Source of the DNA: Sanchytrium tribonematis
Lineage: Eukaryota
Reading direction: 5' to 3'
Length of the DNA: 40,862 nucleotides
Assembly (NCBI GenBank): GCA_018985235.1
Contig: JADGIG010000025.1
Location: 1 to 40,862 of the forward strand
Part shown: in pieces, positions 1 to 40,862 of the stretch
How positions within the stretch are numbered: the first letter of the stretch is position 1
Layout of the letters: each line of letters opens with the position of its first letter
The notes under the pieces: model-generated
What the model was told of the DNA's origin: nothing
Database searches by the model: none
What the model saw: the letters and a program-made list of their open reading frames with translations, nothing else
Position numbers and translations under genes: made by a program

Positions 1-2816
1 AAAGTATTTAAGTATAAATCTGACTTCTTTTCCAAATTTTCAAACCGCAGGCAGGATTTTTGCATTGCGGATTGAAATTTCTGCGTCGAAAAAGATGGTA
101 CATCTTTATGATTGTAATATATCTTGTCTTTATAACGGTAAGAAGTATCTAGATTTCTTAATAAGCTTTGAAAATTGAGCAAATTTACAAGGTTGCCATT
201 CAGAGATTCTATAGATGATTTGTTCAATGCAGTATTTTGATAAAACTTGATAGCCTTCTCCAATACAAATCTGTTATTATTCAATTTTTCAATTGTTATT
301 AGGGACGTTGATACCTTGTTTAAATTCTTCTTTTGCTCACTCTCTAATTCCAGCATTCTCGACTTTATGCATTTTAAATGGCTATATGTGACAGATTGTA
401 CATGATCAATTCGGCCAACTATAATTATGTTTCTTTCTATTTCAACAAAGCGATTTTTTTCTAATAAGATGCTTTCAATATGTTTGGAATGTCTTTTTTT
501 CTGTTGCATTCTTCTAAGAAATTTTTTTAATGTATAAAGTGACTCTTGAATTCTTTTAGTATTAATATATTCGGTCTTAGAAATTTCTTGAATACTTATG
601 CGCTTGAAAAAATGAATTTTTTTTGATGCAATTTTTCTGCTTAGAGACTGATAATATTGCAATTTGGTCTTTAAATTTTGATTTTGTGCATTCAAAACAT
701 GTGCTTGGCCCTCGCCATTAATTAAAATTTTGACTTTTTGATTGATCTGCGAATATAAATTAGATTCAAGTTGAAGACTTAAAGATTCCATAAAATCTGC
801 ATATTTGCTCAGTTGATTCTTAAAATTCTCTATATCGATTGATGGTCGAGACAATTCGTTGTTATTGTTGTAAGTTAGGATCCTCGGGATTGATTCAATG
901 TTCTCGAGCGAAGAAAAAATTCGAAGTCTTCGAAACTTCGCTAATCTGTGAATGTCGTAATAATTTTCTAAATAGCATTCGCATTGTTGAAATTTTTCAC
1001 AAACGTTTTGGCAATCGTAATTTGCTGTATGTAAATCCATTAAGTGAACTTTTTGGGCTTGCGGAAACAAAAGCATTCTTCTTATTGTTGCAAGTAGTCT
1101 TACCGCGGGAACAAGAGAAGCTTGCTTTTTGATTAATCTCACTGTGTTTTGCTCAAACTTTTCAAAATGAGGAAATTTTTTGTCTATCTTAAGGCTGGAA
1201 AACTTTGTACAAGCTAGCAGTAAGGTTTTCAATGGCATTCGGAAATTATCTATTTTGATGCCAGCGATCCTTGAGCATTTAACGGCAGGCTGGTAAGCCT
1301 TTGCTATGATATTATTTGATTTTAGTACCATTCCTGCAATATTTGCCATAAAGTTGTATTTCTGACTTTGTGCTGAGCAACTGATATTTGGTAGATCAGG
1401 TCTGTGGGTTTGCAATAATTTTTCTTTCTGACTGAAAATTGGATATTGAGTCAAAATAACTTTAGCTACCACCATTTTAGTTATTATTGGAGACAGTGCA
1501 GTAACAAGAGGCATATGTACCTTGTTTAATTCTATCCTTTGCTTAGGAAGTAGATTTGTATTAGAATATTGCAAGTCAAAATGCGATTTTTTTACATGAA
1601 AATGTAACAGTTTCCTGTCTTTTGGTTCCCTGGCAACAGGTAAAATAAATAAAGGTTCTATTTTTCGTCTTTTGCTCTGCGCAATATCTACAGAATGACG
1701 ACGTTTCAATTGTTTGGGAGCAGAAGATTTTTCCAATTCACTGATCCTTGTCTTCAATTTATGCTCCTGTTGTTTATAATACTCCAATTGATCGGCAAAA
1801 TCAAAACTGTCCTCTTGTTTTTCAAGCTTTTCTTCTAACTCGTTGATTTTTGACTTATACTGATTTAAAAGTTGCTCTTCACTTGCGGTCTCGTTGACCA
1901 AGGGTTTGTTCTCCACCCTCATTGTTTTTTGAGCAAATTTTAAAGTAGAAAGTGACTCATCAAAATACTCGTCTCCTGGAGCAATGCAACAGATTGCGAT
2001 TGTTCGACTATTACCTCCAAGACTATTTTGGAGGATACGAGTCAACTTGGAATCACGGAAGGGGACATGTGATTGCTTTTCCGCCAATTTCTGGATTACA
2101 GTCCCTAAGGCCAAAAGACTCTTATTTATCATTTGCCCTTCTTTAAGTCTTGCGCCTTCTGCACTAGTGTGTTTTATACGTTCACTTCCGGCTAAATCCA
2201 CCAATGTCAGCAGCCCAAAAGTAGCTCGATCGTCCATTTGCCGCTCAACGTGAATTTGAAATAGAGCGTGACTTCTACTAGAATGTTCATTGATATCAGT
2301 TTGACCGTATTTTCTTGAGTTTTCTCCCTTCTTCAAATATTGTAAAGCTTCACCTAGATTTTGTACCTTAACTCGAAGTAAATTGTTGATGGTCACGAAG
2401 TTATTACTAGTTTGCAATTTGGGGGTATTTTCGGGTTCTAGTAGATCCCGAATAGTTTCATTATATACTTCGACATAACTAATTTCAATTTCTACATTGT
2501 TAATCTCAAAAAGAGACTTTAAAGTCAACGGTATAAGACCAGGATCTTGTAATGTTCCTAACAAAGTGTATGTCTTACCACTTGATGTTTGGCCATAGGA
2601 AAAGCATGTGGTGTTGATTCCATCTAATACAACTCTTAACAATTCCCATAGATAAATAAATAACTCTTGATTATTTTCGCTATCAAAAATCTTGTCAAAA
2701 TAGTACGAATTTCCTTTTTCATTGACTAAATGGTTTTCATTTCTTTTCCAAACTGAATTACCAGGCTTTAATCTGACCATTGTCGATATGTTTTCCGTTA
2801 TTTTTGCTTCCTCCAT
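1..2816 (-). CDS. Kinesin motor protein (kinesin-7/CENP-E-like), 3' end outside the window
   Basis: Absent from the ORF track, consistent with the frame running off the window. Manual translation from the ATG at 2816 gives MEEAKITENISTMVRLKPG...YYFDKIF...CFSYGQTSSGKTYT (P-loop), SSRSHAL (switch I), LVDLAGSER (switch II) and HVPFRDSKLTRIL, followed by a K/E/I-rich tail. The subfamily call is tentative. Confidence 0.92.
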   Translation of the reverse strand, partial: MEEAKITENISTMVRLKPGNSVWKRNENHLVNEKGNSYYFDKIFDSENNQELFIYLWELLRVVLDGINTTCFSYGQTSSGKTYTLLGTLQDPGLIPLTLKSLFEINNVEIEISYVEVYNETIRDLLEPENTPKLQTSNNFVTINNLLRVKVQNLGEALQYLKKGENSRKYGQTDINEHSSRSHALFQIHVERQMDDRATFGLLTLVDLAGSERIKHTSAEGARLKEGQMINKSLLALGTVIQKLAEKQSHVPFRDSKLTRILQNSLGGNSRTIAICCIAPGDEYFDESLSTLKFAQKTMRVENKPLVNETASEEQLLNQYKSKINELEEKLEKQEDSFDFADQLEYYKQQEHKLKTRISELEKSSAPKQLKRRHSVDIAQSKRRKIEPLFILPVAREPKDRKLLHFHVKKSHFDLQYSNTNLLPKQRIELNKVHMPLVTALSPIITKMVVAKVILTQYPIFSQKEKLLQTHRPDLPNISCSAQSQKYNFMANIAGMVLKSNNIIAKAYQPAVKCSRIAGIKIDNFRMPLKTLLLACTKFSSLKIDKKFPHFEKFEQNTVRLIKKQASLVPAVRLLATIRRMLLFPQAQKVHLMDLHTANYDCQNVCEKFQQCECYLENYYDIHRLAKFRRLRIFSSLENIESIPRILTYNNNNELSRPSIDIENFKNQLSKYADFMESLSLQLESNLYSQINQKVKILINGEGQAHVLNAQNQNLKTKLQYYQSLSRKIASKKIHFFKRISIQEISKTEYINTKRIQESLYTLKKFLRRMQQKKRHSKHIESILLEKNRFVEIERNIIIVGRIDHVQSVTYSHLKCIKSRMLELESEQKKNLNKVSTSLITIEKLNNNRFVLEKAIKFYQNTALNKSSIESLNGNLVNLLNFQSLLRNLDTSYRYKDKIYYNHKDVPSFSTQKFQSAMQKSCLRFENLEKKSDLYLNT

Positions 2817-3102
2817 AAAAATTGCTGGTTTTGAAAATTATGTTACTAAATGTCAAGAAAGTAGAATATAGCAGAAAATTTTGAAGAGAAAATTCTTAGA
2901 TCGTAATTTTCAACAGGAAAGTTTAAAGAATTGCACAAAGATTTACTTGTAAAGTTTAAAGACAGATTATTCTAAAACTTATTCTAATTCTGATAAATAC
3001 ATTTGTCGATTTTTCGAGTGTTAAATTCCCAAGCTAATCATAAAGCTTTTAATTACAAAATCTTATTTGTTGTTCAATTACGGTATTTGAAACACAAACT
3101 AA

Positions 3103-5730
3103 ATGTCCAAAATACCTAGATTTACGAAAAAACCTGCAAAATCTTCGTTACAAACTAGCAAATCTAATTCCTCAAAGCCAAAACCAACTCTTAAAATTAA
3201 CAATCAAAAGAAATTGAAAGATTTGACCATTTCCACAGAAGAGAAAAATTCCTATTTTGAATCAAAGAGTATTCAAGACCACATTCAAAAGTCAATTGAT
3301 GAAAAATTCGAAACAGAAGAAGAGTCGAAACCACAAAACATTGAGATTGCTAACCAAATTGCAAATATTTTAAAGAAAACTACTGTCGAGGATGAGGACG
3401 AATTGGAGCCATTTGACGACGATTTAAAAGACATTATTTTTGACGAAATTCATGCGAAAAAAGAAGAGTCTATTCCATTACATGATGAAATTGAGAACGA
3501 ATTATTATTCGAGTATGAACCCAGCGAAGATTCATTGCTGTATGCTCAGTTAAATAAGCCCAATTTTAATCAAAAAGTAGAAGCTATCAACAACTCAGCG
3601 CTTGCCTTCACTCTTTTGCATATAGATTTAGTAGACGACTTAGCTCACAGAAAACGATCTCTGATAAATATTGCGTTGGGTCTTCCTAGTGAAAAAGGAA
3701 GAAGAACCTTCATGATGAAAAAAGCTACTTTGTTAAAAAAGAAAACTGATCTCAACATAGAAAGGCGTTTTCCGCTTGACATGAAGGTAGACTTGGAAGA
3801 CTGGTTTAATGGCACTCTTGAAATATCTGTGGACGTGACAAATGAATGGTGTGGAAAGGGTGCTATATCTCTCAGCAAATTCAAGAAAAAATCTGAATTT
3901 CGGAAGAAAGTTCCCCTGTGGTCGGTTCGGAAATATGGGAAGCAGGAAAATTTTTACATTGGCGACTTGTTCATAAACTCACAATTACTCAATTATGAGA
4001 GTAGTTCTTCTTCTGAAGAGGAACTTCCAGTCAAACAGATTCTTTCCGACACAGAATCAGAATTGTTTCAATCAAAACTCTCGAAAACGGATTTTACAAA
4101 AAACACTGACAGTTTATTAAATGACATACCTTTGATTAAACCTCAGCACATACCAGGTGAAATGCAAGTAGAAATATTGGGTGATAAAGTCCTTAATATT
4201 TTAATATCGCAATACCATCCATTATCAAGTTTAGAGTCAGATGTATTTTGCTGCATTAAAATCCTCCCGCTAGGTCAACCTATTCAAACTGTTCCGAAAA
4301 GTAGTCCTTATGTAATAGATTTTGAGGTATCAATTCCTTTTATACCGGATAAACCAGGTATCATAGAGATTTGGAGAAAAGGCTCTCCAAATGTATTTAT
4401 AGGTCTTTGCAAACTGTCATTTGATAAAAGGCAAGCAAGTGGCGGGATAATGCTATTATTTCCCAGTGCCAGTTTAAGTGTTTCTAATCCTATTACTGGG
4501 GAATATCAAGGCGCATTAGAAGTTTGTTTTGGATTTGGGAACGAGCAGAAGTTAAAAGCAAGTATTAGCAAATTGAATAAGCAATCGTTGCACAATATAT
4601 TTGAAAATGATTTTGCTGATGAATTTGTGGATGCTACAAATGTGAATGTCAACCAGCAGACCAATACCAGTCTTTCCAATCTGAACAAAACATTTAATTT
4701 TTTAAAATCAAAAGGCGTCGACCAATCTTGCATGATCTCGCCTGAAACGAAATCTGGATATCACCAAACCAACACTTTCAGGGCTAAGGACTCTGCGGAT
4801 CAAACTCAAAGTAAGAAAAACGTAGAAGATAAAATAGTGGGAGACTCCAAAAATCCAAAAGACGAATACAATCAAACTATTGGGCAAATTTTAGAAAACA
4901 AAAATTTCCAAACTTCAAATAGAAATATAGCGCAAGATAATAAGACCAAAACCGGTTTAATAGCTAAGTCATCGGCAATCCCTGCGGTAACGGACAATGG
5001 CACTTCTTTTCATCGATACGATGGAAAACATATTCCATTAGAAGAAGTCAATTTAGATGAAGAGAACGTTATTAAATTAGGATCAATGAAGCTTCAAATA
5101 TCGAAAATATTTCCACTTCACAATTTTGAAGATCGTCTTATCGAAGATTTCGAGAGTCAAAACTCGAATAGAACTAGAATCAGTGAAAGCTCATTCTATG
5201 TGACTTTTAATTGGTATCCAGATGCAAAAGGGGACGTAAAATCTCGACAAAAGAAAATTGTTCATGCAGCATCATATGAAAATAATTGTATCACATTCAA
5301 CAAAATTGAAAATCTTGCAGTTCAATTATCGCCCGAAGTTCTTTCAAAATTTAAAAGCAGGAAACAGACGTTAAAACTCTGGCGAAAAAGCTCGCGAGGA
5401 GATTTTCTAATTGCTTTCACTATACTTGATCTGCACTATTTATTTGATGGGCTGGACACCATGGAACAATGGTTTGATTTGGTTGACTCGAATGGGGTGG
5501 TGCTTGGTCAAATTCTGGTAAATTTGGAAGTTGACAAGTCAATATTTAGAAAGTCAGTTTCAATGACCAATTATTGTTCCCACGAACAAGTCAACTTAAA
5601 ACCTTCTGCTTCTCAATTTTCTCTGCGGAGTCACGAAGATATTACTCAGCACGATCTCGAATCAATTTATTCAATAGCTGATGGAAACATGGATAAAATT
5701 CATCAATATTTAAATCGAATTAATAAATAA
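3103..5730 (+). CDS. Multi-C2-domain protein, C2CD3-like (distal centriole protein), shortened and divergent
   Basis: 875-aa ORF with C2-like beta segments (IIEIWRKGSPNVFIGLCKLS; SVSNPITGEYQGALEVCFGFG; LIAFTILDLHYLFDGLDTMEQWFDLVDSNGVVLGQILVNL) that resemble the C2CD3 C2 domains as I recall them. Confidence 0.6.
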   Translation: MSKIPRFTKKPAKSSLQTSKSNSSKPKPTLKINNQKKLKDLTISTEEKNSYFESKSIQDHIQKSIDEKFETEEESKPQNIEIANQIANILKKTTVEDEDELEPFDDDLKDIIFDEIHAKKEESIPLHDEIENELLFEYEPSEDSLLYAQLNKPNFNQKVEAINNSALAFTLLHIDLVDDLAHRKRSLINIALGLPSEKGRRTFMMKKATLLKKKTDLNIERRFPLDMKVDLEDWFNGTLEISVDVTNEWCGKGAISLSKFKKKSEFRKKVPLWSVRKYGKQENFYIGDLFINSQLLNYESSSSSEEELPVKQILSDTESELFQSKLSKTDFTKNTDSLLNDIPLIKPQHIPGEMQVEILGDKVLNILISQYHPLSSLESDVFCCIKILPLGQPIQTVPKSSPYVIDFEVSIPFIPDKPGIIEIWRKGSPNVFIGLCKLSFDKRQASGGIMLLFPSASLSVSNPITGEYQGALEVCFGFGNEQKLKASISKLNKQSLHNIFENDFADEFVDATNVNVNQQTNTSLSNLNKTFNFLKSKGVDQSCMISPETKSGYHQTNTFRAKDSADQTQSKKNVEDKIVGDSKNPKDEYNQTIGQILENKNFQTSNRNIAQDNKTKTGLIAKSSAIPAVTDNGTSFHRYDGKHIPLEEVNLDEENVIKLGSMKLQISKIFPLHNFEDRLIEDFESQNSNRTRISESSFYVTFNWYPDAKGDVKSRQKKIVHAASYENNCITFNKIENLAVQLSPEVLSKFKSRKQTLKLWRKSSRGDFLIAFTILDLHYLFDGLDTMEQWFDLVDSNGVVLGQILVNLEVDKSIFRKSVSMTNYCSHEQVNLKPSASQFSLRSHEDITQHDLESIYSIADGNMDKIHQYLNRINK

Positions 5731-5751
5731 CTCCTTCAAACTAATCTTTTG

Positions 5752-6042
5752 ATGTCCAAAGCAGCTTTTCGAGTCGAAGAATTAATTAAACAGAATCAAA
5801 TTATGATTTTTTCAAAAACGTATTGCAGTTACTGTGCGAGGGCTAAGACTCTACTAGAGTCTTTGAACAAAAGCTATTCAAGTGTGGAATTAGACATTGA
5901 TCCAGAAGGAAATGATATTTCAACTTACTTGAGATCAAAAACTGGTATTCGAACTGTTCCTAACATATTCATAAACCAGGAAAACGTCGGTGGATGTGAT
6001 AATCTTTATGCTTTGCACAAAAGTGGTAAACTAAAAATATAA
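5752..6042 (+). CDS. Dithiol glutaredoxin (CSYC active site)
   Basis: IFSKTYCSYC, TVPNIFI and VGGCD glutaredoxin motifs. The ATG is at 5752; the track starts at a TTG. Confidence 0.95.
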   Translation: MSKAAFRVEELIKQNQIMIFSKTYCSYCARAKTLLESLNKSYSSVELDIDPEGNDISTYLRSKTGIRTVPNIFINQENVGGCDNLYALHKSGKLKI

Positions 6043-6051
6043 ACTGTTTAC

Positions 6052-6903
6052 TTATCCCTTTCCTATTCTATTGCCATGCCCTCTTGGGTTGTTATCCTTA
6101 AACTCATCCCAACTGATATCCTTTTGACGTTGAGCTTCGATTGCATCCCAATCTTGGTCTTCATCGAGCGCTAACTCTAACGCTTTCAGATCAATAGCGG
6201 TATCCTGTTTGTCCAATTTTATACCGCCTCGCTTAATTTCTTCTTCTATATATTCGTCGATAGTCATTGTGGGTAAATTGTGAGATGGCCCGAAAACGTT
6301 CTTATAATTCTTGCCAACAAGTCGAAATGGTCTTAAGATTTTGCCTTGTTCGGAAAGTACTGGTCCTGAAGTTGACATACGCACTGGGCTGGGCTCAACT
6401 GGTGTATTATTGGGTGCCTTGGAAGCCATTTCTTGCATTTTTAACTCTAGATCAATCATGTACAAATCTTGGACAGCATATATAATAAAGCACAACAACC
6501 ATTCTTTCAAAATCTCGATAATTTCATCTTTCTCAATTTTCACCCATTCCTCTAATTCCGCAATGCTAACACCCTTATATTTTTTACAAATTTCTCTCGA
6601 TTTTAGAGTGGTTGCAATTTTGATCTCTCTTTTATTTTGTAATTCCCACTTTAGCCAATTCTTTTCGATTTTAAAAGTCTCGTCATCAAAATAATCCAAA
6701 AAATGTAGATAATATTCTTTTGCGAATAGCAAATCGTTGCATTCATAACTGCTTTTTGCCAAAAATCCAAAATAAAGCAGCTCAAGAAGCTCGGGTTCAT
6801 TTAGCTCTTTCATGTTTTCATTTGAAAGTGTAAACTTTTTCCTTTGTAGGATTTCGTAAGTCTCTTTAGATAATGAACTTTGCAAAGTAAGATTGGAGAG
6901 CAT
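6052..6903 (-). CDS. TAP42: TAP42/IGBP1 (alpha4) PP2A-family phosphatase regulator
   Basis: C-terminal motifs VFGPSHNLPTMTIDEY and WDEFKDNNPRGHGNR are typical of the Tap42 family. Confidence 0.9.
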   Translation of the reverse strand: MLSNLTLQSSLSKETYEILQRKKFTLSNENMKELNEPELLELLYFGFLAKSSYECNDLLFAKEYYLHFLDYFDDETFKIEKNWLKWELQNKREIKIATTLKSREICKKYKGVSIAELEEWVKIEKDEIIEILKEWLLCFIIYAVQDLYMIDLELKMQEMASKAPNNTPVEPSPVRMSTSGPVLSEQGKILRPFRLVGKNYKNVFGPSHNLPTMTIDEYIEEEIKRGGIKLDKQDTAIDLKALELALDEDQDWDAIEAQRQKDISWDEFKDNNPRGHGNRIGKG

Positions 6904-7021
6904 TCTAGTTTCAGGTATATTGCATCCGATAGCACCTTGGAAATATCTACGAGATGAGTGTGCGCTATAGTCTTACATCCAAATGTAACTGTTTTAAATA
7001 ATATTTATTGCCATATTGAAA

Positions 7022-7333
7022 TTAATTCTGAATTTTTGAGAGAAACTCTTGAGATACTTTCTTTGTAGATATGGATTTTTCATTCTTTTTATTTGAAGCA
7101 GAAATAAGTTTTTTAATTCTAGGAATCTTTGATGGCTGCAATGCAACAGTTTCGCTTTGATTTTCAATTTTTTTAATTTTACTATTATTCCTTCTCTTTC
7201 TTTTACTTATGTTCTTATTCAAATTTTCAAGTAAAAAGTTCACATATTCATCTACTATTTTTAAGCGAAGTGTTATGAGAGCCTGGTCTATTTCCCAGTT
7301 GGAATAATTTTTGAAAATCTGAATATCAGACAT
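7022..7333 (-). CDS. Hypothetical small basic protein
   Basis: 103-aa ATG-initiated ORF filling an otherwise empty interval. Lys-rich, with a possible NLS (KRKRR). No family recognised. Confidence 0.45.
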   Translation of the reverse strand: MSDIQIFKNYSNWEIDQALITLRLKIVDEYVNFLLENLNKNISKRKRRNNSKIKKIENQSETVALQPSKIPRIKKLISASNKKNEKSISTKKVSQEFLSKIQN

Positions 7334-7462
7334 TCAAATATTGGCCAATATTGTTAATTTCAAACGCTTATATCAATCAAATGTTTTAATTGGACCGCAC
7401 ATTTTTAAAATTTAAATAGAGGCGGTAATTTGTGACTCTGCGTTACATTAGGAGAATTTTCT

Positions 7463-10400
7463 ATGGATCAACTTCGTGATGATTTTTTGCAATGTAAGCG
7501 ATTATGTTTGCCTCAAAAGTATGAATACATACCGAATCAGTTCAATGGGGCATTAAATTTGAATTCAATTATTGATCAGATTAATTGCGTTTTGTCGAAG
7601 CGCCCGGAAAATATATTGTGTAAAGAAATCAAAGAGTGGGCTTTTGCTAATTTGGATGAAATGCCCACTAAGTTGCTAGTCTGGTTTGAAAATGATAAGC
7701 ATTATTTGCAAAGAATTGTAAACGACCACATAAGTTCCCACAATAGAATATTATTAATGGTAAGAAATTTCTGTTTTTTTAACGAATTCAAAAGTTCTCC
7801 AAAATATTTCGATATAATTAGGTACGGGTTAACGGAAGAGGATACCAAAACAAAAAAAATGTCCTTACACCTGCTGCAGCTAGTTTTGAACGTAATTAAA
7901 AGCGACAGTATTGAATTTGAAAAGTTTGTTCATCTGCCCTCAATGGCCGAAGACTGGCAGCTTTACTTGCTCATTGCACAAGCAACGCTTGAGCAACAAC
8001 TGCATGTCTGGAAGCATGTAGAGCCGCGAATTTTGTACTTGTGGAAAAAGTATGAAGAAAAACCTGCCTTTATTAAATGGATCATTGCACTATTGCATAG
8101 AGGTTTGAAAAATGGATCCAATTCGGTCAGAAAAAGCGTAGCCATGTTTATTTTAACATCCGAGATTGGAAATTCGCTTCACAGATTAGACCATAGATTT
8201 TTATTTAATCAGTTTTTCGTTTATTTAGACGAGACTTATATATTCACTAGCCAAGGGACTTTCCACCTCTATTCCGACTTTGGTCATAATCTGAGCATTT
8301 ATGTCAAAAACTTAATATTAAGCTCTAAGAATCCGTATTTGATGTTCAAGGAATTACTTGAATATTCAGAACACATTAATTCACATGTGGCGCTGTATTT
8401 TTATTTAAGTGGTATTTTGATGACAGTCAAGAATTCCAGCGACCTGCAAAATGACAGTGTCATTACAAAAGTTCTTAAGTTATTCAAAAGTCATTTTTTT
8501 AGCAGTCGCTTGGTTCTTGTGAGGGTATTGGTAGTTGAATTGATCGACTTAATGGAAAAGCTGTCTTATTCTTTATCTAAAGATATAGGAATGTCCTTAG
8601 TGTCTTTAATAAGCCAATATGGAATTACAAAGAAATTTGAAATATGGAAATTGAATATCAACATGGTAAAAGACTTGACAGTATCGTGTTTAAAAGACAT
8701 TCAATATCATTTCTCATTCCAAACTTTTAAAAATCTCAATGTATTATTTGAGATTTTAGCAGACAATGCGATAGAATTTAATTCATATCTTGTTAACAGC
8801 CTACAAGTGATTGAATGTCAGATAGACGACAAGTCAAATGTCCATGCTTCAATCTATTTGGGCCTAATCAAGGCAAATAAGCTTGTACATGATTATTTTC
8901 ACACTTTCGCTTTAAAAGATGCCAACATTAGACGCTACTTCAATGAAATTTACAAAATGGGACTTTCCCATAATGACATGATAATGGAATTAGGTGATCT
9001 ATTGATATTTTATTCTCATTTAATCGATCTCCCAGATGAAAAGCTCACAAATGAATCTAATTTGATTCATAGCTTAGTTGCAATGTTAGTGAATTCTAAT
9101 TCTGCTAAAGAAATTTTTGACTACGATATTCTAAGTGCACAGAAAGAAATGAGGCCATGGATTTTCAGATTTAAAATGAAGGTTGCTTCATTAAAATATA
9201 CTCAAGATGATGAGTTTCAGGCCTCTGACATTTTAGATTTGATAGACAATCAGTCATCAACCAGCGTCGGTTCCTTTTTTGACTTTTTGGAAAAAGTTTT
9301 GCAATTTAAACTTAATTTCGAACCTCTTCCCGTTTTATCGAATCTTTGCTCAAAAACTTTTGAACTTATTTCTCATTCTAAAAAGTACAAGGTTGTGAGA
9401 AGATTGGTTTCCTTGATATATCGCTCTGATCTTGAAATCGATAATGTAAAGGCTCTTCATGATATAATAATTGCACACTGCAACGAGATCCCTTATGTTT
9501 CTGAAATAATTGTTAAGGAATTATCAAAGATACAAAATGTAGATTTTTTTCTGGCTGATTTCTCCACATTTGGCCCTGAGAGAGACTTTGGCACAATCTA
9601 TTCAGAAGAATTGATATCAAAAACTGCCAAAATCAGCTCATTGCTTAAATCAGATCATGCAACAAGACTCTTGGCCATAAATTCTATTAAAGATCGAGAA
9701 TTGGCGGTCAATTGGTTGATTGAAAAACTTACATCAGAAGAGCTATATCCCCTTGTCGAGTATTCTAGTCACATTAGTTTTAAAATTAAAATAAGATGTT
9801 ATTGTGCGATTTTAATGATGACAAATGTGACTCACCTGGAAAATCAGTTTGAAAATTTACTCTTCTTGGCCCGCAAAGAAAGGAATCCTAATGTCAAAAC
9901 CTTCACTGAATGGCTGCTATGTATAGTTTGCCAAGATCCAAAATACTTGAATCAGATGATTTTGAACTTGGGGTACACAGAAAACATCAACTCGACTATC
10001 AGTATCATGATCGTTTTAATTCGTTTACAAAATTTTGGGAAGCTTTCACCCTCCGAAATAATTGATAGATTTCTTTTGTTTTACTGTTCTAGCTGTCATT
10101 ATGCGACTCGCGTCCATGTCCAATATCTTATCAAAATGATTGACAGTTCTAATGAAGCACTTTCAATTATAAAGAAGTCTTTCAACGCAGGCGTGGAAAA
10201 GAGTTTCGATAAATGCATTCACAGCAATTACATGGTGGGACATCTTGACATTAAAAAAGACATTAATTTTGAAATGCTATTCAACCTGATACCACTTTAT
10301 CTCAAATTTGATTTTACAGAAATTATGAGCACATCTAGTTTTTCCTTCACAACTGATTTAAGCGTTTTGGCTGAAAGTAGATCAATTGCAAAGTTCATGC

Positions 10401-11008
10401 AACTTGATGAAGACGAAGAAGAAGCAATAGAAGCATGGAAGCAAGATAGTTTGTTCATGCAAAGAAAATATGTCAATGATTTCTTTGACTTTGACTTTTC
10501 GAAAACTTCTAAACAGATTCAGCTTAAATACAAAAAAAGGAAACCAGTTATTATAGTAGGCACGCTTATTGACAACCCTGGAAATTTAGCTGCATTATGC
10601 CGAACTTGCGAAGTATTTTTATTTGATAAATTAATCGTGCACAACACAGCTGTGAAAAAAGATCCCAAGTTTCTTTCGGTCAGTGTTTCTAGTGAAAATT
10701 GGATTCCAATTGAGGCAGTTGAGAAAAACAACCTGCCGTCTTACCTTGAAGATATGAAGACTAAGGGTTATTCCTTAGTAGCCTTAGAACAGAGTCAAAA
10801 TTCTATTGAGTTGGGTCAATTTGATATTCCAGAAAAGTGTATCATCTTGATGGGAAATGAAAGAACTGGCATTCCTTCTCATTTATTGCAATTAGTAGAT
10901 TACTGCGTCGAGGTACCTCAATTCGGTGTCACAAAGTCTTTAAATGTAAATGTGGCCACTAGCATGTTATTATTTGAATACGTTCGGCAACACAAACAAT
11001 CAGAGTAA
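7463..11008 (+). CDS. TRM3: tRNA (guanosine-18-2'-O)-methyltransferase Trm3/TARBP1
   Basis: Long helical N-terminal region plus a C-terminal SpoU domain: DNPGNLAALCRTCEVF, LMGNERTGIP, VEVPQFGVTKSLNVNVA. Confidence 0.9.
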   Translation: MDQLRDDFLQCKRLCLPQKYEYIPNQFNGALNLNSIIDQINCVLSKRPENILCKEIKEWAFANLDEMPTKLLVWFENDKHYLQRIVNDHISSHNRILLMVRNFCFFNEFKSSPKYFDIIRYGLTEEDTKTKKMSLHLLQLVLNVIKSDSIEFEKFVHLPSMAEDWQLYLLIAQATLEQQLHVWKHVEPRILYLWKKYEEKPAFIKWIIALLHRGLKNGSNSVRKSVAMFILTSEIGNSLHRLDHRFLFNQFFVYLDETYIFTSQGTFHLYSDFGHNLSIYVKNLILSSKNPYLMFKELLEYSEHINSHVALYFYLSGILMTVKNSSDLQNDSVITKVLKLFKSHFFSSRLVLVRVLVVELIDLMEKLSYSLSKDIGMSLVSLISQYGITKKFEIWKLNINMVKDLTVSCLKDIQYHFSFQTFKNLNVLFEILADNAIEFNSYLVNSLQVIECQIDDKSNVHASIYLGLIKANKLVHDYFHTFALKDANIRRYFNEIYKMGLSHNDMIMELGDLLIFYSHLIDLPDEKLTNESNLIHSLVAMLVNSNSAKEIFDYDILSAQKEMRPWIFRFKMKVASLKYTQDDEFQASDILDLIDNQSSTSVGSFFDFLEKVLQFKLNFEPLPVLSNLCSKTFELISHSKKYKVVRRLVSLIYRSDLEIDNVKALHDIIIAHCNEIPYVSEIIVKELSKIQNVDFFLADFSTFGPERDFGTIYSEELISKTAKISSLLKSDHATRLLAINSIKDRELAVNWLIEKLTSEELYPLVEYSSHISFKIKIRCYCAILMMTNVTHLENQFENLLFLARKERNPNVKTFTEWLLCIVCQDPKYLNQMILNLGYTENINSTISIMIVLIRLQNFGKLSPSEIIDRFLLFYCSSCHYATRVHVQYLIKMIDSSNEALSIIKKSFNAGVEKSFDKCIHSNYMVGHLDIKKDINFEMLFNLIPLYLKFDFTEIMSTSSFSFTTDLSVLAESRSIAKFMQLDEDEEEAIEAWKQDSLFMQRKYVNDFFDFDFSKTSKQIQLKYKKRKPVIIVGTLIDNPGNLAALCRTCEVFLFDKLIVHNTAVKKDPKFLSVSVSSENWIPIEAVEKNNLPSYLEDMKTKGYSLVALEQSQNSIELGQFDIPEKCIILMGNERTGIPSHLLQLVDYCVEVPQFGVTKSLNVNVATSMLLFEYVRQHKQSE

Positions 11009-11031
11009 ATTTTGTTCTTTGCCCCTGTAAA

Positions 11032-11595
11032 ATGGACACTGAGTCACTTAATGAATTGACGCAATATATCGTATGGAAAGCTCAGATATCCACATCAGAG
11101 CTATCAAGTATGGTGGGTAGGCGAGCTCTTTATAGTGACGATTTATCTTACATAAACCATCGATTAAGTCCACTTAGTTTAAAAATTGAAAAAGCGCCTG
11201 CACCATTGCTAAAGAGCTCAAGAAGTGTCGCGTACTACGGTGTCAATACGGATTATGATGCTATTGATTCTCTTCACCCAGAAATTGATTCTGATATTTT
11301 AGCATTTGTATTATGTTATATTTACCTTGAACATCAAAGGGCAGATTTGGAAGTACTCAAATCAGAAATGAATAAGATCCAAGGCAGCGATCATTGTTTA
11401 TCTGCTCTTGAAAAGCACGGTTATATAGAAACAAGCAAAAAGTTAAATCTGGCTTCATGGGGACCAAAATCAAGAATACTATTTACGACTAACGATATAC
11501 TCGATTGCCTCAAAAAAATATATCAAAGAGACATTGTCGAAGCGGCAAAGAAAGCAGGGACTCATGAGCATAGCTTTGAAATATTTCGAGATTAA
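11032..11595 (+). CDS. MAGE-domain protein, probable Nse3 subunit of SMC5/6
   Basis: ILAFVLCYIYL, then L.KHGYI and SWGPKSRILFTTNDILDCLKKIY, matches the second MAGE winged helix (WGPR...kvLefvakiY). Confidence 0.65.
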   Translation: MDTESLNELTQYIVWKAQISTSELSSMVGRRALYSDDLSYINHRLSPLSLKIEKAPAPLLKSSRSVAYYGVNTDYDAIDSLHPEIDSDILAFVLCYIYLEHQRADLEVLKSEMNKIQGSDHCLSALEKHGYIETSKKLNLASWGPKSRILFTTNDILDCLKKIYQRDIVEAAKKAGTHEHSFEIFRD

Positions 11596-11599
11596 TTTA

Positions 11600-12613
11600 T
11601 TAAAGTATTTGCTCTCTAAAGTGCTTTTGACTATTTGCTTTAACACCCAACTTCAGTCTCCAGTCGTTTCTAGACCTTTTCCTCAAGTCTCTCTTAGGAA
11701 CTTGCTGTGGCGGATTTTGCTTCGCAACATCTCTGGCTTTATTGTCTTCAATGTTGGAATAATGCTGCTTATAATATTTGTGCCAAGACCGATGCCCTAG
11801 TTTTTTTTCACCATTTAAAATTAATTCATTTGTGTTAGGATCTAATGTTACCAAAGTGGGATCTTCCATTGAGGTAAAATCATAAAAAGCCGCATATTCA
11901 TTCCAATGCTCATCCTCAAATTTAATTTTACAATGACCTAAATCAACCATGTGTTTCTGACAATCAACAACTGATCTGAATAAGCCTTTTTCGGGTTGGT
12001 CCAATTGATGGCACCAAACGCAGCCAAAACCAATCTTGACCTTATGCCCCAAATAGAGTAGAAGTCCTTTAATATCTACTAAATATTCAATATCTGGGAA
12101 AAAAAATTCATGAGTAGTGACCATATGGTCAATAGCATCCTCGATTTTTTCAAAGGATTCTGGGCAAAATAAACATTCTTCTATTAAAACATTCTTACTC
12201 AACTTTTCTTCATCCGTGGCAACCCTAATTACCCTTTTCTTCTTTTCTTGAATATCGACCTCATGTTCTTTGCCCCTAGCATTTTCTATGTGTTTTTTCG
12301 ACTGTGTGTGCGTGATATATCCATTCTCTGTCACGTATTGTTTATTGCAAGGTTTGCAAGTATAAACTAAATCAGAAAGAGGGGATGCATCGACTTTCTT
12401 TTGCTCAACCTTTATTTGAAATTCTTGAGCACTAACACTAGGCAAACCATTCATTTTTAATTTCAAATTGTATCGATGCCAGTCACTACCATGGTGTCTA
12501 CGTTGTTGATCGCCGACACTGAAAGCAATTCCACAGATTCCACAAGTAAACATATAGGCAGTTGTGTCTGTTGATGTGGAAGGAGCTGGTGAATTTGATC
12601 GTTGTTCACTCAT
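11600..12613 (-). CDS. REI1: Rei1/ZNF622 cytoplasmic pre-60S maturation zinc-finger protein
   Basis: FTCGIC...SDWHRYNLK, CKPCNK, CLFCP...HMVTTHEFFFPDIEYLVD, HMVDLGHCKI and C-terminal HFREQIL. Confidence 0.92.
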   Translation of the reverse strand: MSEQRSNSPAPSTSTDTTAYMFTCGICGIAFSVGDQQRRHHGSDWHRYNLKLKMNGLPSVSAQEFQIKVEQKKVDASPLSDLVYTCKPCNKQYVTENGYITHTQSKKHIENARGKEHEVDIQEKKKRVIRVATDEEKLSKNVLIEECLFCPESFEKIEDAIDHMVTTHEFFFPDIEYLVDIKGLLLYLGHKVKIGFGCVWCHQLDQPEKGLFRSVVDCQKHMVDLGHCKIKFEDEHWNEYAAFYDFTSMEDPTLVTLDPNTNELILNGEKKLGHRSWHKYYKQHYSNIEDNKARDVAKQNPPQQVPKRDLRKRSRNDWRLKLGVKANSQKHFREQIL

Positions 12614-12809
12614 TTGTTTCGAGGATCCTTCAACAAAATGTTTGATTACTTTAACTCTAAGTACTTTCTCAAGTATTCACTATGGAGCCGTCAAAGTGCT
12701 AGGTCTTCCGAATACCATATATAAAGATTAAGGCCGACAGAAAGTTACGTTTTATTAAAACTAAATTGCGGTATTTGAGTCTATACAAAGGTACGCGAGA
12801 GGGAGGTAT

Positions 12810-15155
12810 CTATTTGCTTTGTAACTTTGACTGAATGGCTTCGAGCAGTTCAGCAACATCTTTTGCAGAAAACCCCTTTTCTTCAATGATATCATCAAAG
12901 GTAGTTTTTCTAGACGGTTCCGACTTTTGAGACTTAATGAAGTCAGATAAATGCTTCGGGATGTTGAATTTGACAGGAGTGACGTCTAACGAAGATCCCC
13001 CCAAGCGATATTCGTATTTTTGAAGACGATCTTCAATATTCTCAATATATTGGCTATAATTTTGAAGTAAAAATTTTATAATTTCGCAAAAATGCCGCTC
13101 AGCTACGGCTTCATAAGTCGGAAACACTCCATAGTAACGGGCCAAGTCCGCCATATAAAAATATTCTGATTTGTCAGATATGGACAAATCTTTATAAATT
13201 TCATTAAAATGAGATTCTACTTGCGTAGCATGTTCTCTGTCATTTAAAACTAAAGAATATTTAAAATAACCACAGTCTTTTTCAAATTCCTCTCTGAGGG
13301 ATCTGTCTCGCAAAGACTGGCTGGTAATACCATGTTTAATCCATTTCCTGTCTTTTAGTTTAGGATCTGTCACCCCATCCTGCAAACCACTTATAGGGAT
13401 TCGGACATAAATCATATGTGATGCATAGTTGATTACTAAACTAGAAACGGTTGAAGACGTTTCTTCCTTGCGATGTTTTGTTTCCGAAGGTAAACTAGGA
13501 TATGACTCTAAAGTAGATTCAGGATGATACTGCAAGTAATATGCACGAGCTCGATCATACGAAGTAAAAGTTCTCATTCGTTGGTTTGGATAGCCAGAGG
13601 TGAGTTTCTTTGCTTCCTCCAAAGAGGTAAAAATACCCGTTTTACGTCCAACCACTACTGAGTAGTACTTTTCTTTAGTTGCAGAAATTTTATGCTCAGG
13701 TTTTGCGTCCAGCGGGAGACACGACATACTTTCATGTGGAGAAATGGATGACGCAGTTTGAGATGTACTTAAGGTTGAGGTATCATCTGTAGTGGCACTG
13801 TAGAATATTCTGCTTTCAAAGAATTTAGGTATTATGCCAGGATTATATTCATTAAAAAATTGCAGTGCTTCTTCATAAGTCTCAAATCCTTTTAGTTTTT
13901 GACCAGGATATCCGTCAGAAACTTTTCTGGCCTCATATATATTGACATATATTCCGATTTTACACTTTGGACCTACGGCTACAGCCCAGTATTTGTTAGT
14001 CCCTTTATAAGAAGGATAAAATTTTGGCTCAACTCCAGGATTAAATTCTTTAAAAAATGAAACTGCTTCTGCCGCCGATTTACATTTTCTAATTTTTTGA
14101 CCAGGGTATCTTTCAGACGCCAACTTTGCCTCGGACATGTTCTCGAAGATTCCGATTTTCCTTCCGACAGCAACACTATAGCATACAATTGCATCATCAT
14201 ATGCTGAGGAACCTAATGCAGAATCACTTTTAGGCTCGAATTCAAATATATACGGTTCTATAAAAGGATTGCTTTCTTTGTATAATTTAATGGCATCGTC
14301 CTTATTATCAACGTAGATTGGATTGTCATAATATCTCTTGGCAAGTTCTAAAGAAAGGTATATTCCGTTTCCTTGTCCAGAAGGAATGACATAATATTTT
14401 GAGTGACGTGATCGCAAACTGTTTGGAAAATTGCTTCTATGTAAATCTGTCAATTTTGGACCTAGATTGTTGCTAGATTTTTCTTCCGAGTTGTGGTCTC
14501 TGAAATGAACTGGACTTGTATGCGGATTAAGACTTTTGAAACTCGATTCGGCCTCAGCTAATGTTTTAAACGGAATAATTTTAGCATCGCTGCCATTTTT
14601 CCTCATGGCGGTATCTCTTGAATCAAAAAGGCCGGGGCATAATCCCGTAGGAACGCAATAGCATGGATGATAGTTCTTGTCTTCATTTATATTAGTATCT
14701 TTTTTAGGAAAAGAACCCGTTGAATTGGAGTAAAAGGGAACTCTCATGTTTGGATTGTAATCGAGGAAAAAAGCTTCAGCTTCTTCATAAGATTTAAATC
14801 CTCGAAGCTTTTGGCCAGACGTGCCATCACAGTGTTTTCTTGCCTCAGAATGAGATGTATAAATTCCGACTTTTCGTCCCACAGCAACTACATAATAGCT
14901 ATTGGCATTCTTCGAGGCTTTTAAACTTTTAAATTCGTTTCTTTTGCTAAATAAAAATGGATCTGGTGGCGCGCCTCCAACTCGTTTTGCTAAATTCCTT
15001 TCTTTGAACCATTTCATCAAAAAATATTCGGCATCTTTTTTATTATCAAATCTCTTTGAAAATTGCCCTGTAAACCCTTCGGTTTGGGCCCTACTTTCAG
15101 TTGCTCTTTCAAATATGCCGGTTTTTCGTCCCACTAAAACTACAAAGTATGGCAT
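12810..15155 (-). CDS. Protein with 7 RNase H1 N-terminal hybrid-binding (Cauli_VI/viroplasmin) repeats and a C-terminal GIY-YIG/T5orf172-like domain
   Basis: Repeats of the form YxVxVGRKxGI(F/Y)...EA...GYPGQ...F...EA..F at about aa 2-46, 86-130, 165-206, 253-292, 325-368, 388-434 and 496-540. At aa 580-667: IYVR...IKHGIT...LRDR...E.HF...SEYF. No RNase H catalytic (DGS/DGA) motif seen. Confidence 0.75.
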   Translation of the reverse strand: MPYFVVLVGRKTGIFERATESRAQTEGFTGQFSKRFDNKKDAEYFLMKWFKERNLAKRVGGAPPDPFLFSKRNEFKSLKASKNANSYYVVAVGRKVGIYTSHSEARKHCDGTSGQKLRGFKSYEEAEAFFLDYNPNMRVPFYSNSTGSFPKKDTNINEDKNYHPCYCVPTGLCPGLFDSRDTAMRKNGSDAKIIPFKTLAEAESSFKSLNPHTSPVHFRDHNSEEKSSNNLGPKLTDLHRSNFPNSLRSRHSKYYVIPSGQGNGIYLSLELAKRYYDNPIYVDNKDDAIKLYKESNPFIEPYIFEFEPKSDSALGSSAYDDAIVCYSVAVGRKIGIFENMSEAKLASERYPGQKIRKCKSAAEAVSFFKEFNPGVEPKFYPSYKGTNKYWAVAVGPKCKIGIYVNIYEARKVSDGYPGQKLKGFETYEEALQFFNEYNPGIIPKFFESRIFYSATTDDTSTLSTSQTASSISPHESMSCLPLDAKPEHKISATKEKYYSVVVGRKTGIFTSLEEAKKLTSGYPNQRMRTFTSYDRARAYYLQYHPESTLESYPSLPSETKHRKEETSSTVSSLVINYASHMIYVRIPISGLQDGVTDPKLKDRKWIKHGITSQSLRDRSLREEFEKDCGYFKYSLVLNDREHATQVESHFNEIYKDLSISDKSEYFYMADLARYYGVFPTYEAVAERHFCEIIKFLLQNYSQYIENIEDRLQKYEYRLGGSSLDVTPVKFNIPKHLSDFIKSQKSEPSRKTTFDDIIEEKGFSAKDVAELLEAIQSKLQSK
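13521..15155 (-). repeat. Seven degenerate intragenic ~45-55 aa repeats (HBD/Cauli_VI)
   Basis: Protein-level repeats, most followed by an NP..xP.F(Y/F) extension. Repeats 3 and 4 are the most degenerate. Confidence 0.85.
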
Positions 15156-15330
15156 TTAATTGTGTTTAATAGGGGTCAGATATTGTGATTTCTTGGGAGA
15201 TGTATTTTTGGGGAATGCGTTCTATGTACCTATTTTAGAATTTTTTTGAGATTGAATAAGCATTTTTAGTCTATAAATAAAAAGACTACTGTATCACTTT
15301 AATAATTTCAAAACTTGGAGTGGCTCGAAC

Positions 15331-16249
15331 ATGGCAAAATACATGAGATATTTCATCGTTTACATGATATTATTTATACCCCTTTGGTACAAATTAACAG
15401 AATTGTATAGAGCAAACATAAGAGAACCCGTTGCATGGGAATCAAGCCAAACATTTCCCGAGAGAGAATTTTGCATATACGTTCCAAAAGTAGCATGGCA
15501 TGTCTACATAGTTCATTTCAAAGAAGTGCCTGGATCGATTAAGCGTGAAATTTTGGAAAAAAATCTTAATTTTGCATCAAGTGAGTTACCACTAAATATC
15601 ACATATTCAATTTATGAGGTTCATGAAAATAAAATCACTCTGCCAACAAACCAAAAAAATATACAGTCTATTATGAATGAATATACCACAGTGAATTTGT
15701 TTGAAGATAATGTGATTCACACAATTGTTTACAATGTAAATGAGACCGAATCTCGCAATTATTTAAGAATTCCAAGATGGGGATCTATTCATACAGAGAT
15801 TAATTACGACAGCATTGTTGATTCTTTGTTGAAAGTTCATTGCAAACTAGACAATCAACCCAAAGCAGATTTGTATAGAAAATATATTGATTATTACGGT
15901 CTTGAATCATATGATTTGGTAAGATCATTAAGGAAACTAGTGAATGAGCTTTACAACATGATTGTTCCAGATACGATTGCAGATTTTGTTGATGATTATA
16001 GGCAACATATTTTGATAGCGAAAAATGAAACAGATTTACATAACGCTGTGTATGAAGCAGGTAAAGCTTATCGTTTTGCCCACAAAGCGTATTATCATCC
16101 ATCTATAACTTCAGTTCAAACGTATCCGGATGAGCACAAATATGCGATATACTGTAATTTTTATTCATTTAGTACCTTTTGTGTTGCCATACGTTTATCC
16201 TATCATTGCAACACTCTATGAGCTCAAAACCCAAATCCCTGATGCTTAA
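15331..16249 (+). CDS. GPI17: GPI transamidase subunit PIG-S/Gpi17 (exons 15331-16153 and 16173-16249; 299 aa)
   Basis: N-terminal TM segment with PLWYKLTELYRA, then IPRWGSI and AYYHPSITSVQTYPDEHKYAIY. Removing a 19-nt intron continues into LPFVLPYVYPII, matching the family YAIYxPLFLP TM motif. Confidence 0.85.
16154..16172 (+). other. 19-nt spliceosomal intron (phase 1)
   Basis: GTAATTTTTATTCATTTAG; removal restores the PIG-S C-terminal motif. Confidence 0.85.
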
Positions 16250-16294
16250 TTTCCGTGATTAATAAACATTCTCTTGCTTGAAAAAATCTCCTTG

Positions 16295-17305
16295 ATGCAA
16301 AATACAAATAGACTAACAAATTATTCGATACAGATTTTGATAGCAACTGTTTTAAAAAAGAATTATGATAGTATGAATAAGCAATCACTTCAAATATTGA
16401 CCAGCATATTTACCCAATACATATTGCAAGTCGGCAAAGTGAGCAAACATTATGCAAATTATGCAGGACGATGCCAAGTACAATTAGAAGATGTTCTGTA
16501 CGCCCTTACTGACTTTGGAATAGATTTTACTCAGTTGATTCGGCAAAAAATGCGACACGATTCTATGTATGAACTTGTTGACGTAGAGGAGAAACCAGCA
16601 AGATCGCCACCGACCCAGAACCAAAGTGAAAATATACCGACTCATTTGCCTGATTTTCCTCAAAAAGATCTTGTGAAAACCTCATATACTCCTGCTCAAG
16701 TAGATGTTATTCCATTTCATCGAACGGATTCAAATGATGACAGTATAATAACTGATGCTCCGGATATTCCGCCGAGATTAGACCAATTTGAACCAGATCC
16801 ATCAAACAAAGAATTAAAAAGTTTGTTTGATGTATCGAAAGAGGAGATAACTCAAGCTTTATATACTACAATGAAGGAAGTCGAAGTTGCACAAGAGAAC
16901 ACATCTGAAGAGCTGGAATCTAACAGGAAGACGTCAAAATTAATAAGAAAGCAATTATACATGGATGCGCTCAAACGACATCCTCTGTTACATCAGGACA
17001 TTGGAAGCCATTCTGATCAATATCAATATATGACGCTTTTTCCATTTTCCCCGCACTTCGAAATGCCTAACAGCGCTCAATTATCTACTAGTTGTCGTGC
17101 TAGTTATTCTAGCTCTCGAATTCCACCAGGTTGGCTACTGGCGCCATATAAGATAAACCTGAGACCACCTACACACAAAAAGGTTCTGGATTTTCAAGAC
17201 GTAAATGATTTGCTTGAAGATGATGGTAACAACGAGCAGCAAGATAGGGAATATAGAAATTCATATTTGGACGCAGTTTTAATGCAAAGCAGGCTTAAAT
17301 CTTAA
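16295..17305 (+). CDS. Bromodomain-associated (BTP) histone-fold protein, TAF8-like (TAF3 not excluded)
   Basis: LQILTSIFTQYILQVGKVSKHYANYAGRCQVQLEDVLYALTDFGID histone fold followed by IPTHLPDFP. First ATG is at 16295. Confidence 0.7.
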   Translation: MQNTNRLTNYSIQILIATVLKKNYDSMNKQSLQILTSIFTQYILQVGKVSKHYANYAGRCQVQLEDVLYALTDFGIDFTQLIRQKMRHDSMYELVDVEEKPARSPPTQNQSENIPTHLPDFPQKDLVKTSYTPAQVDVIPFHRTDSNDDSIITDAPDIPPRLDQFEPDPSNKELKSLFDVSKEEITQALYTTMKEVEVAQENTSEELESNRKTSKLIRKQLYMDALKRHPLLHQDIGSHSDQYQYMTLFPFSPHFEMPNSAQLSTSCRASYSSSRIPPGWLLAPYKINLRPPTHKKVLDFQDVNDLLEDDGNNEQQDREYRNSYLDAVLMQSRLKS

Positions 17306-17310
17306 TAAAT

Positions 17311-17433
17311 TTATTCTGTCCGCCATCTATTTTTCTTATTGTACAGCAAATATACAGAAAATGAACCTGCTGCTGCTATGAATCCCCATCCTATCAAAAT
17401 TTGACCCGGAGAATTAAATTTGAAAAGCGTCAT
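17311..17433 (-). CDS. 40-aa single-TM microprotein (DUF4748-like), not in the ORF track
   Basis: MTLFKFNSPGQILIGWGFIAAAGSFSVYLLYNKKNRWRTE*. It is preceded by CTCCT as other genes here are, fills the gap exactly, and its GWG..AAG..Y pattern resembles small fungal DUF4748 proteins as I recall them. Confidence 0.65.
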   Translation of the reverse strand: MTLFKFNSPGQILIGWGFIAAAGSFSVYLLYNKKNRWRTE

Positions 17434-17469
17434 GTAGGAGAACTTAATTTACAGTGATAAAACATAAAT

Positions 17470-18279
17470 TTATTTAAATGGCTTACTTACCATATAACTT
17501 GACTCATAATGCGTAGTTTGGTGATTGGGGGCAGGTGCACCATTATTGATAATTGGTTGCCTGATTTCCTCTAAATTTAAAATGGACCTCCTTGGATTAT
17601 AATAATCATCATTTTCCAGTTGGCTATCTTGTCTTTTCAGTTTTTGCTTCTTTTTCCAAACCAAAGCACCAAATGAAAATGCGATGATTAATGCACCGAT
17701 GATTGAAACTAAAATAATCCACCACAAATCCTCGTTTGTTCCAGACATGGAGTCTTGTGCGGTCTCATCATTAAGAAAATCAGTGTCATCCCATGAACCT
17801 AAAAAGTCTTTCCCACAGGATGCGAGCGCCTTTGCTTTGATCCGCTCTGCAAATGTGTCGTTCGAAACACTTTCAAATTTTAATTCATTGGAAATCATTC
17901 TAGATTGACAGGTAGAACATGTGAGGTTTAAAGTGGACAATTTGGAGCTCACATCGTCTACTGTGGCTGCACCCTGAGCAATCCATGTGTCTAATCTTTC
18001 CTTGTAACATAAAATCCCGTTGGATTTTGTACATCTTGAGTTCCATTGATATATGCAATACTTTAAAATTTCTGGCTTATTTTGCTCGTATAAACATTTA
18101 GCAATATTGTTGCGATATTGACTCGAACACTCTGGTGTGCAAACATTTTGGGCATTATGATTTAAGTCGACGAGATAGGATGTTTTGCTGATTAAAGTTA
18201 ATGTGCAGTCTGCTGGTAAATGACATTGAGGTACTTCACTTAGTTTATCGCAGGCCATAATGAAGGAAATTATTATCAT
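17470..18279 (-). CDS. Type I membrane protein with a Cys-rich ectodomain, function unknown
   Basis: Short hydrophobic leader MIIISFIMA, about 12 Cys in the ectodomain, TM segment LWWIILVSIIGALIIAFSFGALVW followed by KKKQK, and a Tyr-containing tail. Confidence 0.75.
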   Translation of the reverse strand: MIIISFIMACDKLSEVPQCHLPADCTLTLISKTSYLVDLNHNAQNVCTPECSSQYRNNIAKCLYEQNKPEILKYCIYQWNSRCTKSNGILCYKERLDTWIAQGAATVDDVSSKLSTLNLTCSTCQSRMISNELKFESVSNDTFAERIKAKALASCGKDFLGSWDDTDFLNDETAQDSMSGTNEDLWWIILVSIIGALIIAFSFGALVWKKKQKLKRQDSQLENDDYYNPRRSILNLEEIRQPIINNGAPAPNHQTTHYESSYMVSKPFK

Positions 18280-18323
18280 GTTTGTTTTCAACTAAAACCC
18301 CTTTCATGAAAACAACTTTATTA

Positions 18324-21300
18324 TTATCTCAAATATCTTTGGAAATCAAGTTGCTCGGGTATTCTGTCACCTTGACATACTAGATGAACTGCCATCTCAT
18401 AGCTATAGTCCAATCCTTTCAACAATTTTGGTGTTATCATAAAGTATTGAGAGTCTTTTGAACGCTGCACAACCAGAGCATGCACTAATTTTTCATTTCT
18501 AGGATCCATGCCTTGATTTATCTCATCTACTACTCTAAATGGTACCGAAGACGTACCCTGCAAACACATCAGATACAACATTGTAGCAACAGACTTCTCT
18601 CCGCCAGAGTGCCGAGTTCCAGATAAGGAATGTAGGCTTTCTGCTCCTCTAAATTTAACCAGTATATCTATTCCCCAATGCTTAATATCTTCAGGGTCTT
18701 CACTTTTGTACAACTTGATTTCACCATCGCATTTAACGCTCAACATATTCTCTCTAAATTTACTAGACAAATCTGTGATCATATTATTGACTTTTGAAAT
18801 AAAATTTCGGCGTCTAGATACATTCAAAGAAGTTAATTCCTCTGCCTCTCTCTCTTTGACGGCAATTAATTTTTCAAGCTTGGTAATCTGAAGTTTTCTT
18901 TCTTCGTAGAGCCTTACTTCCTCCCTGACAGTTTCGTTTAAAGTATTGTTTAGCCGAGTCTCTAAGCCTCTAATTTGCATTCCAACATCGACGATCTCGA
19001 GATTTTTGAATTCCCTTTCTTCAATCATTGATTTCGCCGCCACAGAAAGTCGAGCAAATTGATTTTTTTGCTCTGTGTTAAACTCTTCGACATTTTTCTC
19101 TGCAGATCTGATTTCTCTTTCTAAGAGTTTGACGGAGTTTTCAAGACTGTTTATAGTACTGGAGGTATCTGAGTAGTCATTTAGAAATTCTTGCAGATCC
19201 CTTCTAGATGTTGAGACTAATTGGCATTTCAAATATAATTTTTCTACGAGATTCTCAAGTCCTTCAAATTCCTTTATGTATTCTTCAACCAAATTTCTTT
19301 TATCTTCTTCCTTAGATTCAATAATTTTTTCTTTCCTTTTAATCTGAGAATCAATAGATGGTCGATTTTCTAAAACTTGTAGGCTTTCCTCGTATGAACT
19401 TAATTTGCTTCTAAGATTTGCAGGTATCATCAGCTTTTGCCGAACTGATTGTAATTGAGTAGCCAACGAGGACCGCGCTTCTTGCCGCTTTTTCATTTGC
19501 GAATTAATTTTGTTCTCTTCGGTTTTTAGGGCGTGTAGTTCTTTCGCATAAGAATCAACTTTTGTTCTGGAATCAGTAATAACGTTTTTCAACTCTTCTA
19601 CTCGCTGAGTATCAGTAGCATTTTTCAAAACTCGAGCTTCTCTTAATATCGAAGTTTTTGTTGAAAGCTCCTTTCTTCCATATCTACTTCTGGTATTGAT
19701 ATGAATCTCATTTCCCATCACAAATTTCGGATATACACCCCGACATTTATCATACATAGATGGGATTAAAGCACGGCTGCTAACTGGAATTTTATGAAAG
19801 TCAAAATCATTACATAAAAAACTTTTGACCAGTGGAGTACATTGTACCGCATCTGCCAATACAGCATCAAAGCCAACACTTTTGTAATTTGCGTCATTTT
19901 CAAAATTAGAATTAGGCGGATGTCTCACATCAATTTTCAAGGCTCTAGAATCAATCAATTCCTTCATTAAATGCTCATAGTCTGCCACATTGTCAGTCAA
20001 AATCGAAAACAAACCACGTCCAACAAAATTTTCGACTGCTTTTCTATATTCGGCTTGAACCTCGATGTCCAAAAAAACAGGTCCTTCTACGTTGGAAAAT
20101 TTGTGATGATTCTCAGTAACATATTGATATGCTGTGAATGCGTCCGAATTTAAGTTTCTTAAAATATTAAGCCTTTGAGTCTTCACTTCATTCAATTGCT
20201 TCAACTCCCTTTCAGCATCACTTTGACGCTGACGGAAAAGCCTAGCATCTGAATCTAAGTCACGAACTTTTGAATTGATTGTACTTAGCTTCTGTTCGAG
20301 ATCTTGCCCATCTCCGTCATGTTTCTGTAAATTTTCTTTTAGACGTGTTTCTTGTTCTTTATAATCAGCAAATTTACTTTCTTCGCTTTTAATAGACTCT
20401 GTTAAACTCGATATAGCGCGTTTTTGTGCCTCGATAGAATCTTTGTCTTCTTTCTCTTTTTCGTGGACTTTGTTGATTTCAACAAAAACATTGGTAATCT
20501 CTTCTTCAATTTCTTCTGATTTATCGTAACCCTGAGTAAGCCGTTTTTGTATAACAGAAACATTTTTCTCGAGCAAACTGACAGCATCGGATGCCTGATC
20601 AACTTTTTCTTGCAAAACTCGTTTCCTTTTTGCATTTGCTTCATTCTTCTTCCTCGTTGAGTTTAGTGTTCTCGAAGCTTTTTCTCTATCATCTTTAAGC
20701 GTATTTAGAGTCGCTCGAGCCTCTTCGTAATTTAATAGCTTGTATACTGCTGTTAGAGCTTCCAATTCAAGTTTCAGAAGTTCACTTTCTCGGTAAGTCT
20801 CTACTTGACCAATAACTAATTGATTTCGCTGGATTAAACTTTCCAATTCCTGCCTTCTTTCTTCCAATACTTGTGCAGCATTATTTGAGTTTGACATATC
20901 AGCAATTACCTGCTCATGAAGCTCCCTGAAATCATTTCCGCCGACAATATATTCTGTTTCCTTCAATCTATCCTTAGCATTTAAAGCGGCAAATTGGCCT
21001 ACCCTTTCTTGAGGCAGAACTTGACATAAATTTGCGACATTTATATTAAGATCTGCCATTAACTCATCGATTACTTTTAAATTACATTTGACATTGTCAA
21101 TTAAAAAATCATTGGATTTTGTTGTGATAAATCTAGAGATAGTGGTAGAACCAGATTGGGTTTTGATAGTGATATGAATCTTTGCGAAGTCTTCTCCGAA
21201 TTTGATGAAAGACTTTAAATCAGACGATCTTTCCAAGTTTGCAGGCTTTCCACCTAATCCAAGTACTATTGCACATACAATAGAAGATTTTCCACTTCCA

Positions 21301-21467
21301 TTTGGACCACACAGTAAATTTAAATTTGGATGGCACCTAAATACAACATGCTCATAAGTCAAAAACTTTTCTAGCTCGATGTTCATGATTTGACCTTGTC
21401 TAAATTCAATTGTTTCATTTGTGTTCAGGTTGTCAGCAAGATTAATTACGTCCGTGCTGCGAACCAT
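18324..21467 (-). CDS. SMC5: Structural maintenance of chromosomes protein 5
   Basis: [14 protein letters not shown]alker [12 protein letters not shown], long coiled coils, [14 protein letters not shown] signature and [17 protein letters not shown]alker B typical of SMC5. Confidence 0.96.
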
Positions 21468-21544
21468 TAATCTTGTGGGTTACAAGTTCCCCTAACACCT
21501 TCTCACTTTTTTTACAAAATAAAAAATTTTCTAAACATATTTTC
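21468..21544. promoter_or_regulatory. 77-nt divergent intergenic region between SMC5 and ACADM
   Basis: Head-to-head ATGs at 21467 (-) and 21545 (+). Contains CCCAC on the minus strand near SMC5 and CCCCT on the plus strand. Confidence 0.5.
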
Positions 21545-22754
21545 ATGCTGAGACTTGCTAAACGAAAAATCTCTTTTCAACTTACTGAGGATCAAAAACA
21601 AATCCAAGAATTAGCTAGAAATTTTACAAAGCAACATATTATCCCAAATGCTGCACACCATGACAAGACTGGAGAATATCCAAGTGAAATTATTAAATCA
21701 GCCTGGGAAAATGGATTATTGAACACAGATATTCCCAAAGAATATGGAGGTTTAGGATTGAAACTCTTAGATGCAAGTTTTATTAGCGAGGAATTGAGTT
21801 TTGGGTGTTCAGGGATTCAAACTGCAATGGAGGCTAATAATTTGGCACAGGCGCCTGTAATTTTAGCCGGAAATGATGCTCAAAAAAAGAAGTATTTAGG
21901 AAGAATGGTAGAGGCTCCGTTAATGTGTGCCTACTGTGTAACAGAACCTGGTGCGGGCAGCGATGTTGCTAATGTTAAAACTAAAGCAGTCAAAAAAGGT
22001 GATAAATATATTTTGAATGGATCGAAAATGTGGATTACAAACGGTGGTAAAGCTAACTGGTACTTTGTGCTTGCCAGAACAAACTTGGATCCTAAAGTTG
22101 GTGGACACAAAGCATTGACAGCTTTTGTAGTGGATGCAGACAGCAAGGGAGTATCACTCGGGAAAAAAGAACTCAACATGGGGCAGGGAGCCAGTGATAC
22201 TCGTGGTGTCAATTTCGAAGATGTTGAGGTCCCAGCAGAAAATGTTTTAGGACTTGAAGGACAAGGATTTAAAGTCGCTATGGGGTAGTTTTCTTTAATA
22301 TAGAGTTTTTGATATGACTAGACCACTTGTTGCTGCTGGTGCAGTTGGTTTAGCTAAAAGAGCTTTACACGAGGCCACTGATTATGCTTTACAGCGTAAA
22401 ACAATGGGAACTGAAATTTTTAATCATCAGGCGGTTCAATTCATGCTAGCTGATATGGCGACTGGGGTTGAAGGTGCGAGACAACTTACTAGACTGAGTT
22501 GTTGGCAATATGATAACAAGATTCCAAATACCTACATCGCTTCTATGGCAAAATGTTATGCTAGTGAAGTGGCTAACAAGAATGCTGCAGACGCAGTCCA
22601 AATTCATGGTGGAAACGGATTTAATTCAGAGTATCCTGTCGAAAAGCTCATGCGTGACGCAAAAATTTTCATGATCTACGAAGGAACATCCCAAATTCAA
22701 CGATTAATTATTAGTAGACTTTTAAAAGGTAAATATGAAAGTGGAAACCTATAA
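21545..22754 (+). CDS. ACADM: Mitochondrial medium-chain acyl-CoA dehydrogenase (exons 21545-22284 and 22304-22754; 396 aa)
   Basis: [39 protein letters not shown]. The two track ORFs join as GFKVAMG-VFDMTRP after a 19-nt intron is removed. Basic presequence MLRLAKRK. Confidence 0.95.
22285..22303 (+). other. 19-nt spliceosomal intron (phase 2)
   Basis: GTAGTTTTCTTTAATATAG; removal restores the conserved GFKxAMGxFDxTRP motif without a gap. Confidence 0.93.
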
Positions 22755-22760
22755 ATAAAT

Positions 22761-24065
22761 TTATTGAGCTGAGGATCCAACTGACAAACAGCCGCTACAT
22801 TGGCGACATTGAATCGGAGACAGATCCACTTTCTTCAGCACTTTCCTATTTGAGTGAATATGTAGACCAAGTTCATAACCTTTGACCAATTGATATTCAT
22901 ACTCATTTGGACATTTTTCAGACAAACCATCCACTTGAATACCAACTGTGGAATCTAAGTAAGTTCCGGCCCGATCGGTTAGTAAGCCATTCAACAAATT
23001 GAAAACCAACGAAATATCGGCAGTTAGGGTGACATCTGCTTGGCCTTTGTTTTCTAAAATTTCTACACTGGACGGGTGGGGAACAAGGTTGTAGTTGAAT
23101 CTTTTCATTGGCGGCACATTGGATTCTGTGGTAGCCTCAAAATCGACTGTTCCTTCAATACCGAATCTGGCATCCATATTTTGTACAACTTTGACGTGTG
23201 CACCGGTCCAAAGCGAGGCTTCAGGATGCAGTTGAAGTACATCAGGAATATCAATAATTGGTATAATCTTAGAGATAAGTTTAGTTGCATCGAAATATTT
23301 CTCATATCCTCGTGAGAAAGTACTTCTGCTTTCAATTTTAATGTCAAAATTCATTTCTCCCTTTGCAGCCATGTTAATCGTACTAGATAAGCCTCTGTTC
23401 AATTTTCTTACTCTTCCAGTGGCTTTGTATAAAAATCCAAAGTTAAGATATGCCCAACAGTCTTCACAAACGATATTTGCATTTTCATCTTGATGCAATT
23501 GCATATCTTTTTGACATGTTCCATGAGTTTGCTCATTAAAACAGTATGGCATTGTAATCCATTGGAAATCTCTGTCCAACTCTCGCTTTCTGACTCTTTC
23601 TTTTTTTACTAATTTTGCAATTACTTCAAAATAGTCTGCATAATCCTCTGGTCGAGCAGGCACTACATTCATAGAGACAGTATTTTCTTGCTTTTGGATA
23701 TTTGTAGCAACAAACCAAGGACCATTTTTTTCCATCACATCAATGCACCATCTGTGACCTATAAACACAAAAGCTTTTTCTGGCCAAGAGGTTGGAGCAA
23801 ACTGATCAAGAGTGGCGGAGACTGTTGATTCAGTACAAGAAGCATCCATAACCCATTCTGCGGAATCCAAATTGACGTTTTGCAATTTCATATTTGGGAA
23901 TCTTAATTTAACATCAACAGTGATATCTTTAAGGTCGCTTTGGAAGTCACCCCTAAAGTTATTTCCAAGATCTTCTGTGAATTTGACAGGCTTAGGAACA
24001 TGAATTTTGGGATTCTTATTAATCAAGTCGCTCAAGTTTGTGGCCAACACAGTTGTAATAAACAT
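22761..24065 (-). CDS. Secreted beta-rich protein of unknown function (possibly a fungal DUF7029/DUF7223-type architecture)
   Basis: Short leader MFITTVLA, NLD...C...S.T...W...GH..C segment, a basic RKR site that may be a kexin cleavage site, and a Cys-containing C-terminus. Confidence 0.55.
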   Translation of the reverse strand: MFITTVLATNLSDLINKNPKIHVPKPVKFTEDLGNNFRGDFQSDLKDITVDVKLRFPNMKLQNVNLDSAEWVMDASCTESTVSATLDQFAPTSWPEKAFVFIGHRWCIDVMEKNGPWFVATNIQKQENTVSMNVVPARPEDYADYFEVIAKLVKKERVRKRELDRDFQWITMPYCFNEQTHGTCQKDMQLHQDENANIVCEDCWAYLNFGFLYKATGRVRKLNRGLSSTINMAAKGEMNFDIKIESRSTFSRGYEKYFDATKLISKIIPIIDIPDVLQLHPEASLWTGAHVKVVQNMDARFGIEGTVDFEATTESNVPPMKRFNYNLVPHPSSVEILENKGQADVTLTADISLVFNLLNGLLTDRAGTYLDSTVGIQVDGLSEKCPNEYEYQLVKGYELGLHIHSNRKVLKKVDLSPIQCRQCSGCLSVGSSAQ

Positions 24066-24230
24066 TTAAATTAGTATAGGCATCATTTGACTCTTATAAC
24101 CTTGCACTATAAATCTTGCCGTCGACTTAGCCAAGAATGGCTATGTATCTCCATTAAAGTTGGTAACACGGGACTGGTAAATACCACTGGTAAATTTTGG
24201 CGAAAAATGTGATTTGCTTGAAAGCGCCAT

Positions 24231-25451
24231 TTATTTTTTCTTTGGTTTTTCGCTTAGCAATTTCACTTGGTTCATATGAGGAACAATATACCAGCTCATA
24301 TTCAAATGTTTGCAGAAACTAGAGAAAACGCTATAAATAAAGTAAAAATAATAAACTGCAAAAAAGGATGTGTATATGGCGGTAATAGTAGTCAAGTCAG
24401 AAGTTTTCAATCCAGAATATCTGATGAACAAAGATAGTGAGAAAAATGACCAGACTGCACTTGGAGAGGGATAATGTTGAGAAACAATGTATGCCAAAAT
24501 AACCTGAGTAGTGTAGACTGCAAAACTTAAAGTACCGCCTACAATAAGAAGCCAAAATGAGTTTTTGATCCAAAAAAATGGGGAAGTTGCGAGTAAAAAT
24601 CCGGATGCAGCAAAAACAAATATAGGGTAAATTTTAAAGGATGCTAAAATCATATTCTCTTTTCTATGTTTTGAATTGTAGACATTGTACATTGATGCCG
24701 GAGCGTGTACTATAAAAACTGCCAGTAGCATAATAAAGACCAGTACATCAATTAAGAGTAAGTCTTTTTTAATTTCAAGCCGAAGAAAAGCCAATTCAAC
24801 AGACTTCTCAAAAGGATAAATTAATAAAGCGGCAAAAGCGTTTCTTTTAATTACGTCTAAAGGAGTAAAGTATATTTGAGGTCCAAAAACAGCGCTAACT
24901 AAAGAACATAAACTTCCTAGTAACAGTCCCTCCGTTGGTCCATTTATGTATCCAAGATAGAGTGTTTTAGTGAAATATTCTTCCCATGAACTGATATAAA
25001 ATGGTACAGATGCAATTCCTATCACCCACAAAGTGTAGTAACTATAACCCAGCCCCATTCCAGCTGCTTGAACCAAGCCCCCTAGGCAGCATTGTACAGC
25101 ATCGCATCCGTGATCCACAAGCTCACCTAATGGGCTACTAGTCTGGGTTCTTCGCGCTTGCTTTCCATCCAAATTGTCCATGGTTGAATAATACCATATT
25201 GCAATTGCACTTAAGTAGCTGAGCCATGAGTATTGACCATTTAAACCATCTACAGCATAAGTTATAATGAGCAATAGCACAATTCCTAACAAACCGAAGA
25301 GAGTCACCAAATTTGGATGTAACCAAACAGGCAAATAGTTGCTCAAAGGTGTCCAATAGTAGGGATTTAAAAAGTATTTAGATAGAGGCGACTTGTCTAT
25401 AGAAGAATACTTGTAGTTCTTGAGATTTTCTAGATCTGTTAAATATTCCAT
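24231..25451 (-). CDS. Choline/ethanolamine phosphotransferase (Cpt1/Ept1 family)
   Basis: YKYSSIDKS, PNLVTLFG and the CDP-alcohol phosphotransferase motif DNLDGKQARRTQTSSPLGELVDHGCD; multiple TM segments. Confidence 0.95.
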   Translation of the reverse strand: MEYLTDLENLKNYKYSSIDKSPLSKYFLNPYYWTPLSNYLPVWLHPNLVTLFGLLGIVLLLIITYAVDGLNGQYSWLSYLSAIAIWYYSTMDNLDGKQARRTQTSSPLGELVDHGCDAVQCCLGGLVQAAGMGLGYSYYTLWVIGIASVPFYISSWEEYFTKTLYLGYINGPTEGLLLGSLCSLVSAVFGPQIYFTPLDVIKRNAFAALLIYPFEKSVELAFLRLEIKKDLLLIDVLVFIMLLAVFIVHAPASMYNVYNSKHRKENMILASFKIYPIFVFAASGFLLATSPFFWIKNSFWLLIVGGTLSFAVYTTQVILAYIVSQHYPSPSAVWSFFSLSLFIRYSGLKTSDLTTITAIYTSFFAVYYFYFIYSVFSSFCKHLNMSWYIVPHMNQVKLLSEKPKKK

Positions 25452-25526
25452 GACAAGGGGAACCCTAATTTTTGCAGTTATAATTTACCTTGCACATGCA
25501 AAAATATCTAGTCTGAAGCTACAGAT

Positions 25527-26645
25527 TTATATTTTATTTAGACAAGAGTTTGTGTAATCCAACCATCTGCCCAAATTATCTTCCCACGAATTCACATTGA
25601 GCTCTTTTCCAATTAGATGCACAAATTTTATAAAAAGCGCGCAAACATGCTTATTTCCTTTAACCGTTTTTCTAGAAATTGCCATTGCATCTATCGCAGT
25701 AGTTTTCACACAATAAATGTCCCATCCATTTTGAAAGTAGTGCTTTTGAACTTTTCGAATGTGCTCCATCCTATCAAACCATTCCTCAGGCTTGTATACT
25801 TTTTCTATGAACGCAATTTTTTTCTTTTCAGCAATTAAATTGTAAAGTCTACAAAATATTACACCATCACATAAATCTGTCAAAAAGTGACTCAATATCT
25901 GCTCATCTTGTTCATCAGCAATACCCGAAAGATCTAATAATGGCAGATGTTTTTTAGCTGTTGGAATTTTCTGAATTAGGTAGTGGTAGCACTTGAGAAC
26001 TTCATTACATATGAACTTGTCCAAAAGGCTATCGTCTAACAAAACGACTCTCTTTTCGGTCGCTGGCATGCTTCTTTCAGGCAATGGTGAAATTCCTACT
26101 GAATGATTGGAGTTGGTGGAGCTTCTATCAGATGGAGCAGCAAAATCAGAGGGGGATTTTGAAGAAATGAAAGATATCATTGTAGGTCTATCTATTTTGA
26201 TAGGTTCGGGCAATTGGATTTTCTCATTTAGGAGATATTCGTGAATTTTCACAGAAAATTCTTGCACTGTGACATAATTATTATGAATAAAATCCATAAG
26301 ATCATTATGAGACCGAAATTCCGTTTTTGTTGCTAATAAAAGCCCTTCAATCATTGTCTTAATTTGTTGCAGCGTTTCCTTCAATTTAGGAATCATATTT
26401 TTAGGAATTGCTGAGTGATGTGTTTTAATAAAGGATTGAGTTTTTTGAAGTACAGCTGAGATAGAAAATGCCAACATCTGAATATCTAGAGACTTTTTAT
26501 CGACCATGCTTGATCTTTTATACAAGGATCCCCATGTTTCTTGCATGAATTCTAAAGCATCTGTTAAGGCCACTTTTTTTGGATCAACAATTGGTTTAGA
26601 TGCAACGGAATTATGTGGCGATACCTTCAGTGAGGATTTTTTCAT
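25527..26645 (-). CDS. Hypothetical protein with a possible C-terminal calponin-homology-like domain
   Basis: 372-aa ORF from the ATG. FLTDLCDGVIFCRLYN resembles the CH motif L.DG..LC.L.N. Confidence 0.55.
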   Translation of the reverse strand: MKKSSLKVSPHNSVASKPIVDPKKVALTDALEFMQETWGSLYKRSSMVDKKSLDIQMLAFSISAVLQKTQSFIKTHHSAIPKNMIPKLKETLQQIKTMIEGLLLATKTEFRSHNDLMDFIHNNYVTVQEFSVKIHEYLLNEKIQLPEPIKIDRPTMISFISSKSPSDFAAPSDRSSTNSNHSVGISPLPERSMPATEKRVVLLDDSLLDKFICNEVLKCYHYLIQKIPTAKKHLPLLDLSGIADEQDEQILSHFLTDLCDGVIFCRLYNLIAEKKKIAFIEKVYKPEEWFDRMEHIRKVQKHYFQNGWDIYCVKTTAIDAMAISRKTVKGNKHVCALFIKFVHLIGKELNVNSWEDNLGRWLDYTNSCLNKI

Positions 26646-26716
26646 CAACGTGAATTGTCATGAGCTCACTATTAAAAAACTTAAGAATTAATGTTAGACC
26701 AATCAGATTTATTTAA

Positions 26717-26917
26717 TTAAATCGAAGCATTTATTCCAGTCTTGTTCATAAATAATATCATATCAATATATCTTTCAGAACACTTTTCAATACAGCTTAA
26801 GTTGCTGCACTTTTTATTGCAAATTTTGTTGACATGCTGAACCAGGGACTGAGTTCGTGCTTTTCCAGTTTCCATGATTGCAAAATCATCAAATTTTTGC
26901 TGATCCTCTTGTCTCAT
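26717..26917 (-). CDS. Small Tim chaperone (Tim8-like, twin CX3C)
   Basis: E..KAR.Q..V....CNKKC...CIEKCSERYID pattern in 66 aa. Confidence 0.75.
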   Translation of the reverse strand: MRQEDQQKFDDFAIMETGKARTQSLVQHVNKICNKKCSNLSCIEKCSERYIDMILFMNKTGINASI

Positions 26918-27008
26918 GCAAGATATTAATTATAGGGGATAAGACTATAAATTTTTCAAGCTGGCAGAACTTATGTACGTGTAATTTTATTTTGTCTATT
27001 CGAAATGA

Positions 27009-27281
27009 TTATTCCAGATCACCGTAAGATTCCTCACCTTCCGAAGAGCAGTGGCCATCTGGTTTAGTCGGTCTTTTTTGCCGTCCAGTTTTTTGTTTAT
27101 CCACTCCAAAATTGTGGTCTTGCTTATCCTTTTTACCATAAAGAATGTAGCTCATAATAGCACTACTGGCAGCTGTCACAACTATGACTGACCTGCACCA
27201 TAATCCACAAATTTGAGGCTTTTTGGTTCGTTGCTGTTTTATCAATGGTGTTGCAAAAACGAATAAAACAGTGATATGCAT
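27009..27281 (-). CDS. Small secreted or membrane peptide precursor, CGLxC paralog 1
   Basis: MHITVLFVFA-TP leader, ICGLWC followed by a ~20-aa hydrophobic stretch, and a charged tail. Confidence 0.55.
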   Translation of the reverse strand: MHITVLFVFATPLIKQQRTKKPQICGLWCRSVIVVTAASSAIMSYILYGKKDKQDHNFGVDKQKTGRQKRPTKPDGHCSSEGEESYGDLE

Positions 27282-27462
27282 ATGCGATAAAGGTGGTCGC
27301 ACTTCTATAAACTATCTATGATGAGATTGTTTCTAATATGACGAAATTGTTAATTACAAATTCTCTATTATTTTTCAAAAGATTCTTTTGAGCTTAACTT
27401 TTTACATTTTAAATTCACAATATTTCTGTTTGAAAATAATAATTTACTAACGCTTATGTACC

Positions 27463-27738
27463 TTAAACTAAAGATACCTTCAGAGAACGAAATTTGTTTT
27501 TAATTGCGCTTGACGCTTTGACAAAGAAGTTTTTAATTTCAGTAGGATGCTTCCATGCGTAAAATCCGGCTGTCAATGTCGCTAATCCAGTGGCAGCTGC
27601 TGCCGCTTTGCATTTAAGACCACATGGCTGGTCCCATGGATTTCCCGTGGGATTTGGTTGGAATGCTTCTCTAGAGTCTTCAGAGGTGATTTTTTCTGTA
27701 ATAGGCACAGCCGACAACAAAACTAATGATAAAAGCAT
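27463..27738 (-). CDS. Small secreted or membrane peptide precursor, CGLxC paralog 2
   Basis: MLLSLVLLSA-VP leader, PCGLKC followed by an Ala-rich hydrophobic stretch, and a cationic tail. CCCCT motif upstream of the ATG. Confidence 0.6.
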   Translation of the reverse strand: MLLSLVLLSAVPITEKITSEDSREAFQPNPTGNPWDQPCGLKCKAAAAATGLATLTAGFYAWKHPTEIKNFFVKASSAIKNKFRSLKVSLV

Positions 27739-28004
27739 TTGTATTAGTGGAGGGGATGCTTTGTGATTAAATATCAAATTTATCAGTCATGTGGAATTTA
27801 ATGGTGCAATTTCAAAGTTGTCTTTGCCAAAATGACATCATTCAGATGTGAATATCGACACCAGTAAGATTTAGTAATAGAGTAGCTGATTATTTCAATT
27901 TTTTGAGTGGTTCACCTGAAAGCTTTGCATTTGAGTATTGATTGAAAATTCCATACAAACTAATAAAATTTGCATCTTGACAACCCCCTTTTAAAACTCA
28001 TCTG

Positions 28005-28890
28005 ATGTTTTCTACATTATCTGTCAGTGAAGGTTCCCACGAACAAGGTGTATGGAGTTTAAAATGGCTGCAAAATCAATTGATTTCAGGAGGTGCTGAC
28101 TCCCAAGTAAAAATTTGGGATTCTCAATTAAATGAAGTGAAAGCATTCTCTCATCATTCAATGAGTGTCATAAATGTGGAGACGTACAACAATAAGGCAA
28201 TAAGTCATAGTTTTGATGGATCATTATGCTACTTTGACCTTGAAAGTGGAATTGTTGAAAAGAAATTGGAATTTGCACCAGTAGATTGCTTTCATACTCA
28301 AATTTACCAAAATACGATTGCTAGAACTTGTTACGATGGTTCTGTCGTACTAATGGACTTGGATGGAAAAGATAAATGTAGGTTTCAATCCAAGAAAGAT
28401 GTGTTTGTATTTAATTGCTGTTTCAACAATGATGGTAAGAGATTGGTTGCTGGATTGCAAGATGGAAGCGTAGCCGTTTTTGACGTCGAATCACAAAAAT
28501 TAATACATAACATTAACGCGCACCAAAAGCCAGTGCGACAAGTTTCAATTAGTCCCGATCAAAAATATATCGTAACTGCATCTTACGACCGGAGGGTTTG
28601 TGTCATAGATTTGTAATTTTTGCTAACATAGAGAACACGGCAATATTTTGACTTCGTTCTCGGGTCATAATTCATGGGTTTTGACAGCTGATATGCATCC
28701 AACTGAAACTATTATTGCAAGCGGAAGCTCTGATAAAACTGTCCGCTTATTCGATTTTAAATCTGGAAATACACTTCATGTTTATGAAGACAACACTGAT
28801 CAAGTTTGGCGAGTGAAATTTAATGCTGCTGGTGATAGATTGGCAACAGCTAGTGATGATAGAAGCATTCGAATCTATAGGACGGCTTAG
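28005..28890 (+). CDS. WD40 protein WDR61/Ski8-like (exons 28005-28612 and 28632-28890; 288 aa)
   Basis: HEQGVWSLKW, ISGGADSQVKIW, APVDCF, AHQKPVR, SGHNSWVL and DQVWRVKFN. The two track ORFs join as VIDL-EHGNILTSFSGH after a 19-nt intron is removed. Confidence 0.85.
28613..28631 (+). other. 19-nt spliceosomal intron (phase 2)
   Basis: GTAATTTTTGCTAACATAG, containing a canonical CTAAC branch site. Confidence 0.93.
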
Positions 28891-28918
28891 TTTAATAAAT
28901 CTATTTATTCGCTATATT

Positions 28919-31607
28919 TTACATCATAGTGGAAGAGGGTCTTTTGTTTATTTTCAAGCTCTTGTCGCTTAGGTTTCTCTCATTTTTGGGATCTGGAACT
29001 CTCTGAAGGGAATTGAAAGCACTAAAATCATCTGTCGAAGCATCTAATATCTCTGGTTCTATGCCTTTTTCAAAAAACGCCACACTTATCTCTGGATTTA
29101 TCATTTGACTCTGTTTGATTCTCCCATCATTTGGGTCAATATCAATGGAAGCACTAATTGTTGACAGGGCTCTAGAACCACTTATCATGTCAGGGTCGTC
29201 TAATACTTCACTTAATCTTTTAATAGATGCTAATTCCTTGTCGATCTTTTCTGGTTCAATTTCAGTCGAAAGTCTAGATTTCTTGGGTGAAACCTTATCT
29301 TGAAGTTGCTTGTCGATAGAATTTAGACTTGTTGACGCATGATTTTCGTCCTTGATCTTGTCTTTCGGCCTTAACTTGCTAGCAGACTCAGATGATTCAA
29401 GCTTAGGGATCTTCTTTTCATCTTTTTTTATTTCATCTGGGAATGGTTTGGACTTTTTTGAGGTATCCCCCTTAGAAGGCGATTTTTTCATTTCGTAATT
29501 TTCTGCTGCTTTTTTGACGGAAGATTTCTTGATGTCAGACTCATCACTCACCGAACTATCTGCAAATGAAATAGATTTAGGACGATCATTCAAATTATCA
29601 AGTTTAAGCTTGTTTGATTTACCAGTCGAATTTTTGGGCTCAAGCTTCAAATCAGCAAATTTCTCTTTTGTATCAGTAAATTTCAAATTGTGTGCTGAGC
29701 CGTGCTGTGGCTGTTCTTTGTCCTTTCGAACATCTTTCTCAAGCTTTGCGGTTTCTTCTTTGCTAAATGCGATTTTCTGTATTCTTTCTAGTTGTTCTTG
29801 CTGCTGAATACTTAATGACTGTTTGTCCCCGGCTTGTGGTTGTTTTACACTCTGGCTTCGCCTAACACTGCCTTTATTGGCAACTCGATCCTTTTGGCCT
29901 TCAAAGACTTGGGAGTCATCGCTAGTCTCAGATTGCTTGCGAGGATAATTATACTGTTTTTGCTCGATTTCTATAGGAGGTGGGATGGTTTCTCTTCTCG
30001 GGTTTATTTCATAATAAGAACTGCGAGCATTATTTAGTCTTTCAGAAGAAGTTCTTTCTGCTTGCACATAGCTGCTGTAGTACGGATCTGCTTTTTTATA
30101 TGCATCAAATTGTGGGTGTTCATAATTTTCTCTAAAATGACCGCCAGAATATGGATCACGTCTGTAAGAATCATAAAAATTATTTCTAGGGTCAGCCGAG
30201 CCATACTGGTCTCTAGCAAACCTAGGATCATTTAAGGGAAACTGGGGCTCTCTATTTCTAGGATCATTTGGACCAAACTGTTCTCTGACAATTCGTGTAT
30301 CTGTTCTCCCATCTTCTCTGTTACGAGGATCTTGATAGCGAGGATCATTTCTCGGATCACCAATTTGAAATTCTCTAGCAACCCTAGGATCAGTCCTTGG
30401 TTCAGAAGGAGAATATGGATCTCGAAGTGCTCTAGGGTCATTTCCAGGAGGAACAAACGAGGAATATCTAGGATCTTGAGGATATGGTCTCGCTTGTGGC
30501 AAATTTGCAAATCGGGGGTCTCTGGATAATTCCTTTCCGTCTTTCGAAAATCTCGAGTCGCTACCGATTGTGGAATAGCGATTCTCGCTATTGAATCTAC
30601 CTTCACTATTGCCACTGAAACGAGATTCATCGTATGGCAACCTGTTATCAAAATCCATTCTCAATCGTGGATCATCCCTTGCAAATCTCGGGTCCATTTC
30701 CGGTGGGTATTCGTATCGCATGTTTCGCATTCTGTAATATTCTTCGCTGGACATCTGAGGGTAATCGTAATAGTACATCGGTGGAACAGGGTAGCCATAC
30801 ATATCGTACATTGGCATTCTTGGAGGGAACATTTGCTGATAATTTGTTCCACTATAGTCACTATAATAGTCAGGAAAATCATTTGGACGAGGTGGATATC
30901 TGTTTTTAGCAGGGTCAAAAGTTTGGCTTCTCAACCTTTCGTCATCTTTGTGATTATTTGCATCAGGGTCTTGGCCATTTTTATTCAAATCATTCATAGA
31001 TTTCATGGATGGTGCTTTGGTAACTTTAACCTCTTCATCTTCGCGTTTTTTGGAGCTTTCCTTGGATGTATTTGATCTGAGAATGCCTTTTTTCTTCTTT
31101 TCTTTTTCTTCTGGTTTTTTATCAGATAATGATGTAGTGGATCGTTTAACTACAGACGAGGGAGAGGCTAATGACGGGGATTCTGAAAGTGGAATTGTTG
31201 GTTGCACAGTTTCTCTATCTTTTTGGGATGGAGACAGTGGCGACTTAGCATAATTATCAGCAAGAATTAAATCAATAGCAGTTATCCACTCAAGAAGCTG
31301 CTCTTCGCTGGAAGCTGCAACATCCAGGGTACCTTGTTGTGTGACAATAACAAACCTGAATTTTTGAACTTCGTCCTCGACGCGTTTTGTTCCAATGATA
31401 CCACTAGAATTACTATGTTAGTGTAAATTACCATGACCACTGAGTAGTTGTAGATTGATACATTAATTTTTCGTCAGTTAACTTGAAAAAATACAACTTC
31501 CACTTATCCTCATATAGTTTATATAAATATCCACTTGTTTCTGCATCTTTTTGTGTCTTTAATTGATTAACTTGATTATAAAGTTTAGCTTTGACTTTTT
31601 TAAACAT
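28919..31607 (-). CDS. PH-domain protein with a long disordered, DPR-repeat tail (exons 31607-31432 and 31412-28919; 889 aa)
   Basis: Exon 1 MFKKVK...SGYLYKLYEDKWKLYFFKLTDEKLMY joined to ...FRFVIVTQQGTLDVAASSEEQLLEWITAIDLIL forms a complete PH domain in frame with the 762-aa track ORF. Confidence 0.85.
30170..30700 (-). repeat. About a dozen Asp-Pro-Arg (DPR) peptide repeats
   Basis: DPRF, DPRL, DPRY, DPRA, DPRV and DPRN recur in a Tyr/Arg/Pro-rich low-complexity region. Confidence 0.75.
31413..31431 (-). other. 19-nt spliceosomal intron (phase 2)
   Basis: GTAATTTACACTAACATAG on the minus strand, with a CTAAC branch site; removal completes the PH domain. Confidence 0.9.
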
Positions 31608-31729
31608 TTACAAATAAAGTGGGTAACAAAATCGCGATTTTTACTTATACTGCATTGGCCGCTTCAATATTCAATTACAGCAATATATATTGTTTTCAAA
31701 GTAGAATAAAGGAGTAATTTTGAAAACAC

Positions 31730-32185
31730 ATGCTATCTCGATTTTCAAGATTTGCAACAACCAACGCAGCTGCAGAAGTATCAGGATTAAAATTGTATTT
31801 TGCATCCCCGGGAGGTGCGCCTTACGTAGATAAGGTTGTTAAGCAAGTCAATTTACCAGGATCGTCAGGAGATTTGGGAATATTGGCAGACCACGTCCCA
31901 ATTATGGAGCAATTAAAGGCAGGTACTGTCGATATCATAGACGATGCCAAAACAGACAAATATTTTATTGCCGGTGGATTTGCATTTATGCACTCTAATT
32001 CAAAATTGAATGTTGTAGCTAGTGAAGCCTTTAAATTGGAGGATTTGGAGCTTTCTACAGCAGAGAAGTGTCTGGTTGACGCGAGAAAAAAAAGCGAGTC
32101 TAATGAAATTGATGAATCAACCACAGGAAAAGTTCATGTAGAAGTTCTTGAAAGTCTAGTAGCTGCACTAAAAGATAAAAAGTAA
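31730..32185 (+). CDS. ATP16: Mitochondrial F1 ATP synthase delta subunit
   Basis: Presequence MLSRFSRF; VKQVNLPGSSGDLGILADHVPIMEQLKAG; KYFIAGGFA. Confidence 0.95.
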   Translation: MLSRFSRFATTNAAAEVSGLKLYFASPGGAPYVDKVVKQVNLPGSSGDLGILADHVPIMEQLKAGTVDIIDDAKTDKYFIAGGFAFMHSNSKLNVVASEAFKLEDLELSTAEKCLVDARKKSESNEIDESTTGKVHVEVLESLVAALKDKK

Positions 32186-32249
32186 ATCTCAAGTCCCCAC
32201 TGTTATAATTTTTAATTGTTTTTAGGCCACAAAATAAGTATCAATTAAC

Positions 32250-32807
32250 ATGAAGGCAGTTCAAATACGCCGAGTGGATAAACAAGGCTATCATAAAACT
32301 CAGTATTTCCCCGATGGAAGCAGGTATAAGGGAAATTGGAGCAGCAATACATTTGAAGGACAAGGAATCTTAGAAAAAAATCAAATATCCTCAAATTTGA
32401 AATATGTAGGAAATTTTCATGAAGGGAAATTTCATGGCACTGGCACACTTTATGAGAATAGTACGACCAAATATGCGGGTTCCTTTCAGAATGGCTCTTT
32501 TCATGGTAATGGAACCTACTTTGGACCGAATTACACATTCGCAGGAGAATTTGTTGCAGGCAAAAGACAAGGCTCAGGAATTTTGATCTCGGAAAATTAC
32601 TCTTATGATGGTCAGTGGTATAATGACAGGAGGAATGGAAAGGGAATCGAGAAAGTTAACACAAATCAGTATATTGGTGATTTTACAAATGACCAAAGGC
32701 ATGGTGTTGGAGAATTGACAACTCCCACGAGACAATTTAAAGGAACTTTTTTTGAGGGAAGCCCGCAAGTAGGAGAGTGGTTCCAGATTCAAAGCCAGCT
32801 TAAGTAA
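32250..32807 (+). CDS. MORN-repeat protein
   Basis: Repeated Y.G.(W/F).....HG.G motifs, about 7 copies. Confidence 0.9.
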   Translation: MKAVQIRRVDKQGYHKTQYFPDGSRYKGNWSSNTFEGQGILEKNQISSNLKYVGNFHEGKFHGTGTLYENSTTKYAGSFQNGSFHGNGTYFGPNYTFAGEFVAGKRQGSGILISENYSYDGQWYNDRRNGKGIEKVNTNQYIGDFTNDQRHGVGELTTPTRQFKGTFFEGSPQVGEWFQIQSQLK

Positions 32808-32859
32808 ATAAATTTTCGTTCTGACACACTTTGAAGATTTGCATTTTGAAACTTCATTT

Positions 32860-34713
32860 ATGTTGGCAATTTTGCTCTTCGTTATTGCTAAAACATTCTC
32901 AGATATTAAATGTTACTATCACGATTTGAGAAAAAGATCGGATACGATTGACATTGAAAGATCAGATTTTATGATTGAATTAACAGTTGAAGCACTGGAT
33001 GGAATTTTAAATAGTAGGTCATCAACATTATATATTATTGAAGCATACGCACCATGGTGTCCACACTGCCAGAAGTTTGGCCCTATAATAAGTGAAGTTG
33101 CTGACAAATTACACAAAGAATTTAAACCACAAGAAATTCAAATGTCTAGATTAAATTGCGACAAATTTTCTGGTGCATGTGACAAACTTAAAGTCAAAGG
33201 CTTTCCATCTGTGTACTCATATTACCATGGATCAAAAAAAGCGGAATTTGATGGTGATAGGGAAATTGGAGATCCCATTTATAAATGGATTCATAATCAA
33301 TTTACAAACATCCACGAAAGAAAGGAAACTAGCGCTAAAGCAGATGGTAGTATGTTTTCCAAAATTTACTTGGAGAGTAAAATTAAAAAAAATACTTCCA
33401 CTTTTCCCGTCAAATTAGAAGAGGTAGACAAAATTTCTCAACTTGGTTCAGATCCATGGCTTCTATTCAATGGAAAAAAGCCTGACATTCTAGAAAAAAT
33501 TTCAGCAAGATTTAATGGATTGTTGCGAATCGGTCATGGTGATCTCACTGGATTTGCACCAAAAAGAAAAAACGGATATTTTTTATTTTTCCTTAAAACT
33601 GGAAATTCACAAACTCTAATTCCACATGACAGCCATATAAATACAATAGATGAGATCTACCTTTTTGGCATAAAATCGCTCCTTCTTAATTATATATATG
33701 ACCCTGAAGCTCTAAAAAAATCTGGATTCGAAATGGATGAGATTAGTCATGAATTTAACTCTATATTTTTTCCTTTCGTTGAAGATATAAAAGAACAAAA
33801 TTACATGTTCTTGCATCTCGATCTGAAGACATTATCCTTGGAAAATTTACTGAGAATTTTGTCGGCTCTCAGTGAAGAATTAGATACATATGATTTTTAT
33901 CCTGTAGGCATATCCGTACAAAGACCAACACAAGGCCATAGAATTAAATTTTACTTGAGCCATGACAATGTACACGCAAATAATTACCTACAATCTGAAA
34001 AAATGAAGAAAATCTCTAATAGTGAGAGCAAAGATGTTCAAAGTTTTGTACTCTGCAATGTAAAAATACCATACAAACTAGGTTCAGAAGACTACATACG
34101 TTGCATGAAAGAGGTTGATACAGAAAAAATAAGATCTTTTGTAAAACATCACAAAGTTTTTGACATATCTGAGATCACTCCACTAAATGTAAAATCAGTC
34201 TTCAGTGCAAAAACACCACAGATTGTAGCTCTTGTTGATCCTTATTTACATACGAAATTCACATCTAACCTTCATGGCATAGTTGCTAAAACAAGAGTCG
34301 AATCTACTGAAACTTTAAAAAAAATATTTACATTAGATGCATGGTTTTTTAAAGAGTATGTATCCACGGCTTTTAATATCGATTTTAATGAAGAAAAGTT
34401 GCCTTTGGTAGTATTGGTTAAAGATGGCAAATATTATCGGTCAGATTCTAATCTTAAAGAATACAATGACTTTGAAAAGGCGTATGATTATTTTACTACT
34501 CTGATAGACAAATCTGGTTTCCATGATTTTGTAGATATGCACACAAAAAGAACAATTACGACAAGTTCTGCATTTTTGAGTGAAAATATTGAAAAAAGAC
34601 CCACAAATTTCTACCTTGTGGTATTGGTAGTCATTTTAATCATTGCATTTGCCTTAAGGTATTTCACCAAAAGCAGCTACTCGTTATTGCCATCTCATAA
34701 TAAATTTGCATAA
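32860..34713 (+). CDS. ER membrane thioredoxin/PDI-family protein (Eps1/TMX-like)
   Basis: Signal peptide MLAILLFVIA, YAPWCPHCQKF active site, GFPSV cis-Pro loop and C-terminal TM segment FYLVVLVVILIIAFAL. Confidence 0.8.
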   Translation: MLAILLFVIAKTFSDIKCYYHDLRKRSDTIDIERSDFMIELTVEALDGILNSRSSTLYIIEAYAPWCPHCQKFGPIISEVADKLHKEFKPQEIQMSRLNCDKFSGACDKLKVKGFPSVYSYYHGSKKAEFDGDREIGDPIYKWIHNQFTNIHERKETSAKADGSMFSKIYLESKIKKNTSTFPVKLEEVDKISQLGSDPWLLFNGKKPDILEKISARFNGLLRIGHGDLTGFAPKRKNGYFLFFLKTGNSQTLIPHDSHINTIDEIYLFGIKSLLLNYIYDPEALKKSGFEMDEISHEFNSIFFPFVEDIKEQNYMFLHLDLKTLSLENLLRILSALSEELDTYDFYPVGISVQRPTQGHRIKFYLSHDNVHANNYLQSEKMKKISNSESKDVQSFVLCNVKIPYKLGSEDYIRCMKEVDTEKIRSFVKHHKVFDISEITPLNVKSVFSAKTPQIVALVDPYLHTKFTSNLHGIVAKTRVESTETLKKIFTLDAWFFKEYVSTAFNIDFNEEKLPLVVLVKDGKYYRSDSNLKEYNDFEKAYDYFTTLIDKSGFHDFVDMHTKRTITTSSAFLSENIEKRPTNFYLVVLVVILIIAFALRYFTKSSYSLLPSHNKFA

Positions 34714-34738
34714 TATCCTAAATAGATTTCCCCTTTTA

Positions 34739-35884
34739 ATGTACTTTCTTTCAATTTGCGCACAAATTATTTTTCATTGTACAGATGATAGAATCCAACA
34801 AAATTTAGATACTGCCAAGAATTTATTTGAAAATACGCTAATTATTAATAGAGAAATTCATGTATTTGTAAATTTGATTGACCTTGGAATCTCTTTAAAT
34901 AATAACATGAATTATGGCTATGCTACTCCATCTTTTGTGATAGGTAGTTTTCAAAATATGACTATATCACTGACTGTTCCACATTACCTACTGACCTCAG
35001 CCAGTTCTATTTATTTTGACGAAGCATTCAAAATTGACATTGAGGAAAAATATATTCAGGAAGATATATTGGATTATATCATTGTACACGAACTGTTCCA
35101 TGGTTTCGGATTCGAATCTACCTTGACTAATGAATTTTCAGGATCAGCTGGACAAACATTAAGCGATAATGAGTTGGTATTTTTGCCACCAACATTTTGG
35201 GATATTTTATTAAATAAGAACGGGATTTCTTTAAAGAATCATTTTTTTAAGCCTTTGGATGGTCTTTGTTGGAGCAGTCACATAAACCCAATGCATAAAA
35301 AATCCAAGGACGAGATATATGGTAGAGTTGGAAGTTTTTTGCATAAAAAGAACACTGATGGAAGTCTCGAAAATATGGATATTGGTCCATTTATGAGCGA
35401 TAATTACACAATACGATTTGGCGACCAAGGGAAAAATGTTTACGTGCTTGATGGATTTGTTGACAAATTTATAACTGGCTTACGTGCAGGGGCTGGCTTT
35501 TGTCATATAGATTCCGGAATCATGCATATTAAGTCAAACGATTCCTCCCCGAGTGATAAAGGTATTTATGATTACCTTAAGAATGATCCAGCTTGGGATA
35601 TTTTGTGTTGGATGGGATATCAATTTAGAAATAGAACATGCCCAAAGATCATTTTTGAATCAAAATTTGTTAAAGCAAGTGAAATAGATCCAAAAGAAGT
35701 GTGTAGTCAATATCTAGATTTGGACCTTTACGAAACTGAAGTTAAATATTGGGTATCGCTAAGAATTGCAATCCTTCTTGCTGTGGGTCTTGTGGCACTT
35801 ATTATTTTATGGTTTTTGGCCAAACAAATATATAGATTCTTCCGTCCAAAAACAAGCAGGCCAAAGTTGAAAGTTTTCACCTGA
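34739..35884 (+). CDS. Membrane-anchored zinc metallopeptidase (HExxH, metzincin-like)
   Basis: IIVHELFHGFGF, a distal HIDSGIM (possible third ligand and Met-turn) and a C-terminal TM segment. The ATG at 34739 is preceded by CCCCT. Confidence 0.7.
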   Translation: MYFLSICAQIIFHCTDDRIQQNLDTAKNLFENTLIINREIHVFVNLIDLGISLNNNMNYGYATPSFVIGSFQNMTISLTVPHYLLTSASSIYFDEAFKIDIEEKYIQEDILDYIIVHELFHGFGFESTLTNEFSGSAGQTLSDNELVFLPPTFWDILLNKNGISLKNHFFKPLDGLCWSSHINPMHKKSKDEIYGRVGSFLHKKNTDGSLENMDIGPFMSDNYTIRFGDQGKNVYVLDGFVDKFITGLRAGAGFCHIDSGIMHIKSNDSSPSDKGIYDYLKNDPAWDILCWMGYQFRNRTCPKIIFESKFVKASEIDPKEVCSQYLDLDLYETEVKYWVSLRIAILLAVGLVALIILWFLAKQIYRFFRPKTSRPKLKVFT

Positions 35885-35910
35885 TACCTTGAAAAATCTG
35901 AAACTTTTGG

Positions 35911-37269
35911 ATGCCTAAAACAAAAAGGAAAAATAACGAGTTGCTTCATAAAATCGAGGACAATTTAAATACACCCCAGCAACAGGATCACATAAAGATG
36001 TTACTTGAAGACAATAATTATGATATTGAGCTTGTGAAATCAATTTTAATGAAAGAAATAAGTGTGAAAGGGCATACTAAAAATTCACTAAAAAATAATT
36101 TCTTTGATATTAAGAATCAAGTTGATATAAAATTCGTCTCTAGTAAGTTTTCCTACGAGTGCTTTGTAGTCTTCGGCAATCAAGTTTCTAAACTTAAACG
36201 AGGCGAGCACTTTACATTTAAAAAATCAAAATTAGAACAAATATTTGCAATTGTTTTTAAAAATAATGAGGTTAGTTCTGGCTTGTTGTCAGAGATGGTC
36301 GATTGCAGAAACGTCAATAATATTTCCATTGATGTTCTTAAGTTTGAAATTCGAGGTTCTTTGCCGAAATATCAATATCCAAGAATGCCTGATATAAAGT
36401 TACAATCTTTAATTTCAAATCTTGCGATAGAAGAAGAAATCTTTGTAAAAACTGATACAGCGGAACTTGTGCTATTATGTGATTTGGTGAGGCCAAATTT
36501 TAATTTTAATTTGAAGTCCATTGAAGAAGCTATCAAGATTACGAATTCTCTTCAAAACAAACAATCCAAAGGCTGTTCCATATTTTCCATCTTCTTTACC
36601 GGTAAGGCCTCTCCGATTGAAAAGAGTTGTTTTTTAACTAGCTGTTTTATCAATTTAGGTATAGATGCTTATGTTGGGTTCAACAGGACATATTTTATTA
36701 TTCTGAGAGGTGAACCCGATGTTTTTCTAGATTTTTCGGGCAAAAATATCAAAGTTGACAATGTTAAATTTGTTTTTAATGACAAACATTTATGTATCAA
36801 TATACAAAACAGCCCAAAATTCGACTTTGATAATCCCTTAAGATGGTTTAAATATGTCCCAGAAAAGCATATATATCCTTCTATGACGCATTTTATACCT
36901 CCGTCGGCAAATACCGCTGAAATTGAAAATATTTGGACACATCATATTTCACGAATTATTATGGACAAACATAGTTCGATTATTTCTCTTGAGCTAGACA
37001 ATCTATTAGGAACACTCCTGGAGTCATTGGAAGACCAGCGGGATATTACCAAATTTTCGAATTTTATTAAAGGTAAAATCCCACCAGACACAAAATTCTA
37101 CGGGATTCATCATTCATTTGAAAATGAAATATCGCAAACTTATGAATGGCTAATTTCAAATCACGATGTACAGCAGCTTTACAATTGCCATCAAATTTTC
37201 ATTAAAGTGAAAGCGTTCAATTATGTTGGAAATTGTGTCAAAATCAGAGTGTTTCTAGGAGGAATGTAA
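35911..37269 (+). CDS. CEP76-like centriolar protein, divergent
   Basis: FLTSCFINLGIDAYVG, VFNDKHLCINIQ, FDFDNPLRW, IPPDTKFYG and KVKAFNYVGNCVKIRVFL align by eye with the CEP76 transglutaminase-like and C-terminal regions. Confidence 0.6.
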   Translation: MPKTKRKNNELLHKIEDNLNTPQQQDHIKMLLEDNNYDIELVKSILMKEISVKGHTKNSLKNNFFDIKNQVDIKFVSSKFSYECFVVFGNQVSKLKRGEHFTFKKSKLEQIFAIVFKNNEVSSGLLSEMVDCRNVNNISIDVLKFEIRGSLPKYQYPRMPDIKLQSLISNLAIEEEIFVKTDTAELVLLCDLVRPNFNFNLKSIEEAIKITNSLQNKQSKGCSIFSIFFTGKASPIEKSCFLTSCFINLGIDAYVGFNRTYFIILRGEPDVFLDFSGKNIKVDNVKFVFNDKHLCINIQNSPKFDFDNPLRWFKYVPEKHIYPSMTHFIPPSANTAEIENIWTHHISRIIMDKHSSIISLELDNLLGTLLESLEDQRDITKFSNFIKGKIPPDTKFYGIHHSFENEISQTYEWLISNHDVQQLYNCHQIFIKVKAFNYVGNCVKIRVFLGGM

Positions 37270-37338
37270 TATAAGTCATCAATTAAGACCAGTCGATTAT
37301 GATCAATTCGTTGACCATTTTCTTGAAATAAACTCCTT

Positions 37339-39510
37339 ATGTTACAATATCTTGCTATTTTAATTATGTGGATGGGTGCCATTTTCTTTTCTGAGGCCTT
37401 TTTCTTCATAGAGGGTAATAACAGTGGAATTGAAATAGATTTGCCGATTTTAAACAAAGGGAAAATCGTATTGATCGTCTTGGACGCCCTGCGAGATGAT
37501 TTTGAACTAAATCTAAATTTGCCAAATATAACATATCTTACAAAAGCACATCCCCCAACAGTCACCTTACCAAGATTAAGAGCACTTTTAAATGGAAATA
37601 TTCCAAATTTCGCAGAATCCTGGCAATACACCAACAATAATAATTTCACATCAAATTGGCTTTCTTCATATTTACAGTATAAAAAAGGGTTATTTTTTGG
37701 TGACGAATCATGGTCCCAAATCATCCCTACAGATTTATGGGCGAAACATGAATATGTAACCAGTTTTCATGCAATTGATACCGTTGAATGTGATGCGAAT
37801 GTAACAAGAAATGTTTACAACGAATTGAAATCAGATTGGGATATAATGGTGCTTCATTATTTGGGATTAGATCATGTTGGTCATTGTTGCGGGGGCCCTA
37901 GCTCTCATCTTTTTAAGCCCAAATTAGAAGAATATTCTAAGATTATTACGGATGTTTACCAAACATTATCAGAAAAAGATTATATTGTTGTACTGGGAGA
38001 TCATGGCATGACAGATGCAGGGCAACATGGTGGTAGCACCCTTGAAGAAGTATCAACAAAAGCTATCTTTATTAATTCAAATTTAAAAGCAGCCAAGATT
38101 GATCAATCCATATTACAAATTGACCTCGTACCCATATTGGCACAATTGACATCTGGAAAAATGTCTAAATCTAATTTGGGGATTCCTCCAAATGATTTCC
38201 GCACATCTGGTGTAGAAAGTACCGTCAAGAAGCAATTATTACATAAGTTGTTAAATCAAAATAGGGAGATTTCAACCGAAAGCTTACAAGAAATGTTAAA
38301 TGAGCATTTCAAAGCCCAGGTTGTAATTGATAGCATTACATTGGAATCCTTACAAGAGGAGCTACTCAATCAAAGAGTGAAGTATGATTACAAAGCGATT
38401 CAAAACAGCCTAATTTATATGACTTTGGCATTGTTTCCCTCTTTTGTGGAACTTGTGCTAGATGGTAGCTCCTGGGCAAGTGTACAAGGAAAAGCAAAAC
38501 TTTTCTTCATTGAGATTCAAGAACCTTTTCATTTATTCCTGGTAGTGATATATCTGATCTTATCATATTCAACGTTATTTTCCTCTAGCTTCATTGAAGA
38601 ACAACACATGTTGGAATATTTTGTTTTCACAACGATGCTCGCAATTTCTTTATTTGATAAATTTAAGACTAAAAAATTGGGGCTCAAATCCATTATTAAT
38701 ACTATTAAAGATCCAAATATGATTTTTCTAATAGTTTTCAAGTTTGTAAGGTATTGGAACCAAACTGGTGATAAATGGTTACATCAATGGGATTATTCGA
38801 AAATCTTACAAAATCATCCACAATTGCTTTTGATTCTGATTTCTGTGTCAACATTATTATATTTCAATGATAACAAATCAAAAACGTGTGCGAGCCTCAT
38901 AATTCTTTTCAAGGCAAATCAATTGGGATTGTTTTCAATTCCTCAAATTCAATACCTTGAAATATCAGTTATTGTTATCACAATTAGTCTTGGAAATGTT
39001 GACCACCTTCTTTTATTATTTGCAAAACCAGCTAATATCCCGTTATTGATAATTTTATTTTCTGCTTTATCATACTATAAAAATAATTTTGCTCACGATA
39101 ATACTAGAGTGTTACTTTACTTCGCTCTCAGTCGGTCGGTCTACTTTTTGTTAGGGAATTCTAATTCTTTAAGCACGATTGATATAACAAGTGCATTTAT
39201 AGGATTGACTGACATGAACATATATCTTAGCCCAATCTATGTATATATTACAACATTCGGTCCTAGTTTGTACATTTTATTACAAATACCCAAAAATCCG
39301 AAAAATCTAGAGAAGCAGTTGGTTTATTTTACTAATACTTTTGCTGTTTACTCCTTTTACATTATGACTTTGTCTGTATTCTTCATGAGAGACCATCTTT
39401 TTATTTGGACAGTTTACTCTCCCAGATATGTTTATGAATTTGGTTGGCAAATCACTTTTTTAATTTACATATTTTTAGTTCCCATTAAGAATTATATTAT
39501 GAATTCATAG
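37339..39510 (+). CDS. GPI7: GPI ethanolamine phosphate transferase PIG-G/Gpi7
   Basis: LIVLDALRDDF, AHPPTVTLPRL, LHYLGLDHVGH, GDHGMTDAGQHGGS, SSSFIEEQH and RDHLFIWTVYSPRYVY. Confidence 0.88.
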   Translation: MLQYLAILIMWMGAIFFSEAFFFIEGNNSGIEIDLPILNKGKIVLIVLDALRDDFELNLNLPNITYLTKAHPPTVTLPRLRALLNGNIPNFAESWQYTNNNNFTSNWLSSYLQYKKGLFFGDESWSQIIPTDLWAKHEYVTSFHAIDTVECDANVTRNVYNELKSDWDIMVLHYLGLDHVGHCCGGPSSHLFKPKLEEYSKIITDVYQTLSEKDYIVVLGDHGMTDAGQHGGSTLEEVSTKAIFINSNLKAAKIDQSILQIDLVPILAQLTSGKMSKSNLGIPPNDFRTSGVESTVKKQLLHKLLNQNREISTESLQEMLNEHFKAQVVIDSITLESLQEELLNQRVKYDYKAIQNSLIYMTLALFPSFVELVLDGSSWASVQGKAKLFFIEIQEPFHLFLVVIYLILSYSTLFSSSFIEEQHMLEYFVFTTMLAISLFDKFKTKKLGLKSIINTIKDPNMIFLIVFKFVRYWNQTGDKWLHQWDYSKILQNHPQLLLILISVSTLLYFNDNKSKTCASLIILFKANQLGLFSIPQIQYLEISVIVITISLGNVDHLLLLFAKPANIPLLIILFSALSYYKNNFAHDNTRVLLYFALSRSVYFLLGNSNSLSTIDITSAFIGLTDMNIYLSPIYVYITTFGPSLYILLQIPKNPKNLEKQLVYFTNTFAVYSFYIMTLSVFFMRDHLFIWTVYSPRYVYEFGWQITFLIYIFLVPIKNYIMNS

Positions 39511-39541
39511 GTAATCAGTTCAAAATTTTATTGTCTTGAAA

Positions 39542-40450
39542 TTATCTCATGTAATAATATTCGATGCCATTTTCAACCACACTCCTGCAATAAAGCTTGA
39601 TAAAATTTTGTATTTCTTTTTCATTGTTAGCCAATGGATTTATGTATGGAACGATTTGCTCAGGTTTATATTTGGACTTTAATTTAAATAATGTTTTAAA
39701 TCTATCTTCTGGATGCAAAGGTAAATTATTTTCAGGGATGTAAATCACAGAGCTACTTTTATCATCTAAAACAGCAATTCCATAAAGCATTTTCTCATCA
39801 ATTTGAATTTCATTAATAAATTCTCTGAGATCTGTTTGAAAAGTTTGCCAATTCCTTTCTGTCCCAAGCTTATTCTTCTCGAAATATGTGTAAGTTATTG
39901 CTCTTGTGATTCTATGCCAGTTAGGATTTAAATTTTCAAAAAAATAGCTACAAACAAATTCTTTAATGACAGGGTCCTCTATATTGTCGTTGACTGACAT
40001 TGCAATCAAGGCTTCGAAAATAGTCGTAAGGTCAAGTCTGGTATATCCCTCATTATATGGTACAACGTACAGATCTGGTAAATAAGCAATACATTCTTGA
40101 TCACTACATCCACAATTATCCATCAAGTGTGACTTAGATACGATATCAAACTCTTGAGTACTTTTGTAGACACAAGAGCGAAATAAATTTGCAATATGCG
40201 ACCTATTGGGTTTCATAGGGAAAGCTTTGATGATTTTTCCAACTTTACCAGAAATATTGTTGTCATTTTCGAGCAAAAGCAGAGTGTTGGAATTTTGAAC
40301 TTCTTTTAATAAATATGTCTCCCCGTTTTGTCGGCAAACAAGAGACTGATTGTTGATACCTTTTTTCAGAACCAAATCCTCGAATTCAAAGGGTAGTTCC
40401 AGAAGAATTTCGTTTTCTTGAAAATTTTCTGAGAAGTCAAGTTCCGTCAT
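39542..40450 (-). CDS. DCC1: Sister chromatid cohesion protein Dcc1/DSCC1 (Ctf18-RFC subunit)
   Basis: LLELP, TYLLKEVQNSNTLLL, LPLHPEDRFKTLFKLK, IVPYI and KLYCR. Confidence 0.88.
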   Translation of the reverse strand: MTELDFSENFQENEILLELPFEFEDLVLKKGINNQSLVCRQNGETYLLKEVQNSNTLLLLENDNNISGKVGKIIKAFPMKPNRSHIANLFRSCVYKSTQEFDIVSKSHLMDNCGCSDQECIAYLPDLYVVPYNEGYTRLDLTTIFEALIAMSVNDNIEDPVIKEFVCSYFFENLNPNWHRITRAITYTYFEKNKLGTERNWQTFQTDLREFINEIQIDEKMLYGIAVLDDKSSSVIYIPENNLPLHPEDRFKTLFKLKSKYKPEQIVPYINPLANNEKEIQNFIKLYCRSVVENGIEYYYMR

Positions 40451-40744
40451 TTTAGAACAAAGGAGAAAATGTATACAAATTAATGGATATATTGCGGACT
40501 AGGTAAGTCGCTCAAAGCGAATCCAAAGATAGAATAGCTTTAATAAGAACATTGCAATTGTTTATTTATAAACCAACGGTCCAACGTAATATTCATACTA
40601 GGACAGAAAATGATTTAAACTCTTTTCAATTTTTTCTATATCTAAGTTGCGTCTCTGGATCTTTGAAGAATAATCTAAAAGAATTTTATTGTCAATAAAG
40701 ATTTTCTGCCAAGATAATATCTGTCATTTTACAACTAGGGGGAA

Positions 40745-40862
40745 ATGTACAAAAGTTCGTTAAAAATTATTAAACAGCTCAAAAATAGGAAAATCGCTAA
40801 AGAAAAAAAAGAGAATCACATCAAAAATATAACCAAAAAGGCCACTCTTGTTCATTCAAATC
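40745..40862 (+). CDS. Possible 5' end of a gene running off the window
   Basis: ATG preceded by a G-run; MYKSSLKIIKQLKNRKIAKEKKENHIKN... stays open to the edge. No family recognised. Confidence 0.3.
   Translation, partial: MYKSSLKIIKQLKNRKIAKEKKENHIKNITKKATLVHSN

Follow-up and report, generated by a model that had tools for sequence, protein, structure and literature searches.

We describe a gene of Sanchytrium tribonematis that joins two known domains in a real and apparently undescribed fusion. The gene occupies positions 12810..15155 on the minus strand of a 40,862-nucleotide stretch of DNA (contig JADGIG010000025.1 of assembly GCA_018985235.1), which we call the window, and its 781-aa product carries seven Cauli_VI repeats followed by a predicted GIY-YIG nuclease domain of the T5orf172/MUG113 type. 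The reading that we favor, to which we assign a probability of about 0.5, is that the protein is a domesticated virus-type DNase that would be held by avidity on RNA-containing duplexes and would nick nearby DNA, likely in genome upkeep. An earlier note on this DNA had remarked that its author did not know of the architecture being described, and we likewise found no description of a Cauli_VI array fused to a GIY-YIG domain in the literature searched, where most subscription papers were outside reach.

The fusion gene, its repeats and its chromosomal setting

The open reading frame is uninterrupted, and an in-frame TAA lies immediately 5' of its ATG, so the protein has no N-terminal targeting extension unless one is added by splicing. 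Repeat 1 begins at residue 2-3 in all five members of the family described below, and a simple scan for basic clusters gave no clear nuclear signal in the 781-aa protein. The window is gene-dense eukaryotic DNA with a GC content of 0.349; values of 34.64 and 36.27% have been published for sanchytrids (PMC8371127). With names read from Pfam matches, its gene set includes Dcc1, PIG-O and ATP-synthase genes as well as the neighbors of the fusion gene, which are housekeeping genes (Rei1-like, PIG-S, TAF, SMC and Trm3-like). Codon use of the fusion gene is host-like, with a GC3s of 0.289 versus 0.244-0.334 for the neighbors. Between positions 11500 and 16500 there are no long terminal repeats or element ends, just short chance repeats, and hallmarks of mobile elements or homing endonucleases (terminal repeats, element genes, an intron setting) are absent from this interval and from the neighboring genes. 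Rfam gave no matches in the window, and no tandem DNA repeats were found in it.

One contig of sequencing run X1 covers 12384-17500, including the fusion gene, PIG-S and the TAF gene, with no differences, although this is not independent confirmation because X1 may be the source of the window DNA. A soil metagenome contains two 151-base contigs that fall inside the fusion gene with 0 and 1 differences. Within the Rei1-like gene (12278-12413), run X1 contains two alternative 136-base contigs with 5 differences, reflecting allelic or strain variation. Elsewhere in the window, two neighboring plus-strand ORFs (21473-22288, N-terminal and middle domains; 22314-22754, C-terminal domain) together encode an acyl-CoA dehydrogenase and are probably separated by a very short intron, and four ORFs of 875, 762, 392 and 187 aa (3103-5730 (+), 28919-31207 (-), 34706-35884 (+) and 11032-11595 (+), respectively) have no Pfam family at E ≤ 0.1.

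The Pfam Cauli_VI model (PF01693) matches five stretches of the protein (E 7.7e-53). We also built a repeat profile on the four homologs described below, using 15 of their 17 repeats, with the window protein excluded and 500 shuffles as the control. This profile recovered the seven tandem repeats that the earlier note had counted, as five clear repeats (49-64 bits) and two degenerate ones. The clear repeats, all on the minus strand like every feature of the gene, are repeat 1 (aa 2-49; 15009..15152; 56.4 bits), repeat 2 (aa 86-133; 14757..14900; 64.0 bits), which matches the N-terminal domain of yeast RNase H1 (1qhk, E 1.6e-4), repeat 5 (aa 325-371; 14043..14183; 49.4 bits), repeat 6 (aa 388-437; 13845..13994; 58.8 bits) and repeat 7 (aa 496-543; 13527..13670; 56.4 bits), which can be aligned to the hybrid-binding domain (HBD) of human RNase H1 (3bsu). 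The degenerate repeats are repeat 3 (aa 164-208; 14532..14666; 5.6 bits) and repeat 4 (aa 253-about 297; 14265..14399; 12.1 bits), the latter recognizable in its N-terminal half only (aa 253-280; Pfam positions 1-23), and both outscore all 500 shuffles, the best of which reached 2.6 bits. In a tree of the family's repeats, 1 of 24 branches was starred, and the tree gives no order for the duplications. The claim that no RNase H catalytic domain is present also held, as Pfam found none in the 781-aa protein and the match to the NCBIfam RNase H model is limited to the N-terminal part of that model.

The C-terminal domain and its relatives

A search with aa 570-740 against 1.84 billion representative proteins yielded seven matches at E ≤ 0.001. 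These were the window protein, P0010 and P0009, both taken up below, and four proteins (P0002, P0006, P0007 and P0008; 540-631 aa) that matched at E 1e-32 or better. Each of the four consists of 4-5 Cauli_VI repeats, 17 in total, followed by the same nuclease domain, whose pairwise identity across the family is 40-68%. The only named homolog is from Amoeboradix gromovi, a sanchytrid fungus that parasitizes algae. The C-terminal domain had no match in a word-index search of proteins 122-389 aa long, a profile search among longer proteins found nothing beyond the six rows aligned below, no related loci were present in the viral contigs, GTDB genomes and metagenome contigs searched, and the best phage tblastn match had an E value of 0.7. 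The fusion family appears to be lineage-restricted. Two candidate relatives proved to be false: P0009, an ankyrin protein (E 1.2e-4), scored 5.6 bits against the family profile and was judged spurious, and metagenome locus L001 is a dehydrogenase gene.

The core of the C-terminal domain, delimited by profile, model and conservation, spans aa 579-666 (13158..13421) and contains, exactly as the earlier note had written it, the motif IYVR (582-585), 21 residues, KHGIT (607-611), three residues, LRDR (615-618), E647 and SEYF (663-666); this motif lies at nucleotides 13158-13412. The predicted catalytic residues are Y583 (13407-13409), K607 (13335-13337), R618 (13302-13304) and E647 (13215-13217), along with G609 and the family residue E664. 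Downstream are a helical and beta-hairpin extension that is conserved in the family by alignment and model (aa 667-745; 12921..13157) and a short C-terminal tail (aa 746-781; 12813..12920). This tail is a shortened form of a longer, conserved post-nuclease tail common to P0002, P0006, P0007 and P0008, which has no convincing Pfam match. Neither Pfam nor inspection of the sequence revealed a RING domain or Cys-His pattern in the C-terminal region.

We aligned the domain in six rows (the window protein, the four homologs and P0010, an outside relative discussed below), and 23 of 176 positions are invariant in all six, including Y583, K607, G609, R618, E647 and E664. Three of these (Y583, R618 and E647) had been named beforehand, and all three fall among the invariant positions (p about 0.002). 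The window domain has a single Pfam match, to MUG113, at 13.2-13.8 bits against a cut-off of 22.3; one of the four full-length homologs (P0008, 24.1 bits) clears the cut-off, and four of the six rows match MUG113 (best E 2e-5), with PF10544 not among the matches.

A model predicted from the six-row alignment had a pLDDT of 84.6 and a pTM of 0.83, versus a pLDDT of 37.2 for a single-sequence prediction, and its elements (E11-18, E36-42, H46-51, E60-68, H71-84) follow the GIY-YIG order of two strands, Arg helix, third strand and Glu helix. Among the best 50 rows of a BFVD search with this model, 11 were named T5orf172 or GIY-YIG, with probabilities of up to 1.00, and the two of 500 matches with E ≤ 0.001 were a C2H2 protein and a DNA primase, so named, of giant viruses. 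Foldseek found no PDB match at E ≤ 0.001. In a wider structural search of 48,161 PDB chains, four reached Z ≥ 5 and three of them belong to GIY-YIG enzymes. At-HIGLE ranked first (Z 6.0, rmsd 4.0, 118 residues aligned) and Slx1 second and fourth (Z 5.7 and 5.1), all at middling Z values, with which a second comparison agreed. The third strand and Glu helix (profile positions 51-93, window ~13140-13270) also match ribosomal protein eL38 (best E 0.007; 9 of 9 PDB matches), probably by analogy, and we set this reading aside because the fold and motif evidence favor GIY-YIG. The earlier note had assigned the domain to GIY-YIG/T5orf172 and suggested Pfam and structure searches as checks; now run, these support, with the conservation, the prediction of a T5orf172/MUG113-type GIY-YIG nuclease domain.

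In the restriction enzyme Hpy188I, the Tyr of GIY acts as general base, the YIG Tyr is replaced by a Lys, and the site is completed by an Arg and a metal-binding Glu (PMC3045582). The roles of Y583, K607, G609 (the YIG Gly), R618 and E647 were mapped from this enzyme by motif and secondary structure rather than by superposition. In the alignment, the Tyr or His at R+4 of the Arg helix is absent from all five family members. Gp88 of ICP1, an active T5orf172 nuclease, likewise retains the Arg and Glu and has no His or Tyr at this point of the helix (PMC8263062). The invariance of the catalytic-equivalent residues and the site pattern shared with active Gp88 make an active nuclease likely, and we consider metal-dependent cleavage of DNA by the domain to be quite likely.

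The closest relative outside the family, P0010, is encoded on a 7,072-base contig and has a giant-virus type of organization, with a KilA-N domain, a divergent T5orf172-type domain and NUMOD repeats. It scores 56 bits against a profile of the other five proteins, and its nuclease domain is undetected by Pfam. KilA-N, Bro-N, MSV199 and T5orf172 domains group together in large DNA viruses (PMC8715426), so a viral donor is likely. MUG113 proteins are found in yeasts too (PMC12719033), and with one outside relative and the fold neighbors as the evidence, we regard a viral origin of the nuclease as reasonably likely.

Residues that select RNA/DNA hybrids

The human HBD prefers hybrid over dsRNA by at least 25-fold, and its W43/K59/K60 triple mutant loses affinity for hybrid (PMC8677849). 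It contacts RNA through its main chain, in a manner tolerant of substitution, and the N-terminal domain of yeast RNase H1 is reported to favor dsRNA (PMC7657459). We scored the 24 repeats of the family at the human positions by alignment to the human HBD, with P0003, a three-repeat algal RNase H, as the control. The Y29 equivalent is aromatic in every repeat (Tyr in 19 of 24), G34 and G38 are retained in all 24, and the K59 equivalent is Lys or Arg in 21. At the W43 position, by contrast with the control, none of the 24 repeats has Trp; the F58 equivalent is aromatic in 3 and lost in 21, and the K60 equivalent is Lys or Arg in 9, whereas all three of these residues are present in 3/3 repeats of P0003. 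The family repeats also share a PGQ signature of their own (Gln in 17/24).

We take W43 and F58 to be DNA-strand contacts in the human HBD. Since W43 is lost throughout and F58 in 21 repeats, the hybrid selectivity of the array may be relaxed or gone. With Y29, K59 and the RNA-contacting loop kept, the array probably makes a relaxed choice between hybrid and dsRNA, and each repeat is probably a weaker and less selective binder, with amplification restoring affinity. Binding of RNA-containing duplexes by the array is what we would predict, with reasonable though not high confidence. The inference of a multivalent hybrid sensor is therefore on weaker ground than the earlier note supposed.

A proposed role in genome upkeep, alternative explanations and comparison with known systems

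The cellular context can be gauged from A. gromovi, for which supplementary file 4 of PMC8371127 annotates 3,755 of 7,220 predicted proteins. In that file, which we searched by term, the homolog is labeled simply "Caulimovirus viroplasmin" and is the only viroplasmin row other than a separate RNase H1 (K03469), which indicates that the fusion family did not replace RNase H1 in this organism. Rows for RNase H2A, MUS81, FEN1, AGO, Dicer and RdRP are present, and there are none for SLX1 (K15078, KOG3005) or SLX4 among the 3,755 annotated proteins; this absence is a hint only, because automatic annotation covers about half of a fast-evolving proteome, and that of a relative rather than of this genome. 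The same file lists a KilA-N protein whose best match is bacterial, and its AGO, Dicer and RdRP rows have oomycete or plant best matches, which could reflect divergence, transfer or host contamination.

In the mechanism that we propose, the seven-repeat array would hold by avidity to RNA-containing duplexes such as R-loops, RNA primers and perhaps dsRNA, the GIY-YIG domain would nick adjacent DNA, such as the displaced strand or the junction of an R-loop, and the enzyme would serve genome upkeep, possibly standing in for SLX1. The main rival, which we consider rather unlikely, is a defence effector whose array would sense dsRNA or the reverse-transcription hybrids of retroelements or viruses and whose nuclease would destroy invader DNA or kill the cell. 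T5orf172 nucleases do work in conflicts, as Gp88 does (PMC8263062), and viroplasmin domains of the HEPN-containing RNase LS family have been proposed to direct a defence nuclease to DNA-RNA duplexes (PMC3710099). The variation in repeat number across the family, from 4 to 7, the dsRNA preference reported for the yeast domain (PMC7657459) and a weak match to PADLOC PDC-S57 (one of six proteins, E 0.0013) are consistent with such a role. However, protein searches revealed no expansion of the family, the window gene sits in a housekeeping neighborhood, and A. gromovi has one annotated copy beside its AGO, Dicer and RdRP rows. The neighborhood and the single copy lead us to lean slightly toward upkeep over defence.

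It is also conceivable, though we think it distinctly unlikely, that the protein is a product of ordinary T5orf172 domain shuffling, its repeats being general DNA- or protein-binding modules comparable to KilA-N, Bro-N or CapR and its enzyme not directed by RNA. Such domains are known with swappable, repeated binding modules (PMC10448857), P0010 carries KilA-N and NUMOD modules, and the family-wide loss of W43 and the frequent loss of F58 and K60 would fit. Yet if W43 and F58 contact the DNA strand, losing them should impair the recognition of DNA, not promote it, and the fold-defining and RNA-side positions of the repeats are retained. Decay of two repeats and of the C-terminal tail in the window copy could suggest an artefact, a mobile element that inserted recently or a nuclease that is dead and serves only as a scaffold, a set of explanations that is already largely refuted and highly improbable: the same fusion occurs in four independent homologs, the catalytic-equivalent residues are invariant, the assembly is contiguous with flanking genes, and codon use is that of the host.

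To our knowledge, known users of the hybrid-binding domain remove the RNA strand of the hybrid. A hybrid-binding array on a DNA-cutting GIY-YIG domain would invert this logic, giving a single-chain DNase directed to R-loops or dsRNA, and a reduced parasite genome would be keeping a nuclease of viral type among its stable genes; the surprise is tempered by the wide shuffling for which both domains are known. A bolder form of the favored reading, which we offer tentatively and consider rather doubtful, is that sanchytrid fungi took a nuclease from a giant virus, multiplied the binding domain of RNase H1 and so made a natural R-loop-guided DNase, which finds RNA:DNA hybrids by avidity, cuts DNA rather than RNA and either replaces a lost SLX1-SLX4 or destroys reverse-transcribing invaders. 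Engineered fusions of hybrid sensors to nucleases exist for R-loop mapping, and such an enzyme, if real, would be their natural counterpart. The 24 natural repeats without W43 also provide material for asking what sets the choice between hybrid and dsRNA.

Among known systems, RNase LS (RnlA family; viroplasmin, RNase H fold and HEPN) resembles the fusion in placing viroplasmin on a nuclease other than plain RNase H, but it is bacterial, cuts RNA with HEPN and acts in a toxin-antitoxin context, with no tandem array described in the accessible part of PMC3710099. SLX1 and At-HIGLE are the best matches among solved structures (Z 5.1-6.0) and may have a comparable role on branched substrates, yet with 11-14% identity, no RING in the window protein and a Lys replacing the YIG Tyr, they are not orthologous on present evidence. 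RNase H1 (PF01693; 3BSU, 1QHK) has the same binding module, likewise N-terminal and tethered to a nuclease, in two copies in yeast and Drosophila (PMC7657459) and three in the algal RNase H P0003. The fusion family differs in having 4-7 copies, all without W43, and a GIY-YIG rather than an RNase H catalytic partner. The T5orf172/MUG113 nucleases (PF10544/PF13455), including ICP1 Gp88, the KilA-N/Bro-N fusions of giant viruses and yeast Mug113/Yfs1, share the nuclease fold, the Y..K.G..R..E..E(Y/W)F set and the modular exchange of targeting domains. Unlike these, the fusion family has a specific DxGYFxY strand and helical extension, with the window copy below the Pfam cut-off, and takes as its targeting module an array derived from RNase H1.

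What the first reader, a model, noticed from the sequence alone, without database searches (positions are those of the whole stretch)
16154..31431. Four spliceosomal introns, all exactly 19 nt, with a fixed branch-site position
Seen: GTAATTTTTATTCATTTAG (16154-16172), GTAGTTTTCTTTAATATAG (22285-22303), GTAATTTTTGCTAACATAG (28613-28631) and GTAATTTACACTAACATAG (minus strand, 31413-31431). The ungapped consensus is GTARTTTnnnYTMAYWTAG, with an invariant A at position 14, six nt from the 3' end. Each removal restores a conserved protein motif (PIG-S, MCAD, WD40, PH). These are the only introns I can support in about 29 genes. Known: introns this small are reported from few lineages, such as Stentor (15-16 nt) and chlorarachniophyte nucleomorphs (18-21 nt), and typical fungal introns are much longer. 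Inference: this fungus-like genome has a streamlined spliceosome that selects introns by fixed length, making a ~14-nt lariat loop with no polypyrimidine tract.
Basis: partly seen in the sequence, partly recalled or inferred. Interest (0 to 1): 0.9.

Follow-up and report, generated by a model that had tools for sequence, protein, structure and literature searches.

The report
Nineteen-base introns in a parasitic fungus
Four genes of a sanchytrid (a small-genome fungus that parasitises algae) are each interrupted by a 19-base segment that is very likely a spliceosomal intron, likely among the shortest known in fungi, and relatives are inferred to have 19-23-base introns at mostly the same places, with the predicted branch point always six bases from the end.

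Summary
The four 19-nt GT-AG segments are real (4 matches against 0.11 expected). Removing exactly those bases gives the best homologue score in MCAD, PIG-S and WDR61; the spliced MCAD aligns without a gap to the intronless 396-aa MCAD of Amoeboradix gromovi. The host groups with A. gromovi (100/100), so it is a sanchytrid, whose published proteins were called without an intron model. Relatives' uncorrected gene calls break at the same sites in WDR61 (3 of 3) and the PH gene (2 of 2). Their read-through tails imply introns of 19, 19, 20 and 23 nt, each with A at -6 and no G at +5. So the constant is the branch-to-AG distance, as in Stentor; strict 19-nt length holds only for 4 of 4 here. A. 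gromovi's annotation lists U1-70K, U2AF, SF1, SF3B1 and Prp8 but not Slu7 or Prp18, so the spliceosome is not drastically stripped. No RNA data were available; splicing and the branch A are inferred. I found no paper on sanchytrid nuclear introns. Verdict: a new, convergent case of ultra-short U2-type introns, shorter than the ~25-nt microsporidian ones.

The parts
15331..16153 (+). PIG-S (GPI transamidase subunit) exon 1
   Evidence: Pfam PF10510; 50 or so of 90 homologue alignments end at or next to residue 278, the codon at the donor (by eye)
16154..16172 (+). 19-nt intron in PIG-S, phase 1; predicted branch A at 16167 in TTCAT
   Evidence: best of 16 excisions against a profile of 88 homologues, restores H-K-Y-A-I-Y-L-P-F
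16173..16249 (+). PIG-S exon 2 (spliced product 299 aa)
21545..22284 (+). Medium-chain acyl-CoA dehydrogenase (MCAD) exon 1
   Evidence: Pfam PF02771, PF02770; 84% to A. gromovi P0004
22285..22303 (+). 19-nt intron in MCAD, phase 2; predicted branch A at 22298 in TTAAT
   Evidence: best of 61 excisions; spliced protein aligns gap-free, 336 of 396 identical, to intronless A. gromovi MCAD
22304..22754 (+). MCAD exon 2 (spliced product 396 aa)
   Evidence: Pfam PF00441
28005..28612 (+). WDR61/Ski8-like WD40 protein exon 1
   Evidence: nearest named full-length hit P0127 'WD repeat-containing protein 61'
28613..28631 (+). 19-nt intron in WDR61, phase 2; predicted branch A at 28626 in CTAAC
   Evidence: best of 24 excisions; 3 of 3 sanchytrid relatives break at the same codon
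28632..28890 (+). WDR61 exon 2 (spliced product 288 aa)
31432..31607 (-). PH-domain gene exon 1 (58 codons plus 2 nt)
   Evidence: PH profile 3-34, E 0.074; 2 of 2 relatives are 59 aa and end Q-W-S-W-stop as the unspliced window does
31413..31431 (-). 19-nt intron in the PH gene, phase 2; predicted branch A at 31418 in ACTAAC; an in-frame second AG lies 9 nt further (31404)
28919..31412 (-). PH-domain gene exon 2 (spliced product 889 aa)
   Evidence: PH profile 62-102, E 0.0004

Best explanation
Four sanchytrid genes each carry a 19-nt GT-AG segment that is likely a U2-type spliceosomal intron, predicted to branch at the A six bases from its end and to be cut at the AG that follows at that set distance. 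The layout is GTA[AG]TTT, a short linker, a branch motif YTMAY at positions 11-15, one variable base and TAG. Splicing would give a 14-nt lariat loop with a 5-nt tail. The 3' site would be set by distance from the branch point, with no pyrimidine tract, which would make Slu7 and Prp18 dispensable. Total length is likely held in a narrow band (19 here, 19-23 across sanchytrids) by deletion bias pressing against a steric floor for the loop, rather than by a strict length gauge. Shown: sequence, position, protein restoration, shared positions in relatives, host clade. Inferred: excision from RNA, the branch nucleotide, relatives' intron lengths, loss of second-step factors, the cause of the narrow size.
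For: Motif and non-randomness. Exact 19-nt removal best in 3 of 3 genes with homologues; intronless A. gromovi MCAD has the same length and junction. Same-site breaks in relatives: WDR61 3 of 3, PH 2 of 2, MCAD 3 of 6 proteins. Back-translated tails give 23 nt (P0122, score 27 against next 5), 19 nt (P0005, 32 against 8), 20 nt (P0125, 77 against 11), and 19 nt for A. gromovi WDR61 if its stop codon is the acceptor TAG. In the three tails where the end is fixed by exon 2, A at -6 and T at -3 are forced by the amino acids; background for both is 0.079 per random GT..AG segment, about 5e-4 for three (hand arithmetic). Core spliceosome listed for A. gromovi, SLU7 and PRP18 not; Slu7 is unnecessary when branch-to-3' distance is 9 nt or less (PMC10158995). 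Stentor introns have the branch A at 10 of 15 and 11 of 16, also -6 (PMC9505925).
Against: No cDNA or lariat evidence. n = 4 in this genome. Relatives' introns are deduced from protein tails, not read from DNA; for P0126 a 10-nt alternative scores higher (12 against 0) and is set aside only as implausibly short and branchless; P0003 gives only 'at least 17 nt'; P0005 needs TGA read as W by its gene caller to give the conserved D. The PH acceptor is ambiguous. No sanchytrid PIG-S relative was found. Absence of SLU7, PRP18, U1C and PRP39 rests on an eggNOG table of a sister species (3,755 rows seen; about half its proteins are unannotated, completeness 92%), where fast-evolving or intron-split genes would be missed. 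Microsporidian short introns are spliced at under 20% (PMC6349667), so efficiency here is open.
Confidence: 0.8

Rival explanations
1. Strict length gauge: in this species the spliceosome measures 19 nt from GT to AG (a molecular caliper, as proposed for the Bigelowiella nucleomorph), so nearly all introns are exactly 19 nt.
For: 4 of 4 are 19 nt with no gap in the alignment; two relatives also give 19; Mikrocytos has 217 of 224 at one length (PMC10245619) and Stentor 93%.
Against: Relatives give 20 and 23 nt at the same sites with the branch motif moving with the 3' end; 4 of 4 is compatible with a share as low as 0.47; the introns carry a real branch motif, which caliper-type nucleomorph introns lack (PMC6009652). 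This rival can hold within the species and still fail across the phylum.
Confidence: 0.3
2. The segments are real introns but are mostly retained, as in Encephalitozoon, so they act as a throttle or leave truncated products.
For: Microsporidian ~25-nt introns are spliced at under 20% on average (PMC6349667); intron-poor reduced genomes tend to retain introns (PMC6009652); all four shift the frame, which would send retained mRNA to decay.
Against: They sit in mid-gene of housekeeping genes whose C-terminal parts are conserved and intact; strong consensus; 18-21-nt nucleomorph introns are spliced efficiently.
Confidence: 0.2
3. Not introns: assembly indels, pseudogene frameshifts or ribosomal frameshift sites.
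For: No RNA evidence; for PIG-S a single-base deletion also opens the frame.
Against: A single-base shift cannot rescue MCAD (250 aa, 459 bits against 723) or WDR61 (203 aa, 576 against 856) and scores lower for PIG-S (82 against 92, with six extra residues). Independent relatives break at the same codons. GT-AG ends and a shared branch motif in 4 of 4. X1 contigs show no indels at these sites.
Confidence: 0.03

Closest known systems
Heterotrich ciliate introns (Stentor coeruleus, 15-16 nt; PMC9505925, sections 5 and 9 read)
   Same: GTA start with T-rich +5 to +7, AT-rich body, branch A six nt from the end, 5-nt tail ending TAG, narrow length, minority of genes with introns (18% there, 4 of 28 here), U2AF present.
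   Different: Four nt longer (loop 14 against 10-11); a recognisable CTAAC/YTMAY branch motif, which Stentor lacks; an unrelated lineage, so convergent.
Mikrocytos mackini introns (16-17 nt; PMC10245619, section 7 read)
   Same: Reduced parasite, few hundred to about a thousand very short introns of conserved sequence and narrow length.
   Different: Mikrocytos has only 17-19 spliceosomal proteins found; the sanchytrid sister species lists at least 19 splicing factors in the rows I queried, U1 proteins, U2AF and SF1 among them.
Chlorarachniophyte nucleomorph introns (Bigelowiella natans, 18-21 nt; PMC6009652, passages read)
   Same: Same length range.
   Different: Those are dense (3.1 per gene) with no discernible branch A; these are sparse (0.11 per kb coding) with a clear branch motif, in a primary nucleus.
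Microsporidian introns (Encephalitozoon cuniculi, about 25 nt; PMC6349667 and PMC2483917, passages read)
   Same: Holomycotan parasite, short introns, CTAA-type branch motif close to the AG.
   Different: Shorter here; 5' site GTA[AG]TT without +5 G rather than GTAAGT; mid-gene positions in varied genes; sanchytrids are sister to Blastocladiomycota (PMC8371127), so a separate origin.
Fixed branch-to-AG introns of Yarrowia lipolytica, Trichomonas and Giardia (PMC2483917, passages read)
   Same: No pyrimidine tract, branch motif anchored to the AG. The spacing here (CTAAC, 2 nt, AG) equals that of Y. lipolytica.
   Different: Yarrowia introns are long (median 204 nt in that paper's table); here the whole intron is 19 nt.

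Membership tests
U2-type (major) spliceosomal intron | GT at the 5' end and AG at the 3' end | tested here: met
   4 of 4
U2-type (major) spliceosomal intron | Branch motif of the CTRAY kind near the 3' end | tested here: met
   CTAAC twice, TTAAT, TTCAT at positions 11-15; A at -6 also in deduced introns of relatives
U2-type (major) spliceosomal intron | Exact removal restores a conserved reading frame | tested here: met
   MCAD, PIG-S, WDR61 best of 61, 16 and 24 candidates; PH gene donor supported, acceptor by motif only
U2-type (major) spliceosomal intron | Removed from the mRNA through a lariat | not testable with these tools
   No RNA run was listed
U2-type (major) spliceosomal intron | Host encodes the major spliceosome (proteins and U1, U2, U4, U5, U6 snRNAs) | tested here: inconclusive
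   Proteins listed for sister species A. gromovi; no whole genome held for this window; no snRNA in the window
U2-type (major) spliceosomal intron | Usual extended donor with G at +5 (common, not obligatory; recalled) | tested here: not met
   +5 is T in 4 of 4 here and cannot be G in 5 of 5 deduced introns; also T in the commonest Stentor intron, so it does not exclude membership
U12-type (minor) intron | Donor RTATCCTT and branch TCCTTAAC (motifs recalled) | tested here: not met
   Donors are GTA[AG]TTT in 4 of 4
Ultra-short fixed-length intron systems (Stentor, Mikrocytos; a convergent class, not a homologous family) | Nearly all introns of the genome within 1-2 nt of one length | tested here: inconclusive
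   4 of 4 at 19 nt, lower bound 0.47; 19-23 nt across relatives
Ultra-short fixed-length intron systems (Stentor, Mikrocytos; a convergent class, not a homologous family) | Branch A at a fixed distance from the 3' end, no pyrimidine tract | tested here: met
   A at -6 in 4 of 4 window introns and 4 of 4 deduced introns with a placed end; by sequence only
Sanchytriomycota (host assignment) | Proteins group with a named sanchytrid | tested here: met
   MCAD tree: window, A. gromovi and 5 unnamed proteins form a 100/100 clade among 28 rows; WDR61 65% to A. gromovi against 28% to the next named hit; GC 34.9%. Species not determined.

The most novel reading that the evidence does not exclude
Sanchytrids carry the shortest spliceosomal introns of any fungus or animal: about a thousand per genome, peaking at 19 nt, overlooked because their genomes were annotated without an intron model. 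They are spliced by a spliceosome that kept U1, U2AF and SF1 but lost Slu7 and Prp18, and that reads a donor without the +5 G through altered U1 or U6 pairing.
Probability: 0.4. Interest if true: 0.8.

Novelty: new variant of a known kind. Interest (0 to 1): 0.66.

Why it matters
It would add a fungal lineage, independent of microsporidia, to the short list of organisms with introns under about 21 nt, and it has converged on the Stentor layout (branch A at -6, T-rich donor). That makes the question of the smallest lariat a spliceosome can form testable in a lineage whose close relatives (Blastocladiomycota) have ordinary introns, and the 19-23-nt series across sanchytrids separates a branch-anchored rule from a length gauge. 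It also has a practical cost: sanchytrid reference proteins were called as plain ORFs on genomic contigs (PMC8371127), and A. gromovi WDR61 is indeed cut short at its intron (208 aa against 288). If about one gene in seven is split like this, gene-loss counts for this phylum need rechecking.

Tried and rejected
No whole genome is held for the window, so no genome-wide histogram or snRNA search. No RNA holder listed; this says nothing about expression. Two scans of JGI metagenomes found no sanchytrid DNA: the WDR61 alignment gave 316 pattern matches, none confirmed, and an MCAD motif gave 2 loci, both bacterial-like (GC 66% and 49%, 57-59% identity, no intron); viral contigs gave 0. The PIG-S search returned the window's own protein and 90 distant homologues, no close relative. 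Rfam found no snRNA in the window (1 chance hit, E 0.71). The protein Atlas did not hold the PH sequence. Rejected: single-base indel or ribosomal frameshift; 28-, 25-, 49- and 70-nt upstream donors in the PH gene, because Q-W-S-W-stop is kept in three genomes; a 37-nt MCAD excision (27 bits lower); a 20-nt motif look-alike in TAF8 (16567-16586), whose frame is intact unspliced; U12-type. The Stentor genome paper (PMC5659724) was not held. Earlier scan notes held nothing for this genome or for this MCAD.
Full report
Observation. The four segments are at the stated places and are each 19 nt. Each shifts the frame by one. The window is 34.9% GC and about 92% coding, with 28 genes and a median gap of 69 nt. 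The other 24 reading frames run from ATG to stop without a break. A scan of 1,719 sense-strand GT..AG segments of 14-30 nt finds no fifth look-alike, also none of frame-preserving length; a degenerate 3n intron could still be missed. Density is 0.106 introns per kb of coding DNA, against 1.30 given for Allomyces (PMC8476143, table passage).

Protein tests. I removed every GT/GC..AG segment of 4-80 nt near each break in a script and scored the products. MCAD: 19 nt is best of 61 against a profile of 114 full-length homologues (723 bits; unspliced 455.5). PIG-S: best of 16 against 88 homologues (91.9; 78.3), restoring the H-K-Y-A-I-Y-x-P-x-F motif (2 long fusion hits and the window's own protein were left out of the profile). 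WDR61: best of 24 against two full-length WDR61 proteins (856; 576). Single-base deletions do not rescue MCAD or WDR61 and score lower for PIG-S. The PH gene is weaker: its halves match PH profile positions 3-34 and 62-102, and 11 excisions reopen the frame. The donor is fixed by relatives; the acceptor is chosen by its ACTAAC motif over an in-frame AG 9 nt later.

Host. The nearest named MCAD is that of Amoeboradix gromovi (84%), the nearest named WDR61 likewise (65%). In a 28-row MCAD tree the window, A. gromovi and five unnamed proteins form a 100/100 clade (the other 21 rows were picked by hand from 120 hits). The window is therefore a sanchytrid other than the sequenced A. gromovi; I did not determine the species. 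The genome paper (PMC8371127; passages, section 6 and supplementary file 4 searched) gives 10.5-11.2 Mb and 35-36% GC, and called proteins with TransDecoder on genomic contigs; its main text has 'intron' once, in a reference, and 'splic' never. Its main supplementary PDF, one large spreadsheet and one scanned file could not be read and might mention introns.

Relatives. Because these public proteins were called without an intron model, they show where introns lie. A. gromovi MCAD is unbroken and aligns without a gap to the spliced window protein, 336 of 396 identical: a natural intronless control. Of the other five sanchytrid-clade MCADs, P0002 and P0121 stop at the window's codon, P0122 reads into an intron at that site, P0005 has one 2 nt upstream, and P0003 breaks a few codons earlier. 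All 3 WDR61 relatives break at the window's codon, and both PH relatives end in the same Q-W-S-W-stop. Back-translating the tails and asking which GT..AG cut restores exon 2 gives 23 nt (P0122), 19 nt (P0005), 20 nt (P0125), 19 nt for A. gromovi WDR61 if its stop is the acceptor, and at least 17 nt for P0003. In the three cases where exon 2 fixes the end, A at -6 and T at -3 are forced; 7.9% of random GT..AG segments have both. Position +5 cannot be G in any of the five. These lengths are deductions from proteins; I could not fetch the DNA.

Mechanism. The likely reading is ordinary U2-type splicing on a minimal substrate. The branch motif fills positions 11-15, the predicted branch A is 14, and the product would be a 14-nt loop with a 5-nt tail. 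Only 3 nt lie between the branch A and the AG, so there is no pyrimidine tract and the 3' site would be set by distance, as in Yarrowia, Trichomonas and Giardia (PMC2483917, passages). Across sanchytrids the 3' part stays fixed and the loop varies from 14 to 18 nt, which favours a branch-anchored rule with a floor on loop size over a strict gauge. From my own knowledge of spliceosome structures, U1 and U2 with SF3b could not sit side by side on 19 nt in the usual way, so hand-over must be altered or sequential; this is inference. The A. gromovi eggNOG sheet (3,755 rows seen) lists U1-70K, U1A/U2B'', LUC7, PRP40, U2AF1, U2AF2, SF1, SF3B1, PRP5, PRP8, BRR2, SNRNP40, SNU13, PRP22-class helicases, PRP17, YJU2, CWC25, ISY1 and cactin; searches by name or by KEGG and KOG number (numbers recalled) found no SLU7, PRP18, U1C or PRP39. 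Slu7 is not needed when the branch lies 9 nt or less from the 3' site (PMC10158995, passages), so its loss would fit, but a missing row in such a table is weak evidence. The second species' sheet was cut at 171 rows.

What is known. Introns this short are described in Stentor (15-16 nt, branch A at -6; PMC9505925, sections 5 and 9), Mikrocytos (16-17 nt; PMC10245619, section 7) and chlorarachniophyte nucleomorphs (18-21 nt, no visible branch; PMC6009652, passages). Among opisthokonts the shortest I saw are Encephalitozoon (about 25 nt) and some Rozella introns (about 30 nt) (PMC6349667, passages) and myxozoans (median 22 nt, length classes from 20; PMC13644364, parts 1-2 of 3). Searches for Sanchytrium, Amoeboradix or sanchytrid with intron gave 8, 9 and 2 papers; the two sanchytrid papers use the word only in a reference title; the rest I saw as listings only. 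Searches for shortest or smallest fungal introns gave nothing on this lineage in the rows listed. The library lacks most subscription journals, so 'unreported' and 'shortest in fungi' are likely, not certain.

Verdict. The fixed-length and stripped-spliceosome parts are only partly supported. Extrapolated to a 10-Mb genome the density means about 1,000 introns (about 300-2,700 on a Poisson interval for 4; hand arithmetic). It is a new, convergent variant of ultra-short U2-type introns in a fungal phylum. Interest 0.66.

Noticed in passing
all four introns; relatives P0003, P0005, P0122, P0125, P0126: The donor never has G at +5 (9 of 9), unlike the usual GTAAGT/GTATGT; it resembles the commonest Stentor intron and suggests altered or weak U1/U6 pairing.
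   Followed up: partly
MCAD junction, window 22285; P0003, P0004, P0005: Intron position varies among close sanchytrids: phase 2 here, 2 nt upstream in P0005, a few codons upstream in P0003, absent in A. gromovi. This hints at sliding or active gain and loss of tiny introns.
   Followed up: partly
PMC8371127 supplementary file 4, A. gromovi NODE_116 p11 and p12: SF1/branch-point binding protein is listed as two adjacent ORFs, perhaps split by a tiny intron; PRP22-class entries are also multiple.
   Followed up: no
window 31404-31431 (-): GTAATT is repeated at the start of the PH intron and across its 3' junction, and a second in-frame AG lies 9 nt downstream.
   Followed up: partly
window 12810-15155 (-): A 781-aa ORF with five RNase H1 N-terminal (PF01693) repeats and no RNase H catalytic domain found by Pfam.
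   Followed up: no
window 15331-16249 (+): The spliced PIG-S is only 299 aa, against about 500-600 in most homologues; TAP42 and PIG-G/O also look shortened.
   Followed up: no
window 27066-27179: Run X1 has two alternative 114-nt contigs differing at 5 positions, at depths 38 and 47, next to two short secreted-looking ORFs (27009-27281, 27463-27738): two alleles or two strains.
   Followed up: no
P0003, P0124, P0227: Three relatives' proteins (MCAD, WDR61, PH exon 1) each list a 44,317-nt contig as their longest, which suggests the gene neighbourhood is conserved.
   Followed up: no
window 16567-16586 (+): A 20-nt GTATGA..TTGACGTAG segment in TAF8 fits a loose intron motif but the frame is intact without splicing; it lacks the T-rich +5 to +7.
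   Followed up: yes
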